From: Obrimoposthia wandeli
Taxonomy: Eukaryota
Assembly (NCBI GenBank): GCA_977020255.1
Contig: CDROCS010000356.1
Span: 310,001-374,000, forward strand
Direction: 5' to 3'
DNA length: 64,000 nt
Shown: piece by piece, positions 1-64,000 of the stretch
How positions within the stretch are numbered: position 1 is the first letter of the stretch
Layout: every line of letters starts with the position of its first letter
Translations under genes and position numbers: made by a program
The notes under the pieces: generated by a model
Seen by the model: the letters and a program-made list of their open reading frames with translations, nothing else
Database searches by the model: none
What the model was told of the DNA's origin: nothing

Positions 1-190
1 TAATATTATTATCAAGTGCTTCTTTTAATTGTGATTCATTTAATTCTAATGTTCTATCATAAGCACTATTAAGTTCATCAATTCTTGTTTGATATATATC
101 TAACCCTACAACTTCATACTTTTCAGAAAAAGCATGCGCTAACGGTAAGCCAACATACCCTAATCCTATTATACATATTTTATTATTCAT
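1..190 (-). CDS. Nucleotide-sugar dehydrogenase (TviB/WbpO-like), 5' part; runs off the window edge
   Basis: Manual translation from ATG at 190: MNNKICIIGLGYVGLPLAHAFSEKYEVVGLD (Rossmann GLGYVG). Start overlaps the stop of the epimerase gene. Not in the ORF track. Confidence 0.8.
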   Translation of the reverse strand, partial: MNNKICIIGLGYVGLPLAHAFSEKYEVVGLDIYQTRIDELNSAYDRTLELNESQLKEALDNNI

Positions 191-1226
191 TTAAATTATT
201 TCCTCTTATATTATTTATATACCAACTAAGTGATTCTTTTAATCCATCTGTTAAAGTATGCGTTGGTTCATATCCTAAAAATTCTTTTGCACTATTAATA
301 TTTGCATTAGAATGTCTAATATCTCCTGCTCTAAATTCTCTATAAATAGGAACTTTTATTTTTAACTCTGGAATTTTCTCTTGTAAACCTAAAGAAATTG
401 AGGAATAAAGATTATTTAATGTTTCTCTTCCACCCGCTGCTGCATTGTAGGCTTTTGCAAAAGCTCCAGAATTCATAGTTGTTCCTGCCATTATATTAGC
501 CTGAACTACATTGTCTATATATGTAAAATCCCTCGAAGTTTCGCCGTCACCATTAATAAAAACATCCTCATTATTTAAAATTTGAGATATCCACTTAGGC
601 ATTACCGCAGCATAAGCTCCATTTGGATTTTGTCTTTTTCCAAAAACATTAAAATAACGAAGTCCAATAGACTCAAATTGATAACACTTATAAAACACGC
701 CCATATAAAGTTCGTTTACATATTTTGTAACGGAGTAAGGGGATAATAAATTACCTGTTCTTTCCTCTACTTTAGGAAGTTCAGAAGAATCTCCATAAAC
801 AGAAGATGATGATGCATATACAAATCGTTTTACATTATTATCTTTTGCGGCAGTTAACATATTTAAAAAACCGGTTACATTTGAAGCATTTGAATTTACA
901 GGATTATCTATAGATCGAGGTACAGAACCAAGTGCAGCCTGATGTAATACAATATCAACACCTTTGGTAATAGAAATACACGTCTCATAATTCGTAATAT
1001 CCCCTTCAAAAAAAGAAAAATTATTCCACTGAACTTCGCTAATACTATCTTTTACATGTTCTAAGTTATGTTTATAACCAGTAGAAAAATTGTCTAACCC
1101 TATCACTTTTTGATTTAGGGTAAGAAGTGTTTCAATAAGATTTGACCCGATAAAACCTGCACAACCTGTTACTAACCAAATTTTGGGATTCTGTATTAGT
1201 TCTTTTTTGACTATATCATATTGCAT
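183..1226 (-). CDS. wbpP: UDP-GlcNAc 4-epimerase, extended SDR (WbpP/TviC-like)
   Basis: TGCAGFIG, HQAALGSVPRS, ASSSSVYG, YSVTK (YxxxK) and LRYFNVFG motifs. Confidence 0.8.
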   Translation of the reverse strand: MQYDIVKKELIQNPKIWLVTGCAGFIGSNLIETLLTLNQKVIGLDNFSTGYKHNLEHVKDSISEVQWNNFSFFEGDITNYETCISITKGVDIVLHQAALGSVPRSIDNPVNSNASNVTGFLNMLTAAKDNNVKRFVYASSSSVYGDSSELPKVEERTGNLLSPYSVTKYVNELYMGVFYKCYQFESIGLRYFNVFGKRQNPNGAYAAVMPKWISQILNNEDVFINGDGETSRDFTYIDNVVQANIMAGTTMNSGAFAKAYNAAAGGRETLNNLYSSISLGLQEKIPELKIKVPIYREFRAGDIRHSNANINSAKEFLGYEPTHTLTDGLKESLSWYINNIRGNNLNE

Positions 1227-1243
1227 TATTATTTTCCATTCTT

Positions 1244-2419
1244 TTATATATCACTATTAAATATATCACGAGTATATACTTTATCTGTTACGTCTGATAA
1301 AACTTCATCTAATCTGTTAGCAACTATTGTATTAGAGATATTTTTAAATTCTGTTAAATCTTTAATTACTTTTAAACCTTCAAATGCATCTTCTTCTAGT
1401 ACAGGTTCATAGATAACTACTTCAATATTTTTAGCTTGTAATTTTTCAATAATACCTTGAACAGCAGAACTTCTAAAATTATCACTTCCACTTTTCATAA
1501 TAAGTCTATAAATACCAACTACTTTTGGGTTGGTAGACAATATTTGATTTGTTATAAATTCTTTTCTTGTTTCATTTGAATCTACAATTGCACCAATTAA
1601 ATTATTTGGTACTTCTTGAAAGTTTGCTTTTAATTGCTTCGTGTCTTTTGGAAAACAGTATCCACCATATCCAAAGCTTGGATTATTATAATGTGTACCA
1701 ATTCTAGGGTCTAGCCCTACTCCATCAATAATATCTTTTGTATTTAAATCAAAAGTTTCACTATAAGAATCTAACTCATTAAAATAAGATACTCTCATTG
1801 CTAGATAAGTATTTGAGAATAGCTTTATAGCTTCTGCTTCTGTAGAATCTGTAAATAATACAGGAATAGCTTTTTTAATTGCTCCACGTTCAAGAAGTCC
1901 TGCAAAAATCATAGCACGATCAGATTTTTCACCTACTATTATTCTACTAGGGTATAAATTATCATGTAACGCATTACCTTCTCTTAAAAACTCTGGAGAA
2001 AATATAATATTTTCTGTATCAAACTGTTCTCTAATACGTTTAGTATATCCAACTGGTATAGTTGATTTAATTACCATTGTTGCATTTGGATTTATTGATA
2101 ATACATCAGCAATAACATATTCTATCGATTTTGTATTAAAATAATTTGTTTCTGGATCATAATCTGTTGGGGTAGAAATAATTACAAAGTCCGCATCTTT
2201 ATATGCTTCATTTTTATCTAATGTAGCTCTAAAATTCAAATTGTCTTTTTGTAAATATTCGCTTATTTCTTTATCTTCTATTGGAGATATTTTATTTTGA
2301 AGCATTTCTACTTTTTCTGGTATTATATCTAAGGCTACTACTTCATTGTTCTGTGCTAGTAAGATTCCATTTGATAATCCCACATATCCAGTTCCTGCAA
2401 TTGCTATTTTATAAGACAT
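1244..2419 (-). CDS. ugd: UDP-glucose 6-dehydrogenase
   Basis: [30 protein letters not shown] (catalytic Cys), SDNFRSS. Confidence 0.93.
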
Positions 2420-2556
2420 TCGTCATTCTCCACAAAATTTAATTATTATTATATTAGTATATTATCTTAATTTTTCTTTTACCTTATTTAATATCTCTTT
2501 TCTTTTCATTTATGTTATAATTTCAGTAATCAAACGAAATAAGGTTTTAAATATAC

Positions 2557-4020
2557 ATGGAAACATCACAAATTACAACTCAAAAATTTATCATTAAATT
2601 TTTTCCTGAAATTATGGTAAAAGGTCCTGCTGCCAAAAAGCAAATGGTTGGTCAACTTTATAATAACTTAGAAAAACTTCTTTCTCGTATTTCAAAAGAG
2701 ATTAATGTGCGAAAATTTTTAGATAAAATTGAAGTAGTTACCCCTATTGAAAATGTTGTTGAAACTAGACTTGTACTACTTCAAACACCAGGTATTGAAC
2801 AAGTTCTTGAAGCTCTGCAATTTGACAAAATAAATACTTTAGATGAAATAAAAGTTACAGTAAATGATATGATGGCTCATACTATTAAAAATAAGCGTTT
2901 TGTAGTTCGAGCAAAAAGATCTGGTACTCATACTTTTAAGTCAACAAATATAGAACAAACTGTTGGTGGATATATGCTAGCTAGAAATCCTGGAAGTGCT
3001 GTTGATTTACATAACCCCGAAGTTACTATTAAAATAGAGATGCTAAATAACCAGCTAAATATTATCACTCAAAAACATATAGGACTTGCAGGTTTTCCAA
3101 TAGGAACACAAGGTGATATTTTATCTTTAATGTCAGGTGGATTTGATTCAACAGTAGCCTCATACCTAACAATGAAAAGAGGACTAAAAACACATTTTGT
3201 ATTTTTTAACCTTGGAGGTACTGCACATGAAATTGGAGTAAAACAAGTAGCTCTATATTTATGGAATAAATTTGGTGCTTCACATAAAGTTTCATTTATA
3301 ACTATTCCTTTTGAAGATGTACTTACTGAAATATTTAGATCTACAGCTGAATCATATATGGGTGTTACATTAAAAAGATTAATGTTATTGGCATCTGAAA
3401 AAATAGCAAATGAGATGGAAATAGATGCATTAGTTACAGGGGAAAGTGTAGCTCAAGTTTCTAGTCAAACATTAAGAAACCTTGCCCTTATTGATCAAGT
3501 AACAAATAAACTTATTTTAAGACCACTTGCAACTATGAATAAACCTGAAATAATGGGTATTGCAAATGATATAGGGACAAGAAGATTTGCTGAAAACATG
3601 CCAGAATATTGTGGTGTTATATCTAAAAATCCAATTGTTCATGGTTCATATAAACGAATGGAAGAAGTCTCACGAAAATTTAACTATGATGTTCTTGATG
3701 CTGCTGTAGAAAATGCTACTAAAGTATTTATAGATGAAATAGAAGATGATATAAATAATACTGTTGGAGAAATAGAAGTTGTTTCAGATGTATCTAATGG
3801 CAATTATACTGTTATTGATATCAGACAAGATGAAGAAACAATCGAAGCTCCATGTGAAACTTTAAAGATACCATTTTACAAACTAAAAAACGAATTTAAA
3901 AAACTTCCTCAAGATAAAGAGTATCTTTTTTATTGTGATAAAGGGATTATGAGTCAATTACATGCTCAATATCTAAGAGATGCAGAAAATTATACTAATA
4001 TAAGAGTTTATAGACCATAA
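2557..4020 (+). CDS. thiI: tRNA 4-thiouridine sulfurtransferase with C-terminal rhodanese-like domain
   Basis: THUMP region, PP-loop SGGFDS, MPEYCGVISK, C-terminal FYCDKGIMSQLHA. Confidence 0.93.
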   Translation: METSQITTQKFIIKFFPEIMVKGPAAKKQMVGQLYNNLEKLLSRISKEINVRKFLDKIEVVTPIENVVETRLVLLQTPGIEQVLEALQFDKINTLDEIKVTVNDMMAHTIKNKRFVVRAKRSGTHTFKSTNIEQTVGGYMLARNPGSAVDLHNPEVTIKIEMLNNQLNIITQKHIGLAGFPIGTQGDILSLMSGGFDSTVASYLTMKRGLKTHFVFFNLGGTAHEIGVKQVALYLWNKFGASHKVSFITIPFEDVLTEIFRSTAESYMGVTLKRLMLLASEKIANEMEIDALVTGESVAQVSSQTLRNLALIDQVTNKLILRPLATMNKPEIMGIANDIGTRRFAENMPEYCGVISKNPIVHGSYKRMEEVSRKFNYDVLDAAVENATKVFIDEIEDDINNTVGEIEVVSDVSNGNYTVIDIRQDEETIEAPCETLKIPFYKLKNEFKKLPQDKEYLFYCDKGIMSQLHAQYLRDAENYTNIRVYRP

Positions 4021-4149
4021 TGGTTTATAAGCTTAACTTCTAACTTAAATAATTCTTACAAATAAATACCAAATTTATTTTATATCCTACTTAAATTAAA
4101 ATACTGTATTATCATCCTTAATTGTTCCTCCTAATTCAAAGGAGCTAAA

Positions 4150-4257
4150 ATGAAAAATAAAATTATTAACAAATATAAGCAAAATAAAAGAGACTACAAT
4201 ATAATTGTTTCAATTGAAGCAGTGATTATTTCGATAACTCTAATAAATATTTTCTAA
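4150..4257 (+). CDS. Small protein, 35 aa, basic N-terminus and hydrophobic C-terminus
   Basis: AAAGGAG SD before ATG; MKNKIINKYKQNKRDYNIIVSIEAVIISITLINIF. Confidence 0.45.
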   Translation: MKNKIINKYKQNKRDYNIIVSIEAVIISITLINIF

Positions 4258-4268
4258 AAAGGATACAT

Positions 4269-4382
4269 ATGAAAATGGACATGATAGTCAATAGACTCAA
4301 TAAACATTCATCAAATACTACAAAAAAAGATATAAATTTTATAACGTGTAACAGGAGGAACAATTTGTACACAAAAAAATAA
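4269..4382 (+). CDS. Small basic protein, 37 aa (uncertain)
   Basis: AAAGGATACAT before ATG; MKMDMIVNRLNKHSSNTTKKDINFITCNRRNNLYTKK. Confidence 0.3.
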   Translation: MKMDMIVNRLNKHSSNTTKKDINFITCNRRNNLYTKK

Positions 4383-4403
4383 AATTTATATTATTTCTAC
4401 ATT

Positions 4404-4454
4404 AAAAAAGCCTAACAGCAAATTCTTTTGAATTTAGTTTGTTAGGCTTTTTTT
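4404..4454. terminator. Bidirectional intrinsic terminator
   Basis: AAAAAAGCCTAACA (4404-4417) and TGTTAGGCTTTTTT (4440-4453), between convergent small ORFs. Confidence 0.8.
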
Positions 4455-4584
4455 ATTTATTTATTATTACAGATTTATCTTTTGTAATAGGAATCTTTTC
4501 TTTATGCATATCATTACCCGTTGTAATATAAAAAACTGCTATAAGACCTAAAACTAGCCAAAATACTGGATCTGGAATTTTCAT
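4453..4584 (-). CDS. Small single-TM protein, 43 aa
   Basis: AAAAGGATAAAT SD; MKIPDPVFWLVLGLIAVFYITTGNDMHKEKIPITKDKSVIINK; stop abuts the terminator. Confidence 0.6.
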   Translation of the reverse strand: MKIPDPVFWLVLGLIAVFYITTGNDMHKEKIPITKDKSVIINK

Positions 4585-4803
4585 ATTTATCCTTTTAATT
4601 CCGCAATTTTAACAAGTTCAAACTTCTATTATACTTGGTACAAATATTAATCAAATTATAACTTATTGTCTGATAAAGTAGAACCATAATTAAATATAGG
4701 AAAATTATGAAACATAAATGTAACATAAAATCAAAAGTACAAGATTTACATAAAGCCCAGAATTTATTTTTTAAATAAACAAAATAATATATTTAAAGGA
4801 TAA

Positions 4804-7800
4804 ATGATGAACAATGAACAATATTTAACTAACCTAGCAATAGAACTTGCCGAAACTTGGCAAAATCGAGCAGTAGAACTTGTAAGTGATTTTGATAGAG
4901 AATTCTATGTAAAAATGACTAAAATGCTTGAACATCAAAAAGACAAAGTACTTTTAATTGAACTAATGGATCAATGCTTCAGGTGTGAATCGAACTCAAG
5001 AGTCGCAAATCAAATTATCTTTTTACTTGAAAAACATGGTCTTGCACACTTTTTTACTAGAAAAGATAAAACTCTACTATTACTATTTAAGAATTTTGGT
5101 AAATTTTTACCTGATTTATCAGTGCCTGTTTTTGTTGATCAAATTCGAGAAGATACGAAAACAGTTGTTATTCAAGGAGAAAAAGAACCTTTTAATCGAC
5201 ACTTAATTAAAAGAAAAAAAGAAGGAACAAGAGTAAATGTAAATTTAATAGGTGAAATAGTACTGGGAGAAGAAGAAGCAACTGAGAGAATGGATAAATA
5301 TTTAAATGCATTAGCTAACCCAAATATCGACTATCTTTCAATTAAAATTTCAACTATATTTTCCCAAATTAATGCATTAGACTTTGAAAATACTGTTACT
5401 ATTTTAGTTGAAAAATTAACAAAAATTTATAATCAAGCCAAAAAATATCCTTATATTGAAGAAGATGGAACACAATCAAATAAATTTGTCAATCTTGATA
5501 TGGAAGAATATAGAGATTTAGCTATTACTGTTGAAGTATTCAAAAGAACATTAGAAAAGCCAGAATTTAAAAACTTTTATGCAGGTATGGTACTGCAAGC
5601 TTATTTACCAGACTCATTTTATTGGGAAGAAAATTTATGTGAATGGTCAAAGAAAAGAGTACAAAATGGTGGAGCCCCTATTAAAATCAGACTTGTAAAA
5701 GGTGCTAATATGGAGATGGAGAAAACTGAAGCTAGCCAAAAAGGATGGGAATTAGTAACCTATGAAGAAAAAAGCGATACAGACTCAAACTATAAAAAAA
5801 TGATGAAGTATGCACTCAAAAGAGAAAATGCACCCTATTTACATTTGGGAACTGCCTCTCATAATTTATTTGAACTTGCATATGCAACAGTGATTGCACA
5901 AGAAAATAAAACTTTCCAATACCACACACTAGAAATGCTAGAAGGCATGAGTGAATCAACAAGACTTGCAATCAAAGAGATTAGCAAAGAGGTTATTTTA
6001 TATGCCCCTATAGCATCGAAAGAACAATTTACAAATGCAATCGCATATTTAGTTAGACGTCTAGATGAAAATACAGGGAAAGATAATTTTATACGATATT
6101 CTTTTGGATTGACTGTTGATTCAGATAATTGGTCAATGCAAAAAGAACTATTTTTAAAGTCTGTAGAAAATGAAGAAGATACATTTGTAGGTGTAAAAAG
6201 AAAACAAGATAGACTCATAGAAAAATGGGATGATTTTTCACAATCTTCTTATGATACAAAAGATTATGAAGCCGAATCAGATACTGACTTTGTATTGCCT
6301 TCCAATCAAGAGTGGGCTCGAGCTATCATAAAAAAATGGAAATTTTCACAAGCTACTCAACATAAAATTGTTCCAATTGTTGTGGCAAATGAAGATTTAA
6401 TTGAAAATAGAATCGTTACAAACACTATTGATAAATCACAATTAAAAGAAGGTATTCTAGCTGGAAAATTTGCAAATGCAACAGCTGTAGATTTAAAAAA
6501 AGCCGTAGAAGTCGCTCGTTTAGATAAAGACGGATGGAGAAATTTAACACATGCTCAAAGACATGAAGTATTAAAAAAAGTAGCTATCAAAGTTAGAGAA
6601 AGAAGAGATGACCTTATTGGAGTAGCTGCTGCTGAACTTGGAAAGGTATTTACAGAAACTGATGTGGAGGTTTCTGAAGCAATAGATTTCTTAGAATTTT
6701 ATCCATACTCAGTAGAATATTTTAAAAAATATGAAAATATTGAATTTGAAGGACGAGGTGTTGGTTTAGTTATTCCTCCTTGGAACTTTCCCGTTGCCAT
6801 CCCTTTAGGTGGAGTAGCAGCTGTTTTAGCATCTGGAAATACAGTTATTATTAAACCTGCTTCTATTGCTGCTTTAACTGCTTATGAAATGTGTAAATGT
6901 TTTTGGGATGCGGGTATTTCTAAAAATACATTACAATTTGTTCCTTGTTCTGGAGAACTTGCCGGGGAGCATTTGATTACTAATAGTGATATTGATTTTG
7001 TGATTCTAACAGGTGGTGAAGATACAGCTATTTCTATGTTAGAAACAAAACCAGATTTATTTTTAACTGCTGAAACAGGGGGGAAGGATGCAACTATTGT
7101 TACAAGTATGGCAGATAGAGAACAAGCCGTTAAAAATATTATACAAAGTGCTTTTTCAAATTCAGGTCAAAAATGTAGTGCTACATCACTTTTAGTTTTA
7201 GAAGAAGAAGTTTATAATGATGAATCATTTAAAAAAGCATTGGTAGATGCAGCTAATTCAATGAGTGTTGGTTCTATTTGGGATTTAAAAAATAAAATAG
7301 GAACTCTTGCGTCAAATATATCTGGTAACTTGAAAAAAAGTATTGAAAACTTAGAAGGCAAAGAACAATGGCTCTTAGCTCCAAAATTTATAGATAACAA
7401 TGAATATATGTTAGCACCTTCAATTAAATGGGATGTTGAAGAGGGTAATTTTATTCATATGAATGAGTTATTTGGTCCAGTTTTAGCTGTAATCAAAGCA
7501 AAAAATTTACAACATGCTGTAAAAATAGTTAATGATACAGGATATGGATTGACTTCAGGTATTGAGTCTTTGGATGAAAGAGAAGTAAACTACTGGAAAG
7601 AAAACCTCAAAGCTGGAAATTTATATATCAATAGAGGAACAACTGGAGCGATTGTTTTACGACAGCCTTTTGGAGGTATGGGTAAATCTGCAATTGGAGC
7701 AGGTAGAAAAGTAGGAATTTTTAATTATATTACTCAATTTGTTAACTTTAAAGAGATATCACTACCTAACGTATCTAAAAACTATGAAAATAAATTAACT

Positions 7801-8379
7801 TCTTTTATGCAAACATGTTTAAAAATAAATGAAAATACAGAAGAGTTTGAGAAACTAAATCATGCCCTTCAATCATATATAGAAAATTATGAAAATGAGT
7901 TTTCTCAAGAAGTAGACTATTGTAAGGTAAGAGGAGAAGATAATCACTTTAGATATCTTCCTCTAAAAAATGTCATAATAAGAGTTTCAAATGATGATAC
8001 ACTTTTTGAAACAGTTTCTCGAGTTTTAGCTGCAAGAATTTCAAAGGTTGCATTTACTATTTCTGTTGAGAATAAAGATAGTGAGATATATTCATTTTTA
8101 GAAAATGCAGATGAATTATTTACACAAAGTGATATCTTAATTCACGAAAATGAAAATGAATTTATGGAATCTATAGCTGATTATGAAAGAGTAATTTACT
8201 CAGATATTAAAAAAGTATCTGCAGAAGTATTTAAAAAAGCAAGTGAATCTTTAACTTTTATAATCAGACAAAAGCCAATGATGGAAGGAAGAATAGAGTT
8301 ACTAAATTACTTTAGTGAACAATCAATTTCACATTCATTTCATAGGTATGGTAACATTGGAGCAAGAGAGTTGAGCTAA
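4804..8379 (+). CDS. putA: Bifunctional proline dehydrogenase / P5C dehydrogenase
   Basis: PRODH motifs (DMEEY, IRLVKGA, YLVRRLDEN) and ALDH motifs (PPWNFP, ETGGK, GQKCSA, ELFGP, QPFGG). Confidence 0.93.
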   Translation: MMNNEQYLTNLAIELAETWQNRAVELVSDFDREFYVKMTKMLEHQKDKVLLIELMDQCFRCESNSRVANQIIFLLEKHGLAHFFTRKDKTLLLLFKNFGKFLPDLSVPVFVDQIREDTKTVVIQGEKEPFNRHLIKRKKEGTRVNVNLIGEIVLGEEEATERMDKYLNALANPNIDYLSIKISTIFSQINALDFENTVTILVEKLTKIYNQAKKYPYIEEDGTQSNKFVNLDMEEYRDLAITVEVFKRTLEKPEFKNFYAGMVLQAYLPDSFYWEENLCEWSKKRVQNGGAPIKIRLVKGANMEMEKTEASQKGWELVTYEEKSDTDSNYKKMMKYALKRENAPYLHLGTASHNLFELAYATVIAQENKTFQYHTLEMLEGMSESTRLAIKEISKEVILYAPIASKEQFTNAIAYLVRRLDENTGKDNFIRYSFGLTVDSDNWSMQKELFLKSVENEEDTFVGVKRKQDRLIEKWDDFSQSSYDTKDYEAESDTDFVLPSNQEWARAIIKKWKFSQATQHKIVPIVVANEDLIENRIVTNTIDKSQLKEGILAGKFANATAVDLKKAVEVARLDKDGWRNLTHAQRHEVLKKVAIKVRERRDDLIGVAAAELGKVFTETDVEVSEAIDFLEFYPYSVEYFKKYENIEFEGRGVGLVIPPWNFPVAIPLGGVAAVLASGNTVIIKPASIAALTAYEMCKCFWDAGISKNTLQFVPCSGELAGEHLITNSDIDFVILTGGEDTAISMLETKPDLFLTAETGGKDATIVTSMADREQAVKNIIQSAFSNSGQKCSATSLLVLEEEVYNDESFKKALVDAANSMSVGSIWDLKNKIGTLASNISGNLKKSIENLEGKEQWLLAPKFIDNNEYMLAPSIKWDVEEGNFIHMNELFGPVLAVIKAKNLQHAVKIVNDTGYGLTSGIESLDEREVNYWKENLKAGNLYINRGTTGAIVLRQPFGGMGKSAIGAGRKVGIFNYITQFVNFKEISLPNVSKNYENKLTSFMQTCLKINENTEEFEKLNHALQSYIENYENEFSQEVDYCKVRGEDNHFRYLPLKNVIIRVSNDDTLFETVSRVLAARISKVAFTISVENKDSEIYSFLENADELFTQSDILIHENENEFMESIADYERVIYSDIKKVSAEVFKKASESLTFIIRQKPMMEGRIELLNYFSEQSISHSFHRYGNIGARELS

Positions 8380-8413
8380 AAAAGATTTATAAATCTTTTT
8401 TAGACGACACAAA

Positions 8414-8971
8414 TTATTTTCTTAATGATTTTATCACTGAATCAGTTGTCAATTTAAAATTATCATTTATTTTTGTATAAGATACAGCTCCTTTTAATAG
8501 ACAAATTATTAAATAAGCTTCTTCTTTGATATCTCGTGTAATTGTAAATGCTTCTTTATTGATACCATCAAATAATATTTTTTCCATATATGATTGTTCA
8601 ATTCTAGTTAATATATTTACTTGTTTTCTCATTGATTCAGGTAAAAGTTCATACTCTGATAACAAAGAAACAATAGGACAATCTTCTTTTTCATTTTGAT
8701 GTGTTTTGTAAATTTTAAAATACTCTTTGAGTTTATCAATGCTTTGATAGTTAGAATCTATTATAGACTCTAATGTATGAGTTAAGTCATTGATCATTAC
8801 ATCTAAACATGCATTTCCAAGTAACTCTTTTTTCTTGAAATAATGATGAACATTTTCTCTGGTTACATCTAGACTTTTTGCTATATCTGTAAAACTTAGA
8901 TTCGTATACCCTACTTTACGAATAATACAGTTTGCTATATTTACGACATCATCTTTTCTTGATTTTTTCAT
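8414..8971 (-). CDS. TetR/AcrR-family regulator
   Basis: N-terminal HTH GYTNLSFTDIAKSLDVTRENVHHYF; CPIV motif; divergent from the SnoaL-like gene. Confidence 0.85.
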   Translation of the reverse strand: MKKSRKDDVVNIANCIIRKVGYTNLSFTDIAKSLDVTRENVHHYFKKKELLGNACLDVMINDLTHTLESIIDSNYQSIDKLKEYFKIYKTHQNEKEDCPIVSLLSEYELLPESMRKQVNILTRIEQSYMEKILFDGINKEAFTITRDIKEEAYLIICLLKGAVSYTKINDNFKLTTDSVIKSLRK

Positions 8972-9005
8972 ATCTCTTCTTTAATTTTTTTCATTGTATT
9001 CAATA

Positions 9006-9087
9006 TTAACTTACACATATATAAGTTAAGTCTTGACAAATTAATACAAATTTGCTAATATTTTACATAACTTACTACATAGTAAGT
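9006..9087. promoter_or_regulatory. Two palindromic ACTTA-N8-TAAGT operators around a TTGACA -35 element (likely TetR sites)
   Basis: TTAACTTA-N8-TAAGTTAA (9006-9029) and ACTTACTA-CA-TAGTAAGT (9070-9087) in the divergent intergenic region. Confidence 0.6.
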
Positions 9088-9101
9088 ATAAAAGGACATA
9101 T

Positions 9102-9473
9102 ATGAATAAAGAATTAATTAAAAAAGACTTTTTAGAATCTACTCAAACATGGGTTGAAAACTTTAATAAAGGTAATGTACAATATTGCATTGATGCCTAC
9201 ACAGATAATGCAAGAATGATTGTAAAAGGTATTGGTAAATTTGAAGGAAAAGAAAAAATTGCAGGTTTTTGGAATGAATTAACAAAAACAGCAACAGTTT
9301 TGGAATACAGAGATACTAATGTAATAGTAATTAATGAAAATGTAGTACATTTAAATGCTAGTTGGAAAATGAATATAGGAGAAGGAATTATCACACTAGA
9401 AGAATGGGTTAAACAAGAAAATGGAAGATGGATGTTAGAAAATGACTGTTTTCAAGTCGATAAGCAATACTAA
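9102..9473 (+). CDS. SnoaL/DUF4440 (NTF2-like) protein
   Basis: 123 aa; FNKGNVQYCIDAYTDNA, GKEKIAGFW, and EWVKQENGRW patterns typical of NTF2-like proteins. Confidence 0.7.
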   Translation: MNKELIKKDFLESTQTWVENFNKGNVQYCIDAYTDNARMIVKGIGKFEGKEKIAGFWNELTKTATVLEYRDTNVIVINENVVHLNASWKMNIGEGIITLEEWVKQENGRWMLENDCFQVDKQY

Positions 9474-9558
9474 TAATTATCCATAATTTATTAACTCTTT
9501 GTTAAGATTGCGTTATATAAAACAATTAATTCAATGATACACTTAACACGGAGATAAA

Positions 9559-10062
9559 ATGAAACAAGATGAAATAAAAAAATTTATAACAAAAAATTCT
9601 TATTGGATATTTCAGTATATTAATACTAAAATTTTAAAAGATATTGGAGAAATCAATCCTAATTATTTTGTATCTATTATGCAAAATATATTTATCAATG
9701 AATCAAATATAAACATAAATGAATATAATGAAGACATAAACATATTACCTTATTTGCTATTTACATTGATATCAGGAAAAGGAAAGATTGATTATACATC
9801 ATTAAGAGTTGACACAATCAATTTCAATCAAATAGATAAAGAAGCATCAGTTTATTATAATTATGCACAATTTACATTACAGAATAATTCATTTTGCATA
9901 GATCTGATGCAAACCAAAATTGGAGGAATGCCTATTGATAAAGATATTGTTAAATTTACAAAAAAAATTCCTATACAACAAGATGGATTAGAAAATTTTA
10001 TTAAAATTAATAAAGAGTCTAAAAAAGACCCTGAATTAAATTCTATTGTATTGAAAATTTAA
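9559..10062 (+). CDS. Hypothetical protein
   Basis: 167 aa ORF with GGAG SD; no recognised motif. Confidence 0.6.
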   Translation: MKQDEIKKFITKNSYWIFQYINTKILKDIGEINPNYFVSIMQNIFINESNININEYNEDINILPYLLFTLISGKGKIDYTSLRVDTINFNQIDKEASVYYNYAQFTLQNNSFCIDLMQTKIGGMPIDKDIVKFTKKIPIQQDGLENFIKINKESKKDPELNSIVLKI

Positions 10063-10074
10063 GAAGCAAGTGTA

Positions 10075-10800
10075 TTAATGAAGAACTTTACTTAAAAATT
10101 GTTGAGTTCGCTCTTTTTGTGGATTTTCTATAACTTGTTCTGGCGTTCCCATCTCTTCAATAACACCTTCATGAAAAAATGCAACTTTATCAGATACTTC
10201 TCTCGCAAATGCAATTTCGTGTGTTACTGTAATCATGGTCATACCGTCATCTCTTAATAACCTTAACGTATCTAATACTTCCCCTACGAGTTCAGGATCA
10301 AGAGCTGAAGTAACCTCATCAAAGAGCATATAGTCAGGTTTCATAGCTAAAGCTCTAGCAATTGCAAGTCTTTGTTGTTGTCCACCAGACATTCGTGTAG
10401 GATATTGATCAAACTTATCACCAAGTCCAACATGCTCTAGTTCTTTTTTTGCTATTTCCAGTGATTCTTCTTTACTAAGTTTAAGAACTATTTGAGGAGC
10501 TAAGGCTGCATTTTCTAAAACTGTTAGGTGAGGGAAAGAGTTCCATTGTTGAAACACCATTCCTAATTTTTGTCGTAAATGATCTTGATTTGTACTTTTA
10601 GCATGTACATCAATATCATCTACAAAAATCTTACCTTTTTGAATCTTTTCTATAGCATTTATACAATACAACAAAGTAGATTTACCACTACCACTTCCCC
10701 CTATTACACTTACAACCTCACCTTTGTTTACCTCTAAATCTATACCTTTTAGAACCTCTAAATCTCCAAATGATTTGTGTACCCCTTGAATTTTGATCAT
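10075..10800 (-). CDS. Polar amino-acid ABC transporter ATPase (GlnQ-like)
   Basis: GGSGSGKS, MSGGQQQR, LFDEVTSALDPE, VTHE. Confidence 0.92.
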   Translation of the reverse strand: MIKIQGVHKSFGDLEVLKGIDLEVNKGEVVSVIGGSGSGKSTLLYCINAIEKIQKGKIFVDDIDVHAKSTNQDHLRQKLGMVFQQWNSFPHLTVLENAALAPQIVLKLSKEESLEIAKKELEHVGLGDKFDQYPTRMSGGQQQRLAIARALAMKPDYMLFDEVTSALDPELVGEVLDTLRLLRDDGMTMITVTHEIAFAREVSDKVAFFHEGVIEEMGTPEQVIENPQKERTQQFLSKVLH

Positions 10801-11453
10801 ATTGCCATTTTCCTTTCTACATGTTTTCCATAAAGTGATAATGGATATGAAATTATAAAATAAAATATCCCCACACCAATTAATATTTCTAAAGGTTGTT
10901 GAGTTCTAGATATAAGTTGTTCTGATGTTCTTAAAAGCTCCATATAGCCAATAACTGATACTAAAGCAGAATCTTTTATAACACTTAGAGCAACTCCTAA
11001 CCAAGATGTAAATACAGCACGTAAACCTATAGGCAACCGTATATATCTTACGGTTTGCCAATATGTCATCCCCAAACTTCGAGCTGCAGTTATCATAGAT
11101 GGTGGTACACTTTCAAAACCACCTCTAAATACTTCAGACATAAATGCCATAGTGTATAATGATAATATAATTGAACCAGCAACAAAAGGATCCAATGGAT
11201 ACCCCATTACTCCAACATACGTAGTAAATAATATAAGTTGGATAATAAGAGGAACACTTCGTAAAATATCTAAAACTGAACCCAAAATAATATTGGTTAT
11301 TTTGTTTGATTCTGCTCTAAGAAATCCAACAATCATACCTAATATAGTACCTATTACAATTGCAACAACCGATATATAAACAGTATTTAAAACACCTGTT
11401 AATATAAAACCAGTATCATTCCAAGATAAAGGTGTAAATAATGAAAATCCCAT
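10797..11453 (-). CDS. Polar amino-acid ABC permease
   Basis: RSVPLIIQL, EVFRGGFESV, AARSLGM (EAA loop). Confidence 0.9.
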   Translation of the reverse strand: MGFSLFTPLSWNDTGFILTGVLNTVYISVVAIVIGTILGMIVGFLRAESNKITNIILGSVLDILRSVPLIIQLILFTTYVGVMGYPLDPFVAGSIILSLYTMAFMSEVFRGGFESVPPSMITAARSLGMTYWQTVRYIRLPIGLRAVFTSWLGVALSVIKDSALVSVIGYMELLRTSEQLISRTQQPLEILIGVGIFYFIISYPLSLYGKHVERKMAI

Positions 11454-12118
11454 TATATATCTCCTTTAAATATTCTCTTAGCTATTAAATCTGCTGAAAT
11501 TAAAATAAACTTAGTAATGACATAGTACATAATTGCAGCAACAATAAAAAATTCTAAAGTTCTAAATGATAAAGATTGTAATCTTTGTGTTTCGCCTGAT
11601 AGTTCAGACATACCAACAAGAATACCCAATGAACTCATCAGTACAGACCATACGAATTGATTTGTCATAGGATGATATATCTTTCTGAACATTTGTGGAA
11701 GAATAATATATCTATATATTTGAAACTTAGTCATTCCCAATGATTTTGAAGCACTGTATTGTGTTTTTGGAATCGATTGAAAGCCACCTCTAAATGTTTC
11801 GGCTAGATAACCTGCATTAATAAAAATCAATGCACTTAAAACTGAGAAATAAGGGCTAAGATGTATTCCTAATGCCCCTAATCCAAAATATGCCATATAA
11901 ATTAGAAAAAGTGCCGGTGTATTTCGTGCTATTTCTATCCAAAACCCACTTATATAATTTAAAATTTTCAAATCTGACATTTTGCCAAGTGCTAAAAACA
12001 CAGCTATTATAAGACCGATATTTAATGATAAAACTGATACATGTAAAGTAACAAATGCAGCATTTAAAAGTTCTGGCATTTTATCAAAAACTGTATTCCA
12101 GTGATATTGATATTCCAT
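11453..12118 (-). CDS. Polar amino-acid ABC permease
   Basis: RNTPAL, AETFRGG, ASKSLGM. Confidence 0.9.
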   Translation of the reverse strand: MEYQYHWNTVFDKMPELLNAAFVTLHVSVLSLNIGLIIAVFLALGKMSDLKILNYISGFWIEIARNTPALFLIYMAYFGLGALGIHLSPYFSVLSALIFINAGYLAETFRGGFQSIPKTQYSASKSLGMTKFQIYRYIILPQMFRKIYHPMTNQFVWSVLMSSLGILVGMSELSGETQRLQSLSFRTLEFFIVAAIMYYVITKFILISADLIAKRIFKGDI

Positions 12119-12210
12119 CTAAATTTCCTTTCTTATTATATATAAATCTCTAACGAGGTCTAGTTTTTAATTACTATATCTAGACCTCTATAAAAATTTA
12201 ATTTTATTTT

Positions 12211-13038
12211 TTATTTGTTATCTCTTAAAGACTGAATTAAATCAGCAGGAACATCACTACCAAAATGTGTGTTATATGCTTTATTCATACCACCATCTCT
12301 AATTTGGTGAACTAAAAATAAATTTAAATATTGAATCCAAGCTAAATCACTTCTTTTTGCAATTAAACCAACAACATCATCATAATTAGGAACATAAGGA
12401 CCTGCTACATAATCTTTAAATTCTTTTGTTTGTAATTTTGTAGCAATATTTGTATTAGTAGATACAAGTGCATCAATCTTACCTTGGTAAAGTCCTAAAT
12501 ATGCATCATTTTCAGATTTAAATGATGTATAGTTACTTGTACCCCAACCCTCTTTTTTAGCATATGCTAAATATTCTGATTCATAAGTAGTACCTAAAGC
12601 AGCACCTACTTTAAGATTTTTTAAATCAGCAAATGATTTAATTGAATTAGCTTTTTTTGTAATCACTTGGAATTTAAATACAAAGTATGGGTATGTAAAC
12701 CCTACAGATTTAGCACGCTCCAATGTATCAGAAGTAGAACCAATTACAACATCAGTTTTTCCTGAGATTAAAGATGGAATTCTATCTCCCCATGTAAGAT
12801 TCATCACATTTGATTTTACACCCATAACTTTTGCTAAATCATTACAATAATCTACATCAAAACCTGCCGGTTTATTATTTTTATCAAAATAACCCATTGG
12901 TGGGAAATCAAGAACAACACCACAATTTAAAGTACCAGACTTAATAACATCATCTAACTTATCTGCGTTAACAGAACTTACCATACCAACAGTTGCTATT
13001 GATGCAACAATAAGTGAAATTTTTTTTACTAGTTTCAT
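12211..13038 (-). CDS. Amino-acid ABC substrate-binding protein (family 3)
   Basis: Signal peptide; DFPPMGY, GFDVD, RIPSLISGKTD, RAKSVGFTYPY. Confidence 0.9.
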   Translation of the reverse strand: MKLVKKISLIVASIATVGMVSSVNADKLDDVIKSGTLNCGVVLDFPPMGYFDKNNKPAGFDVDYCNDLAKVMGVKSNVMNLTWGDRIPSLISGKTDVVIGSTSDTLERAKSVGFTYPYFVFKFQVITKKANSIKSFADLKNLKVGAALGTTYESEYLAYAKKEGWGTSNYTSFKSENDAYLGLYQGKIDALVSTNTNIATKLQTKEFKDYVAGPYVPNYDDVVGLIAKRSDLAWIQYLNLFLVHQIRDGGMNKAYNTHFGSDVPADLIQSLRDNK

Positions 13039-13189
13039 AATCCATCCTATTTTTAATTTGTCTATTAGTATCTAACATATCTAAATAAAATCAAGATTGC
13101 AATAATCATGTGCCTAAAGCACTTTCTTTTTACTATAAACTAAATCATTGTCACTTTTATGCTCAACTATTTTACCATGTTCTAGAATA

Positions 13190-14071
13190 TCATTTTGATT
13201 TGTATTGTTGCAAAATTAATCCACAAATAATTGTAACCAAACCAAATACAGTAGATATATAAATATCTTCACCCACAATAAAATGAATAAGTACTAAAGA
13301 GATAAATGGTGAGATAAATATCAAATTTGCTATTTTTGAAGTAGATTCCGCATATTGCATAGCATTTAACCAAAAAAGAAAAGTGATACCCATCTCAAAC
13401 AGTCCAACATAAGATGCAGCTAATATACCATTTAAAGAAGGTAGTGAGTTCAAATTATCAGTCATTAAAGCCAAAATGATTATAAAAGGTAATGAAAACA
13501 AAAAGTTACTAAAAAGTCCAACTGCCGGTTCTACTTTGTTTTTTGTATTTATTATCCAATACATAGACCATAATATTGTTGAAAATAATGCCAAAAATAC
13601 ACCATCTATATTTGAAAAAGATAATGAAAAGGGCTCCCCTTTTGTAGCTATTATTAATACACCAAAATAACACATAATTCCAGCAATAATATCTCGTAAA
13701 TGAAGTTTTTGATTTAAAAATAATACAGATAAAAAAGTAAGCATCAATGCCCAAGTGTAGTTAATAGATTGTGCTTCTTGAGCAGGAAGTCTATCGTATG
13801 CTTCAAATAGAACAACATAATATAAAAAAGGGTTAATAAAACCCAATAGTGCAACTTGGAAATAGTTTTTTTTGATATAAATAAATACCAAAGATAATTT
13901 TTTCTGATACAACAATATAAAATATAAACATAATGTTGAAGATAATACAGCATAAAAAACCAACTCTATAGGTGCTAAATAATTTAATGATATTTTAAAT
14001 GCTGATGCAACTGTTGACCATAATAATACAGCTATTAATGCATATTTATATGCTGTTTGTTGAGACTTCAA
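13190..14071 (-). CDS. DMT/EamA-family transporter
   Basis: About 10 hydrophobic segments; LLWSTVASAFK, INYTWAL. Confidence 0.85.
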   Translation of the reverse strand: MKSQQTAYKYALIAVLLWSTVASAFKISLNYLAPIELVFYAVLSSTLCLYFILLYQKKLSLVFIYIKKNYFQVALLGFINPFLYYVVLFEAYDRLPAQEAQSINYTWALMLTFLSVLFLNQKLHLRDIIAGIMCYFGVLIIATKGEPFSLSFSNIDGVFLALFSTILWSMYWIINTKNKVEPAVGLFSNFLFSLPFIIILALMTDNLNSLPSLNGILAASYVGLFEMGITFLFWLNAMQYAESTSKIANLIFISPFISLVLIHFIVGEDIYISTVFGLVTIICGLILQQYKSK

Positions 14072-14119
14072 AGAAATCCTTTATTTAATATTTATATTTT
14101 TTAAAATATTTTTATCTTA

Positions 14120-15943
14120 TCATAAACTTATTGTAAATTCTACACCATCGTATAGTTCATCTTTATATATAAATGTAGTATTATTTGTTTCTATCGATCC
14201 CCCCATTCCATCAACTATTAAGTTATATGTCATATGCAGACCTAGTCCTGTTCCTTGAGATTTATGTTTTGTTGTAAAATAAGGCTCAAATATATGAGGT
14301 AACACATCATTTGGTATACCTCCCGCATTATCTTTTATTTTTATAATTGTTTTCTCTTTAACTGCACTCGTAGAAATAAAAATGTATTTATTCTTTACTT
14401 GAGTACTAGTCAAAGCATCTTTTGCATTATTAAAAATATTTATAAGACATTGAGTTAGTTCATTTTCATAACCATTGATTTTAATATCTGAAGATAAATC
14501 TAATATTACATTTATTTGGTTCTTTTTAATACTTGCTTCTACTAAATGTAAAAAACTTTCTATTTCATTTTGTAAAGAGAATAATTTTTTATTTCTATCT
14601 CCTTTAATAAAGTTACGAAAGTCATCAATCGTTCGAGATAAATACTGAGCATTATTATTGATAATGTTACATGTATCAACAAGTTTATCTTCTTCAAATA
14701 CATTAAATTCTTTTTGTGTAATGATACCTGTAGATGCAGTTGAAATAACAGACAGTGGTTGTCTCCACTGGTGAGCTATATTTCCTATCATTTCTCCCAT
14801 TGCAGCCATTTTTGATTGATTAGCAAGTATTTGGTCTTGATGTTTATTTTTAATAATTTGTTTTTTCAAAGATTCTTCATTGTCGATAATTGATTTTTGC
14901 ATTACTTTAAAATCTTTTATTAAAATTCTAAATATTCTGTACTCGCTGTTAAGATTTTCATCAATTGAAGAAGAGTGATCTTTTGAAAATCGATTGATAT
15001 TTAGAGTTAATATTTCAAGAGGATGGACAATACTCTGAGTTATTTTTTTTGCACTCATAATTACTATAAATGCAATTATACTTATAGTGAATGTAATAAT
15101 TAAAATTGTATTAAATATATACGTATCAATATCATCATTATTCTCTTTTACAACAATTGTCCATGATAAATTATTAAATTTTTTATAGGTGGCATAATTA
15201 TTTTTATTCGTGTTATTATTAAAATACTTAATAAGTTTCTCTTCTGGATTTTTTGAAATTGTATCTTTATAGAGTTTTGTAACAAAAAATGAATTTCTAT
15301 CTTTTACATTTGAACTATCAACAGTATCAAGTATGTATAAACCATTTTTATCTACAATTAAAATACTGATATCACTAATTCTCGATGGGTTTAGATTAGA
15401 TATTAATGCGTTCATAAAATCTAAATTTAATTCAACAATATAAATTTGATCATTAAACTTAAAAACATACGAAACCAAAGGGATATCAGAAAGACTTGAA
15501 AAATAAATATCGCTTAAGTAATCTTTTTTTTCTTCTTGATATTTTTTAAAAATATTTTTCTGAGAATAATCATATCCTGGAAATACTTTTATTCTTTTCT
15601 TAGAAGAAATTTCTTGAATAATACCATTTTTATCTAAAATCATAATCGTATCAATAGAATGTTTGTATTTTAGTATATCTTCAAATATTTCTTTTCTTGT
15701 ATGACTACCAATCTCTTTCAATAATTCAGGAATAGATTTAATCTCTTGATTAAATTTATTTATATTATATTGAATGTTTTGTGTTATATTAATATGCTCT
15801 GAAAAAATCAAATCATATTTTTCTTTTATCAATAAAAAAACAAAAATGAGGCTCAATAGTACTAAAGGAAGTATAGAAAATAATAAAAATTTTCGATATA
15901 GATCTTTTTTAAATAATTTATTTTTTTTTACGATTTTTTGCAA
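14120..15943 (-). CDS. Sensor histidine kinase with periplasmic Cache-like domain
   Basis: 2 TM segments; H-box IAHQWRQPL; NIFNNAKDA, DNAGGI, FEPYFTTK, GTGLGL. Confidence 0.9.
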   Translation of the reverse strand: MQKIVKKNKLFKKDLYRKFLLFSILPLVLLSLIFVFLLIKEKYDLIFSEHINITQNIQYNINKFNQEIKSIPELLKEIGSHTRKEIFEDILKYKHSIDTIMILDKNGIIQEISSKKRIKVFPGYDYSQKNIFKKYQEEKKDYLSDIYFSSLSDIPLVSYVFKFNDQIYIVELNLDFMNALISNLNPSRISDISILIVDKNGLYILDTVDSSNVKDRNSFFVTKLYKDTISKNPEEKLIKYFNNNTNKNNYATYKKFNNLSWTIVVKENNDDIDTYIFNTILIITFTISIIAFIVIMSAKKITQSIVHPLEILTLNINRFSKDHSSSIDENLNSEYRIFRILIKDFKVMQKSIIDNEESLKKQIIKNKHQDQILANQSKMAAMGEMIGNIAHQWRQPLSVISTASTGIITQKEFNVFEEDKLVDTCNIINNNAQYLSRTIDDFRNFIKGDRNKKLFSLQNEIESFLHLVEASIKKNQINVILDLSSDIKINGYENELTQCLINIFNNAKDALTSTQVKNKYIFISTSAVKEKTIIKIKDNAGGIPNDVLPHIFEPYFTTKHKSQGTGLGLHMTYNLIVDGMGGSIETNNTTFIYKDELYDGVEFTISL

Positions 15944-15944
15944 T

Positions 15945-17018
15945 TTAGTTTATTTTCTCGAAATTATTATTCTTTACTTCAAAAATATAAAATGGAGTTT
16001 TAATATCACCGTATTTGTTAAAAGATATTGTATCTCCTAATATATAAAAAGTTTCCTTTTTAAGTATATATTCTTTTATACTTTTAGCATCATAATTTTT
16101 CTGTTCCAATGCTTCTATTATTATTTGTGCGGTTTGATAACCTCTCATTGTAGATTTATTTGCTTGATATTTATAAACTTTGTAAAACTCTTTTGTAAAG
16201 TTTTGATAATTTTCATCTTCATAATTAATATAATCTGATGAGATGAAATATATCCCATTCGCCCATTTCCCTGAATTTTCAATAAATTCACTATTCATTG
16301 CCCATCCTGAAGAGATTATAGGTGTAGTATTTTGATTGATTCTTAAATATTGAATTAAACTAGCAGCATCAGTACTATTTTGTACTTGTACTATAAAATC
16401 TGCATCTTTTACTTGTGAAAGGATTTTTTCATAATCTAAATTTGAATCAATTATTTTTTCATATTTCATCTCTTTATTATCATCAAAAAGATGCAAATAG
16501 TCAGACAAGTACGAAGCATTTCGTGTATCCCCAATTAAATAAATACGTTTGGCTTTATTCTTTTTTAATAGTGTAATTAAATTAGTAAAATGTTTTGGTG
16601 AATTAGCCGGCTGAACTCGTAGAAAATTATCATCTTTATTCGAAAACTCACTACTACTTGCAGTTGGTGAAATTTGTAGAATATCATCATATTGAGATAT
16701 CACATCTAATGATACTTTACTCATAGAACTAGTAGCATTCCCAATAATAATTTTGACATTATTTTGAATAAGTTCATTTACTACTTGTGTATTTACATCT
16801 TCATTTTGTTTGTCGTTTTTAAAAATTAATTCTATGTTTTTCTTATTTAGTTTATTGAAGGCAAAAGAAATACCATGTTTTTCAAATGTACCTAAATTTG
16901 AGTATTTACCTGTTAATCCAAGAACCACGCCGATTTTTATACTATCATCTTTATGCAAATCAAAACAACCAGACAACAAAATACTTACAAATATTATCAT
17001 CAAATATTTCTTTATCAC
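15945..17018 (-). CDS. LivK-like periplasmic binding lipoprotein
   Basis: Lipobox LSGC; KIGVVLGLTGKYS; ISPTASS; directly upstream of the kinase. Confidence 0.8.
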   Translation of the reverse strand: MIKKYLMIIFVSILLSGCFDLHKDDSIKIGVVLGLTGKYSNLGTFEKHGISFAFNKLNKKNIELIFKNDKQNEDVNTQVVNELIQNNVKIIIGNATSSMSKVSLDVISQYDDILQISPTASSSEFSNKDDNFLRVQPANSPKHFTNLITLLKKNKAKRIYLIGDTRNASYLSDYLHLFDDNKEMKYEKIIDSNLDYEKILSQVKDADFIVQVQNSTDAASLIQYLRINQNTTPIISSGWAMNSEFIENSGKWANGIYFISSDYINYEDENYQNFTKEFYKVYKYQANKSTMRGYQTAQIIIEALEQKNYDAKSIKEYILKKETFYILGDTISFNKYGDIKTPFYIFEVKNNNFEKIN

Positions 17019-17221
17019 TACATTTCCCTTTATTTTGTGTACTTATTTTAGTAGTAATAGTATACTATAATTTTTTTAGTTATCACAATACTTTTAAAAG
17101 ACTTTTATTATTTATAAGGGATAAATTTTGGTTAAGTAACTAAAGGCAAGATTGAAATAATAAGGGAGTTTTCAACAAAATATGTTATCCCCATTGTAGA
17201 CTCAATTAAAAACTAATTATT

Positions 17222-18133
17222 TTATCGAGTCATTTTTTTAACAAAAACCACAACAAATAATGCGAGTATAAATCCTCCCAATAAGGCTTCAATACCAGCA
17301 AATAACTTCGAAATACCAACAGGCAATATATCACCATACCCCAAGGTAGTAAAGGTAACTACACTAAAGTACAATGTGTTTAATAATTCTATAGTATTTT
17401 CTTTTATACTTGAAGTAAAAGAGATTTGTAATATTTCACCAGAAGAATTAAGTCCCGTAATAAAAAAGATACCTGTAAACAGTAAAATTACCATTGCACT
17501 TAATATCACTATTCGAAGTGGTCGTTCTCCATACCCACATGAAAACTCAACTAGTTTAGAAATAAATCTTTTTAATGAAAACATAGGCATTTGTTTTCTT
17601 CTCATTTTCATCTCTTTTTGAAAAAACCAACCTGCAGTTTCAAATAAACCATCAGATTCACAGGTACGTCTAAGATTTCTGTAAATTTCCTCTGATTGTT
17701 GATACAAATCTATTTTATCTGCATTATTTTTTGTGATTTTTGCTTTTCTCTCTTGGATTATATCTCTATCCCAAATAACATTTTCTAAACGAGCGTGTTC
17801 AAAATCAGTTCCAAGTAAATTACAGTTTTGGAAATTTGCAAAGTGTAGATTTGCACCTTTAAAGTTAGCTTTCATCAAGGAGCTTCCTGAAAAATCTACT
17901 TTAAAACAATGTGCATGAGAAAAATTTGCTTTATAAAAATCACAATCATGAAGTTTATATCCTTCATGGTGACCGTTATTAACTAAATTTATATTTTCTA
18001 AGTTAGCTTGTGAAAGATTGAAATTTTTTACAGGTTTAAAAGTCTGAACTCTTTCTTCTAATAAATCTTTTATGTTAGATTCATTTTTATATATACCTTC
18101 AATCCAATTTTTTTCTTCAGTTGAGTTCACCAT
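17222..18133 (-). CDS. Pentapeptide-repeat protein fused to a 2TM/1P K+ channel domain
   Basis: A(N/D)(L/F)xx repeats (SQANL, YKANF, MKANF, HFANF); selectivity filter TFTTLGYGD. Confidence 0.85.
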   Translation of the reverse strand: MVNSTEEKNWIEGIYKNESNIKDLLEERVQTFKPVKNFNLSQANLENINLVNNGHHEGYKLHDCDFYKANFSHAHCFKVDFSGSSLMKANFKGANLHFANFQNCNLLGTDFEHARLENVIWDRDIIQERKAKITKNNADKIDLYQQSEEIYRNLRRTCESDGLFETAGWFFQKEMKMRRKQMPMFSLKRFISKLVEFSCGYGERPLRIVILSAMVILLFTGIFFITGLNSSGEILQISFTSSIKENTIELLNTLYFSVVTFTTLGYGDILPVGISKLFAGIEALLGGFILALFVVVFVKKMTR

Positions 18134-18175
18134 AATAAACTCCTATTCGTTTTTTCATTAGGTTTTTCTTTCAAA

Positions 18176-18463
18176 TTACTCTGTTTTAGCAATATTTTGA
18201 AGATATTCAGATATTTCATTCATTTCTTCGGATGAAACATGCCAATTCCCCATGTATTCTTTTAGAACCAATACCACTATATTCGCTAGTTTTTCTGATT
18301 CTGATAATAGTAAATATTCTTCATAATTATTACTGGCTATCTTCATCTCATCACTATAAATATCAAATAAAAATGTTTTTTCATCTTCTGTCAAAACTAG
18401 AAATGATTTTTCTTTTAGCACTTTTTTAATTAATATTTCTGATTTTACTCTTTCTTCTTCCAT
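18176..18463 (-). CDS. Hypothetical acidic protein
   Basis: 95 aa ORF with GGAG SD. Confidence 0.55.
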   Translation of the reverse strand: MEEERVKSEILIKKVLKEKSFLVLTEDEKTFLFDIYSDEMKIASNNYEEYLLLSESEKLANIVVLVLKEYMGNWHVSSEEMNEISEYLQNIAKTE

Positions 18464-18634
18464 CTAATCTCCATGTTGTTGTTTGGCTCTATCTTAAAAC
18501 TTTTTAAATATGAATTAAGGAACTACAAATAATAATTTTTTCTCTTATCAATATTCTATACAATTTATGATTAATTTTCTTTTATAATAATGCTTTACAT
18601 TTCGTCTGTAATTTAAAGTCAAGTCCCCTTAACT

Positions 18635-19426
18635 CTAATATGAAATTTTCATTAAATGTAAACCTTTTGATTTGGCTCGAGGACTAATCTTTTTTTCCTT
18701 TTTTATAGATAAAGCTTCACTGATATCATTTACAGTCAATTGATTTTTTCCAAGTGAAAATAGTGCACCCATAATATACCGAACCATATAACGTAAAAAT
18801 CCCCTACCCACGATCTTTAGATAAAAAACTTTATTACCAAAAATTAACGATGTAGTTTCCAGTATTTCACAACTTAAAATTGTACGTGAAGTTGAAATCA
18901 TATTTGTATCTCTTTTTGCAAAGCTATAAAAATCATGTTCACCAATAAATAATTTACAAGCTTCTCTCATCTGTTCTATATTTAGCAATCCATTTGTAGT
19001 TGAATCTTTATAAGTTAATGGGATATGTTCAATGATGTCGTTCATGATTGGATTAGAAATAGCATCAGTAGAAAAGTAATAATGATACTCTTTACTTTTA
19101 CTATCTTTATTGGAATTAAATTTTACGGTACAAGTTTCACACTGTAAAATACGAATATCTTCTGGTAATAAAGAATTCATTCCTAGCAAAAGTTTTTCTG
19201 ATGTAATCAATAAATTAATAGAAACTTTTATTACTTGCCCCTGAGCATGTACACCAGCATCAGTTCTACTTGCAACAGAAATTGTACATTCCTGATATTT
19301 ACATATTTTTTTGAGTGCATTATGTATTACAGCCTCAATAGTAGGCTTTTTCTCATTTACACCTAAATCTTGCCAGCCAAAATAGCTTGTACCTTTATAT
19401 GAAACTACTAAACGGTGATAATACAT
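18635..19426 (-). CDS. truA: tRNA pseudouridine(38-40) synthase, TruA family
   Basis: SYKGTSYFGWQ, ASRTDAGVHA, GEHDFYSF, GRGFLRYMVR. Confidence 0.85.
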   Translation of the reverse strand: MYYHRLVVSYKGTSYFGWQDLGVNEKKPTIEAVIHNALKKICKYQECTISVASRTDAGVHAQGQVIKVSINLLITSEKLLLGMNSLLPEDIRILQCETCTVKFNSNKDSKSKEYHYYFSTDAISNPIMNDIIEHIPLTYKDSTTNGLLNIEQMREACKLFIGEHDFYSFAKRDTNMISTSRTILSCEILETTSLIFGNKVFYLKIVGRGFLRYMVRYIMGALFSLGKNQLTVNDISEALSIKKEKKISPRAKSKGLHLMKISY

Positions 19427-19521
19427 TTATATCCTAATTTAAATTTTACAGATATAAAATTTTATTTATACAGTCAGTCTACCATAAACTCAACATATTT
19501 GAGATTTCAAATACATAATTT

Positions 19522-19552
19522 AATACAATTAAATACCTTGTAATTAACTATA
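19522..19552. repeat. Dispersed palindrome, copy 1 (degenerate), upstream of parA
   Basis: AATACAATTAAATACCTTGTAATTAACTATA; 3 mismatches in 31 nt versus copy 3. Confidence 0.7.
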
Positions 19553-19606
19553 ACTAAAGTATATTAAATATAAAATATTGGAAATAGTTTAATTAAAAGG
19601 TAATTA

Positions 19607-20191
19607 ATGCAAATAATTATATACAATCAAAAAGGTGGAGTAGGAAAATCTATGCTTGCTACTCAAATAGCGTTACATTTTGACACATCAATTATAGAAC
19701 TAGATCCTTATGGAATGTTATCTCAAACACTTGATGATAGAGTTGTAAAAATAGAACTTAATGAAGATGTGCCACATATTAGTGAAGGTGATGTTATTTA
19801 TGATTTTGGTGGTTTCGATGATATTCGTCTTGATAAGATTTCAAATAATGCTGACTTAGTAATTATTCCTTTTAACCCCACTATTAATTCTCTAGGAACA
19901 ACACTTGAAAGTTACGAGAGAGTTAAAAAGCTAGAAGTACCTGTTCTTTTTGTTGTTAATGCTTATTTAAAAGATAGTGATGTAGAGGATGCAATATCAT
20001 TTTTATCTGAAAATACTCAAGATGATATTGAATACTTTACTATACCTCATACAAGAGCTTTGCAAACAGCTGAAAATGAAGGTGTTAGTATCATTGAATT
20101 TGCAGCTAGTTCTGGACTGAAAAAACATACTTACAAAAAAATATCTGCTACTATGAAAAACCTAATGATGAAAATAGAAGAGTATATATAA
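19607..20191 (+). CDS. parA: ParA-family ATPase (short, no N-terminal HTH)
   Basis: Deviant Walker A NQKGGVGKS; IYDFGG; ADLVIIP. Confidence 0.85.
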   Translation: MQIIIYNQKGGVGKSMLATQIALHFDTSIIELDPYGMLSQTLDDRVVKIELNEDVPHISEGDVIYDFGGFDDIRLDKISNNADLVIIPFNPTINSLGTTLESYERVKKLEVPVLFVVNAYLKDSDVEDAISFLSENTQDDIEYFTIPHTRALQTAENEGVSIIEFAASSGLKKHTYKKISATMKNLMMKIEEYI

Positions 20192-20451
20192 TGGCAAAAG
20201 CAAAATTTGATAAATTAAAAAAAGGCTCAACGCAAACAAGTCCAATCACTCACAAGGATTTGCAAAAAAAACCTGGTCGCCCATTGGGTAGTAAAGTAAA
20301 AAAAGAACAAGCTAATGCTTCAATAACTATTGCACTCACTCCTACTCAAAAACAAGAACTTGAAGAATATGCGAAATCTGAGTTTAGATCAGTTGGTGGT
20401 GTAATCAAAATGTTATTAATTAGAAATGAGATCATTAACACAGATAAATAA
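20191..20451 (+). CDS. Small ParA partner, predicted ribbon-helix-helix (ParG/CopG-like)
   Basis: Start overlaps the parA stop; flexible basic N-terminus with KPGRP, then strand SITIAL, helix PTQKQELEEYAKSE, helix SVGGVIKMLL. Confidence 0.7.
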   Translation: MAKAKFDKLKKGSTQTSPITHKDLQKKPGRPLGSKVKKEQANASITIALTPTQKQELEEYAKSEFRSVGGVIKMLLIRNEIINTDK

Positions 20452-20490
20452 ATACAATTAAATATCTTGTATTTAATTGTATTTATATTA
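20449..20490. repeat. Dispersed palindrome, copy 2
   Basis: TAAATACAATTAAATATCTTGTATTTAATTGTATTTATATTA; 16 bp inverted arms (20448-20463 / 20471-20486). Confidence 0.85.
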
Positions 20491-20660
20491 GATTTAGGTG
20501 TTATTTTTTTCTAACTTTAATTATAATAATTAAATATAATATAATTATATTAGAATCCTTTAAGAGATAACTTGCCATACTAATAACATGTTACAACTTA
20601 TACAGTAGAAATACAATGTATAACAATTAAAAAATATATACAATTAAACAAGGATTAATT

Positions 20661-21239
20661 ATGGTACACGAATTAAAAAAATTAGATTATGAATACAATG
20701 CACTAGAGCCAATGATGTCAGAAGAAACTTTACAATATCATCATGGTAAACATCATGCAACATATGTAGCAAAACTAAACGGATTTATTACAGGTACAGA
20801 GTACGAATCAAAAAGCCTTATTGAGATTATACAAAGTTCAGATGGTGTTATTTTTAATAATGCTGCACAAGTTTACAATCATGACTTTTTTTGGGATTCT
20901 CTTTCTCCTAAAGAAACACAGCCTTCAGTTGACGTGACTAAAGCTATCAGTGAAGAATTTGGTTCAATAGAAGATTTTAAAAAGACTTTTTTTGAAAATG
21001 CAGTTTCTTTATTTGGTTCAGGATGGGTATGGCTTTGTGTTGATAAAAACAATAAACTAAGTATTGTAAAAACAGCAAATGCTGAAACTCCAATAACAAA
21101 TGGATTAACACCATTAATGACCTGTGATGTATGGGAACATGCATATTATGTAGATTATAGAAATGCTAGACCTACGTATTTAGAAAACTGGTGGAAACTT
21201 CTTAATTGGGATTTTGTAGCTAAAAACTTAAACTCATAA
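20661..21239 (+). CDS. sodB: Fe superoxide dismutase
   Basis: YHHGKHH, FNNAAQVYNH, DVWEHAYY. Confidence 0.92.
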   Translation: MVHELKKLDYEYNALEPMMSEETLQYHHGKHHATYVAKLNGFITGTEYESKSLIEIIQSSDGVIFNNAAQVYNHDFFWDSLSPKETQPSVDVTKAISEEFGSIEDFKKTFFENAVSLFGSGWVWLCVDKNNKLSIVKTANAETPITNGLTPLMTCDVWEHAYYVDYRNARPTYLENWWKLLNWDFVAKNLNS

Positions 21240-21401
21240 TTGCCAACGTAAATATATAAGATAGATAACAAAAGATAATTTCAACAAATTACTCTTTTGT
21301 TTATCTTAAATCCTCAATCTCTTTTCTAACGCTACAGTAAAAAAATATATTTAGATATACTATATCCATAATTCGAAAATTAGATATAAAAAAGGATATA
21401 A

Positions 21402-21932
21402 ATGGCTGCAAATGCAACTATTCATAAAGCTTTAGTAAATATAGCAAATATGGACCACCACTATTATAAAGAACATAATTTAACACTAGCACAACATCCG
21501 TCTGAAAATAATTTGAGATTAATGGCTAGACTAATAGCTTTTATTTTAAATGCCAATGATGATTTGGTATTTTGCAAAGGGATATCCCAAGATGATGAGC
21601 CTGACTTATGGCAAAAATCCTTAGGTGGAGATATAGAAATGTGGATAGATTTGGGACAACCTGATGAAAAACGTATCAAAAAAGCATGTGGACGATCAGA
21701 AAAAGTAATAATATATACATTTAAAGAAAGTGTTGCAAATGCTTGGTTTAAACAAATAGAAAATTCTCTTACTCGATTTAGAAACCTTAGAATTATTTAT
21801 CTTGACATTGATGGTGATATAGAAGCACTTACAAACCGTTCAATGAATTTACAATGTAATATACTTGATAACGAACTTACATTAATAACTGACGATAAGA
21901 GTGTTGTAGTTACTCAAAATATATTTAAATAA
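21402..21932 (+). CDS. yaeQ: YaeQ-family protein
   Basis: ATIHKA, AQHPSE, DEPDLWQK, WIDLGQPDEKRIKKAC. Confidence 0.92.
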   Translation: MAANATIHKALVNIANMDHHYYKEHNLTLAQHPSENNLRLMARLIAFILNANDDLVFCKGISQDDEPDLWQKSLGGDIEMWIDLGQPDEKRIKKACGRSEKVIIYTFKESVANAWFKQIENSLTRFRNLRIIYLDIDGDIEALTNRSMNLQCNILDNELTLITDDKSVVVTQNIFK

Positions 21933-21944
21933 TATTTCTTGAGT

Positions 21945-21986
21945 TAAATACAATTAAATATCTTGTAATTAATTGTATTTATATTA
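21945..21986. repeat. Dispersed palindrome, copy 3
   Basis: 42 bp, a single mismatch versus copy 2. Confidence 0.85.
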
Positions 21987-21989
21987 AAT

Positions 21990-22619
21990 TTAAGCCCAAA
22001 GATTAAACTCAGGGAGATGGGATACGGCTTTAATAATATCTGTTTTTGAAACAATCCCAACTAATACATTGTGTTGATTTACAATAGGGATAGCATCAAT
22101 TTTAAAAGTTATCATAACTTTTGCAACTCTTCTTATATCTGAGACAGGATCTGTTGTTATTAATTCAGATAAATTTATTTCATTGAGTGTTTTACTAAGA
22201 GTTCTTATACCATTCTCGAAATCATCTAATAATAAATTTAAAATAATTTTTTTATCTATCATGCCGATAATTTTATTTCCTATTGTAACTATTGGTATTT
22301 GACTTACTTCATTTTCTTTTAATATCGAATAAGTTTCTTTTACAGTAGCATTTAAATCAACTGTCACACAGCTTTTTGTCATTATTTCACTGACATGATA
22401 AATAACTGTACTTGTATCCATATTAGCAATTTTTTTATACGAATTAATTGCAGTTTCTTTGTTTTTAGTATTTTGATCTAAGAAATCTCCTAAAGCATGA
22501 TACATCTCATCATCAGGTTTAAATCTGGATTCAGCCGCTTTATCAACATTTTTTAACTCATATAAATTATCTGTAGTACTTCTAAACTTTACGCTACCAT
22601 TATTATAAACTGCAAACAT
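21990..22619 (-). CDS. CBS-domain protein
   Basis: VSEIMTKSCVTV; IDAIPIV..LVGIVSKTDII. Confidence 0.85.
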   Translation of the reverse strand: MFAVYNNGSVKFRSTTDNLYELKNVDKAAESRFKPDDEMYHALGDFLDQNTKNKETAINSYKKIANMDTSTVIYHVSEIMTKSCVTVDLNATVKETYSILKENEVSQIPIVTIGNKIIGMIDKKIILNLLLDDFENGIRTLSKTLNEINLSELITTDPVSDIRRVAKVMITFKIDAIPIVNQHNVLVGIVSKTDIIKAVSHLPEFNLWA

Positions 22620-22629
22620 ATTTTCTCCT

Positions 22630-24231
22630 TTATACGTTTAATAATTCGTCATACATTGCTTTAGCCGTTTTATCTGTTTCAACAATGATATGTGAGAGTC
22701 CCAAACTAGCTAATGATTCTCGCTCTTCAAATGTATTAACTTTTACAATAGTTTTTTTATCTTGTGCCATTTCATGTACAACTTCACATATATGATTCAA
22801 CTTTTGACTATTACCTATAGATATGATGATTGAAGAAGATTCATCTATATGAACAGATTTTAATAAATCTTTTTTAGCAGCATTTCCATAAATCACAGGT
22901 AATCCTTCTTTTTGAGCCTGTTTAACAGTATTTATATCGTGCTCAATAGCTATAAATTCTCCGCCACTTGCATGTATAAGTTTTGAAATAGTTTTTCCTA
23001 GCCTACCATAACCAATCAAAATAATATGATTTTTTAATTTATCTATTTCTAACTGAGGATACTCAAGATTAGTATTCTTTGTTTTACTTAACACATCAGA
23101 AATCGAAGAAATATTTTTAAGTACAAAAGGAGTGATAATCATAGATATAACAACTGTCACTATTAATATTTGTCCTAAAGTTGGATCAATAAGATCTCGT
23201 GCAAAAGAAAGTTCAAAGATAACTAGTGCAAACTCACCTAATTGAAACAATGAGATGGCAGTTTTAAAAGACTCTCTTTTTGTTAAAACAAATTTCATAA
23301 TTATAAATAGTATTCCTACTTTTATTAGAATAATTACAGGTAATAGTATTGCAATAATACTTATGTTTTCAAATATTATTTTAAAATCAAGTTGCATCCC
23401 AACTGATACAAAAAACACACCCAATAATAAATCTCTAAAGGGAACAAGGTCAGCTTCTACTTGATGTTTATAGTGGGTTTCAGATATCATCATACCTGCA
23501 ATAAATGCGCCTAATGAGTAAGAAAAACCAAAAAGGTGTGCGAGATATGAACTTCCTATAACAATCATTAAAATAGAACTGATAAATATTTCATTTGATT
23601 TTGCTTTTGTAACTCTTAATAAAAAAGGTTCAAGTAGATATTTTCCAATTATAAATAAACCTACAAGTAAAATTACCGCATCTATAAATGTTTCAATTAG
23701 TAAAGAAGATACAGAACTACCTGAAGATGAAAATATAGTTATCATAAGTAAAATAGGTATCACGGCTATATCTTGAAATAATAATACGCCCAGTACATGT
23801 TTACCATAGACTTTATTTATATCACCATTTTCATTTAATAGTTTTAAAACTATTGCTGTTGAAGATAATGCAAGTGCTAGACCTATTATAATTGCTGATT
23901 TCATCTCTATATTAAAAAAGTAGTTACCTATAAAAGTAAATACAACCGCTGTTAAAATAACCTGAGATCCACCATATAAAAAAACTTCTTTTTTCATTCT
24001 ATTCAAGTGATTGATAGAAAATTCTAAACCAATGGTAAACATAAGAAAAACCACACCAAACTCTGCTATTTCTTTTAGTTCATGATTATCTACAGCACTA
24101 TGCAGATCAAAACTATAAGTAATGATTGTTCCAGTAGCTATATATCCAATGATTGTAGGTATTCCAAATTTTTTTAAAAACAGGTTTAAAAAAGTTGAAA
24201 TGAAAATGGTAAATATAATAATCTCAAGCAT
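22630..24231 (-). CDS. CPA2 K+/H+ antiporter with C-terminal KTN/TrkA-N domain (KefB/C-like)
   Basis: AEFGVVFLMFTIGLE, LSSTAIV, LLFQDI, GAFIAG, IGYGRLG, YGNA. Confidence 0.9.
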   Translation of the reverse strand: MLEIIIFTIFISTFLNLFLKKFGIPTIIGYIATGTIITYSFDLHSAVDNHELKEIAEFGVVFLMFTIGLEFSINHLNRMKKEVFLYGGSQVILTAVVFTFIGNYFFNIEMKSAIIIGLALALSSTAIVLKLLNENGDINKVYGKHVLGVLLFQDIAVIPILLMITIFSSSGSSVSSLLIETFIDAVILLVGLFIIGKYLLEPFLLRVTKAKSNEIFISSILMIVIGSSYLAHLFGFSYSLGAFIAGMMISETHYKHQVEADLVPFRDLLLGVFFVSVGMQLDFKIIFENISIIAILLPVIILIKVGILFIIMKFVLTKRESFKTAISLFQLGEFALVIFELSFARDLIDPTLGQILIVTVVISMIITPFVLKNISSISDVLSKTKNTNLEYPQLEIDKLKNHIILIGYGRLGKTISKLIHASGGEFIAIEHDINTVKQAQKEGLPVIYGNAAKKDLLKSVHIDESSSIIISIGNSQKLNHICEVVHEMAQDKKTIVKVNTFEERESLASLGLSHIIVETDKTAKAMYDELLNV

Positions 24232-24318
24232 TACTTATTCTTTGATGCTATGATTACAAATATGATTACTACAAAAACTAATCCCATAAATGCAATTATT
24301 TCAATGTTTTCCATTTTA

Positions 24319-25023
24319 TTATCTCCTTTTTGATTTATTTGATCGATTTTTAGATTGTCGATCTTGGTTAAATTTATATTTAGCATTTTTCAAAACATCA
24401 ACTACCTCTATAGAAAGCTTTTGCATCTGTAAAATTACTTTTTTCTTGTCGTCAGCCACAGTTTGTGCATACACTTCAAACTTTTCTATTAAATGTAAAG
24501 TGTCATATTTTTTTATAAAAGGGTATAAAATGCTTGATTTTTCCTCCTCTTGGAACCAGATACTTAACATACTTATCACAAGTAGTTCTGGAACTGCTTC
24601 AGTTTTTGATGGAAATTGAGTAGATATTCTTTTTGCCATTGAATCATAATATGTTATTAATGGTTCTTCATATTTAGCAAGTTTTCTTAAATCATGATTG
24701 AGAGGAGCTTTTTTAGCATTTTGAACAAGTTTTATAAGATAATCTACATTTATCACATATTTTTGTAAGTCTGTTAATAACTCTCGCAATGCATTGTACA
24801 CATACTTTGTATCCTCTTCATCTTTCAATATTAATTTGTTATTTTTTGTATCAATCCGGTCAAAATACCTTTCCAATGCTGTTCTAGAAAAAACTAAAAT
24901 TGCTTCAGTTTTGACATCTCGAATTATTCTTGGTTTTATTCTGTTTTCACAATAATCCATTATTGAAAATATTTCCTTCTCTTGCATCTCTTTTAACATA
25001 CTATACTCTCCCACAAATTTCAT
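24319..25023 (-). CDS. Hypothetical protein
   Basis: 234 aa ORF; no recognised motif. Confidence 0.6.
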   Translation of the reverse strand: MKFVGEYSMLKEMQEKEIFSIMDYCENRIKPRIIRDVKTEAILVFSRTALERYFDRIDTKNNKLILKDEEDTKYVYNALRELLTDLQKYVINVDYLIKLVQNAKKAPLNHDLRKLAKYEEPLITYYDSMAKRISTQFPSKTEAVPELLVISMLSIWFQEEEKSSILYPFIKKYDTLHLIEKFEVYAQTVADDKKKVILQMQKLSIEVVDVLKNAKYKFNQDRQSKNRSNKSKRR

Positions 25024-25076
25024 AACATATTTATATGTTAAAACTATAGTATTATTATGTCAATTTCAATAGGTAT

Positions 25077-25099
25077 TATTTCTTGACAATTTCTTGATG
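25077..25099 (-). promoter_or_regulatory. Tandem TCAAGAAA direct repeat (11 bp period), putative response-regulator box
   Basis: TATTTCTTGACAATTTCTTGATG; 22/23 identical to 28936-28958. Confidence 0.6.
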
Positions 25100-25235
25100 C
25101 TTTTATCTTTATAGTTCAAATAATATATTATTATAAATTAAGAAATATTATCTATAATTAGAATACGTTAACAAGATAAATAACAAAGGCAAATATAGTG
25201 CTATTAAAGAAACTAAAAGATGTTGAATTTACATT

Positions 25236-25721
25236 ATGAGAAAAAAAATAAAGAAGATTTCAAATAATGAGCGTATTAATAAGTTTTTAGAAAAATACAA
25301 TATATCCAAAGTATATTTATCAAATAATCGTGAGATGGTTAGTAAAGGAACTTTAATAGGTTTATTTATAGCTCTTATGCCTATTCCTTTACAAATGCTA
25401 GTTATTATTTTACTGATGAGATTTTTTAAATTTAATTTACCAATAGCACTTCTACTATGTTGGATTACGAATCCATTTACTATGCCATTTATTTATTATG
25501 CAGAATATGTAGTAGGAAGTTTTTTATTAAATATAGAAATTGGAACTATTCAGATGACAGTTGAATGGTTTAATCAAAACTTCCAAGATATCTTTATCCC
25601 TTTATATTTTGGGGCATTTGTTTTAGCGTCTATAATAAGTGTGATTGCATACTTTTTACTGAACTTCCTGTGGATATATTTTGTAAAAAAGAATAAAAAA
25701 ATACATTATACTAAACGATAA
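25236..25721 (+). CDS. DUF2062-family membrane protein
   Basis: GTLIGLFIALMP, WITNPFT. Confidence 0.8.
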   Translation: MRKKIKKISNNERINKFLEKYNISKVYLSNNREMVSKGTLIGLFIALMPIPLQMLVIILLMRFFKFNLPIALLLCWITNPFTMPFIYYAEYVVGSFLLNIEIGTIQMTVEWFNQNFQDIFIPLYFGAFVLASIISVIAYFLLNFLWIYFVKKNKKIHYTKR

Positions 25722-25723
25722 AG

Positions 25724-26830
25724 CTATCTCTGTTGTCTATCAAAAAAGATAAAAAATACATTTTGTGAGTTTTCATATTTATGTAACAAACTCAAGTCAT
25801 GCATTTGTAAAATTTTATTTACAATATTTAGACCAAGTCCATGACCCAACTGTTGGTTTGGTTCTCTTGTAAATGGTTGTAAATAATAGATTAAATCATT
25901 CGAAAGTTTATTTGAACTATTTTTGATATAGAGTTCATCTTTAATCGATTCTATAGTAATAGGATATTTTATACTATATTTCATGGCATTATCTATAAGG
26001 TTTTTTAATACAATTGTTAAATAATAAAAATCCCCTGATATACTAAAATCATCAATAATATTTACTTCAACTTTTGATTCATCATCAATAGAGAGTTTTG
26101 ACAATGATTCTAAAATTAAGGTTGTAACTTTAAAAATGGATTGGTTTAATACAGCAAAATTAAGCTTTTCTCTTTCTAGCAGTTTACTTGTAAGTGTTTC
26201 GATATCATAAAAAACATTATTTATATTTTTAACTAAAGTTTCGTCAGCACTTTGCTTTATTTGCTCAATTAAAAATTTACCTTTTGTGATAGGAGTTTTT
26301 AACTCATGGCTAATATTTCGTAAAAGTTCTTCTCTAGAATGGATAATTTCTTCTTGCTTTTCTAAATAACTATTTAGATTTGTAGTTATCTGGCTTAACT
26401 CATTATTCTTACCTAAATCTATTTTGATACTATTTTCATCATTGCTTAACAATTGTAAAACACCAGAGTTTAGTTTAGATAACATCACTTTAATTTCATT
26501 GATTAGTTTAGTCGATATTATAAAAGACAAAGCAAATGCAATAAACAAAAGAACTAAAAGTTCAATCTTTATTTTATCAATAAAATCATCTTTGTCATTT
26601 TCAATTTCTTGAAGTTCATTTTTTAGAATACCAATATCTTCAGCAATATGAAGATCAATATTTGTATCAATATTTATAAAAAGTTCATCAATAATTTTAT
26701 CATATTTATCATTTTGAGATAAATGTATTGAGTTCAAATTAAATATAGTATAGAAAAAAACACCTATAATAAAAACAATAATAAGCAAAATCATTGAAAA
26801 TGAGATATAAAGTCTTTTTTTAATTGTCAT
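25724..26830 (-). CDS. Sensor histidine kinase (ArsS/RacS-like)
   Basis: ISHELKTPIT, NLIDNAMKY, GHGLGL. Confidence 0.88.
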   Translation of the reverse strand: MTIKKRLYISFSMILLIIVFIIGVFFYTIFNLNSIHLSQNDKYDKIIDELFINIDTNIDLHIAEDIGILKNELQEIENDKDDFIDKIKIELLVLLFIAFALSFIISTKLINEIKVMLSKLNSGVLQLLSNDENSIKIDLGKNNELSQITTNLNSYLEKQEEIIHSREELLRNISHELKTPITKGKFLIEQIKQSADETLVKNINNVFYDIETLTSKLLEREKLNFAVLNQSIFKVTTLILESLSKLSIDDESKVEVNIIDDFSISGDFYYLTIVLKNLIDNAMKYSIKYPITIESIKDELYIKNSSNKLSNDLIYYLQPFTREPNQQLGHGLGLNIVNKILQMHDLSLLHKYENSQNVFFIFFDRQQR

Positions 26831-27500
26831 TTATAAATTTATATCCTATTCCCCATATAGATTTGATGTATTTTGGTTCTTTTGAATCATCATTAATTTT
26901 AAATCTAATATTACTTACATGCATATCAATTGTTCTATTTTTAGTATCTTCTTTTAATGAGCTTTGTTTTATGATATTTTCTCGTGATATGATAATATTT
27001 ATATTATCAATAAGTATAAAAAAGATTTCTGATTCAATTTTTGTAAACTCTATTTCTGTATTATCGTACATAACACGTTTATTATTTTTATCGATAACTA
27101 GTTCATTGATTTTAATTAAATCAGTAGTAGAATATCTTTTTAATGTTGCTTCAATCCGTAATACTAATTCTCTTGGTTCATACGGTTTTGATAAATAATC
27201 ATCAGCACCAAGTTCAAAACCGTATATTTTATTGCCTATATCATCACGGGCAGTAGAGATGATGATTGGTATGTTTTTTATCTCTTTGAGCTTTTTAAAA
27301 AGATCAAATCCATCCATCCCTGGTAAACCAAGATCTAAAATTACAATATCATATTGTTGAAAGTTAGTAGAGAACTCTTCAAGTGCTTCAGTAGGATATG
27401 TAAAGATGGTAGATTTATAATTATAATCTTTTAAAAAATTACTGATTAAATTTTGTAAATCTAAATCATCTTCAATCAGTAAAACGTTTTTTATTTGCAA
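26820..27500 (-). CDS. OmpR-family response regulator
   Basis: LLIEDD, ILDLGLPGMDG, GADDYLSKP, RTIDMHVSNIR, SIWGIGY. Confidence 0.93.
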   Translation of the reverse strand: MQIKNVLLIEDDLDLQNLISNFLKDYNYKSTIFTYPTEALEEFSTNFQQYDIVILDLGLPGMDGFDLFKKLKEIKNIPIIISTARDDIGNKIYGFELGADDYLSKPYEPRELVLRIEATLKRYSTTDLIKINELVIDKNNKRVMYDNTEIEFTKIESEIFFILIDNINIIISRENIIKQSSLKEDTKNRTIDMHVSNIRFKINDDSKEPKYIKSIWGIGYKFINDN

Positions 27501-27502
27501 GT

Positions 27503-28840
27503 CTATTCAGCCTCTTTTTTAGAAACCATTCTTAACCAAAAATAACCAAACAATCCAGCAAATAAAGAAGCACACAATACGCCTATTTTAGCTTGAAAAA
27601 TAAGTTCAGGGCTATTTATAAAAGCAAGGTCTGCTACAAAAATAGACATTGTAAAACCAATACCACCTAAAAATGCTACACCAAATATTTGACTCATTGT
27701 ACTATTTTCAGGTAACTTTGCAATTTTTAATTTAATAGCTATCCACGCAACTCCAAAAATTCCAATAACTTTTCCAAGTATTAATCCTCCAATAATCCCT
27801 AAAGAAACAGGCTCTACAATAGTACTTCCAATAGAACTAAAATCGATACTTATACCAGCATTTGCTAATGCAAAAAGAGGAATAACAATAAGGGCAACAG
27901 GAAGATGTAAATCATGTTCAAGTTTGGCAGCTGGTGTTCCTACAGCATCGATTTTATCTTTTATATTTAAAAGTAATGCTTTTTGGTTCTCATGCATAAC
28001 ATTATCAGTTGAAACGGGATATTTACCATAATCATCCAGTAAATTTTTTGTATCATCGACAAAGGAAAATGGTGTTTCTTTGGGTTTAGAAGGAATTGTT
28101 AATGCTGCTATTACTCCTGCTATTGTTGCATGAACACCAGACTCTAGCATAAAAAACCACATTAATAATCCAACAATAAAATAAGGTAATATCATATGAA
28201 TACCAAATCTATTAAATGAAATCATAATTAAAAACATAACTCCAGCAAGACCAAGTGCCATCATATTAATAGTATCTGTATAAAAAATTGCTATTACTAA
28301 AACAGCTCCTAAATCATCCACAATAGCCAGTGCAACTAAAAAAGTCACAAGAGCCGCTGGTACTCTTTTACCTAATAATACCAATGCACTAATCGCAAAA
28401 GCAATATCTGTAGCCATTGGGATTCCCCAACCCCCTGCTCCTGCTGTTCCATAATTTATGTATAAATAAATTAATGCTGGAAAAACCATTCCACCAATAG
28501 CTGCAAGTATAGGTAACATAGCCACTTTAATGTTTGATAATTCACCTGCTAAAATCTCTCTTTTAATCTCTAATCCAATTATAAAGAAAAAGATTGCCAT
28601 AAGACCATCATTTATCCAATGATGTAAAGAATGAGACAATGCCCATGAGCCGATATTTAAATCTATTTTCATATGAAAAAAGTGAGCATAAATTTCAGAT
28701 AAAGGTGAATTAGCAAGGATGAGTGCAAGTATAGTCATAAACATCAATACTAAACCAGTAGTTGTTTGTGCATGCAAGAAATGTTCAAACGGTGTTGATA
28801 GTCTTTTAAAAGCCTTTTCCCAAGGTGCGTATAGTTTCAT
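27503..28840 (-). CDS. nhaA: Na+/H+ antiporter NhaA
   Basis: WINDGLMAIFF, GWGIPMATDIAF, LAIVDDLGA, GIGFTMS. Confidence 0.95.
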   Translation of the reverse strand: MKLYAPWEKAFKRLSTPFEHFLHAQTTTGLVLMFMTILALILANSPLSEIYAHFFHMKIDLNIGSWALSHSLHHWINDGLMAIFFFIIGLEIKREILAGELSNIKVAMLPILAAIGGMVFPALIYLYINYGTAGAGGWGIPMATDIAFAISALVLLGKRVPAALVTFLVALAIVDDLGAVLVIAIFYTDTINMMALGLAGVMFLIMISFNRFGIHMILPYFIVGLLMWFFMLESGVHATIAGVIAALTIPSKPKETPFSFVDDTKNLLDDYGKYPVSTDNVMHENQKALLLNIKDKIDAVGTPAAKLEHDLHLPVALIVIPLFALANAGISIDFSSIGSTIVEPVSLGIIGGLILGKVIGIFGVAWIAIKLKIAKLPENSTMSQIFGVAFLGGIGFTMSIFVADLAFINSPELIFQAKIGVLCASLFAGLFGYFWLRMVSKKEAE

Positions 28841-28935
28841 TTTGTTTTCCTACTCTTCTTTATTTTGTATATTAAATAACAAATATTTAATTCTTTAACA
28901 TATTGTATCAATAAAATGTAAATTTGCAAAGCAAC

Positions 28936-28958
28936 TATTTCTTGACACTTTCTTGATG
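28936..28958 (-). promoter_or_regulatory. Tandem TCAAGAAA direct repeat upstream of nhaA
   Basis: TATTTCTTGACACTTTCTTGATG, about 100 bp upstream of the nhaA start. Confidence 0.6.
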
Positions 28959-28985
28959 ATTAAAATATCATATAATTTTAGTCAT

Positions 28986-29032
28986 AAAAAAACCCTTATA
29001 AAAGTACTTTCGAAGTAAATTTAACAAGGGTT
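28986..29032 (-). terminator. Intrinsic terminator after the displaced methyltransferase 3' end
   Basis: AACCCTT / AAGGGTT stem followed by a T7 tract on the minus strand. Confidence 0.55.
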
Positions 29033-29047
29033 CATTAAAGGATAATT

Positions 29048-29316
29048 TTACTTATTTAATTTATCTGTCAAACCTTTTCCAAAAGCCTCTTCTATATAGG
29101 GGTTTACTTGCCATTCATTTTTGAACTCTTTGTATTCTTTTAAAACTTTATCTATGTTTGAATTATTATCAAAAAAAGCTCTTATCATTATATTTTTAGG
29201 AGTATGTTCCATATCTATGAACTCCAACACTTGTGTACGATAACCCATTATTTCTAATACATTTGCTCTTACGCTATCTGTAAGGAGCGAAGCTAGTTTT
29301 TCTTTTATGATTCCAT
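29048..29316 (-). pseudogene. Displaced 3' end (88 codons) of the SAM-methyltransferase gene at 36672-37889
   Basis: About 85% nt identity, no indels, to 36682-36937; homology ends abruptly at 29316. Confidence 0.9.
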
Positions 29317-29407
29317 TAAATTTAATTCAGTCATACTAACAAAAAAGGAAATCAAAAAGTAATAGAATTTTGGATAAAATAAAAGCTAAAATATTGTAAA
29401 TAAAAGA

Positions 29408-31741
29408 GTGGCTATGAAATTAGAAGAACTATTTGAAAAAGATGAAATAATTATTGAAAATGGAAAAAAAGAACCTAAAATAGTTTATAGTCCAAAAATT
29501 GTAAATAATAAAATATTTATTCCTTTAAAAAATGAATACAGAAATATTACAAATCAACCAATAGAACTTATAAGACAAAATTTTATTTGTAAGCTAATAA
29601 ATGATTATGGTTACACGCTAAATCAAATGGATCAAGAAGTAGAATTTAAAACTTTGAAAAATGATATAGGATATGTAACTGCTAACCTTGTTATTTGGAA
29701 AGATGAGTTTGAAAAGAAAAAGAATAAATCTGCGTTAATGGTAGTAGAATTTAAAACAGAAAAAACATTAAAAGTTGAAGATTGTTATCAAGGGTATTAT
29801 TATGCTACTAAAAATAAAGCCAAACTTTTTGCTATCTCAAATGGAAACGAACTTCAAGTATACAGAACGGTTGAAAATGAATTTCCAATAGTAAAAAATA
29901 TTCCAATGGCTAATGATTTATTTGATAATAAGAAACTAGAAGAAGCATTAGGTCAAACTAAAGAGTTTACAGGTGATGAATTTGCGAAACTACTTCATAA
30001 ATGTCATAATATTATACGAAACAATGATAAATTATCTCCAGAAGCTTCATTTGATGAGATTAGCAAAATATTGTTTATAAAAATAAGATATGAAAAAAAT
30101 CCAATACAAGAATCCATATTTTCTTTTAAACAATTTGAGCAACTAAAACAAAACCATCTTCAAGTGTTTAAAAAAGAAAATGCCAATCTAATAAAATATG
30201 AAGAACAAAATAAAACAAAATATATTAAATCTGGGGATTTTAAAAAAGCAGAAGAGATTGATAGGAAGATTATTGAATTAAAAAAAGAAGAGCCATTATC
30301 TTATATTCAAGAGCTGTTTAATGAAACTAAAAAAACATTTGAATCAGATGATATTTTTGATCAAAATGAGAAGATAAAACTTAGAGAAAAAAGTTTTGAG
30401 CAAATTGTAAAAGAGTTAGAAATATACAACCTTACTTCAACTAGTGCTGATATAAAGGGTATAGCTTTTGAAAAATTTCTAGGTCGAACTTTTAGGGGAG
30501 AGTTAGGACAGTTTTTTACGCCAAGAGCCATTGTTGATTTTATAGTTGATTTACTTGATCCTCAAGAAGATGAGCTTATCTGTGATCCATGTGCAGGTAG
30601 TGGTGGATTCTTGATAAAAAGTTTTGAAAGTGTTAAGAATAAAATAGATACAGAATTTATAAAAATAAAGAAAGAGAAACAAAAAGAACTTTTTGGAGAA
30701 AATCTAGAAAATATTTCTTCTAAAAATCTACAAAATAAATATGATAAATTTTTAGAAGAGATAAATAAAAAACAAGAAATAAAAATCGAAAAACTTTCAA
30801 AAAAATCTATTTTTGGAACAGATGCTAATCCACGTATGGCAAGAGTATCAAAAATGAATATGATAATGCATGGGGATGGTCATAATGGTATTCATCATAA
30901 TGATGGACTTTTAAATGTAAATGGTATATTTAGAAATAGATTTGATATGATAGTAACAAATCCACCATTTGGAACAAACCTTGATAAGAAATTTCCAATA
31001 GTTGAAAATGATGACAAGTATGACAATCCAATAATGATAGAAAAATATACTAAAGAGTATGGTGATGTATATATTAAAGAGATGGAACAAGTTACAAAAA
31101 ATATAGACAAACCTATACGAGGGCTTTTTGGTAAAGTCGGTGACAAATCTGGAGCTACAGAAGTGTTATTTATAGAAAGATGCTTAGATTTACTTAAACC
31201 AGGTGGAAGAATGGGTATTGTTCTTCCTGAAGGTGTTTTAAATAGTTCAAATTTACAAAGCATCAGAGAACATTTTGAAAGCAGAGCTAAAATAATTCTT
31301 ATTGTTTCTCTTCCTCAAGAGATATTTATAAGTTCAGGTGCTACAGTAAAAACAAGTCTAGTTTTTTTTAAAAAGTTTACAGAAAAAGAATTAGAACAGT
31401 ATCGAAATATAAAAATCGAAACTACAAAAGAGATAGAAACTACATTTAAAAAGGATAGAGAACTTCTTGAATCAAGATTAAAATTAAAAGGTGAAGAAGT
31501 TTTAAGTGCAGAAGAAAAGAAAATAGTCAGAGCTAAATTAAAAGAATTAAAAACACAAAGTGATGATAAAATTACTGTAAAAGTAAAAGAAGAATTTGAT
31601 TATGAAATTCCAATTTCAGATATAAAAAAAGCAGGTATCACATCTACTGGAGCAAAAGGAGACAATCAACTTCCTGAACTTTTAAAAGCATATACGGAAT
31701 ATAGAAAGAAAAATAATCTTTGGGCAAGAAACAATGACTAG
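29408..31741 (+). CDS. Restriction endonuclease (HsdR_N-like) fused to N6-adenine MTase (type IIB/IIG-like RM subunit)
   Basis: N-terminal QMDQEV..LMVVEFK..FAISNG; CHNIIRNND; GQFFTPR; DPCAGSGGFL (motif I); TNPPFG (motif IV). Confidence 0.85.
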   Translation: MAMKLEELFEKDEIIIENGKKEPKIVYSPKIVNNKIFIPLKNEYRNITNQPIELIRQNFICKLINDYGYTLNQMDQEVEFKTLKNDIGYVTANLVIWKDEFEKKKNKSALMVVEFKTEKTLKVEDCYQGYYYATKNKAKLFAISNGNELQVYRTVENEFPIVKNIPMANDLFDNKKLEEALGQTKEFTGDEFAKLLHKCHNIIRNNDKLSPEASFDEISKILFIKIRYEKNPIQESIFSFKQFEQLKQNHLQVFKKENANLIKYEEQNKTKYIKSGDFKKAEEIDRKIIELKKEEPLSYIQELFNETKKTFESDDIFDQNEKIKLREKSFEQIVKELEIYNLTSTSADIKGIAFEKFLGRTFRGELGQFFTPRAIVDFIVDLLDPQEDELICDPCAGSGGFLIKSFESVKNKIDTEFIKIKKEKQKELFGENLENISSKNLQNKYDKFLEEINKKQEIKIEKLSKKSIFGTDANPRMARVSKMNMIMHGDGHNGIHHNDGLLNVNGIFRNRFDMIVTNPPFGTNLDKKFPIVENDDKYDNPIMIEKYTKEYGDVYIKEMEQVTKNIDKPIRGLFGKVGDKSGATEVLFIERCLDLLKPGGRMGIVLPEGVLNSSNLQSIREHFESRAKIILIVSLPQEIFISSGATVKTSLVFFKKFTEKELEQYRNIKIETTKEIETTFKKDRELLESRLKLKGEEVLSAEEKKIVRAKLKELKTQSDDKITVKVKEEFDYEIPISDIKKAGITSTGAKGDNQLPELLKAYTEYRKKNNLWARNND

Positions 31742-32816
31742 ACAAACACTCGATACCATTATCAGTAAAATAAATATAGTACACAATAGTATACAATCTG
31801 ATGTTATAAAAAGTGTAAGCAATGGATTGACTTTACGAAACTGGATTATTGGATATTATATCGTTGAGTATGAACAAAGTGGTTCTGATATCTCTAACTA
31901 TGGGGATAAAATCATCTCTACAATTGCATTAAAACTATCTCATATAAAAGGGATGTCTAATACAAACTTAAAGCTTTATAGACAGTTCTATTTAAATTAT
32001 AAACAAATTGGTCAGGCAGTGACTGACCAATTGAAAATATCAAATATAGAGATAAGTCAGGCAGTGACTGACTTATCTTTAAAAGTACCGACAGATAAAC
32101 TTTTAAGGACTTGCACTTTTACCCATTTTGTAGAATTAATCAAAATTGATGATGATTTAAAAAGAATTTTTTATGAAATAGAGACAATCAAGGGAAACTG
32201 GAGTGCAAGAGAACTAAAAAGACAGATAAATAGTCAAACTTATGAAAGAATAGGATTGAGTCTAAATAAAAAGCAGATGATAAACTCTATTCATCATATA
32301 AGTGAAAATTTTATCCCTTCACAAATTATAAAAGATCCGTATATTTTAGAATTTACAGGACTTGAACAAAAAATAAAATATAGTGAAAATGACCTTGAGA
32401 GTTCGCTTTTAAATCATCTTCAAGATTTTTTACTAGAACTTGGTAATGGGTTTTGTTTTGAAGCTAGACAAAAAAGAATTTCTATAGATAATGAACATGA
32501 CAAAATAGACTTGGTTTTTTATCATAGAATTTTAAAATGTCATATTTTAATAGATTTAAAAATAAGTGAATTTAGCCATGGTGATGTGGGACAGATGAAT
32601 TTTTATCTAAACTATTATAAAAATGAGATAACTCTAAAAGATGACAATCCTCCAATAGGATTAATTTTATGTGCAAATAAAAATCACACAAAAGTAGAGT
32701 ATGCAATAGCTGGACTTGATAATAACTTGTTTGTATCAAAATATAAAATAAATTTACCATCACAACAAGAGATAGAAGAATTTATAGAAGATGAATTGGA
32801 AGATTTGATAAAATGA
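31734..32816 (+). CDS. yhcG: YhcG/DUF1016 PD-(D/E)xK nuclease-domain protein
   Basis: NWIIGYYIVE, WSARELKRQI, KDPYILEF, FLLELG.GF.F.ARQ, IDLVFYH, IDLK, NPPIGLIL. Confidence 0.9.
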   Translation: MTRQTLDTIISKINIVHNSIQSDVIKSVSNGLTLRNWIIGYYIVEYEQSGSDISNYGDKIISTIALKLSHIKGMSNTNLKLYRQFYLNYKQIGQAVTDQLKISNIEISQAVTDLSLKVPTDKLLRTCTFTHFVELIKIDDDLKRIFYEIETIKGNWSARELKRQINSQTYERIGLSLNKKQMINSIHHISENFIPSQIIKDPYILEFTGLEQKIKYSENDLESSLLNHLQDFLLELGNGFCFEARQKRISIDNEHDKIDLVFYHRILKCHILIDLKISEFSHGDVGQMNFYLNYYKNEITLKDDNPPIGLILCANKNHTKVEYAIAGLDNNLFVSKYKINLPSQQEIEEFIEDELEDLIK

Positions 32817-34163
32817 GTGAGTTACTAGAGTTTTCAAAGTTCACAAATCTATCCAATTGGAGTGTATCTCATCTTTTAGAAAATAACTTTCAATACAATA
32901 AAAACTACAATTTAGAAAAAATAGGAAATTTTTTAAAACGAAATAAAACACAAGTAATACTAAATGACAGCACCGAATATAAAAGAGTAAAGATAAAACT
33001 TTACAATAAAGGTGTTCTCATAAGAGATAGAGAATTTGGGAAAAATATAAAAACAAAAAAACAGTTTCTTGTAAAAAAAGGTCAGTTTTTATTATCAAAA
33101 ATAGATGCTAGAAATGGTGCTTTTGGTATAGCTAACAATGAAGTACATGATGCTATTATCACAGCTGATTTTCTTGCTTATGATGTCGATACTGCAAGAA
33201 TAGAACCATATTTTTTGGTACTTATGACTACAACAAAAAAGTTTCAACAGTTTGCTCAAAGTGCAAGTAGTGGTACAACGGGAAGACAAAGAATAGATGA
33301 AAAGAAGTTTTTAGATGTAACGATACCATTACCTTCTTTGGAAATTCAAAAAAGAATAGTGGAAAACTATCAAGATAAAATAGATTTGTCAATTTTTCAA
33401 GACAAAGAGGTTGAACAAAAAGAGAAAGAAATTGAAAAATATTTGTATAAAGAGTTAGGTATTGAATTCATTGATAGTAACAAAACTGATGATAACAATT
33501 TGTTGAAATTTGTAAATTATAAAGATATTAATTATTGGAGTCTTGAGAAAATAAATCAAAAAATCAATATTATATCAAATAAATATAAGTTAGTTAATAT
33601 TAATTCAATATGCTCATTAATTACAGATGGTACTCATCAAACAACAAAATACACAGACTCAGGAATAAAATTCCTCTCTGCAAAAAATGTTACCAAAGAA
33701 ATAATTAATTGGAAGAATATTAAGTATGTTTCTCAAGAGTCACATAATAATTATTGTAAACGAGTTCAACCAAGTTTTGGAGATATTTTATTAGCAAAGA
33801 ATGGTACTACTGGAATAGGTGCAATTGTAGATTGTTATGAAGTTTTTTCAATATATGTGAGTCTGGCATTATTAAGAGTTAATCCAGATTTGATTTTTAA
33901 TAAGTATTTATTATTTTTAATCAATTCATCTATTTTAAGAAAACAATTTTAAATTATTGTCAACAGGAAGTGCGCAACCTAATTTAAATGCAGCTAAAGT
34001 GAAAAATTTTGAAGTTCCTTTGCCTTCCTTAGAAGTACAAAATAAGATTATTATTCAATTAAATATGTTGAAAAAAGAAATAGAAGATTTGAAAAAAAAG
34101 TCTTTGTTAAATGTAGAACAAGCATTAATAAAATTTGAAAAGGAAATTTTTAATGAAACTTAA
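32813..34163 (+). pseudogene. hsdS: HsdS-like specificity subunit, frameshifted at TTTT 33947-33950
   Basis: Two TRDs and two conserved PLPSLE.Q repeats; removing one T gives RKQFKLLSTGSAQPNL in frame. Confidence 0.85.
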
Positions 34164-34290
34164 AAAACTTTATATAGAAGAATATAAAAATTTAAATAGA
34201 TTTACATTAGACTTTACAAACAATGGAGGAACTACTGTATTAATAGGTAATGGAGGGGTAACTTAAATTCAGACACTTTATTTCACAATT

Positions 34291-35121
34291 CTAAGCTACC
34301 ATTTCCATTTGTAACATCTTAGTAACTTCTTCAAATCTAACAGGGGATAAATTTCTTAAATAACTATGTGATCTCGTTCTATTATAATAAAACTCAATAT
34401 ATTCAAATATCTCTTTTTTTGCTTGTTTTTTCGTATAAAAATATGTGCTATAAACAAGCTCTTGTTTTAATGATTTAAAAAAACTCTCTGCAACAGCATT
34501 ATCCCAACAATTCCCTTTTCTTGACATACTTTGAATTATTCCATGTTTAAGTAATAAATCTTTATGACTATATGATGCGTATTGAGAACCTCTATCTGTA
34601 TGCCACAATAAGCCTTTAGGAGGATTTCTATGGCTTATAGCCATTTTTAAAGCATCATTAACTAATGATACTTTCATAGTATCAGCCATAGACCAACCTA
34701 CAATTTTTCTTGAGTATAAATCAATAACAGTTGCGAGATATAACCAGCCTTCTCCTGTTGCTATGTAAGTGATATCTCCTACATATTTTTCATCAGGATT
34801 TGAAGCATAAAAATCTCTATTTAAAAGATTTGGTGCAATAGGTAAATTATGATTTGAATCAGTTGTATTTTTGTATCTACGTTTCATGTTGACTTTTAGG
34901 TTTAAATCTTTCAGTATATTAGATATACGTCTTCTTGATACTATAAGTCCATAGAGTTCTAGTAATTTATCTTTAATTCTCCTAGTACCATAGTTATTTC
35001 TACCTTGAATAAATATGGCTTCTATCAGACTATTAAGTTGTTTATCAACTTTTTTAATAAAACATCCAGCGTTAACCCAATGGTAATATGATGATTTATC
35101 TACTTTTATTACTTTACACAT
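34291..35121 (-). CDS. IS3 transposase OrfB (DDE)
   Basis: YVGDITY, VIDLYSR, HTDRGSQY, GNCWDNAVAESFF; its frame extends upstream as KYAWIQ. Confidence 0.93.
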   Translation of the reverse strand: MCKVIKVDKSSYYHWVNAGCFIKKVDKQLNSLIEAIFIQGRNNYGTRRIKDKLLELYGLIVSRRRISNILKDLNLKVNMKRRYKNTTDSNHNLPIAPNLLNRDFYASNPDEKYVGDITYIATGEGWLYLATVIDLYSRKIVGWSMADTMKVSLVNDALKMAISHRNPPKGLLWHTDRGSQYASYSHKDLLLKHGIIQSMSRKGNCWDNAVAESFFKSLKQELVYSTYFYTKKQAKKEIFEYIEFYYNRTRSHSYLRNLSPVRFEEVTKMLQMEMVA

Positions 35122-35168
35122 TAATTTGATACTAAAACTCTTTTGATTTCCTTGTATCCACGCATACT

Positions 35169-35459
35169 TTATAGAGTTTCTTTTGCAAAGTATGCTGTTG
35201 CTTTTTTTAATATATCACGCTCTTGTTTCAGTATCTTATTCTCACGACGAAGTCTTTTAAGTTCTTCTTCTATTGGTTCTTTTGGAATGGAAATATTATT
35301 GTCATTCAATGGAAGATTATGTACTTTTCTATAGGCACTTACCCAATTATATAATGTTTGTGGATTTAAATCTAAATCGGATGCTACTTTTACAACCGAT
35401 TCCTTCTCGTTTAATATCAACTGTACTGTTGAATCCTTAAATTCTTTACTATATTTCAT
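35169..35459 (-). CDS. IS3 transposase OrfA (HTH + leucine zipper)
   Basis: YSKEFK, VASDLDLNPQTLYNWV, ELKRLRRENKILKQERDILKKATAYFAKE. Confidence 0.92.
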   Translation of the reverse strand: MKYSKEFKDSTVQLILNEKESVVKVASDLDLNPQTLYNWVSAYRKVHNLPLNDNNISIPKEPIEEELKRLRRENKILKQERDILKKATAYFAKETL

Positions 35460-36671
35460 TTCTTACCTTTATTCATTTATTTTACTTAAATCTCTTTAAG
35501 TTTTTTGTCTGAATTTAGGTTACCACTCCAGGGTTAGTTAAAAATCGTGAACTAATGCGATTTATATCTAATATTATAGATGATGAAAATAAAATTAATT
35601 ATTCAACACTTCTAAAATATTTTAATTCTCAACTTCCCAATACAAAACAGGATTTTTTAAATTATTTTTTAAATTGTAAATCAAGACAATTAATTGATAT
35701 GACAGAACTAAATGAACAAAACATATCAAGTGAAGGTGAGCAAAAACTAGATTTAATTGAATTACTATTGGATATGTTAGCAGAAAAAAACACATTGATT
35801 TTAATTGATGAGATAGATTCACATATACATGTAGCAAATAAGAAAAAAATTAAAGAATTAATTAAAAAAACAGACGATATTGAAAATGAAATAATCTTAG
35901 TAACTCATTCGCCAACACTAACACATACTTTTGATAGTAAACATATCTCAATGATAGTAGATGGTAAAGTAGAAGATAAAACAAAACAAGAGATGTTTTC
36001 TCATATTACAGATGGGATATTTAATTATCAAGAACAATCTATATTTTTATCATCAACAAAAGATATTATTTTAATAGTAGAAGGGAAACACGATAAGATA
36101 CATATTGAAGAAGCGTTTAAAAGATTGAAAGACGAATTTGTTGGATTGAATTTTGATATATTTTCTGTAGATGGAGCAGATAATATTAATCAATTATTAA
36201 TCGGTATTAAATCATCTTTTAGAATGTTTGATAAAACAAAAAAGTATATTGGTTTATTTGATTGTGATGAAAAAGGAAGAGATATTGTTGGTAAAAATGC
36301 AAGAAGAACAAAATTTGTTTCTATTGGAAAAAGTAAAAACTTTTATCATATGTATTTACCATTTGAATGATACGAAAAAGATTTTGAAATTGAAAATATG
36401 TATAAAGATAATATATTGCAACAGGCATACATAAAAGCTATTAATCTTACAACCGTAAATATTAATAAAAATACAATTGAAAAAGAAGCAAAAAATCAAT
36501 TATCTCTAATGGCTCAAAATGATTTAGTTGATAGTGATTTTGAACATTTTAAAGAATTTTTTACATTAATAGGAAAAGTTAAAGATTTATAAACTAATAA
36601 ATAAATCTTTTCAGAATAAGTATATGATTAATTAGTTAGTCATATAAATTATCCTTAGAATTTAATTTTTT

Positions 36672-37889
36672 CTAACCTAACTTATCAGTCAAACCTTTGC
36701 CAAAAGCTTCTTCTATATAAGGAGAAATTTTCCATTCATTTTTGAACTCAATATACTGTTTAACTACTTTATCTACATTTGGAGTTTCTTCAAAGAAGGC
36801 TCTGATCATGATATTTTTAGGAGTATGTTCCATATCTATGAACTCTAACACTTGAGTACGATAACCCATAATTTCTAATACATTAGCTCTCACACTATCA
36901 GTAAGCAACGAAGCTAGTTTTTCTTTTATGATTCCATATTTCATCATAGGAATCATTTTCTCATTTTTTATTTTCTTTAAGAATTCATGTTGACAACATG
37001 GAACTGCTAAAATAACTTTAGCTCCCCAGTTAACAGCTTTTGCTAACGCTTCATCTGTTGCAGTATTACAAGCATGCAAAGATATAACCATATCTACATT
37101 TGTAAATTGATCAAAACCTTTGATATCACCTTGTTCAAATCGTAAATCTTTAAAGTTTAATTTTTTTGCTAAATCAGAACAAAATGAGATAACATTTTCT
37201 TTTAAATCAAGTCCAACAATCTCTACGTTGTATCCCATTTTTAATACAAGATAATCATACAGTGCAAAAGTAAGATACGCTTTTCCACATCCAAAATCAA
37301 TGATTCTGATAGTTTTACTCTTATCTAAATAAGGGATACAATCAGATACTAACTCTAAATAACGATTGATTTGTTTAAACTTGTCATACTTAGCATTTAC
37401 TATTTTACCTTGCTGCGTCATGATTCCAAGTTCTATTAAAAATGGTGTTAGTTCACCTTCATTTAAAATATATTTTTTCTTTTTATTATGAGTTGGTTCT
37501 TCAAAGACTCTTGTAGCTGTTTTTGTATGGATTTTAGCAACGCCTTGTTTACTAATAAGTATTTGATAATCGTGACCCACAGTATTTATAACCGCTTGTT
37601 TAAAATATGTTTCTAGTAGTTGAGACATTTCAATTTTTGTTTCTTCATTACTTAAATTTTTATGTTCTACATTTTTATCATAAAAATATTCAAATTGATG
37701 TTTTTCTTCATTTTTGATAATTACTTTTTTTATAGTTACTTTATTAAAAGTTTTTTCACTCTTATTTCTTATACCACTAAAAACAGCTTTTATTATCGTT
37801 TCTTCGTTTGTTACTTTTTCCATCAATTCAATTATATTTTGCATAATGTTTAAAATTCCTTTTAAAATTTCTTTTTCGTATAATAGCAA
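36672..37889 (-). CDS. SAM-dependent methyltransferase (Methyltrans_32-like); its 3' end is island-derived
   Basis: IIDFGCGKAYLTF, SLHACNTATD, VPCCQHE; true start may be MQNIIE. Confidence 0.85.
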   Translation of the reverse strand: MLLYEKEILKGILNIMQNIIELMEKVTNEETIIKAVFSGIRNKSEKTFNKVTIKKVIIKNEEKHQFEYFYDKNVEHKNLSNEETKIEMSQLLETYFKQAVINTVGHDYQILISKQGVAKIHTKTATRVFEEPTHNKKKKYILNEGELTPFLIELGIMTQQGKIVNAKYDKFKQINRYLELVSDCIPYLDKSKTIRIIDFGCGKAYLTFALYDYLVLKMGYNVEIVGLDLKENVISFCSDLAKKLNFKDLRFEQGDIKGFDQFTNVDMVISLHACNTATDEALAKAVNWGAKVILAVPCCQHEFLKKIKNEKMIPMMKYGIIKEKLASLLTDSVRANVLEIMGYRTQVLEFIDMEHTPKNIMIRAFFEETPNVDKVVKQYIEFKNEWKISPYIEEAFGKGLTDKLG

Positions 37890-37984
37890 AACACACTTTC
37901 ATTATCACTATAATCTATTTTTAGGATATAAAGTATAGTTAAATTTGATATAATTTGATATAACAAGTAAAAGTAGGATTTATT

Positions 37985-39061
37985 TTGAAAATATTAATAA
38001 TTTTATTAGTCTTAAATTTCTCTTTATTCAGTAACCAAACAAAAGCAACTAATACTATTTCTAAAAAAATAGTTTTTATAAATCCTGGAAAATCAAATGA
38101 AATTTTTTGGGTTAATGTTAGTAAATTCATGAGAGCAGCTGCAAATGATTTTGGATTTGACCTCAAAATTATTTATGCCCAAAGAAATCATTTTAAAATG
38201 ATTAAAATCATGCAAGAGATAGTGACACAAAAAGTAAAACCAGATTTTTTGATAATTGTAAATGAAAACAATATGGCAGATAAGTTATTAAAAATAAGTA
38301 ACGAACATAAAATTAAAACGATGCTTATTTTAAATGATTTATCAAAACAACAAAAAACTGCATTTGGTAAACCTCGTGGATATTTTCCTTATTGGATTGG
38401 TAGTATAATTCCAGATAATATTCAAGCAGGGTACCTAATAGCTCAAAGTTTAATCAAAAACTCAAAGAACAAAAATATTAATATGATTGCTATTAATGGA
38501 GATGAATCAACATTTGCAGCACGTCAAAGGTACTTAGGTCTTCAAAAAGCCTTAAATGAAAATCCTCAAGTTAATTTTTACCAACACTTTACAGCAAACT
38601 GGAGAGAAGATATATCTGCTCAAATTACAAAAAGAGCCTTAAAAAGATATCCTGATACAAATGTAATATGGACAGCAAGTGATCCTATGGCATTAGGTGC
38701 AATTAAAACAAAAGAGAATAAAAACATATTAGTAAGTGGTTTAAATTGGTCACAAGACGCTCTTCAAGCTATAAAAAATGATGAGATGGTAGCTTCTGTG
38801 GGTGGACATTATATGATTGGTGGTTGGTCTATAGTTTTATTATATGATTATATACATGGTAAAGATTTTATTAATGAATCTGTGGAGTTAAAAGAACATA
38901 TTTTTAGTACTATTAACAAATCTAATTATAAAAAATATCAAAAATATTTTAAAAATGAAAATTTTGAACAACTAGATTTCAAAAAATTTTCTAAAGTAGA
39001 AAATGATAGTCTAAAAAAATATAATTTTTCATTAGAAAAAACACTAGGACAGTTAAAATGA
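37985..39061 (+). CDS. Periplasmic binding protein (type I, sugar-binding-like) coupled to a GGDEF gene
   Basis: Signal peptide; FINPGKSNEIFW, SDPMALGA, GGHYMIGGW; ATGA overlap with the next gene. Confidence 0.75.
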   Translation: MKILIILLVLNFSLFSNQTKATNTISKKIVFINPGKSNEIFWVNVSKFMRAAANDFGFDLKIIYAQRNHFKMIKIMQEIVTQKVKPDFLIIVNENNMADKLLKISNEHKIKTMLILNDLSKQQKTAFGKPRGYFPYWIGSIIPDNIQAGYLIAQSLIKNSKNKNINMIAINGDESTFAARQRYLGLQKALNENPQVNFYQHFTANWREDISAQITKRALKRYPDTNVIWTASDPMALGAIKTKENKNILVSGLNWSQDALQAIKNDEMVASVGGHYMIGGWSIVLLYDYIHGKDFINESVELKEHIFSTINKSNYKKYQKYFKNENFEQLDFKKFSKVENDSLKKYNFSLEKTLGQLK

Positions 39062-40866
39062 TAATAAGACTTTTAATAATTTTAATTTTTTATAATAGTT
39101 TCCTTTTTGCAACACATAAAGGTATTTCCCAAAAAGAGTGGGAAAATAGCACTTCAAAAATAAAACTAGAAAAAAAATTACAGTACATAGTTTCGGCTAC
39201 TCAAAAACCAATTTATCAATTAAGATTTGAACTTTTAAAAAACATTATTACTCCACTGATTGATAGTCCGGAAATAAGTGCAGTAGTTATTTCAGATAAC
39301 TTTTCTGAAGTGCCATTTTTAACTGCTTATAAAACAAATAAAACAATCAAAATAGATATCAATAAAAAAGAAAAACAATTAGATGAGTCATTGTACTTTA
39401 GTCTAAAATCAAAAATGATTTATGAAAATATCCATATTGCAAATGTTACTCTTTATATTGAAAAAGCAAAAACAAGAATTCCAGATAAAAAAGATTTAAT
39501 TATTCCTCTAAATTTAACGAAAGAAGAAGTGACCTATTTAGAAGGGAAAAAAGAACTCAAAATATGTACTCTACCAAATGCTTTACCATATGAGAAAATA
39601 GTACAAAATAATACACATATAGGAATCTTTTCAGATATTGTAAAGTTAATAGAAAAGAATCTAAATATACCTATTACACTTGTACGAACAGCATCATTCA
39701 TGGAGTCTCTTTCATACATTAAAACACGAAAATGTGATATGTTTACAGGTATGATGAAAACTCCTCAAAGAGAAACTTACATAAACTTTACAAATCCATA
39801 TTTACGTCAACCTTTAGTAATTGCAACCAATAATAAAAAAGTTTTTATAGATAATACTGATGAATTATTTCACAAAAAAGTAGGAATAATAAAAGAGTAT
39901 GCTTTTTTAAAAATATTAAAAAATAAATATCCTGATATCTATTTTATGGAAGTTGATAATGCTATAGATGGTTTAGAAAATGTAAATAATAACCAGCTCT
40001 TTGCTTTTATTGATACTTTACCAAGTATAGCTTATTATATAAAAAAGAATCTATTTACAAATTTAAAAATATCAGGAAAACTAGAAGAATACATTGAAAT
40101 AAGATCAGCATCAAGATCCGATGAACCAATTTTAAATGTTATTTTACAAAAAGCTCATAATGCAATCAGCCGTAACACAATAGAATCTATAGTAAAAAAG
40201 TGGTCAGATACAAATATACAACAAGTAACTGATTTTCAATATTTAATAGAAATTGTAATCATGTTTATAATAATTATATTAATAACACTATTTTGGATGA
40301 AAAAATTATCTAATACAAATAAAAAGTTAGAAGAGTCACACAAAAAACTAGAAATATTAGCTTCAACTGATTCTATGACGGGATTATATAATCGAGGATA
40401 TTTCAACAAAGTATCTAATCATCTTTTATCTTTAGCAAAAAGAAATCAAACAAACCTATCTGTGATTATGTTGGATATTGATAATTTTAAAAGTGTAAAT
40501 GATACCTATGGACATAGTATAGGTGATGTAGTCATAATATCTCTGGCAAAAAGAATAAAAGAACTTCATAGAAAGAGTGACTTAAGTTGTAGATTTGGTG
40601 GGGAAGAATTTGTCTTATTATTAGATAATACTGCCGTTGAAAATGCATTATTATTGGCAGAAAAAATTAGATGTGAAACAGAAAAGATAGAAATAAAAGT
40701 TGCAAAAGATAAAGTTTTGAAGTTTACTGTTAGTATTGGAGTATCGTCTGTGCAAGTTACACATGAAAATAATATTGAAGATGCCATCAAAAGAGCAGAT
40801 GATGCAATGTATATAGCAAAAGAAAATGGCAAAAATAAAGTTTGCATAGATGATTATTGTATATAG
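39058..40866 (+). CDS. Diguanylate cyclase with PBPb sensor
   Basis: TDSMTGLYNR, DIDNFKSVNDTYGH, RFGGEEF, ADDAMYIAK. Confidence 0.9.
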   Translation: MIIRLLIILIFYNSFLFATHKGISQKEWENSTSKIKLEKKLQYIVSATQKPIYQLRFELLKNIITPLIDSPEISAVVISDNFSEVPFLTAYKTNKTIKIDINKKEKQLDESLYFSLKSKMIYENIHIANVTLYIEKAKTRIPDKKDLIIPLNLTKEEVTYLEGKKELKICTLPNALPYEKIVQNNTHIGIFSDIVKLIEKNLNIPITLVRTASFMESLSYIKTRKCDMFTGMMKTPQRETYINFTNPYLRQPLVIATNNKKVFIDNTDELFHKKVGIIKEYAFLKILKNKYPDIYFMEVDNAIDGLENVNNNQLFAFIDTLPSIAYYIKKNLFTNLKISGKLEEYIEIRSASRSDEPILNVILQKAHNAISRNTIESIVKKWSDTNIQQVTDFQYLIEIVIMFIIIILITLFWMKKLSNTNKKLEESHKKLEILASTDSMTGLYNRGYFNKVSNHLLSLAKRNQTNLSVIMLDIDNFKSVNDTYGHSIGDVVIISLAKRIKELHRKSDLSCRFGGEEFVLLLDNTAVENALLLAEKIRCETEKIEIKVAKDKVLKFTVSIGVSSVQVTHENNIEDAIKRADDAMYIAKENGKNKVCIDDYCI

Positions 40867-40899
40867 TTGTGAATATAATTACAATGGAGATAAATAACA

Positions 40900-41247
40900 G
40901 TGAAAATTTCTTATCATCGTAGACGTAAAATAAAAACAAGAAGAATAGCTTTGAGGGATTTGCTTTTACGAGGAATTGAAGATCCAAAAGATTTGGCAAA
41001 AGAATTAAAAGTCACCATACCCACAATAAAAAGAGATTTAGAAGCCCTTCCCCGCATGAGAGAAGAAGACTTTACTTTTGAGGTGAGACAAACATCACAA
41101 GAGATACTTGATAAAAAAGAAACTATACTCAGTATGCTAGATGATGAAGAGTACTATAATGAAAATGGTGAAATAAATATATCAAAAATAACAGAAGAAC
41201 TCAATACAAGTAGAGCAACAGTAATGTCAGTTTTAAATGGAGGGTAA
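40900..41247 (+). CDS. Small protein with two predicted HTH motifs
   Basis: PKDLAKELKVTIPTIKRDL and ISKITEELNTSRATVMSVL; GTG start. Confidence 0.6.
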   Translation: MKISYHRRRKIKTRRIALRDLLLRGIEDPKDLAKELKVTIPTIKRDLEALPRMREEDFTFEVRQTSQEILDKKETILSMLDDEEYYNENGEINISKITEELNTSRATVMSVLNGG

Positions 41248-41258
41248 CACTACTCCTT

Positions 41259-42074
41259 CTACCACCAAGTTATAAAAAAACTTTTGGTAGTATTCTCTTC
41301 TTTATCTCTTAACCAAACAAGAGGAGATTTTTCACGATTAAGAATCAATTCTATTTCATCTATTACCTCATCAAAATAAAACCATATTCCGTTTGTACTA
41401 GAGTCACTAACCCAGTCAAATTTATCTGGTAAATAATATTCAAAAGAACGAAACCTTTTTTCGGATAAAAATTCTTTATATTTAAGGTAAAAACCTCTTA
41501 CACAAGCATCATCGATCACAGGTATATTTTTATCTTTTAAATGTAAAGGAAGATAGATATTACCCTTGAAACAAATTTTTTGTTCAAAAGAATCTATATC
41601 GATATCATCTAAATACTCTTTTGTAACATCATTGAATAAAAGAGGTAATTGTCTATTTTTTAGCTTTGCAAGTTTTTTTACAAAGGTATCATTTTTATTT
41701 GGTCCGATATACCTATCTATCTCATTTTCAATAGAGTCATCATACAGATAAAACTTGTAAACATGTTCTATATGTATATATTTTTCTGTTTTTTTATCAT
41801 AAATTATAAAATCTAATTCACCAAAGGTATGTTTATCTTTTATGATTTGTATATTATTTTTTATCAATTCATAGTTTTTTGACTGATTAATATAGAATTC
41901 TAAAAAACGCTCTACTCTACTTCCTAAAGTTAGTTTTTGCGTAATTTCCAATTTTGTTAAATCAAAACTATTTATTTCATTTATATCTAATATGAACTGG
42001 CTCAGTCCATTGAGTTCTTTAAATAAAGAAGGTGTATTCATATATCCTAGAAATTGTGTTTTTAAATTATCCAT
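41259..42074 (-). CDS. DUF1853-family protein
   Basis: LGSRVERFL, TFGELDFI, KFYL, IGPN. Confidence 0.8.
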   Translation of the reverse strand: MDNLKTQFLGYMNTPSLFKELNGLSQFILDINEINSFDLTKLEITQKLTLGSRVERFLEFYINQSKNYELIKNNIQIIKDKHTFGELDFIIYDKKTEKYIHIEHVYKFYLYDDSIENEIDRYIGPNKNDTFVKKLAKLKNRQLPLLFNDVTKEYLDDIDIDSFEQKICFKGNIYLPLHLKDKNIPVIDDACVRGFYLKYKEFLSEKRFRSFEYYLPDKFDWVSDSSTNGIWFYFDEVIDEIELILNREKSPLVWLRDKEENTTKSFFITWW

Positions 42075-42181
42075 TTAACATCATACTCAAAATTAAATTA
42101 ATCATTATAGTATAAGTAAAAATCAGAATCAGTTGATACAATACAAAAACGTAATTATAGTAAAAAGTAAAGGCAACATAG

Positions 42182-42568
42182 ATGAATAATATACGATTTA
42201 AAAAATTAGATATGAGTAACGATACTGATAAAAAGATACTCTTAACATATTTTTTTAAAAAACTAGATACCAAAATAGATAAAGATGAGTTATTAACTAT
42301 GTCTTGTATTTGTTATGATTCAAAAGACAAACGACTTTATTCTCGTACGAAAAGATTTATAAATGAACTTGAGCCATATAAAGATAAAAAAATCTTAACA
42401 AAAGATCTTGATGAGACGCTCAAAAGAGCTGTAGGTGACTCTTTAAAAATACAAGAAGAGTTAGTTCAATGTGATTTTCGCACTAGTACTGGTATCGATT
42501 ATTTTTATATTGCAGTTATTGGAGTAGATTTTTTTCTAACAGAAACTGAGATGAGAAAAGAAGATTAA
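42182..42568 (+). CDS. Hypothetical protein
   Basis: 128 aa ORF; no recognised motif. Confidence 0.55.
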   Translation: MNNIRFKKLDMSNDTDKKILLTYFFKKLDTKIDKDELLTMSCICYDSKDKRLYSRTKRFINELEPYKDKKILTKDLDETLKRAVGDSLKIQEELVQCDFRTSTGIDYFYIAVIGVDFFLTETEMRKED

Positions 42569-42622
42569 TAAATAGATAAAAAATACCAAATATATTAATA
42601 TATTTGGTATTATAAATTTTTC

Positions 42623-43753
42623 TTAGAACGGATAATTCACATTTAAACGAACTTCTTTTGCATCTGAATCTTTTCCTGCTTCATCATAAAGAAGAGCTAC
42701 ATTAAGACCATCAACTGCTCCACTAAACGTATAATCAGTAGTTAAACTTGTATATGAGTACTTTTTAGTATCTTGATCATCAAGAACATAACTCATACCA
42801 ACATTTAAAGCTGGTGTTACCTTATAATCAACACCAATTTTATAAGCATCACTATTTGCAGAATAAGTATCTGATAAGATTACTGAACCAGAATAAGCAT
42901 AATCTGCTCCATTTCCTAATCCTGCATGTACATATTGATCTCCAGTTGTTGTATATGCTAAAACAACTGTTGCATCTTCAATAGAAACACTACCTTTTAG
43001 TCCAAATAGATCTGTTGAGTCAACACCTTCTTTTTCACTATAATAATACTGTGATGCCAATCCGAAAATATCTTTTTTAAATGAAGCTTCTAAATATGTA
43101 ACTTCCATAAGATCTTTTGCATTAAGATACGCTGCAGTAAGACTTACATTTTGAATAGAAGAGTTTTCTATAACAGCTGTATATGCACCATCTGCAACTT
43201 CACCTTGCCAAGTAAAATCTTTTGTAAATTTACCGATATCACCATTTCCATCTGTACGGTTTTGCATTTTTTGAACATAACCAATTGTTACTTTTGTATC
43301 TTGAATATCAGAATTAGTAACTAATGCACCTTCAAATGATTCTCTATTCATACGTGAACCAGATCCATAAATTAATGGAGTAGCAAAATACATACGCCCA
43401 ATCTGTGCATTAGTTTTTCCTAAAGCATAAGAAAGATAAAGTTCTGAAAGTTGAGAACCTGATCCATACATATCTCCATTAAATACTGTTTTTGCGTCAT
43501 CATCTATAAAAGGTGAAGATGAACTTTGAAAAGTAGCTTTTAAACCAAAATTATAGAAACTAGCTGTTTCATAACTTAAATCTAAACCAAAATTTGTGAT
43601 GTCAGCTTTTGTTCCTTTATCACGTTCCCAATAAGATGCTTGCACAGCTCCACTTACTTTTCCATTTTTAAATGCATCACTCAATGTATCTGAAGCAACT
43701 CCAGATGTACTTAAAACAATAATAGTCGCTAAACTAAGTTTTACTAATTTCAT
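42623..43753 (-). CDS. Outer-membrane porin (OprD/Opr-like)
   Basis: MKLVKLSL signal peptide; QIGRMYFATPL; ESFEGA; C-terminal EVRLNVNYPF. Confidence 0.8.
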   Translation of the reverse strand: MKLVKLSLATIIVLSTSGVASDTLSDAFKNGKVSGAVQASYWERDKGTKADITNFGLDLSYETASFYNFGLKATFQSSSSPFIDDDAKTVFNGDMYGSGSQLSELYLSYALGKTNAQIGRMYFATPLIYGSGSRMNRESFEGALVTNSDIQDTKVTIGYVQKMQNRTDGNGDIGKFTKDFTWQGEVADGAYTAVIENSSIQNVSLTAAYLNAKDLMEVTYLEASFKKDIFGLASQYYYSEKEGVDSTDLFGLKGSVSIEDATVVLAYTTTGDQYVHAGLGNGADYAYSGSVILSDTYSANSDAYKIGVDYKVTPALNVGMSYVLDDQDTKKYSYTSLTTDYTFSGAVDGLNVALLYDEAGKDSDAKEVRLNVNYPF

Positions 43754-43992
43754 TAAATATCCTTATGTATGTTATATTAATAATTTTTTTTATTCTAATT
43801 TGAACAAGAATTAATTCCAAAAGTATAGTACATTTAGACTTAATGAAAAACGAAATAAGTGATACAACTACCACAATGAAAAAATTTATTCCTTTCTACC
43901 TGTTTTTCTAAAGAAGATTTGAAGAAACACAATTATCTATCCATAATTTAGTTATAATATAATCTAATTAATTATAAATAAGAGGGAAGATT

Positions 43993-44136
43993 ATGTCAAA
44001 AACCTTTGAACTTCAAGATCAACTAAAAACGTTGCCTTTGACGAACTTACACGAAGCAGGAAAGAATTTCTTGGATTGGGTACAACCCATAGTGACAAGA
44101 GAAAATTTACATATAAAAAATCCACGGAAATTATGA
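43993..44136 (+). pseudogene. Possible N-terminal remnant of a choline/carnitine O-acyltransferase
   Basis: AGAGGGAAG SD; MSKTFELQDQLKTLPLTNLHEAGKNFLDWVQPIV resembles the TF..Q..LP.LP.P.L....YL..V.P start of that family (recalled similarity, not searched). Confidence 0.45.
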
Positions 44137-44137
44137 A

Positions 44138-46963
44138 ATGCAGAAAAAATTTAATTGGTTAATGAGTCAAAATGTTGCCCTTATGATGATAGCAGTATTT
44201 TTATGGATGCTGTATCCTCCTATTATAAATTATTTAATTGATAAAACAAGTGTTTTTTATGTATCTGCTTTCTCCCATTCTATAGGAGGACTCGCAACAC
44301 TTCTTCTTACCTATTATCTATTATTCATTAAAGATAAACTTAAATTTTCTTCTTTATTTTTAAACAAACATTTTAAAAAAGTATTACTTTATACCGGACT
44401 CGCTGGAATTTTTAGCTTTTCTAACCATTTATTACTTTATACAGCACTCAAAACATCGGTAGAATTTGATGTAATAGCAATATTAATTTTTGAAACATGG
44501 CCTATTCTTTTCTTTTTAATTGACAGTAAACTCCGAAAAGAAAAAAGAAAGACATCTATAAACGATTATGTATTTTTTGGTGCTGCTTTTACAGGTTTTA
44601 TTATATTAACAGTTCCAAACCTAGATCTTGCAGACCTATTTTTATTTAACAGTCCTATGTTAATTACAATTGCACTAGCCGGCCTTGGTGGTTTAGCAAT
44701 GTCTATAACTTGCTATTTTCGAATGAAAAACATGGATGTATGGAGTGAAATATCAATATCTGAAAATATTAATCTAAGCAGTTTTAAGCGTGGTCTCTTA
44801 ACTGAAGCAGGAGCAAGAAGTATCTCTGGTATTTTACTTGGAATTGCATTATATTTCTCTGGAGAGCAAATACCTTTTCCCGAATCAACCACTCTAATAT
44901 TACTTTTATTTGTTGGTATTTTTATTTTAGCACTGGGAGGTGTACTTTATGATTTATCTGTCTTTAATTCAAAAAATGCTGCAATTGGGGCATTATGGTA
45001 TTTAATGCCCGTCGGTGCAGTCTTAATTCTTGCTATTATGCAAGGAAGATTACTAAATCAGTATGAAGCAGTAGCTTCTGTACTAATTGTTTCATCTAAT
45101 ATATTTTTAGCATTACGTTATCCTATACGTTCTTCTATCCTTTTACTATTTATTTCGGTATGTTCTATAGGTATTTGGATTCTGTTCGTACCCATTTCTC
45201 CAATAAATGATTATTATAGTTTACTATCTGTCTCAACAATTTTCTTTGTCTTATTAGCAACATTTGCATTAGAACGAGCGACCTCATTAAATCATGAAAG
45301 GGAAAGCCTACTCGGTGAATTTAAGGAACAAGTAGTTAGTCTTTCGGAATCGTTATCTAATAGTAAGAAAAATAACAATTATCATTTATATATTCGAGAA
45401 ATTAGAGAATATACTTTTTTAAACTTGCATAGTTTTGTACGCGCGTTTAAATCTATTTTACAATTACGTAAGATTCATGATAGAGTTGATAATTTAAAAT
45501 ATTCTATATTATCATCATTGAAAGAAAACAATCAAGCACAAGACCAATTACTAAAACTATTTAAAACAGGGGATAAACTACAGACGATGGAAAGTGATAG
45601 AATACCTCCTGAAGAGTTTGTTATTCTTATTTTTCTTGGTACAGCAAATATCTTTTTTTCATTAGTATTTAGACCGGATACACTTTCCTCTAGTCTATTT
45701 GCATTAATTGTTAGTGCATCCATCATTTACCTACTTTTGATTATTCTTGAACGAGATAAAAATATGCAAATCAGATATGATATTGTCCTGAATATTAGAA
45801 GCTTAATCGATTATGTAAAGGGAAATAAAAAAATTGAATCTACCCAAGTAATAGAAGAAGAAATTAATGTTGTACTTATAGAAAAATCTTCCATACAAAA
45901 AACACGAACTAATATGTATTGGATTTTTAGTATTTTTGCAATTCTTTTTATAGGTTTTGGTTATTCTTTTCTTGTTACATCATTAAAACAAAATTATCTC
46001 CTAGAAAACTCGCCATTTATATCAACTCCTTCTATAAAAAATAAACAAATAGGTGTTGCGTTGTTGGATTGGCCCAGTGCGCAAATTAAAGCTCATATCC
46101 TAACTCAAATTATTAATCAACACACTAACTTGAATGCATCAATGGTTCCTAGCTCTAGCAAGTCAGCTTTCCAGGAAATGGATGATAGCAATGGCAATGT
46201 GGATATCTATCCAGAATTATGGATGAAAAATAATCATAAGTTAATTCGTCGTTACATTAAAGCATTTGGTACTATTAGTTTGGGGGAAAATTCTGTTAAT
46301 GGTTATGAAGGACTTTGTTATACTCAATTTGAAAAAAAAGAACTAAACTTATTAACTATTGCACATCTTTCATCACCATCAATTGCAGCAAAGTTTGATT
46401 TGACAGGTAAGGGGAAAGGAGATATTTGGATTGGGTCAAATGATTGGGATTCAACTAGAATTGAGAAACGAAGACTTACTGCTTACGGATTAAACAATTA
46501 CTATAATTTTAATGTTTTTGATTCCCGAATATTAAAAATGTTGCTACAACGTAACAATCATAAAGAAATACAAAGTTTATTCTTTTGTTATTACCCAAGT
46601 GATATTTTCATGAGTAAAAATGTTCATTTTATTAATGATTCTGAACATAATAAAGAAACTTGGACGGATATTATTAATAATAAAGATAATAATTTTCCTA
46701 AAAAAGGTACTTCATGGCCACCAACTAAAATTAAAGTAGCATATCGTAGTAGCCTATTTGATCGAGAAATTGAATTAAAAATGTTATTAAATAATTTTTC
46801 TATTAATAATAAAGACCTAGTCAATATGCTAGGAATGATTAAAAACGGCATGTCAATAGAAAAAATATCCGCAGAATGGGTAAAGAACAATAATGAAATA
46901 ATTTTAGAATGGTTAACGGGATTCAAATTATCAGATAAAACAAATTCTTCTGCTAATTTGTAA
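44138..46963 (+). CDS. Fusion protein: DMT/EamA-like membrane domain, further TM region, C-terminal glycine-betaine/OpuAC-like binding domain
   Basis: About 10 TM segments in the first ~330 aa (IFETWP, LWYLMPVGA); C-terminal DWPSAQ, DIYPELW, GYEGL, FDLTGKGKGDIWIG, FFCYYP. Confidence 0.7.
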   Translation: MQKKFNWLMSQNVALMMIAVFLWMLYPPIINYLIDKTSVFYVSAFSHSIGGLATLLLTYYLLFIKDKLKFSSLFLNKHFKKVLLYTGLAGIFSFSNHLLLYTALKTSVEFDVIAILIFETWPILFFLIDSKLRKEKRKTSINDYVFFGAAFTGFIILTVPNLDLADLFLFNSPMLITIALAGLGGLAMSITCYFRMKNMDVWSEISISENINLSSFKRGLLTEAGARSISGILLGIALYFSGEQIPFPESTTLILLLFVGIFILALGGVLYDLSVFNSKNAAIGALWYLMPVGAVLILAIMQGRLLNQYEAVASVLIVSSNIFLALRYPIRSSILLLFISVCSIGIWILFVPISPINDYYSLLSVSTIFFVLLATFALERATSLNHERESLLGEFKEQVVSLSESLSNSKKNNNYHLYIREIREYTFLNLHSFVRAFKSILQLRKIHDRVDNLKYSILSSLKENNQAQDQLLKLFKTGDKLQTMESDRIPPEEFVILIFLGTANIFFSLVFRPDTLSSSLFALIVSASIIYLLLIILERDKNMQIRYDIVLNIRSLIDYVKGNKKIESTQVIEEEINVVLIEKSSIQKTRTNMYWIFSIFAILFIGFGYSFLVTSLKQNYLLENSPFISTPSIKNKQIGVALLDWPSAQIKAHILTQIINQHTNLNASMVPSSSKSAFQEMDDSNGNVDIYPELWMKNNHKLIRRYIKAFGTISLGENSVNGYEGLCYTQFEKKELNLLTIAHLSSPSIAAKFDLTGKGKGDIWIGSNDWDSTRIEKRRLTAYGLNNYYNFNVFDSRILKMLLQRNNHKEIQSLFFCYYPSDIFMSKNVHFINDSEHNKETWTDIINNKDNNFPKKGTSWPPTKIKVAYRSSLFDREIELKMLLNNFSINNKDLVNMLGMIKNGMSIEKISAEWVKNNNEIILEWLTGFKLSDKTNSSANL

Positions 46964-47491
46964 TTACGAATTATTTACCACAGTAAGAACTTTTACTTGC
47001 CAGAAAATTTTATACATATTTATTTGTGTTCAATTTAATAATACTATTATTTTAGTAATCCCCACTAGATATAGAGAATATGTACTGTAATTATTGTCTA
47101 TATTATCTTTCATATAATGAAACTCTCTTACATATTATTATGTCCCAATTTTCTTTGAAACTTCTTTCATAAACTGGTAACTCTTTTTCTATTAATTTTT
47201 TATCCCACTCAACGTTTAAACTTTTATTCGAATAACTTACTTAAGTAGGATTCAATTCCGTTTTATAAATACTGTATCCATTGGTGTATTGACCACTTTT
47301 ATTTTCAATATTGCTTTCTGTCATTCCTAGCTCCCGTTATATACCTGAATTTTATATTAATATTATACATTAATTAATCATTTAATTTATGATAAATAAA
47401 ATAAAAAAAATTATTTAATTAATTTGGGGGAAATTCAGGACAAAAACAAGGAGTTGAAGGAATGAAGTATTATTTATAAAATTGTTTAATA

Positions 47492-47530
47492 ATAACTACA
47501 ATTAATTATCTTGTAGTTAATTGTAGTTAT
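47492..47530. repeat. Dispersed palindrome, copy 4 (variant with paired arm changes)
   Basis: ATAACTACAATTAA-TTATCTTGTAG-TTAATTGTAGTTAT; perfect 14 bp arms. Confidence 0.75.
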
Positions 47531-47545
47531 AGAGAATTAATATAT

Positions 47546-47581
47546 AAAAAGGGGGAAATTCAAATGAACTTCCCCCTTTTT
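47546..47581 (-). terminator. Intrinsic terminator after the small HTH gene
   Basis: AAAAAGGGGGAA / TTCCCCCTTTTT. Confidence 0.8.
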
Positions 47582-47597
47582 GGTGTAAAAAACTAAA

Positions 47598-47831
47598 TTA
47601 CGAAACTTTTTTATTTACTTCTAGTTCAATTCTTTCTTCTAACTTTTGTTTTTGGTCTATTAAAAACATAATATTTTCTTTAAGTGCTTTTCTGTCTTGA
47701 TAAGACTCAATTATAAATTCATATAACTTTGGTCTATTTTGTTTCCAATTATGCAATGTAGTTTTGTTTACTTCTAAATCGCTTTCCATTTTTCTTAAAC
47801 TTGGTGTTTTTTGTACTTGAGGTGCTGTCAT
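47598..47831 (-). CDS. Small HTH protein with coiled-coil tail (likely start MTAPQ at 47831)
   Basis: SLRKMESDLEVNKTTLHNWKQNRP; AGGGA SD before the ATG at 47831. Confidence 0.65.
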   Translation of the reverse strand: MTAPQVQKTPSLRKMESDLEVNKTTLHNWKQNRPKLYEFIIESYQDRKALKENIMFLIDQKQKLEERIELEVNKKVS

Positions 47832-47900
47832 TTTAATCCCTGAATTAATTTGTTCGAGATTGTACATATAAATGGAACAAAAGTCAAGGTTTATTATATT

Positions 47901-47923
47901 TTTGTTCCATATAATGGAACAAA
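47901..47923. promoter_or_regulatory. Perfect palindromic operator in the divergent region
   Basis: TTTGTTCCAT-ATA-ATGGAACAAA, plus an extra half-site ATGGAACAA at 47872-47880. Confidence 0.65.
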
Positions 47924-48078
47924 TTGTAAAATACTAATATTAATTCTTTCTAATAACCAAAAGTTTCAATTAATGATACAAATAATTACGATGAGATAAA
48001 TTAATTAACAAAACGCAATGTTTTTAAGGGAAATGTAAATTTGTTGCTAAAATTCCTTATATAAAAAAGGAATTTATA

Positions 48079-48819
48079 ATGGCAACTTATATAGGAAAGT
48101 GTCTTTATTGTGAAGATGGAACTGTTGAATACGAATCTAAGCAAGTCAGAGGCAAGAAAACTAAAGTTTATTGCTGTAGTAACAATAAAGTAACTACTAA
48201 TGATGATGGAGATACTTGGGAGCCAACAACTGATTCAACTTGCTCATGGAAATTGTTTGGATCAAATTTAGAGAGATGGGGTAAAAAATTTATCGGTCCA
48301 AAAGAAGTTAAAAAACTTTTGGCAGGAGATGAAGTAATTGCGCATATGTACAGCTATACTAAAAAAGTAGAATATAAAAAATATTTAACAATATCAGAAG
48401 AATATGGAGTTTCGGTTCTTTGGGAAATGGATGTAGAGGAAGATGAAGATGAGGAAACTACCGAAAAGAAACCTTATAAAAAAGCATATCCGAAAAAAGA
48501 ATATCCAAAGAAGAAAAAACTTGAACTAGAAGAAGAAACAGAATACACTCCAATTGTTGCGCCTATTAAAAAAGAACCTGTAAAAAAAGTATTTGTAAAA
48601 AATAGAACTCAGAAGAAAAAGAGTACTGAAAATACATTTAGCAAAGAAGATATGGATTCATTGGTATTATGCAAAGATACTTCAAATGAATTATCTAGTC
48701 AGCCTATCTTTAATAAAAAGCATGTACAGGAAAAGACTGAAAAAGAATTTGTAAAGAGAGTATTTGTTAAACCTGTTTTTGTAAATAAAAAGTATACAGA
48801 TGTGGGAGCAGCATTTTAA
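48079..48819 (+). CDS. Zn-ribbon protein resembling topoisomerase C-terminal modules, with a low-complexity Lys/Glu tail
   Basis: IGKCLYCEDG, VYCCSN, CSWKLF, EEYGVSVLW; family assignment recalled, not searched. Confidence 0.5.
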   Translation: MATYIGKCLYCEDGTVEYESKQVRGKKTKVYCCSNNKVTTNDDGDTWEPTTDSTCSWKLFGSNLERWGKKFIGPKEVKKLLAGDEVIAHMYSYTKKVEYKKYLTISEEYGVSVLWEMDVEEDEDEETTEKKPYKKAYPKKEYPKKKKLELEEETEYTPIVAPIKKEPVKKVFVKNRTQKKKSTENTFSKEDMDSLVLCKDTSNELSSQPIFNKKHVQEKTEKEFVKRVFVKPVFVNKKYTDVGAAF

Positions 48820-48884
48820 GAGAGGATAGAATATTAAATTTTATCTCTAATTAGGGTCTTAAAAAGGTAGTTCATACAGTGTCC

Positions 48885-48911
48885 CTAACTCATCGGTAAT
48901 GTTATAGTAAA
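48885..48911 (-). pseudogene. Displaced original C-terminus of the histidine kinase; contains the left att core GTTATAGT (48901-48908)
   Basis: Minus strand reads TTT ACT ATA ACA TTA CCG ATG AGT TAG = FTITLPMS*, matching FTITLPLS* at 59352-59378. Confidence 0.8.
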
Positions 48912-49004
48912 TTACATCATTTTATATGATAAAACATTAATACACCTTATATAACAGCTTCTTTCAAAATAAACAATTTTCCAAATTAAAAAACAGAGAT
49001 AAAT

Positions 49005-49024
49005 TTGGAACAATTTTGGCACAA
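49005..49024. repeat. Putative integrase arm-type sites, left end
   Basis: TTGGAACAA and TTGGCACAA, 11 bp period. Confidence 0.7.
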
Positions 49025-49058
49025 TATTATCTTAATAATAAAGGATATATTATGCAAT

Positions 49059-52000
49059 TTACTTGATTTCTATTATATCAAAGAGTTTTTCAATATTTTC
49101 ATCAAAATGACTTATTGTAGGTAAAACTTTTTTTGGATATAATACTTTAAATTTATTATTATGATATTGTATTATTTTATCTAATAATCCATAACTATCT
49201 GCTATTTTAATTAATTTTTTCTCTTCCTCTAATAAATTTGAAATATCATGTTCTTTCATGAAAGTGATTAAGTTATTTGTATATGTTTCATTTAGAACAA
49301 ACTTATAGTTTTTTCTATGTAATTCTATTGCTAAACTTTTGTACTCTTTAGATGATAACAATTCTCTTAAAAGAGCCATTGAATTACTGATAAAAATATG
49401 ATTAAATTTCATTGTTTTAAACAACATGTCAAAAATATTATTTTCTGAAATAATTTGATAGTTATGATTAATACAATATGCTAAAGCTAGATACTCTTGA
49501 GTTCCTATATGTGGTGCTAAATGAGAGTATGCTTCTTTTATTGGTAAATTTTCTGAAGTATCATCAATTATTATACATTTTAAAATACTATTAATTATAT
49601 TCAATATTGAATTTTTAAATTTATCTGCTTGTTTAATACTGTCATCAGTATAAGGAATAAATTTATGTCCTGTTTCATCTAAGTATGTAAAATCTCGTGG
49701 CATCTTGGTATAGTCAATTTTAAGAGAATAATCTTTTAGCCAATTGATTAATGTTTGTTGAATTACTATATCGTCTCTTTTTAAAACATCATCTAATTTA
49801 CCAATTTTATGTAAAAAAACAATAGATGAAAGTGTTAAAATCTTTTTTCGTTCATTTGGTAGATAATTTATAGATAAACTATTAAAATTGATATTTTGAG
49901 TATTCAATAAATATGGTATTAAAGTAAAATAATTTTTATAGTCTTTATTTGCTAAAGCGTATAACCCTTGAAATTTATTATCATTATATCTTTGAAATAA
50001 ATCTTTTGTATGATTACTTTGATTATCCATAAAATTAAATAATTCAGAAAATGGTTCATCACTATTTTCATCAATCTTTATAGGAATCATATTTGGATTT
50101 TCACATCTAAAGGCAAAAGGTCCAGTAATTCTATGAAATAAAGATTCTTCTTTATATTTATCATCTTGTTTTTTTAAAAAATACTCATTGTCATCAATAG
50201 AAATAAATCCAAAATTATTTGCATTACCTTGTAAAATATTATAATTATCTATAATATAAGTTTTTCCATCGTCTACTAAGCATAAATTAGTACTATAAAG
50301 AAATATATCTTTGTAGTTTGATAATCCAAATTGTGTCTGAGTATATATAGTTGAAAACTCAATTTTAAAGTTATTTTCTAAGTTTTGAATATCTAAATTT
50401 AATAATTTTTGATTAACTATTGGTAATATTTGTCTTGTATCTTTTAAAATGTGTATAGAATACATTAGTATAGTAATTAAATTATCAAAAGTTAAATTTT
50501 CTTTTTCAGCAATTAGTGAATTGAAAATTTCTTGTTGCTTATCATTTTCAATAATTTTATGAGATTTATTATAATAGTCCCAAATCACTTGTAACATTAC
50601 AATCATAATTTCAGTATTTGGATTTTCTTTATATTCTAAATAGTAGTAATCAAATGCAATTTCTGGTTTATCGTGTTTTACATAGATATTTCCAATTATA
50701 GCACTATAGTCATATTTATTATCAATACTATTTATGAAGTATTCAAAATCTTTAAAATATAAATCCTTATCTTCAAAACATATTTTTAAAGTGTCAAATA
50801 TTATTGTATTAAATATATTTTGTTTACTTAGTGCTAAATCAATATATTCTTTTCTCTTGCCTAGTTTATTTAGTAATTTGATTACATCAAAAGTCTTAGC
50901 TTGCATAGTATTATCGGCTAAACTTAATTCTATAAGTTTTTGAATATCTTCATCTGAAATTTGGTTTCTTTCATAATAGGATTGTTCTATAAAGGATAAT
51001 AAAGTTTCTAAATCATTGTATTTATTAGTTTTTAAATATTCTATTATTTCTTTTTTAATTACATCATTAAGAAATATTTTACCTTTAATGTAGCTATACA
51101 TAATGAAACTATGTTCATATACAAATTCATTATTCTGTTCTAAAAAAGTTACGATTTCTTTGATATCTTTTTTTGAATTAGTGAAAATGAAATTACAATA
51201 AAAAAGTAAATCATTTAACTGATAATTTTTTAAAATACGTTCTTTGATTTTTTTATGTTCAAAATCAATATTTTTAATACTACAATATTGGACATATTCT
51301 TTTATATCTAATCTTGCTTTATTATCTTCATAAAACTTATAATAATCATCTTCGAGTCCAAGATATATAAGTATTTGAATATAACTTTCAATTGTAATAT
51401 TTATATACTCATTATTAAAATATTCTTTATTTTCAAGGACAACATCTAATGATTTTTTATATTCTTTAACATTAAACAACAAATCTTTTTTAGGTATTTT
51501 ATTTAATGTATTCATATTAAGTATATAAGTAGCATAAAATCCTTGAACTTGTAACTTATCAAGAAAACTTAAATTGTCTTTATCAATTGCTTCTTTATAA
51601 TACATATCTGCACAGTTAAATATTTCAATATCGTTTTTTGTATATTCATATAAATTAGAATAAATATGCCCACCAATTAATAATAGATGCTTTCTATATA
51701 TTGTGTTTTTTATCTCTTCTACAAATATTTCTTTTGCTTTATTTAAATCTCCACTATTTAAATAAAATGCAATATCAAAGTGCCCTTGTGGTTTACTATT
51801 CGGTGTATCAATTCTTATCTGTTTTGATAATTCAAAAAACTCTTTATTTTTATTAAAAGCTATTAATGTTAATTTAAATTCTTGAAATTTAGTACTATTA
51901 TCTTTTTTTAATTCATTGCTATATTTATTTTCAATTAGTTCAATTAATTCTTCAAACTCATCCATTTTTCTGAACTGTAGTAAAAAACTTATTTTTAAAA

Positions 52001-52217
52001 GTAATAATTAATATTTTATAGTTTTTAATGCTTCACTATTATTATCTTCAATTAATGAATTTAAGTCGCTAATTGCTTGCTTAAAATTACCATCAAAGAA
52101 ATCTTTTTCTACTCTTTTAATAGATACATCAATTTTCGGATTAATTGAAATATTGTTAGTTTGGGTATTATTTCCAAAGTGAATGAAATTTTTTATACTA
52201 TTAAACATTTTAATCAT
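49059..52217 (-). pseudogene. Large helical-repeat protein with C-terminal PIN-like domain (~1052 aa), split by an in-frame TAA at 52008-52010
   Basis: KTIKY*LLLLKISFLLQFRKMDEF is one continuous frame; C-terminal KKILTLSSIVFLHKIGKLDDVLKRDDIVIQQT and EYLALAYC..IISEN are PIN-like. Confidence 0.65.
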
Positions 52218-52381
52218 TGACTGCTATCATTGTTTTGATTTACATTACCAATTGAAAATATTGAAAAAAACTTATTTACTTGCTTATTGTCTTTTGTAAT
52301 TCTACAAATACCAACACCTAAAATAAAACTCAGTATAAATCCTATTATACTAGCCCAGCTACCTATATCTGATAATGACAT
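52214..52381 (-). CDS. Small single-TM protein, 55 aa, translationally coupled to the PIN-like gene
   Basis: MSLSDIGSWASIIGFILSFILGVGICRITK...; AAGGA SD; its TGA overlaps the ATG at 52217 (ATGA). Confidence 0.65.
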   Translation of the reverse strand: MSLSDIGSWASIIGFILSFILGVGICRITKDNKQVNKFFSIFSIGNVNQNNDSSQ

Positions 52382-52588
52382 ATTTATATTTTCCTTTTTT
52401 GTAAAAATAACTTAACTTACCAGTTTTAAATATAGTAAAGTATTAATATATATTATTTCTTTTATAATTAAAACAACATAAATAAAGGTAGTAAAAATAT
52501 AATAAATGTATATTTTAAAGTACTAAAGAATTCTATAGAATCCTATGATATTTATATTGATACACAACAAAATACAAATTATAGAAAT

Positions 52589-54346
52589 TTATGTTATATT
52601 AAATCTATCTATAATAAATTTCATTTTATGTTTATATTTTTCTTCTTTAGATAACTCTTTATATACATTTATAATATTTTTATACATAATATTAAAAGGC
52701 TTATCGCCTGAAAAACCATTAATCCAAGATATAAATTTAAATACTATTTCAAAATATTCTCTATCCTTTATCATCCATTCATGATGTTGATCAAATGATA
52801 TTGCTCCTAATAAGTCTTCAATTCCATTATTCCAACCTTTGCTAGATAATAATTCACTTAGTTTAATTTTAATATTTTCAATATCATTTATAGTATCTTG
52901 AGTAGAACTATTTTTTATTTCATCATAATATTTTTGTAGTTCTTCATAATTATCTAATACTCTATCAACACTTTCCTTTGTAAACATATCTAAGTCTTGT
53001 AGTGAATTAATATTATTTTTAATATATAATTTAGATTTTTCAATAAACATACTATTATATTTTTCAATTTCTTTATTATCTAATTCCTTTAAAAAATTAG
53101 TAATATAAAATTCAAAACTTGATAGTCCAACTAATTGAACTATATCGGTATCTTCTGTATTTAATGCATCATAAAATTCTTGTACAAATTGTTTATTATC
53201 ATATTCCAAATCATATAAATATCTAAAATAAATTTTATCAATATCTTGATGTGTTTTTGTATTTTTTTCTTGAAGATTAATACTCATATTAAATTTATAT
53301 ATTTCATCTTTGAAAAAGTCTTTATTTAATGAATGCTTTTCAACAATATTTTTAAATGTATTATCATTTTTCATCTTATAAGGTATTCTTATTTCTATAT
53401 CTAAGTATGTTAAATTTAATTTTTCATTTATTATCTGTTTAAAAATTTCAAGGGTAACACCATTCTTTATTTTTTTATTTATTTTTTCATCTTTTAATAT
53501 ATCTTCAAGTAACTCTAGTTTTAAAATTACCTGCTTCATAAGTCTTATATTTAATCTTTTATTGCCATTCTTATCCAATAAATCAAATAATTTTTCTAAT
53601 AATTCCCAATTAATATAATCTTTATTTTTATTTTTATTTTTAATAAATTTTATATTATCTTTTAAGTGTGGTTCGTACTTAAGTGTAATATCAATTATTT
53701 TCTCACTATATTTATCAAAAATTTCTTGATTATTTGTTTGAGTTATAAAACTCTTTTGTGTGAAATTATTATCTTTATCTTTTTCCATAAGTTTTTTATG
53801 ATTTAATTCATCTTGAATTTTAAGCATATCATTATTATTAATTAATACAATTTTACAGCTATGTTGTTCTTTAAGTTCAGATATAAAGCCTAATATTTCA
53901 GATAAACTAAGATTTGGTGATATTCTTTCAAAGTCATCAAAGCAAAGTACAATATTTTTAAACTCTTTCTTATCTATAGTTGATATTATTGCCCCAACAT
54001 CAACTCCCAAGACACCAGAACCAACTAATCCTTTCAATTTATGAGTGATTTTAGATATATCTGATATTTCCATTAATATTTTACTTTTAATTTCACCTAG
54101 TGTATTAATACCAAACAATGATATATTTACAAACTTATCACCTTGTTCTTTTCTTTCAATGTAATGATTCCAAAAAAATGTTTTACCTATACCCCAACTT
54201 CCTTGAAGACTTATTACAATACCCTCTTTATTATCTAAATTAATAAGTTTATCTAATTGTTCAATGAGTATTGTAATTTCTTTACTTGTATATTCCATCT
54301 TTTCTTCCTTATTTTTATTAAAAAAATTATTAAAAAATTCAATCAT
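52589..54346 (-). CDS. KAP-family P-loop NTPase
   Basis: ISLQGSWGIGKT, NISLFG, LCFDDFER, EKIID. Confidence 0.85.
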   Translation of the reverse strand: MIEFFNNFFNKNKEEKMEYTSKEITILIEQLDKLINLDNKEGIVISLQGSWGIGKTFFWNHYIERKEQGDKFVNISLFGINTLGEIKSKILMEISDISKITHKLKGLVGSGVLGVDVGAIISTIDKKEFKNIVLCFDDFERISPNLSLSEILGFISELKEQHSCKIVLINNNDMLKIQDELNHKKLMEKDKDNNFTQKSFITQTNNQEIFDKYSEKIIDITLKYEPHLKDNIKFIKNKNKNKDYINWELLEKLFDLLDKNGNKRLNIRLMKQVILKLELLEDILKDEKINKKIKNGVTLEIFKQIINEKLNLTYLDIEIRIPYKMKNDNTFKNIVEKHSLNKDFFKDEIYKFNMSINLQEKNTKTHQDIDKIYFRYLYDLEYDNKQFVQEFYDALNTEDTDIVQLVGLSSFEFYITNFLKELDNKEIEKYNSMFIEKSKLYIKNNINSLQDLDMFTKESVDRVLDNYEELQKYYDEIKNSSTQDTINDIENIKIKLSELLSSKGWNNGIEDLLGAISFDQHHEWMIKDREYFEIVFKFISWINGFSGDKPFNIMYKNIINVYKELSKEEKYKHKMKFIIDRFNIT

Positions 54347-54389
54347 TCTATTCCCATATGTAAAATTTACTATTTATTTTGTTAGATAA

Positions 54390-54761
54390 CTAACGTTTGA
54401 AATAATCCAATGCTTCTTTTGTAATACCTTCTTCATATTTATTTTCAATTAAAAAGTCAATAATATAATCACTGTAGCATATAATTGTAGTATCTGATTT
54501 TTTTATAAATTTAGTAACAAACTTTGAAATTAAAGCATTGGAAATATATACATATTGATCAAGGTATAAATCTAAGGTACCTATTACAATTGATTCAATA
54601 ATTTCATTTTCTTCTGTAAAAAATACTTTCCTCATTTCTTGAGAATCTATTGAAATTACACGAATTGATTTATTATTATTATCAATATCTATTTCTATAC
54701 TTGTACATCTTGGGTATAGTACACCTTTTAGTTGATTAAGTTTTATCATAATATTCTCCAT
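54390..54761 (-). CDS. Hypothetical protein
   Basis: 123 aa ORF directly upstream of the KAP gene, same strand. Confidence 0.55.
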   Translation of the reverse strand: MENIMIKLNQLKGVLYPRCTSIEIDIDNNNKSIRVISIDSQEMRKVFFTEENEIIESIVIGTLDLYLDQYVYISNALISKFVTKFIKKSDTTIICYSDYIIDFLIENKYEEGITKEALDYFKR

Positions 54762-54793
54762 CGATTATTTGTGTGTTGCATAAATTCTATCAT

Positions 54794-54893
54794 AACAATG
54801 TCACATTTTCTGTCACATTTCACTAAAGTATTCGAGATTATTTGATTTATTTAATACAATAATTTATTTTGTGACAAATTCAGTGACATTGTT
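54794..54893. promoter_or_regulatory. Inverted pair of tandem TGTCAC repeats
   Basis: TGTCACATTT at 54799 and 54811; GTGACA at 54871 and 54883; AACAATGTCAC / GTGACATTGTT form the outer inverted match. Confidence 0.6.
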
Positions 54894-54952
54894 TCTATAC
54901 AATATACTCAGTATTTTTATATAAATAAAGAATCTATCTATGAGGAAAACAA

Positions 54953-55957
54953 ATGGACAATAATAATGAAATATTTGAATTATTTGAATTATCAAAAGAA
55001 AAAGATAGACTTTTATGTAAAGAAAGTATAAAAGCTTTAAGATCAGTAGTATACATTCCTGAATCAAAACCTCCAAAAGATGAAGAAGAACTATACGATG
55101 CATATATAAACACACTCCAAAAACATAATTTAAAAGATAGTTTTCCAAGTCAATTACTCAGTCCATTTTATAAACTTTCCAAATATGACAATATTAATCA
55201 ACATAAAAATCATAAGTATTTTATCAAACTAGACCAACTCTTAAGATATTTAAAACACCACCAAGATATACTCAAAGAACATACAAATACTCACAAAGAC
55301 GCAACTCCTAATACTTCATATAGTACTACAGAAAAGTATGTTGATCCTCGAATAAAAAGTATAGTTGATTTTATACATAATTTAAAAGTAAACTATGCAG
55401 GTAATGATTTAGAAAATGATAAAACATTACTATCAGTTCAAAAAACAGAAAAAATTTTAAATGTTTATAAAAAGTATCCTTTGTTTGGTTCTATGTTAAT
55501 TCAAGCATCAAATAATAATGATTTTAATTTTATGACAAAGGAATATAAAACTGAACTACAAAAAGAACATAAAAATATCTTTTCATCTAAGATTAAACTG
55601 TCCAAAAGAGATATAGTAAAAAGTTTTCAATCTTATGCTATAGATATTTATCATGAATTATCTGTTCAAAATCAACTTATGATAAATCCTAAAAAAGAGA
55701 TAGAAAAGAAAGAACTAGTTAACCTAATAGGAGAAATCTCAAAACATCTTTTAGATGAAAAAGTAGGTAAACTTCATGTGAAAAATATTAATTCAAGATT
55801 TTATTATATAGATATTATAAATAATATGATGATTTTACAACCCTCTACAACTAAAGTATCAAGATTCAATTTTAACGTATCTAATAACTTATTAGATGAT
55901 TATCTTAATGACGTATTATTAAAACTAGATAAATCTATAATGGATTTAGAGAAATAA
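54953..55957 (+). CDS. Hypothetical protein of the element backbone
   Basis: 334 aa ORF with GAGGA SD; no recognised motif. Confidence 0.6.
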   Translation: MDNNNEIFELFELSKEKDRLLCKESIKALRSVVYIPESKPPKDEEELYDAYINTLQKHNLKDSFPSQLLSPFYKLSKYDNINQHKNHKYFIKLDQLLRYLKHHQDILKEHTNTHKDATPNTSYSTTEKYVDPRIKSIVDFIHNLKVNYAGNDLENDKTLLSVQKTEKILNVYKKYPLFGSMLIQASNNNDFNFMTKEYKTELQKEHKNIFSSKIKLSKRDIVKSFQSYAIDIYHELSVQNQLMINPKKEIEKKELVNLIGEISKHLLDEKVGKLHVKNINSRFYYIDIINNMMILQPSTTKVSRFNFNVSNNLLDDYLNDVLLKLDKSIMDLEK

Positions 55958-56114
55958 CCTCTTTTTTATAGTTTACCAAATTTTCAAATCACTCAAATAT
56001 AACATACATTACAATTTCCTTATCGATAAACAATAAAGTGTAAAACGTTTTATATAACAGAAATGCAATCTGTTAACACCCAATGAGAATCAATGTATCT
56101 CAAAGGATTTTACG

Positions 56115-56369
56115 ATGGTTAAAGTACAAGGAACAATGATTAATTTTATAAATAGTGGTACATACAAAGGCGAAAATGGAGAAGTGCCAACTAAGGCAAA
56201 GCTTCAAATAATGTTTGATGTAAATAAAGCTAATGGAGATATAGAAAAAAAGCTTTTTAATATATCTATACCAGATGATAAAATTCCCCAGTACAAAGAT
56301 AAAGTAAATAAAGAAGTAATTGTAGATGTTGCAATCATCTCTCAAGCATACTCTTTCTACGGTATTTAA
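56115..56369 (+). CDS. Small beta-rich protein, likely ssDNA-binding (gene V-like)
   Basis: 84 aa, strand-rich; lies immediately upstream of Rep as in rolling-circle replicons; AAAGGA SD. Confidence 0.55.
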   Translation: MVKVQGTMINFINSGTYKGENGEVPTKAKLQIMFDVNKANGDIEKKLFNISIPDDKIPQYKDKVNKEVIVDVAIISQAYSFYGI

Positions 56370-56394
56370 AATAGGTTTGTTCGAGCCTCGCATG

Positions 56395-56496
56395 GTAAAA
56401 AAACTCAAACGTCAGGCTTGATTTTTTTACAGGGAAGTGAGAACAAAAAAATTATAGGGAGGGGGATTTCTTAGTAACACCCCGTTCTAAACGTCA
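56395..56496 (+). other. Putative double-strand origin / oriT hairpins
   Basis: GTAAAAAAA..TTTTTTTAC stem (56395-56430); GGGGG-ATTTCTTAGTAACA-CCCC (56461-56483); AAACGTCA twice; directly upstream of Rep. Confidence 0.45.
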
Positions 56497-56508
56497 AAAG
56501 GACAAAAT

Positions 56509-57830
56509 ATGAATAACATTAAAATGATACATGGTATTGATACACTTCATTACTTTTGTGAATCAAACGAAAATTACGACGACCTATTTTTAGATATATT
56601 AGACCAAATGGAAGAACTAAAAGGTAAATTTGAAAAAAAAGAAATAGAATATGAAAATTCAGATATTTATATTTCTATAGAACAAGTTGCATTTAACTAT
56701 TCAGGAAAGGCAGAAGGTTTTTATTGGTTTAAAAATATCAATGATTTCTTTCAAATAGGTTTTAAAAATAAAGCTACAAATAGAGGATTAAATGATATTA
56801 GAGTACAACTTTTAGGAATTGGAATTTATACAGTAGGTCTTAAATCTCTAATAGAGTTTATAAACAAAAGTTTATTAGTAAACTATATCACACAAGATCA
56901 ACAAGTTACTAGAGTAGATTTAAATACATTTATACAATATGATTTTAAATTTCTTACTAGAGATATGTTTGTTACAAGAAAAAGAAACTATTCTACAATA
57001 GCTGAAATTGGTAACTCGCAAGAGATACAAACAATCTACATAGGTAAAAAACCATCATTATTAAGACTTTACAATAAACAACTAGAACTTAAAAATTCTA
57101 ATAAAAAAGATTTGATGTATGAGTACTTTTTAAATCATGGATTTGATATAGAAGATAATATCTTTAATATTGAGTTTGAGATGCATAGAACACATTTAAA
57201 ACAATACAATATCAAAACTATTGATGAACTATTGCAAAATGCTGTACAGCTCTTTAAAACGGGTATGGATGATATACAATTAATAGATACAAGTACCTTA
57301 TCAGATAATGCAATTAAACATAATAATAAAAATAGAGCTGTAACTCTTCCAATATGGGAGCATATACAACAATCTTATAATTTAAAAGATTTTTTACAAA
57401 CTGCTTTACCACTAGAACGTATCAAAAGAAAAGTATATATATATATGATGATAGAAAATTTAAACTTGAAATGATAGCAGTACTTAGACGTGCATTTATC
57501 AACAATCTTATAATTGAACCTGAACATCTTGATTATTATTACTTTGAAGCTAAAAACTCATTGAAAAAAACAACTACAAATAAACAGATGAAAAAAGTAT
57601 ATGAAGATTTACCAAATTATATCAATGAAGATGGTAAAAAAGAGAAAGCTAGAATACTTGAAGATAATACAATCATCAAACCAGTTAATGTAGTGAGCGT
57701 GAATACCCTTGGTGATTATGATTTAACTATGTATTTAAAGAAACTTACTAAAAATAGAGATATATCTAAACATGATTATAATTTATACTCTGTTGCTTTT
57801 AATGAATCTAAATCAAGAGGTTTATTATGA
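56509..57830 (+). pseudogene. Rep_trans-family rolling-circle initiator/relaxase, split at a (TA)6T run (57434-57446)
   Basis: GIDTL, VTRVDL, TIYIGK..LLRLYNK, NIEFE; removing one AT gives KVYIYDDRKFKLEMIAV and a 439 aa protein. Confidence 0.7.
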
Positions 57831-58135
57831 ATAATCCATTTTCAGAATTAGCAGAACAATTAATTGCTATTAGTCTTAGACTTGAAACAATAGAATCAAA
57901 AATTAAAGAAGAAAAAAGATGGTTAAATATAAAAGAAGCATCATATTATCTTGGATATTCTAAAGACCATTTACATAAACTAAAAAATGAACACTTTATT
58001 GAAAGTAAACATTATCATAAAAAAGCGGGTCGTGTTCTCTTTGATAAAATTGAACTTGATAACTGGGTTACGCTATCAGTTAATATGATTGACCCTAAAC
58101 AAATTGCAAATGAAGTAATAAAAGATTTAACATGA
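57827..58135 (+). CDS. Excisionase-like HTH protein
   Basis: RWLNIKEASYYLGYSKDHLHKL, GRVLFDKIELDNWV; directly upstream of the integrase. Confidence 0.8.
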   Translation: MNNPFSELAEQLIAISLRLETIESKIKEEKRWLNIKEASYYLGYSKDHLHKLKNEHFIESKHYHKKAGRVLFDKIELDNWVTLSVNMIDPKQIANEVIKDLT

Positions 58136-58199
58136 TTTACAGTAGAATAATTATGTTTGAAAGAAGCAGTTATTTTAAGGTGTTATCTAAGGAGATAAC

Positions 58200-59279
58200 A
58201 TGGTTAAGATGACACAACCTAAACTTTATCCTAGAGGTAATAAACTCTGGATAAGATTTAGTTTAAATGGTGAAGTGATTAAAAAGTCACTCAACATAGA
58301 AGATAATAAAGCTAATAGAAAATTAGCTACAACACAAATAATTCCACAAATGATATTAAAAGTTCATAGTGGAGAGTTCTTTGAAAATACAATTGTTCCT
58401 GACGTTAAAGAGATGATTGATATTAGTTTATCAATGAATCAATCTAGTAGAAAGTATTTAACACATAGAAGTTATGAATTGGTATTGAATAGGTATGTTA
58501 TACCTTTATTTGGTAAAAGAAAGATAGATAGTATCAAGCCAAGTGATTTAATTGAATGGCAAAATAATCTTTTAAAAACTCTTTCTCCCAAATCTGTGAT
58601 AAATGCAAGAATTATATTTCATGGTATATTTGAAGATGCTTTTAGAGATGAGATTATTTCTAAAAATCCATTTTCACTTGTGAAAGCTCCCAAGTTAGCA
58701 CATGCTAAAGATATCAAACCATTTACTAAAGATGAGATATTTTTAATACTTGAAAATACACCTGATAAAATAAAAGCCTTTTTTGCAATAGGTTTTTTTA
58801 CTGGACTTAGAACTGGAGAGATTACAGCATTACGATATAGTGATATTGATTTAGATAAAAAGATTATCAAAGTTACTAAAACTAGAAATAAAGGAATTGA
58901 AACAGTTCCTAAAACATTATCAAGTTTTAGAGATGTAGAGATACTTGATGTTCTTCTTCCTTATCTTGAAAATCATATTGAAGTATTTAAAAAATCTAAT
59001 GATGATTATATGTTTCTTACAAAATTTGGTTTACCATATTATTCAGCTTCTAAAATATCTATAACATATTGGCAAAAGATTTTAAAAAAGTTAAATTTAG
59101 AATATAGAATTTTATATAATATGAGACATACATTTGCAAGTATGATGATAAGCTCAGGGGAAGATATATTGTGGGTTGCATCAATGCTTGGTCATAAAAA
59201 TGCAAATATTACATTACAAGCTTATGCTAAATATATTAAAAATGAAACAAAATCAAGAGGTTCTTTTTTATTAAATTAA
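58200..59279 (+). CDS. Tyrosine integrase with N-terminal arm-binding domain
   Basis: LYPRGNKLWIRF, TGLRTGE, YNMRHTFAS, LGH..ITLQAYAK. Confidence 0.93.
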   Translation: MVKMTQPKLYPRGNKLWIRFSLNGEVIKKSLNIEDNKANRKLATTQIIPQMILKVHSGEFFENTIVPDVKEMIDISLSMNQSSRKYLTHRSYELVLNRYVIPLFGKRKIDSIKPSDLIEWQNNLLKTLSPKSVINARIIFHGIFEDAFRDEIISKNPFSLVKAPKLAHAKDIKPFTKDEIFLILENTPDKIKAFFAIGFFTGLRTGEITALRYSDIDLDKKIIKVTKTRNKGIETVPKTLSSFRDVEILDVLLPYLENHIEVFKKSNDDYMFLTKFGLPYYSASKISITYWQKILKKLNLEYRILYNMRHTFASMMISSGEDILWVASMLGHKNANITLQAYAKYIKNETKSRGSFLLN

Positions 59280-59310
59280 ATAGAACAAACTTGGTACAGT
59301 TTTGGAACAA
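59280..59310. repeat. Putative integrase arm-type sites, right end
   Basis: ATAGAACAA, TTGGTACAG and TTGGAACAA at 59280, 59291 and 59302. Confidence 0.7.
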
Positions 59311-59329
59311 TTAAAATTAGGTGCTTCCT

Positions 59330-59350
59330 AAAAGCCTTATATAAAAGGCT
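59330..59350 (-). terminator. Element-encoded hairpin just after the restored kinase stop
   Basis: AGCCTT-ATATAA-AAGGCT followed by TTT on the minus strand. Confidence 0.45.
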
Positions 59351-59351
59351 A

Positions 59352-62351
59352 TTAAGACAATGGAAGCGTTATAGTGAACTCTGCTCCATTATAATTTTCA
59401 TTTTTATATTCATAATTTACATTATCAACTTCAATAGTTCCCTTCATACCATCAACTATTAGATTATAAGTCATATGAAGCCCTAATCCAGTACCTTGAG
59501 ATTGGTGTTTTGTGGTAAAGTATGGTTCAAATATTTTAGTTAATATATTTACTGGGATACCACCTGCATTATCTTTTATTGTAATAATAGAATTATTGTC
59601 TTTTGTTGAAGTAGTTATAAATATAAGTCTATTATCTCTATTATTTTCTTTTAATGCATCTTTTGCATTATTAAATATATTAATTAGACATTGACTTAAT
59701 TCATTTTCATATCCATCAATTTTCACATTTTCTTCTCTATTTAGAATTATCTGGATATTATGTGTTTTAATAGAACTATCTATTAAGTGTAAAAAGCTAT
59801 CTAACTCATCATTTAAATTAAACATCTTTTTAATTCTATCACCCCTTATAAATCTTGTAAAATCTTCTATTGTTTTGGAAAGGTATTGTGCATTATCATT
59901 GATAATATTACATGTTTTAATCAGTTTTGTTTCATCTAGGACACCATATTCTTTTTGCATAGCCATACCTGTTGATGCAGTTGATATTATAGATAAAGGC
60001 TGTCTCCATTGATGTGCAATATTCCCTAACATTTCACCCATAGATGCTAATTTTGATTGTTCAAACATCAATTTATCATTCTCTTTTTTTTCCGTGATAT
60101 CTTGAATAAATCCAATTACTTTAATAGGATTACTTTTTTCATCAAACTCAACTTTTCCAATAGAAGAAAGAATTTTTGAAGTGCTTCCATCGTAGGTATT
60201 GATTTCATATTCTAAATTGTACTCAGTGCCTTTTTCAATTAGATTCACTAAGGCTTGATGGACACGTTTTTGTTCAATTATACAACTTTCAACTAATTGT
60301 TCTGAAAAAATACTATCATTTTGGGGAATACCAAAAATTATTTTAGTTTGATTAGAACCCCAAAAGTTTTTAGATTCAATATTATATTCCCAACTTCCTA
60401 CATTACCTGCAAGTTCAGCATCTTCAAAACGTTTATTACTTAAAAGTAAAGCATCTTCCTGAAGTTTTTCATCAGTAATATCAGAAAGTATTCCATGCCA
60501 TAAAACACTTCCATCTTTCATTTTCTCTGGTTTTGCCTTGCCATGAATCCAGCGAATACCCTTTTGTGGTAAATTAACTCGATACTCTATATTCCATTCA
60601 TTCATATATGTTGATGAATCTTTAATAGTTGATATCATCATTTCTAAATCATCTTGATGGATTCTACTAAATGCAGGTGTTGCATCATCAAGTAAAACAT
60701 CAGGGGATAGTTCATACAACTCTTTAATACCCTTACTAATATAAGGGAATGAAGCTTTACCATCTGGGTAAAGTCGATATTGATAAATAACACCAGGAAC
60801 ATTATCTGATAATTTTGCTAATAAATCATTACTTTTTTGTAACAAGAATTCAGCTTCTTTACGTTTAGTTATTACACTGTAACTACCTGCCATTCGTAAT
60901 GGTTTATTCTCATTATCAAACTCGACAATACTCCCTTTATCAATCACCCAAACTATTTCACCATTTTTTTGAAATAACCTATGTTCTGAGTTATATATTT
61001 TGGATTTACCTATCAAAGTATCTTCCATTTTTTGAAGAACACTTTCTCTATCATCTGGGTGGATTAATGAAGTAAAATTTTCAATTAAATCTTTATCTTT
61101 CTCTAATCCAAGTATTTCATACCATTTATTATTATGATCAACATGATTAGTTTTAATATTCCAATCCCACGTACCTTCACCAGAAGCTTCAAGAACAGTA
61201 TCAAGTTTTTTTGCATTTTCAAATACTGCGGTATTTGCAAGTTCTAATTCTTTTTTATTTTTATTAATCTTTTTGGTATATTGGTTAATTTGATAATTTC
61301 TAACTAAAATTATTAGTATAATAAAAATAAATACTCCGCTAGTTTGGAATAATAATTTATAGTCAAGTGGTTGTTCTTTCCACTTTTGATTAAATAAAAA
61401 ATCTTTATATCGATTTTCTTCTTGGATTAATCCATAATTATTTAATATGTCATACCACCTATACAATTCAGGTTTATTGATATCCCCAATATTAAATTGA
61501 TTAAGTAGGAAAAGTTTCTTTATTTCTTGTGCTTCAAATAGTAAAGATGGAATCTTTTTTTTAAGTGAGTTATTGTATTTAGAATATATTATGGTTACTG
61601 TTTCTTTATTATTTTCCAAGGCATATTTCCATCCTTTATTAGTAGCATCAATAAAAGATTGAATTTTTACATCACCATATTTATCTATAGTTTTTTGTAA
61701 AGTAAACATATTAACAGCACCAGAGTTAAATCCATAATCTTTTGGATTTAATATATTATATTCAAAATTTTCATTTTGTAATTGATATAACTCATTACTT
61801 TTATATACCTCAATAGCATCTGTATTTTTATTTATTAAATCTTGAGCAAGATAAGTACTTTGAATGAATTTAATTTTATTATAATCAACACCTAAATGCC
61901 TAAACATAAAATCTAAAGGGGTATTCATAATTCTCTCAGGAGAAGACATAAATCTTTTATTTATCATATCTCTTGGGTGTTTAATAGATTTTGAAGTAGC
62001 AATAACTAATGGAGATTCTTTAAGGTAATTTGATAATAAAACTATATCTACATCTTGTCTTTCAATCATATACAAATTATCACTAATAGTAAATGTTGTC
62101 TTATTTTTCAGCATATCATCAATAGGTTTTGTATCGTTATTGAATTCTTTTAATTCAACATCAAAACCAATATCTTCATAATAACCTTTTTCTTTTGCTA
62201 TTATAAAGCCTGCATATTCAAATTGGTATTTCCAATTTAGTTGTATTGATACCTTATCCAGTGTGCTTTGAGCAAATAGGGAAAGATTCATAAATAAAAA
62301 AATGAGTAATATGTTCTTCAAATAAATCCTAATTTCAATATAATTTAACAT
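59352..62351 (-). CDS. Sensor histidine kinase: NMT1/THI5-like SBP, TM, multiple PAS/PAC, kinase core
   Basis: QLNWKYQFEYAGF; GTWDWN, GSWEYN; IAHQWRQPL; GTGLGL. Confidence 0.9.
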   Translation of the reverse strand: MLNYIEIRIYLKNILLIFLFMNLSLFAQSTLDKVSIQLNWKYQFEYAGFIIAKEKGYYEDIGFDVELKEFNNDTKPIDDMLKNKTTFTISDNLYMIERQDVDIVLLSNYLKESPLVIATSKSIKHPRDMINKRFMSSPERIMNTPLDFMFRHLGVDYNKIKFIQSTYLAQDLINKNTDAIEVYKSNELYQLQNENFEYNILNPKDYGFNSGAVNMFTLQKTIDKYGDVKIQSFIDATNKGWKYALENNKETVTIIYSKYNNSLKKKIPSLLFEAQEIKKLFLLNQFNIGDINKPELYRWYDILNNYGLIQEENRYKDFLFNQKWKEQPLDYKLLFQTSGVFIFIILIILVRNYQINQYTKKINKNKKELELANTAVFENAKKLDTVLEASGEGTWDWNIKTNHVDHNNKWYEILGLEKDKDLIENFTSLIHPDDRESVLQKMEDTLIGKSKIYNSEHRLFQKNGEIVWVIDKGSIVEFDNENKPLRMAGSYSVITKRKEAEFLLQKSNDLLAKLSDNVPGVIYQYRLYPDGKASFPYISKGIKELYELSPDVLLDDATPAFSRIHQDDLEMMISTIKDSSTYMNEWNIEYRVNLPQKGIRWIHGKAKPEKMKDGSVLWHGILSDITDEKLQEDALLLSNKRFEDAELAGNVGSWEYNIESKNFWGSNQTKIIFGIPQNDSIFSEQLVESCIIEQKRVHQALVNLIEKGTEYNLEYEINTYDGSTSKILSSIGKVEFDEKSNPIKVIGFIQDITEKKENDKLMFEQSKLASMGEMLGNIAHQWRQPLSIISTASTGMAMQKEYGVLDETKLIKTCNIINDNAQYLSKTIEDFTRFIRGDRIKKMFNLNDELDSFLHLIDSSIKTHNIQIILNREENVKIDGYENELSQCLINIFNNAKDALKENNRDNRLIFITTSTKDNNSIITIKDNAGGIPVNILTKIFEPYFTTKHQSQGTGLGLHMTYNLIVDGMKGTIEVDNVNYEYKNENYNGAEFTITLPLS
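59368..59375. other. Right att core GTTATAGT inside the kinase 3' end
   Basis: Identical to 48901-48908; encodes TIT of GAEFTITLPLS. Confidence 0.8.
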
Positions 62352-62443
62352 TATAGCAAATACTAGTTTTAAAATTACCTTAAAATATATCCTAGTTAAA
62401 TTTTATTTAATTACTTCATTTACAATTTTGAGTAGTTATCTAT

Positions 62444-63181
62444 TTATTTTAATATAAATTCCTGATTAGATTTGATATATTTGTATTTTAAATTTATATT
62501 ATTATTTAAAATATAAGATAATGTATCATGCCCTTGATGTATTAAGTATGCTTCTTTTGTATTTAATTTATCTACTAAAATTGAGGCTTGCTCATAATTC
62601 AAATGATTACCTGTTTGAGCAGGGGTAAAACACGCATCAATAAAAACAAAATCAAAATCATAAGAAATAAGAATATCCATATATTGTTCCTTAATTCCTG
62701 CACAATCTGTTAAATATGCAATTTTATGATGTACTGTTTCAATTACATAACCAGTAGTGTTTTTTGAGTGAATTAAAGGTATAGGAGTAATTTTAATATT
62801 ATCAATAACTATTGTTTTTAATGGTTCATTTTCAATATATTTTATAGATTTTTTATGTTTAAAAAGATCAGAAAAACCAACATCATCTTTTGGATGAAAA
62901 CAAGTAATTTTATCATTTGAATATCTCAATCGTAAAAGTCCAAGAGCATGATCGGGATGAAAGTGTGTCATAAATATAGCTTCAATTTTTTTAGCATCAT
63001 ATATATTTGCGATGTTTTCTATACCTGCATCAAATAAAATAACTTTATTTTCATATTCTAAAACTGCACATGTCGCAAGATTTATTTTATTTTCACTTCT
63101 ATATTTCAAACACGCTGTACAAGAACAATTATGAACAGGTATTCCTGCACTGTCTGATGACCCTAAAAACTTGAATTTCAT
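62444..63181 (-). CDS. phnP: Phosphonate metabolism protein PhnP (metallo-beta-lactamase fold)
   Basis: FLGSSDSAGIPVHNCSC..C; THFHPDHALGL; YLTDC. Confidence 0.88.
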   Translation of the reverse strand: MKFKFLGSSDSAGIPVHNCSCTACLKYRSENKINLATCAVLEYENKVILFDAGIENIANIYDAKKIEAIFMTHFHPDHALGLLRLRYSNDKITCFHPKDDVGFSDLFKHKKSIKYIENEPLKTIVIDNIKITPIPLIHSKNTTGYVIETVHHKIAYLTDCAGIKEQYMDILISYDFDFVFIDACFTPAQTGNHLNYEQASILVDKLNTKEAYLIHQGHDTLSYILNNNINLKYKYIKSNQEFILK

Positions 63182-63194
63182 TTTAACCTTCTAT

Positions 63195-63719
63195 TTATAT
63201 TGATTTTATAATTTCAATAAATTCTTTTTCTGACTTTTCAATCTTTTTAATATTTTCAAAATTTATTAATTTTTTTGCTTCTACTTTTTCACACGCTCTT
63301 TTTATTCTTTGCATAATTTGAGCTTCTGATTCTCTTTTTCTAGACCGCAATCTTTCTAACAATATCAATTTTGGTAAAGTCACATGTATTGTTGTAACAT
63401 TATCATATTTTTCTTCAAAATCTTTTATATGTTCTCTTGATATTGATATAATATTGGTACCTTCTAAAATATTATTTTTTGCAATACCATAACAATTCTT
63501 GTGTGCATACCAAGATGAAGCAAAAAATCCTTGATCATCTAAGATACGAAAGGCATCTTCTTCTACAAAATAATTTTCTTCATTTTCATCTGGTATTCGA
63601 GTAATATATCTATTGATAAAATTATAATCATCATTTTCATCTAATTCTTTTTTTGCATAATCTATGAGTGTATCTTTCCCTACACCACTGGGACCTACAA
63701 TTAATATTATTTTTTTCAT
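63195..63719 (-). CDS. phnN: Ribose 1,5-bisphosphate phosphokinase
   Basis: VGPSGVGKDTL, RYITR, SWYAHKNCYGI, RKRES. Confidence 0.85.
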   Translation of the reverse strand: MKKIILIVGPSGVGKDTLIDYAKKELDENDDYNFINRYITRIPDENEENYFVEEDAFRILDDQGFFASSWYAHKNCYGIAKNNILEGTNIISISREHIKDFEEKYDNVTTIHVTLPKLILLERLRSRKRESEAQIMQRIKRACEKVEAKKLINFENIKKIEKSEKEFIEIIKSI

Positions 63720-63892
63720 AGTCTGCTTTTTTGACCAAGTTCTCTAACGTCTTTTAAATCGTTAAATCTTTCTTTTATCTCTTGATGTGTCCAAATGATG
63801 TATATCTTTTTAATCTCTTTTGCAAATAAACTTCATTTGAGTCTTAATCTTTATACTTTAAACCTAAAATTGATCTGTATATATTTACCATT

Positions 63893-64000
63893 TTAAATCC
63901 TAAAACCTTTTATTGCGTTATAAATTGATTCGCCATCTTTAATAGTCCAAACTACTTTAGGAATATGGTCATCTTCTATCACAATAATATCAGCTCTTTT
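63893..64000 (-). CDS. phnM: C-terminal end of an amidohydrolase, probably PhnM (partial)
   Basis: KRADIIVIEDDHIPKVVWTIKDGESIY; position upstream of phnN-phnP. Confidence 0.6.
   Translation of the reverse strand, partial: KRADIIVIEDDHIPKVVWTIKDGESIYNAIKGFRI

What the first reader, a model, noticed from the sequence alone, without database searches (positions are those of the whole stretch)
29048..36937. Integrase-less defence island that replaces the 3' end of a SAM-methyltransferase gene
Seen: two copies of the last ~88 codons, 7621 bp apart. By manual count there are 38 mismatches in 256 nt and no indels; the first 48 codons are identical in protein yet differ at 13 synonymous sites. Homology starts at a perfect 29 bp block and stops sharply. 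The orphan copy keeps a terminator. No recombinase gene lies inside. Inference: the two ends evolved under selection in different lineages, and the island arrived carrying its own allele of the gene end, via an integrase acting in trans or homology-assisted capture. This suggests a defence hotspot at a target gene that I do not recognise as a described attB.
Basis: partly seen in the sequence, partly recalled or inferred. Interest (0 to 1): 0.7.

Follow-up and report, generated by a model that had tools for sequence, protein, structure and literature searches.

The report
Defence operon flanked by duplicated gene end
A worn-out 7.3-kb anti-phage operon sits between an intact methyltransferase gene and a leftover copy of that gene's last 88 codons; this is an example of a known, integrase-free way for restriction-modification units to enter genomes, not a new integration hotspot.

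Summary
The repeat is real: 271 nt at 29046-29316 and 36667-36937, 84% identical, no indels, dN/dS 0.115. The two copies fall in different clades, so this is not a local duplication.

The interval holds a decayed defence operon:
- a long HsdM-like methylase with an N-terminal nuclease-like domain
- a DUF1016 nuclease
- hsdS, split by one extra T
- an OLD-family gene cut by an IS3 element, with about 190 codons deleted and an in-frame stop

So a DDE transposase does lie inside, but it is a later arrival. There is no tyrosine or serine recombinase, and no room for a lost one inside the operon.

Contigs of another study show an island-free form: a B-like gene end that runs on into the gene body, directly upstream of nhaA. 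The orphan is therefore the resident end.

The hotspot or attB idea fails. The 30 Arcobacteraceae genomes with this gene each have one copy. None of about 55 distinct loci has an orphan or island gene downstream, and the neighbours annotated are housekeeping genes.

Best reading (0.55): import by host recombination, the known class "R-M insertion with long target duplication". An integrase-type origin keeps 0.2.

The scan's notes record this stretch twice and no similar case elsewhere in this genome.

The parts
36672..37844 (-). Intact SAM-dependent methyltransferase gene (390 aa from the ATG; the mechanical ORF runs to 37889)
   Evidence: Pfam Methyltransf_32, E 2.5e-40. Relatives are 389-391 aa.
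36667..36937 (-). Repeat copy A: the last 88 codons and stop of the intact gene
   Evidence: Its nearest relatives are the same as those of the 5' part.
29046..29316 (-). Repeat copy B: orphan last 88-89 codons of a different allele of the same gene
   Evidence: 95% protein identity to P0011 and 97% to P0121. Sits in a clade with L092, L002 and L094/95. Continues into the gene body in X3 and X4 contigs.
29288..29316 (-). 29-nt block identical in both copies, at the 5' edge of the homology (the twin is at 36909-36937)
   Evidence: It carries a TCG codon state whose third-base G is seen in only 4 of 46 aligned gene sequences (orphan B, aligned separately, shares it).
28971..29040 (-). 70-nt hairpin plus U-run after the orphan's stop codon (terminator-like); absent from the island-free allele
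   Evidence: Fold. Skipped by X3 record 9. Not called by the consensus scan.
29408..31741 (+). 777-aa long HsdM-type adenine methylase with an N-terminal HSDR_N_2 nuclease-like domain
   Evidence: Pfam N6_Mtase plus HSDR_N_2. PADLOC MTase_I PDLC03018, E 1e-259, full length. MADS2-like but below the NCBIfam cut-off.
31734..32816 (+). DUF1016 / YhcG PD-(D/E)xK nuclease (PADLOC defence candidate PDC-S02)
32813..34163 (+). hsdS specificity gene, split into 379 + 68 codons by one extra T in a T-run at about 33947-33950
   Evidence: Relatives have one ORF of 437-453 aa. I could not tell a real mutation from a homopolymer assembly error.
34153..34248 (+). First 32 codons of an OLD-family ATPase-TOPRIM gene, ending in the Walker A motif
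   Evidence: 50% identical to residues 7-38 of full-length OLD in L178, E 5e-9.
34251..35530 (-). IS3-family insertion sequence: 25-nt inverted repeats, orfA 35169-35459, orfB 34291-35121. No target-site duplication.
   Evidence: Only diverged copies elsewhere in the assembly, 82-90%. Absent from the X4 copy of the operon.
35531..36592 (+). Rest of the OLD gene, from about residue 230 of the full-length protein, with an in-frame TGA at 36368-36370.
   Evidence: 56% identical to L178 residues 293-508..
22628..28975 (-). Resident block running from nhaA to a Kef-type exchanger: nhaA, response regulator, histidine kinase, DUF2062, a 234-aa ORF, Kef-type exchanger
   Evidence: Pfam. Syntenic at 83-84% with contig C5857 of the same assembly. 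The nhaA upstream region is joined to the B-like gene end in X3.
21402..22619 (.). CBS-domain gene (21990-22619, minus strand) and yaeQ (21402-21932, plus strand): the genes that directly follow the methyltransferase in relatives
   Evidence: L086 has the methyltransferase followed by the CBS gene. C3501, L096, L107, L116, L118, L134 and L136 have it followed by convergent yaeQ.

Best explanation
The locus is a recombination scar. The resident arrangement was the methyltransferase gene followed directly by nhaA. DNA from another Arcobacteraceae lineage then entered. It carried a methylase-based defence operon next to that lineage's own copy of the gene, certainly its last 88 codons and probably the whole gene.

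Host recombination fixed this DNA. One crossover lay in or upstream of the gene. The other lay at or next to a 29-nt stretch identical in both alleles. The resident gene's last 88 codons were left stranded beyond the operon, still attached to nhaA.

No dedicated integrase took part. The IS3 element came later and, with point mutations, has since wrecked the operon.

Shown: the repeat, its two-lineage origin, the island-free form, and the absence of an integrase and of recurrence. Inferred: the direction of import, its extent, and recombination after DNA uptake as the route.
For: - Repeat and selection signature.
- Island-free form: X3 record 9 joins the nhaA upstream region to a B-like end (26 mismatches in 433 nt), then continues into the gene body.
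- Trees: the 5' part is sister to C2843 (100/96). Allele A is nearest C2843, L085 and L086. Allele B is in another clade (86/86) with L092, L002 and L094/95.
- The 5' part is 92.7% identical to C2843, against 77-90% for flanking genes. Against C3501 both are about 84%.
- No tyrosine or serine recombinase lies in the interval.
- The IS-linked deletion is internal to OLD, so no gene was lost there.
- The gene is single-copy in all 30 of 184 family genomes that have it. No orphan or island gene lies downstream in about 55 loci.
- The same operon occurs at about 93% identity without the IS in another metagenome, so it does move between hosts.
- The class is described, mostly in naturally competent bacteria including Helicobacter and Campylobacter (PMC2853133).
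- A member of the family is naturally transformable (PMC8308473).
Against: - The donor arrangement was never seen. No other genome shows this operon beside this gene.
- The flanks of the X4 copy could not be read.
- The 5' part of the island-free relative's gene is unknown, so 'whole gene imported' rests on indirect comparisons in a gene that is visibly mosaic.
- Alleles A and B are about equally distant from C2843 at nucleotide level (88.4% and 86.5%).
- A perfect identity block exactly at the homology edge is what a site-specific or Campbell-type insertion predicts. By chance it has odds of roughly 3% (8 of 267 start positions, from the run lengths).
- Natural competence of this organism was not tested.
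Confidence: 0.55

Rival explanations
1. A site-specific integrative island of the e14/icd kind. The element carried a replacement for the last 88 codons and recombined at a core within the 29-nt block. Its integrase was later lost or acts in trans.
For: - The identity block sits exactly at the 5' edge of the homology, the homology runs to just past the stop, and the gene is kept intact.
- The block carries a codon state whose third-base G is seen in only 4 of 46 aligned gene sequences, shared by A and B.
- The orphan is the resident end.
- The layout matches icd and icdC around e14 (PMC13626634).
Against: - No integrase is inside, and there is no room for one. The operon is contiguous, the IS deletion is internal to OLD, and only 79 and 91 nt separate the operon from the repeats.
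- No second case turned up at this gene in 30 genomes and about 55 loci.
- Relatives of the operon sit elsewhere.
- The other element's ends share no core with these junctions.
- The 5' part groups with A rather than with B.
Confidence: 0.2
2. A two-step history. The genome once held two complete copies of the gene, one native and one acquired with neighbouring DNA. A later deletion or the arrival of the operon removed the first 317 codons of one copy. The block at the edge is coincidence.
For: - The region is a patchwork of blocks with different relatives.
- Synteny around this gene is poor throughout the family.
- Other decay is present: the IS, the deletion and a stop codon.
Against: - No genome examined has two copies.
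- X3 shows a B-like gene end running on into the gene body beside nhaA, so B's gene was the resident one and not an extra copy.
- The edge identity has only about 3% odds by chance.
Confidence: 0.15
3. An assembly artefact: a chimeric contig joining two co-resident strains of a multi-organism assembly.
For: The assembly holds several related Arcobacteraceae contigs.
Against: An independent 3.7-kb contig of the likely source sample spans the island/orphan junction with 2 mismatches. A strain switch at a shared repeat would not produce a duplication with 7.3 kb in between.
Confidence: 0.02

Closest known systems
Restriction-modification units inserted with long target duplication (Nobusato et al. 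2000; Furuta, Abe and Kobayashi 2010, PMC2853133)
   Same: - A methylase-based unit under 20 kb.
- Flanked by direct repeats of the target far longer than 30 bp.
- An empty site in a relative.
- No mobility gene responsible for the insertion.
- The repeat spans the stop codon, so the target gene stays intact.
- Host from the same phylum as Helicobacter and Campylobacter.
   Different: - The two repeat copies here are only 84% identical, with a strong synonymous bias. They come from two lineages and not from duplication of one target.
- No separate restriction subunit is present.
- The unit is decayed.
e14 prophage in the icd gene of E. coli K-12, with the icdC C-terminal pseudogene (PMC13626634; Hill et al. 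1989, from my own knowledge)
   Same: The intact gene's 3' end is supplied by the inserted DNA. The original C-terminal fragment is stranded at the far end. The differences between the copies are mostly synonymous.
   Different: e14 has its own integrase and excisionase, excises on SOS induction, and recurs at icd in many strains. None of these features is seen here.
Homology-facilitated illegitimate recombination during natural transformation (de Vries and Wackernagel 2002, from my own knowledge; PMC3240628)
   Same: Foreign DNA enters with homology on one side only, no mobile-element enzyme is needed, and duplications or deletions form at the joint.
   Different: It predicts a microhomology joint at an arbitrary place. 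It does not predict a 29-nt block identical between the two gene copies at the edge. The donor sequence needed to test the joint is not available.
Type I R-M and MADS-like defence operons with an OLD-family (GajA-like) ATPase-TOPRIM
   Same: HsdM-like and HsdS-like genes, plus an OLD-type ATPase-TOPRIM.
   Different: There is no HsdR. The methylase carries an N-terminal nuclease-like domain. Relatives add a GHKL ATPase with a nuclease-like tail rather than a UvrD helicase. NCBIfam MADS2 scores well below its cut-off.

Membership tests
R-M insertion with long target duplication (criteria of PMC2853133) | Inserted segment shorter than 20 kb | tested here: met
   7350 nt between the repeats, or 6070 nt without the IS.
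R-M insertion with long target duplication (criteria of PMC2853133) | Target duplication longer than 30 bp | tested here: met
   271 nt.
R-M insertion with long target duplication (criteria of PMC2853133) | Both R and M gene homologues in the insert | tested here: inconclusive
   M and S are present. There is no HsdR. The only nuclease-like parts are the HSDR_N_2 domain of the methylase and the DUF1016 protein.
R-M insertion with long target duplication (criteria of PMC2853133) | Empty site in a related genome | tested here: met
   X3 record 9 joins a B-like gene end to the nhaA upstream region at 94% identity and continues into the gene body.
R-M insertion with long target duplication (criteria of PMC2853133) | No other mobile element responsible for the insertion | tested here: met
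   There is no integrase. The IS3 lies inside OLD, is absent from the X4 copy, and does not bound the insert.
Integrase-type integrative island with 3'-end replacement (e14/icd type) | Tyrosine or serine recombinase encoded by the element | tested here: not met
   Pfam scan of all ORFs in the interval. The only PF00589 match within the window is at 58725-59231, in another element.
Integrase-type integrative island with 3'-end replacement (e14/icd type) | Identical core at both junctions, at the edge of the homology | tested here: met
   A 29-nt identical block at the 5' edge. This is also compatible with a homologous crossover.
Integrase-type integrative island with 3'-end replacement (e14/icd type) | Recurrent use of the same site by related or other elements | tested here: not met
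   One copy in each of the 30 family genomes that have the gene. No orphan in about 95 loci. Breakpoints are not clustered at nt 906.
Integrase-type integrative island with 3'-end replacement (e14/icd type) | Excision to a circle and a restored site | not testable with these tools
IS3-family insertion sequence (34251-35530) | orfA/orfB DDE transposase and terminal inverted repeats TG...CA | tested here: met
   HTH_Tnp_1 plus rve domains; NCBIfam transpos_IS3, E 1.5e-96; 25-nt inverted repeats.
IS3-family insertion sequence (34251-35530) | Short (3-4 bp) target-site duplication | tested here: not met
   The flanks differ and about 190 OLD codons are missing next to the IS. This fits an adjacent deletion.
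Complete type I restriction-modification system | HsdR restriction subunit alongside HsdM and HsdS | tested here: not met
   No HsdR here or in five related operons.

The most novel reading that the evidence does not exclude
The operon may travel as a homology-armed cassette. It carries a copy of the target gene, or of its end, on one side and keeps a short piece of that gene on the other. Any recipient with the gene can then install it by RecA after DNA uptake without losing the gene. The repeats can later pop it out again.

That would be an integrase-free life cycle of the sort Kobayashi's group proposed for R-M units, which their 2010 paper said still lacked experimental evidence for the release and re-infection steps.
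Probability: 0.2. Interest if true: 0.6.

Novelty: new member of a known kind. Interest (0 to 1): 0.3.

Why it matters
Defence genes are often found in islands with no visible means of movement. This locus gives a clean natural example, with the island-free form recovered from another sample. Here such an operon entered by recombination at the end of an ordinary gene, and the two repeat copies record both lineages involved. This supports host recombination after DNA uptake as a route for spreading methylase-based defence in Campylobacterota. It also shows that a duplicated gene end does not by itself indicate an integrase site. It does not reveal a new integration hotspot or a new kind of element.

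Tried and rejected
- **Local duplication:** rejected. The copies sit in different clades and dS is 0.75.
- **Integrase lost through the IS3-linked deletion:** rejected. The left and right OLD pieces match one full-length protein with only residues of about 39-229 missing.
- **Integrase of the neighbouring element (window 48.9-59.4 kb) acting in trans:** no core similarity above the shuffled background.
- **Defence hotspot:** rejected. The downstream genes annotated in relatives are housekeeping genes.
- **Breakpoint clustering at the block:** the maximum chi-square scan found clusters only where the substitution rate changes, at nt 330-360 and 1050-1110. This is a weak test.
- **Other orphan fragments in the protein database:** the 64-66-aa hits start at the first in-frame Met and look like contig-edge gene calls, so they are not evidence.
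- **Assigning alleles by nucleotide identity:** inconclusive, about 88% for both.
- My first fragment translations were out of frame and were redone.
Full report
**Observation**

The window holds a direct repeat of 271 nt, at 29046-29316 and 36667-36937. It is 84% identical, spaced 7621 nt apart, and has no indels. The right copy (A) is the last 88 codons of an intact 390-aa Methyltransf_32 gene on the minus strand. The left copy (B) is an orphan.

- In register there are 43 mismatches in 267 nt.
- Codons 2-49 encode the same protein and differ at 12 synonymous codons.
- There are 14 non-synonymous codons, 12 of them in the C-terminal tail (the other two are the first and the stop codon), and B is one codon longer.
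- dS is 0.745, dN 0.086 and the ratio 0.115.
- Homology begins with a 29-nt identical block and ends about 5 nt after the stop codon. A 35-nt identical run also lies inside the repeat.

**What lies between the copies**

The interval holds one operon reading towards the methyltransferase gene:

- **Methylase:** a 777-aa HsdM-type protein with an N-terminal HSDR_N_2 nuclease-like domain. Its best PADLOC match is a long 'type I methyltransferase' family at E 1e-259. MADS2-like hits are below the cut-off.
- **DUF1016/YhcG nuclease:** PADLOC candidate PDC-S02.
- **hsdS:** split by one extra T in a T-run.
- **OLD-family ATPase-TOPRIM gene:** described below.

The OLD gene starts at 34153. After 32 codons, inside Walker A, it is interrupted by a 1280-nt IS3 element with 25-nt inverted repeats, an orfA/orfB transposase and no target duplication. 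It resumes at 35531 at about residue 230 of full-length relatives.

Three conclusions follow:

- A DDE recombinase does lie inside, but it is a later insertion. It is absent from a 93%-identical copy of the operon in another metagenome.
- The deletion next to the IS is internal to OLD, so no integrase was lost there.
- Only 79 nt and 91 nt separate the operon from the two repeat copies. No Phage_integrase match falls in the interval.

**Relatives**

The window belongs to a 1.35-Gb multi-organism assembly that holds other Arcobacteraceae contigs.

What follows the gene in relatives differs from case to case:

- On C3501 it is followed after about 60 nt by convergent yaeQ.
- On C2843 it is followed by a different 5.4 kb of sequence.
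- In L086 it is followed directly by the CBS-domain gene that sits at 21990-22619 here.
- Seven public metagenome loci also show the gene followed by yaeQ (directly in six).

Across 184 family genomes only 30 carry the gene, each once and with no orphan. In about 55 non-redundant loci nothing downstream matches the gene end or any island gene. The neighbours differ from locus to locus, and the representatives annotated are ordinary genes: mnmG, carB, dnaJ, a molybdopterin oxidoreductase, an ABC-F ATPase, rhodanese and yaeQ. No integrase or defence gene appeared among them. This is poor synteny, not a defence hotspot.

The operon itself occurs in 8 of 184 family genomes at 56-67% protein identity. 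There it runs methylase, optional DUF1016, HsdS, then in three of the five operons read a full-length OLD followed by a further ORF of 604-652 aa (a GHKL ATPase where annotated, in L178). It sits in defence or conjugative-element contexts and never beside this gene.

nhaA is never near the gene in family genomes. The block from the Kef-type exchanger gene to nhaA (22628-28975) is syntenic only with contig C5857 of the same assembly.

**The island-free form**

Contigs of four public runs were laid on 28301-34300.

- **X1, the likely source sample:** a 3.7-kb contig spans the operon/orphan junction with 2 mismatches, so the junction is real.
- **X3, another study:** a 446-nt contig joins the nhaA upstream region (28814-28970) to a B-like end (29041-29316), with 26 mismatches in 433 nt. 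It skips the 70-nt hairpin. Beyond 29316 it continues with letters that match the gene body just upstream of the repeat.
- **X4:** a 7.1-kb contig carries the operon at about 93% identity, with a swapped second hsdS recognition domain and no IS.

A relative therefore has a B-like gene end, continuous with the gene body, directly upstream of nhaA, without the operon. B and its link to nhaA are the resident state.

**Which part came in**

In trees, the 5' part of the gene is sister to C2843 (100/96), with L085 next. Allele A lies nearest C2843, L085 and L086. Allele B falls in another clade (86/86) with L092, L002 and L094/95. L002's genome also has the closest nhaA among the family's species genomes.

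At protein level B is 95% identical to the C-terminus of P0011 and 97% to P0121. The closest full-length relative, P0001, has an A-like tail.

The 5' part is 92.7% identical to C2843 (97% over its first 225 nt), whereas flanking genes are 77-90% identical. Against C3501 both are about 84%.

Together this suggests that the whole intact gene, not only its end, came from a C2843-like lineage along with the operon. The evidence is indirect:

- The gene is mosaic across lineages.
- At nucleotide level A and B are almost equally far from C2843.
- The island-free relative's 5' part could not be read.

**Mechanism**

The data fit import by host recombination. One exchange lay in or upstream of the gene. 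The second lay at the block, which stranded the resident 3' end.

The 29-nt identity at the edge has about 3% odds by chance, from the run lengths. It also includes a TCG codon state whose third-base G occurs in only 4 of 46 aligned gene sequences (A, L085, L089 and one not identified) and which B shares. This favours a true crossover between an incoming piece of the gene and the resident gene over a random illegitimate joint. Such a crossover could be homologous or site-specific.

Several points argue against a dedicated integrase:

- No integrase is present, and there is no room for a lost one.
- There is no second case at this gene.
- Breakpoints do not cluster at the block.
- The junctions show no similarity to the ends of the integrase-bearing element elsewhere in the window.

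I give 0.55 to recombination without a dedicated recombinase, 0.2 to an integrase-type element, 0.15 to a two-copy intermediate and 0.02 to an artefact.

**Comparison with what is known**

Furuta, Abe and Kobayashi (PMC2853133) define 'R-M insertion with long target duplication'. Their criteria are an insert under 20 kb, a duplication over 30 bp, an empty site in a relative and no mobility gene. They list repeats up to about 400 bp that often span a start or stop codon, which leaves the target gene intact. Most cases are in naturally competent species, including Helicobacter and Campylobacter.

This locus meets those criteria, except that no separate restriction gene is present. The mechanism of that class is not established.

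The layout also mirrors icd and icdC around prophage e14 (PMC13626634), but e14 has an integrase and recurs. A member of the family, Aliarcobacter butzleri, is naturally transformable (PMC8308473).

The new element here is modest. The two repeat copies are clearly from two lineages, which shows that at least one copy arrived with the operon.

**Limits**

- The hsdS extra T could be a homopolymer error of the assembly.

Noticed in passing
window 20449-20496 and 21945-21992; also L089 and L093: A 48-nt repeat occurs twice in the window at 96% identity. Its 38-nt core recurs at 95-97% in intergenic DNA of two metagenome relatives. It looks like a small REP- or MITE-like palindromic family.
   Followed up: no
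window 36672-37844: The methyltransferase gene is present in only 30 of 184 Arcobacteraceae genomes. It sits beside different housekeeping genes in nearly every relative, and it has 47-58% identical homologues in Paenibacillus and other Firmicutes. Its function is unknown (Methyltransf_32; no NCBIfam match).
   Followed up: partly
window 37620-37844 against C2843: The first 225 nt of the gene are 97% identical to contig C2843 of the same assembly, against a background of about 83%. This looks like a recent recombination tract between co-resident lineages.
   Followed up: partly
window 33463-33944: In the X4 copy of the operon this part of hsdS, the second target-recognition domain, is replaced by 475 unrelated letters while the flanks stay at about 93%. 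This is a recognition-domain swap.
   Followed up: no
L177, L178, L181 (relatives of the operon): A conserved five-gene module: long methylase, optional DUF1016, HsdS, OLD ATPase-TOPRIM, then (annotated in L178) a 604-aa GHKL ATPase with a nuclease-like tail. It lacks HsdR and has MADS-like secondary hits. It may be an undescribed methylation-linked defence type.
   Followed up: partly
window 28971-29040: A 70-nt hairpin plus U-run lies between the orphan's stop codon and the nhaA upstream region. It is missing from the island-free allele in run X3. It is either an inserted terminator-like element or a deletion in the relative.
   Followed up: partly
G000 as a whole: The assembly is 1.35 Gb in 6912 contigs and holds at least three or four related Arcobacteraceae genomes (contigs C356, C2843, C3501, C5857), with over 100 Phage_integrase matches. 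'Own genome' searches therefore mix organisms.
   Followed up: no

What the first reader, a model, noticed from the sequence alone, without database searches (positions are those of the whole stretch)
48885..59378. Rolling-circle integrative element that targets and repairs the C-terminus of a histidine kinase
Seen: the 8 bp core GTTATAGT at both ends. On the right the element supplies LPLS* plus a hairpin; on the left the displaced host end LPMS* remains in frame with the core. TTGGNACA repeats with 11 bp spacing and CCTTATATAA (48945, 59335) lie inside both ends. The backbone is SSB, origin hairpins, Rep_trans, Xis and Int, with no conjugation, Zot or capsid genes. Known: tyrosine integrases use 7-8 bp overlaps and usually target tRNA or conserved housekeeping genes; Rep_trans proteins act as RCR initiators or MOB_T relaxases. 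Inference: a helper-dependent mobilisable element or satellite using the terminal strand of a multi-copy HATPase family as attB, which I do not recognise as described.
Basis: partly seen in the sequence, partly recalled or inferred. Interest (0 to 1): 0.8.

Follow-up and report, generated by a model that had tools for sequence, protein, structure and literature searches.

The report
Integrative element targeting histidine-kinase gene ends
A 10.5-kb mobile element in an Arcobacter-like genome has inserted into the last few codons of a sensor histidine kinase gene and rebuilt that gene's end; its relatives do the same in many different kinase genes, one relative is a true filamentous phage, and the others carry anti-phage defence genes instead of virion genes.

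Summary
The element spans window 48901-59375 and is bounded by GTTATAGT. It sits inside the last beta-strand codons of a HATPase_c histidine kinase (HK). It supplies a new tail (..TITLPLS*) plus a hairpin, and the displaced tail (..TITLPMS*) remains at the left end. A 21-bp doublet of TTGGNACA arm repeats occurs only at the two ends (expected 0.00).

Integrases at least 60% identical abut the 3' end of 11 different HKs, with one clear exception. Two relatives have matching empty sites. The replication module holds up:
- The 440-aa protein has the Rep_trans fold and an invariant Tyr.
- The 84-aa protein models as an OB fold like SSB.
- A hairpin upstream of rep is conserved.

New here:
- A prophage with Zot, a pIV secretin and coat-like genes carries an integrase 85% identical to the window's, and sits in an HK 3' end.
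- The virion-less relatives carry defence cargo such as AbiP2, PtuA, SIR2-STAND and KAP NTPase.

Best reading: a filamentous-phage-derived integrative rolling-circle element, either a satellite or a defective prophage serving as a defence island. Helper dependence is inferred, not shown. I rate it a new variant of a known kind.

The parts
48885..48900 (-). Displaced original 3' tail of the histidine kinase (codons L-P-M-S-stop), left behind at attL.
   Evidence: Reads TITLPMS* in frame with the core. Analogous remnants occur in L012 and L013. The L013 remnant equals the tail of the empty-site allele L038.
48901..48908 (+). attL core GTTATAGT (encodes T-I-T on the minus strand).
48943..48954 (+). 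CACCTTATATAA box on the P' arm, 42 bp from the core.
   Evidence: The same box lies at the same 42-bp distance in L012 and L013.
49005..49025 (+). P' arm-type repeat doublet TTGGAACA-N3-TTGGCACA, a likely binding site for the integrase arm domain.
   Evidence: 0.00 expected. It starts 103-104 bp from the core (103 by the arm pattern, which begins one base earlier), the same distance as in L013. The integrase has an Arm-DNA-bind_2 domain.
49059..51965 (-). 968-aa cargo protein of unknown function.
   Evidence: No hit in Pfam, PHROGs, PADLOC, NCBIfam or PDB sequences.
52008..52381 (-). Two small overlapping cargo ORFs (69 aa and 55 aa). The 55-aa one has a hydrophobic helix.
   Evidence: No family hits.
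52589..54346 (-). 585-aa KAP-family P-loop NTPase, a candidate anti-phage defence gene.
   Evidence: PF07693 at 28.5 bits against a cut-off of 20. PADLOC PDC-S49 E=4e-19. phrog_4740 E=7e-30.
54390..54761 (-). 123-aa protein of unknown function, first gene of the leftward cargo operon.
   Evidence: No significant hits.
54781..54906 (.). Imperfect 37-nt inverted repeat (TGTCACA / TGTGACA motifs) in the divergent intergenic region; a possible operator.
   Evidence: I7. Function is inferred only.
54953..55957 (+). 334-aa protein of unknown function. It is 78% identical in L008, but is not similar to the protein at the same position in L012.
56115..56369 (+). 84-aa OB-fold protein, a probable ssDNA-binding protein (gene-V-like role).
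   Evidence: Conserved next to rep in 7 loci. The AF2 model has pLDDT 82.7, and its top Foldseek hits are nearly all SSB/PriB.
56461..56483 (+). Conserved hairpin GGGG(G)-loop with TAGTAAYA-CCCC just upstream of rep; a candidate double-strand origin or nick site.
   Evidence: Conserved in four elements whose flanks diverge. The fold energy of the whole spacer is not exceptional.
56509..57474 (+). Rep_trans-type rolling-circle initiator, N-terminal 321 aa. It carries the whole catalytic domain, including the RxYNK Tyr.
57433..57447 (+). (TA)n tract holding 2 extra bases relative to L008/L017; this is the frameshift that splits rep.
57471..57830 (+). C-terminal 119 aa of Rep as a separate ORF. 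Its ATG overlaps the upstream stop (ATGA).
57827..58135 (+). 102-aa excisionase-like HTH protein (Xis).
   Evidence: HTH_17 at 22 bits, sub-threshold. phrog_66 excisionase, weak. It always lies directly upstream of int in relatives.
58200..59279 (+). 359-aa tyrosine integrase with an arm-binding N-terminal domain.
   Evidence: PF00589 E=7e-21, Phage_int_SAM_3, Arm-DNA-bind_2. phrog_1 E=3e-58.
59291..59311 (+). P arm-type repeat doublet TTGGTACA-N3-TTGGAACA, directly after the int stop.
   Evidence: Present in every relative examined.
59333..59350 (-). Element-borne hairpin following the new HK stop codon; a probable weak terminator.
   Evidence: the stem is kept with different sequences in relatives. 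It does not meet the tool's terminator rule.
59352..59367 (-). Element-supplied replacement tail of the kinase (L-P-L-S-stop).
   Evidence: This stretch is about 96% identical to L008 up to the core and diverges after it.
59368..59375 (+). attR core GTTATAGT.
59352..62351 (-). Target gene: a 999-aa NMT1-PAS-HisKA-HATPase_c sensor histidine kinase. Its HATPase_c domain runs to residue 998.

Best explanation
Window 48901-59375 is a site-specific integrative element of a family common in Arcobacteraceae.

1. Integration. A lambda-type tyrosine integrase has an arm-binding domain and is assisted by an HTH excisionase. It recombines an attP that mimics the last eight codons of a histidine kinase (F-T-I-T-L-P-L-S-stop) with the DNA encoding the final beta-strand of HATPase_c. 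The kinase stays intact, because the element brings equivalent codons, a stop codon and a hairpin. Because that strand is conserved across hundreds of paralogous kinases, closely related elements land in many different kinase genes.

2. Replication. After excision, the circle is presumably copied by rolling-circle replication. The parts are a Rep_trans-type initiator, a conserved hairpin upstream of rep, and an 84-aa OB-fold ssDNA-binding protein.

3. Transfer. The element has no virion, secretion or conjugation genes. The same Int/Xis module occurs on a complete filamentous prophage (Zot, pIV secretin, coat-like genes). So the element is most likely a filamentous-phage derivative. Either it is packaged by a helper inovirus (a satellite), or it is a defective prophage kept as a defence island.

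4. Cargo. The variable left half carries candidate anti-phage genes; here these are a KAP NTPase operon.

The integrated structure, the target and the gene repair are shown. The Rep, SSB and origin functions are inferred from homology and fold. Helper dependence and the defence function are inferred.
For: Boundaries and repair:
- Window boundaries and both tails.
- Arm doublets occur only at the two ends.
- Spacing of 42 and 103 bp to the core at the left end is identical in the window and L013 (L012 keeps the 42-bp box); 85-90 bp from the int stop to the core holds in 8 loci, 66 bp in L032.

Target specificity:
- 11 distinct HKs are occupied: NMT1-PAS, dCache (two), PAS_4, FIST-linked, CBS and others.
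- attL remnants are present in L012 and L013.
- Empty site L038 restores a 408-aa HK whose tail equals the L013 attL remnant and runs on into the L013 left flank.
- Empty sites L040/L041 lack the element that L008/L009/L042 carry, and one sample holds both states.
- The kinase core is shared by more than 7800 proteins. 97 of the 120 listed end with a G..F.I.LP-type motif.

Rep:
- A 61-sequence profile hits PDB 4cwe at E=2e-6 over the RIYNKK motif.
- Y188, K190 and E193 are invariant.
- 27 of the 61 sequences hit Rep_trans and 15 hit Phage_CRI.
- The AF2 model (pLDDT 89) matches RepD/RepDE/RepSTK1 at E=3e-10 to 2e-7.

SSB. Origin hairpin.

Inovirus link:
- L049 holds Zot (E=3e-21), a secretin (E=3e-33), small transmembrane ORFs, a GPA-type Rep, Xis and an Int 85% identical to the window's.
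- Over the shared Rep C-terminus-to-Int stretch L049 and L015 encode 100% identical proteins (tblastn), and L015 runs into an HK end.
- L048 keeps that Rep type but carries helicase cargo.
- A Rep_trans homologue lies next to a Zot-like gene in L045.

Defence cargo.
Against: - No orthologue of the window's own kinase was found, so its attB is only predicted.
- The window's rep is frameshifted, so this copy may not replicate.
- No circular or attP form was seen.
- The Rep family has no detectable relatives in the phage, plasmid or IMG/VR collections, and no helper lies in the window.
- One close integrase (L052, 72% identical, a pseudogene) sits at an intergenic 22-bp repeat, not at an HK.
- The KAP NTPase matches only a candidate defence family.
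Confidence: 0.72

Rival explanations
1. The element is a defective filamentous prophage, now an immobile defence island. It lost its morphogenesis genes and gained cargo. It may still excise, but it no longer replicates or transfers, and it persists because the cargo is useful.
For: Rep is split by a frameshift. In L052 the integrase of a sister element is a pseudogene. In L013 the HK-site element is reduced to about 4.4 kb with no rep. No helper lies in the window.
Against: Occupied and empty alleles of the 93%-related element coexist in one metagenome sample. The same element type sits in two different HKs, with 93% integrase identity and about 96% att-arm identity, which implies recent movement. 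Int, Xis and both att sites are intact here. The 321-aa Rep fragment keeps the whole catalytic domain, and many homologues are only about 350 aa long.
Confidence: 0.25
2. The element is an integrative mobilisable element (IME). The Rep_trans protein would act as a MOB_T-type relaxase at an oriT (the conserved hairpin), and the element would be moved by the type IV secretion system of a co-resident conjugative element.
For: Rep_trans proteins serve as relaxases of ICEs and IMEs in Firmicutes (PMC7563843, PMC5704250, PMC6499999). The layout of Int, Xis, one Rep_trans gene and no transfer genes fits an IME.
Against: MOB_T systems are described in Firmicutes, not Campylobacterota (the same papers). 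15 of the 61 family members score as filamentous-phage G2P. The gene is paired with a small SSB, as in inovirus replication modules. The same Int/Xis sits on a Zot plus secretin phage. L048 swaps in a phage GPA-type Rep. No coupling protein or T4SS gene appears in any locus examined.
Confidence: 0.12
3. The element is a PICI-like or P4-like satellite of a tailed phage that carries a defence hotspot.
For: Its size of about 10 kb, terminal integrase, variable defence cargo and lack of structural genes resemble satellites with defence hotspots (PMC9122126).
Against: It has no primase-helicase, terS, capsid-remodelling or Psu/Sid-type genes. Its replication module is of the rolling-circle/ssDNA type. 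The closest complete relative by Int/Xis is an inovirus.
Confidence: 0.05
4. There is no element, and the 8-bp repeat is a chance match.
For: GTTATAGT alone occurs as often as chance predicts.
Against: All the rest of the evidence argues against this: the duplicated tail codons, the arm doublets with 0.00 expected, the conserved att geometry, the intact int/xis, and the empty sites in relatives.
Confidence: 0.01

Closest known systems
Phages and islands that integrate into the 3' end of a protein gene and carry a replacement end (for example phage 21 and e14 in icd, or streptococcal ICEs and IMEs in rpsI, rplL or guaA). The icd examples are from my own knowledge; the streptococcal ones are in PMC4701971 and PMC5357655.
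   Same: A tyrosine integrase with arm sites, a crossover inside the coding sequence, an attP that mimics the gene's end so the product stays intact, and a displaced remnant at the other junction.
   Different: Those targets are single-copy housekeeping genes. Here the target is the terminal-strand coding sequence of a large paralogous family, and near-identical elements occupy different family members. I found no paper that names a histidine kinase 3' end as an attB.
Satellites of filamentous phages: RS1 and TLC-Knphi1 of Vibrio cholerae (own knowledge; TLC papers are cited in PMC12715192), and the RCR plasmid pDolos packaged by Shewanella inovirus Dolos (bioRxiv 10.1101/2023.11.28.569023).
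   Same: A small element with a rolling-circle initiator and no morphogenesis or coat genes. A related complete inovirus exists in the same host group.
   Different: RS1 and TLC integrate at dif through the host XerCD, and pDolos is a free plasmid. This element has its own Int/Xis and a protein-gene target, and it carries about 6 kb of defence-type cargo. Packaging by a helper is not shown here.
Rep_trans (pT181 RepC/RepD, RepSTK1) initiators and MOB_T relaxases of ICESt3, Tn916 and IMEs (PMC5714925, PMC6499999, PMC7563843).
   Same: The fold and the active-site RxYNK Tyr motif. The protein is encoded on an integrative element next to Int/Xis.
   Different: Identity to the solved structures is only 12-14%. 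The window protein is below Pfam's cut-off. There is an extra C-terminal domain of about 120 aa. The host phylum is Campylobacterota. The protein pairs with a phage-type small SSB.
Defence hotspots on P4-like satellites, PICIs and other integrated elements (PMC9122126, PMC10201445).
   Same: A conserved mobility backbone with a variable slot filled by different anti-phage systems in different copies: AbiP2, PtuA, SIR2-STAND, Qat-like and KAP NTPase.
   Different: The backbone is of the ssDNA / rolling-circle / inovirus type, not a tailed-phage satellite backbone.
Arcobacter butzleri RM4018 islands ABGI2 and ABGI3 (PMC2147049).
   Same: Small islands in an Arcobacter genome with a terminal integrase, direct repeats of 21-25 bp, a target outside tRNA genes, and (for ABGI2) restriction-modification cargo.
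   Different: The paper names no target gene and describes no replication module. I could not check whether they belong to this family.

Membership tests
Tyrosine (lambda-type) integrase with arm-binding domain | A Phage_integrase catalytic domain above the curated threshold, plus an N-terminal SAM-like / arm-binding domain. | tested here: met
   PF00589 at 75.2 bits (cut-off 27.1), PF14659 at 35.1 (22.6), PF12167 at 23.9 (22). The RHTF..LGH..Y motifs are visible in the translation.
Tyrosine (lambda-type) integrase with arm-binding domain | Repeated arm-type sites on both sides of the core within attP. | tested here: met
   TTGGNACA doublets occur at 49005 and 59291 only, with 0.00 expected. 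They are conserved in relatives. Binding itself was not tested.
Site-specific integrative element (attL/attR with an empty attB in relatives) | Relatives that lack the element join the two flanks precisely at the repeat. | tested here: inconclusive
   This is met for two related elements (L038 against L013; L040/L041 against L008). It could not be tested for the window's own kinase, because no orthologue was found.
Rep_trans rolling-circle initiators (PF02486) | A sequence match above Pfam's gathering score. | tested here: not met
   The window's 321-aa protein scores 20.6 bits against a cut-off of 29.6. The intact homologues L008, L012 and L013 have no hit. 27 of 61 family members match at E<0.01.
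Rep_trans rolling-circle initiators (PF02486) | The RepD/RepSTK1 fold and the catalytic Tyr in the R-x-Y-N-K motif. | tested here: met
   The profile hits 4cwe at E=2e-6 across RIYNKK. Y188, K190 and E193 are invariant. Foldseek matches 4cwe, 4cwc and 4cij at E=3e-10 to 2e-7 with probability 1.0.
Rep_trans rolling-circle initiators (PF02486) | Nicking of a cognate origin and initiation of rolling-circle replication. | not testable with these tools
   Only a conserved hairpin upstream of rep is available as evidence. The gene is frameshifted in the window.
Inovirus (filamentous phage) | A pI/Zot morphogenesis ATPase and coat proteins. | tested here: not met
   No Zot, secretin or coat hit appears in the element or anywhere in the window. 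Both Zot and a secretin are present in relative L049.
Inovirus satellite (RS1 / TLC / pDolos type) | An RCR replicon without morphogenesis genes. | tested here: met
Inovirus satellite (RS1 / TLC / pDolos type) | Packaging and transfer that depend on a helper filamentous phage. | not testable with these tools
   There is only circumstantial evidence: an Int/Xis module shared with a complete inovirus.
Integrative mobilisable element with a MOB_T relaxase | An integration module plus a relaxase and oriT, with no T4SS of its own. | tested here: inconclusive
   The gene content is compatible. Relaxase activity and a conjugative helper were not shown. The phage-type features argue against this reading.
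PICI / P4-like satellite | A primase-helicase replication module and genes that redirect packaging or the capsid. | tested here: not met
   None was found in Pfam, PHROGs or NCBIfam.
Anti-phage defence cargo (PADLOC PDC-S49, KAP NTPase) | A match to a defence-system model. | tested here: inconclusive
   PDC-S49 at E=4e-19 over the N-terminal half, but this is a candidate family without a tested function. Its partner proteins have no hits.

The most novel reading that the evidence does not exclude
Arcobacteraceae would harbour a previously undescribed class of integrative satellites of filamentous phages. These satellites would share the Int/Xis module of their helper inoviruses and replicate by rolling circle. 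They would swap the virion genes for anti-phage defence systems. Their landing pad would be the conserved last-strand codons of the whole histidine-kinase paralogue family, which gives each genome dozens of interchangeable attB sites while never inactivating the kinase.
Probability: 0.3. Interest if true: 0.8.

Novelty: new variant of a known kind. Interest (0 to 1): 0.66.

Why it matters
Integrases are usually thought of as recognising one locus. Here a clade recognises a conserved protein-motif coding sequence shared by a large paralogous family. The same element can therefore occupy many sites in a genome and in distant hosts, without damaging the target gene. That is useful for predicting island boundaries in Campylobacterota, and as a possible multi-site integration tool.

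The link between a complete Zot-plus-secretin prophage and virion-less relatives that carry AbiP2, Septu-like, SIR2-STAND and KAP NTPase genes has a second implication. Filamentous-phage-derived elements may be a vehicle for defence systems, a role so far documented mainly for tailed-phage satellites.

Tried and rejected
- Orthologue of the window's kinase, to test the predicted attB. The genome-contig scan gave only 30-59% relatives. The protein search gave 45-72% partial matches. The test was not possible, so I used empty sites of related elements instead.
- Racemase look-up for the L013 empty site: only the same contig came back. The Rho look-up succeeded.
- Circular or attP forms: no terminal overlaps in any fetched contig, and the junction pattern is absent from IMG/VR.
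- Rep relatives in IMG/VR (the first alignment was too diverse) and in the GenBank phage and PLSDB plasmid collections: none.
- Contexts of distant Rep homologues: the contigs were too short to be informative, apart from a Zot-like fragment in L045.
- Folding of the two intergenic spacers as ssDNA: z-scores of -0.9 and -0.15, not significant.
- The terminator scan found none in the element.
- The 334-aa, 968-aa and 123-aa proteins: no family or PDB sequence match.
- The 334-aa protein is not related to the protein in the same position in L012, so it is not part of the conserved backbone.
- Rfam on the element and on the L046 gap: nothing. There are no tRNAs in the window.
- Literature: no paper was found that describes integration into histidine kinase 3' ends or this element family.

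Full report
**Observation**

The window is AT-rich (about 27% GC), and its relatives are all Arcobacteraceae.
- GTTATAGT lies at 48901-48908 and 59368-59375. The 8-mer alone is no more frequent than chance.
- Read on the minus strand, the right copy lies in the last codons of a 999-aa NMT1-PAS-HisKA-HATPase_c kinase (59352-62351). Its HATPase_c match runs to residue 998, and it ends ..GAEFTITLPLS*.
- The left copy is followed by an orphan, in-frame ..TITLPMS* (48885-48908).
- A 21-bp doublet of TTGGNACA repeats occurs at 49005 and 59291 and nowhere else in 64 kb, with 0.00 expected.
- CCTTATATAA lies at 48945, inside a CACCTT box. It also lies at 59335, inside an 18-nt hairpin that follows the new stop codon.

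**Gene content**

On the minus strand, from right to left:
- a 123-aa ORF;
- a 585-aa KAP P-loop NTPase (PF07693 above its cut-off; PADLOC candidate PDC-S49 at E=4e-19);
- two small ORFs;
- a 968-aa protein with no match anywhere.

On the plus strand, from left to right:
- a 334-aa unknown protein;
- an 84-aa ORF;
- a 140-bp spacer;
- a 321-aa ORF with a sub-threshold Rep_trans hit;
- a 119-aa ORF;
- a 102-aa HTH protein;
- a 359-aa tyrosine integrase with SAM-like and arm-binding domains.

No virion, Zot, secretin or conjugation gene is present.

**Is it an integrated element, and is the kinase end the target?**

291 integrase homologues were found, and the listed 120 are 47-93% identical. 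I examined every homologue for which I could get DNA downstream of int. The following all abut, convergently and 46-185 bp (mostly 65-73 bp) after the int stop, the 3' end of a histidine kinase that ends G-x-x-F-x-I-x-L-P plus 1-3 residues:
- the window;
- L008/L009/L017 (93% identical);
- the P0004 locus (77%);
- L012 (72%);
- L013 (70%);
- L015 (85%);
- L016 (81%);
- L019 (68%);
- L032/L033 and L034 (partial);
- L048 (69%).

The kinases differ: NMT1-PAS, dCache (two kinds), PAS_4, a FIST-linked kinase, a CBS kinase, and others. The window and L008 share 93% integrase identity. Their DNA from the int stop to the core is about 96% identical and diverges right after the core, and they sit in unrelated kinases.

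Displaced tails are present at the left junctions of L012 (VIELPISKK) and L013 (TIELPYLN..). The att geometry is fixed:
- core to CACCTT box, 42 bp;
- core to arm doublet, 103 bp;
- int stop to core, 85-90 bp, except 66 bp in L032.

**Empty sites**

No close orthologue of the window's kinase exists in the collections searched. Two related elements, however, have empty alleles.

1. L038 has the same Rho-FIST-HK neighbourhood as L013, but its kinase is 408 aa long. It ends ..TIELPYLNYQTNQHKF*, which is exactly the remnant at the L013 attL. Its DNA then continues into the L013 left flank. There, attL and attR share CTC[A/T]ATTGTAAATTT.
2. L040 and L041 have the same ABC-transporter and dCache kinase as L008/L009/L042. 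The kinase ends ..SIILPL* and is followed directly by yceI. The occupied allele ends ..TITLPMS*. One metagenome sample (ERZ27248027) contains both states.

This shows insertion, tail replacement and recent mobility for the family, and by close analogy for the window.

One caution applies. The exact overlap region is therefore unresolved, or the empty strain differs from the true recipient.

**Why many kinases can serve**

The kinase core of this gene is shared at E<1e-30 by more than 7800 proteins with many different sensor domains, 45-72% identical in the 120 listed. Of the 120 listed, 97 end with the G..F.I.LP-type motif, and 19 end with exactly FTITLP. The attP inferred from the window is the right element side, the core and the left element side. 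It reads stop-F-T-I-T-L-P-L-S-stop on the kinase strand, so it is a mimic of the kinase tail.

**Limits of the specificity**

- L052 is 72% identical, its int is a pseudogene, and it comes from the same genome as L013. It is bounded by a 22-bp intergenic repeat next to a DUF465 gene, not by a kinase.
- More distant integrases on the same backbone use other targets: tRNA-Leu (L023, 45%), the dnaX 3' end (the second element of L013, 35%), or an unidentified site (L046, A. nitrofigilis, 50%).
- In a small tree, the integrases that target HKs group together, and the others sit on long branches.

**Replication module**

In relatives, the 321-aa and 119-aa ORFs form one 439-449-aa gene. The window has 2 extra bases in a (TA)n tract near 57433-57447. 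The first ORF keeps the whole catalytic domain. The second starts at an ATG that overlaps the first ORF's stop codon.

Evidence that the protein is a Rep_trans-type initiator:
- A search of 1.8 billion representative proteins gave 269 homologues.
- A 61-sequence profile hits the RepD-family structure 4cwe at E=2e-6, across the RIYNKK active-site motif. The Tyr, Lys and Glu are invariant.
- 27 of the 61 members hit Pfam Rep_trans, and 15 hit the filamentous-phage G2P family.
- The AlphaFold model (pLDDT 89) matches 4cwe, 4cwc and 4cij at E=3e-10 to 2e-7.

The 84-aa protein is conserved next to rep. It models as an OB fold (pLDDT 83) whose best 50 matches are almost all SSB or PriB, though the E-values are modest at 3e-3 to 3e-2.

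The spacer upstream of rep holds a hairpin, GGGG-loop with TAGTAAYA-CCCC. It is conserved in four elements whose surrounding sequence diverges. The spacer as a whole does not fold better than shuffles.

**Link to filamentous phages**

IMG/VR contig L049 carries:
- small transmembrane coat-like ORFs;
- Zot/pI (E=3e-21);
- a pIV secretin (E=3e-33);
- a GPA/G2P-type Rep;
- a Xis homologue;
- an integrase 85% identical to the window's.

The proteins encoded in its right-hand part (Rep C-terminus to Int) are 100% identical (tblastn) to those of L015, which continues into a kinase ending ..GAQFTITLPLS*. A genuine inovirus prophage therefore uses this kinase-targeting module.

L048 keeps that Rep type, Xis and Int, but carries a 1629-aa DEAD/MZB helicase and a 1191-aa protein in place of virion genes. 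A Rep_trans-family homologue lies beside a Zot-like gene in L045.

The virion-less relatives carry different cargo:
- AbiP2 (E=2e-190, L012);
- PtuA plus an 800-aa ATPase (L008);
- SIR2-NB-ARC-TPR (the P0004 locus);
- a Qat-like set with a KAP NTPase (L046).

**Interpretation**

- Shown: an integrated element with intact att sites, Int and Xis; a target inside the terminal HATPase_c codons; repair of the kinase; and use of many paralogous kinases by the family.
- Inferred from homology and fold: rolling-circle replication from the conserved hairpin by a Rep_trans-type initiator, with a small SSB.
- Inferred from relatives: an origin from, or parasitism of, filamentous phages, and a defence role for the cargo.

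I found no description of kinase 3' ends as an attB, or of this family, in the searchable literature. The A. butzleri islands ABGI2 and ABGI3 (PMC2147049) may be earlier sightings. The nearest functional precedents are gene-end-repairing prophages, the inovirus satellites RS1, TLC and pDolos, and defence hotspots on satellites.

I rate it a new variant of a known kind. The integration chemistry and the logic of gene repair are classical. The paralogue-family target and the inovirus-type defence-carrying backbone are the new parts.

Noticed in passing
window 57433-57447: The rep gene is split by 2 extra bases in an uninterrupted (TA)n run. The downstream ORF starts at an ATG that overlaps the upstream stop (ATGA). 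This could be decay, slippage-prone switching, or a tolerated two-piece Rep.
   Followed up: partly
L013 1-3839 (= L014 10858-15276): The same 2.74-Mb genome holds a second element with the same backbone (359 aa / 86-aa SSB / 448-aa Rep / Xis), but its integrase is only 35% identical, and it is inserted at the 3' end of dnaX.
   Followed up: partly
L052 3880-11170: This is a third element in that genome, with a 72%-identical integrase that is now a pseudogene. It is bounded by a 22-bp repeat, AAAAAAGGG(G)ACAAAAGCCTAAA, between gyrA and a DUF465 gene. It is an exception to the kinase target within the close clade.
   Followed up: partly
L013 6790-11160: The kinase-site element of this genome is only about 4.4 kb. 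It has no rep or SSB, and its cargo is an MCP-signal/CZB chemoreceptor rather than a defence gene.
   Followed up: no
L018 6035-6255: At this junction (integrase 69% identical) the kinase side reads ..GVEF, then a stop codon, then IELPLS*. The insertion seems to have truncated the kinase by its last strand instead of repairing it. Only 220 nt are available.
   Followed up: no
L046 (Arcobacter nitrofigilis DSM 7299, CP001999 974116-995186): An element with the same backbone carries a KAP_NTPase-QatB-QueC-TatD set (Qat-like) and an Mrr-like gene. Its integrase (50% identical) faces a 1.3-kb stretch with no called gene, tRNA or Rfam hit, so its target is unknown.
   Followed up: partly
window 54781-54906: A 37-nt imperfect inverted repeat with TGTCACA/TGTGACA motifs lies between the divergent 123-aa and 334-aa genes. 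It is a possible operator of the element's switch.
   Followed up: no
window 48079-48819: The gene to the left of attL encodes a 246-aa lysine-rich protein with N-terminal Cys pairs and no family hit. A third copy of CCTTATATAA lies just upstream at 48055.
   Followed up: no
L016 3310-3500 and L020 2044-2200: In two relatives, an extra small ORF with Cys-x-x-Cys pairs is inserted between the int stop and the arm repeats.
   Followed up: no
window 14120-15943: There is a second histidine-kinase-like gene in the window, 44% identical in the kinase core. Its tail lacks the F-x-I-x-L-P ending and it is not occupied.
   Followed up: no
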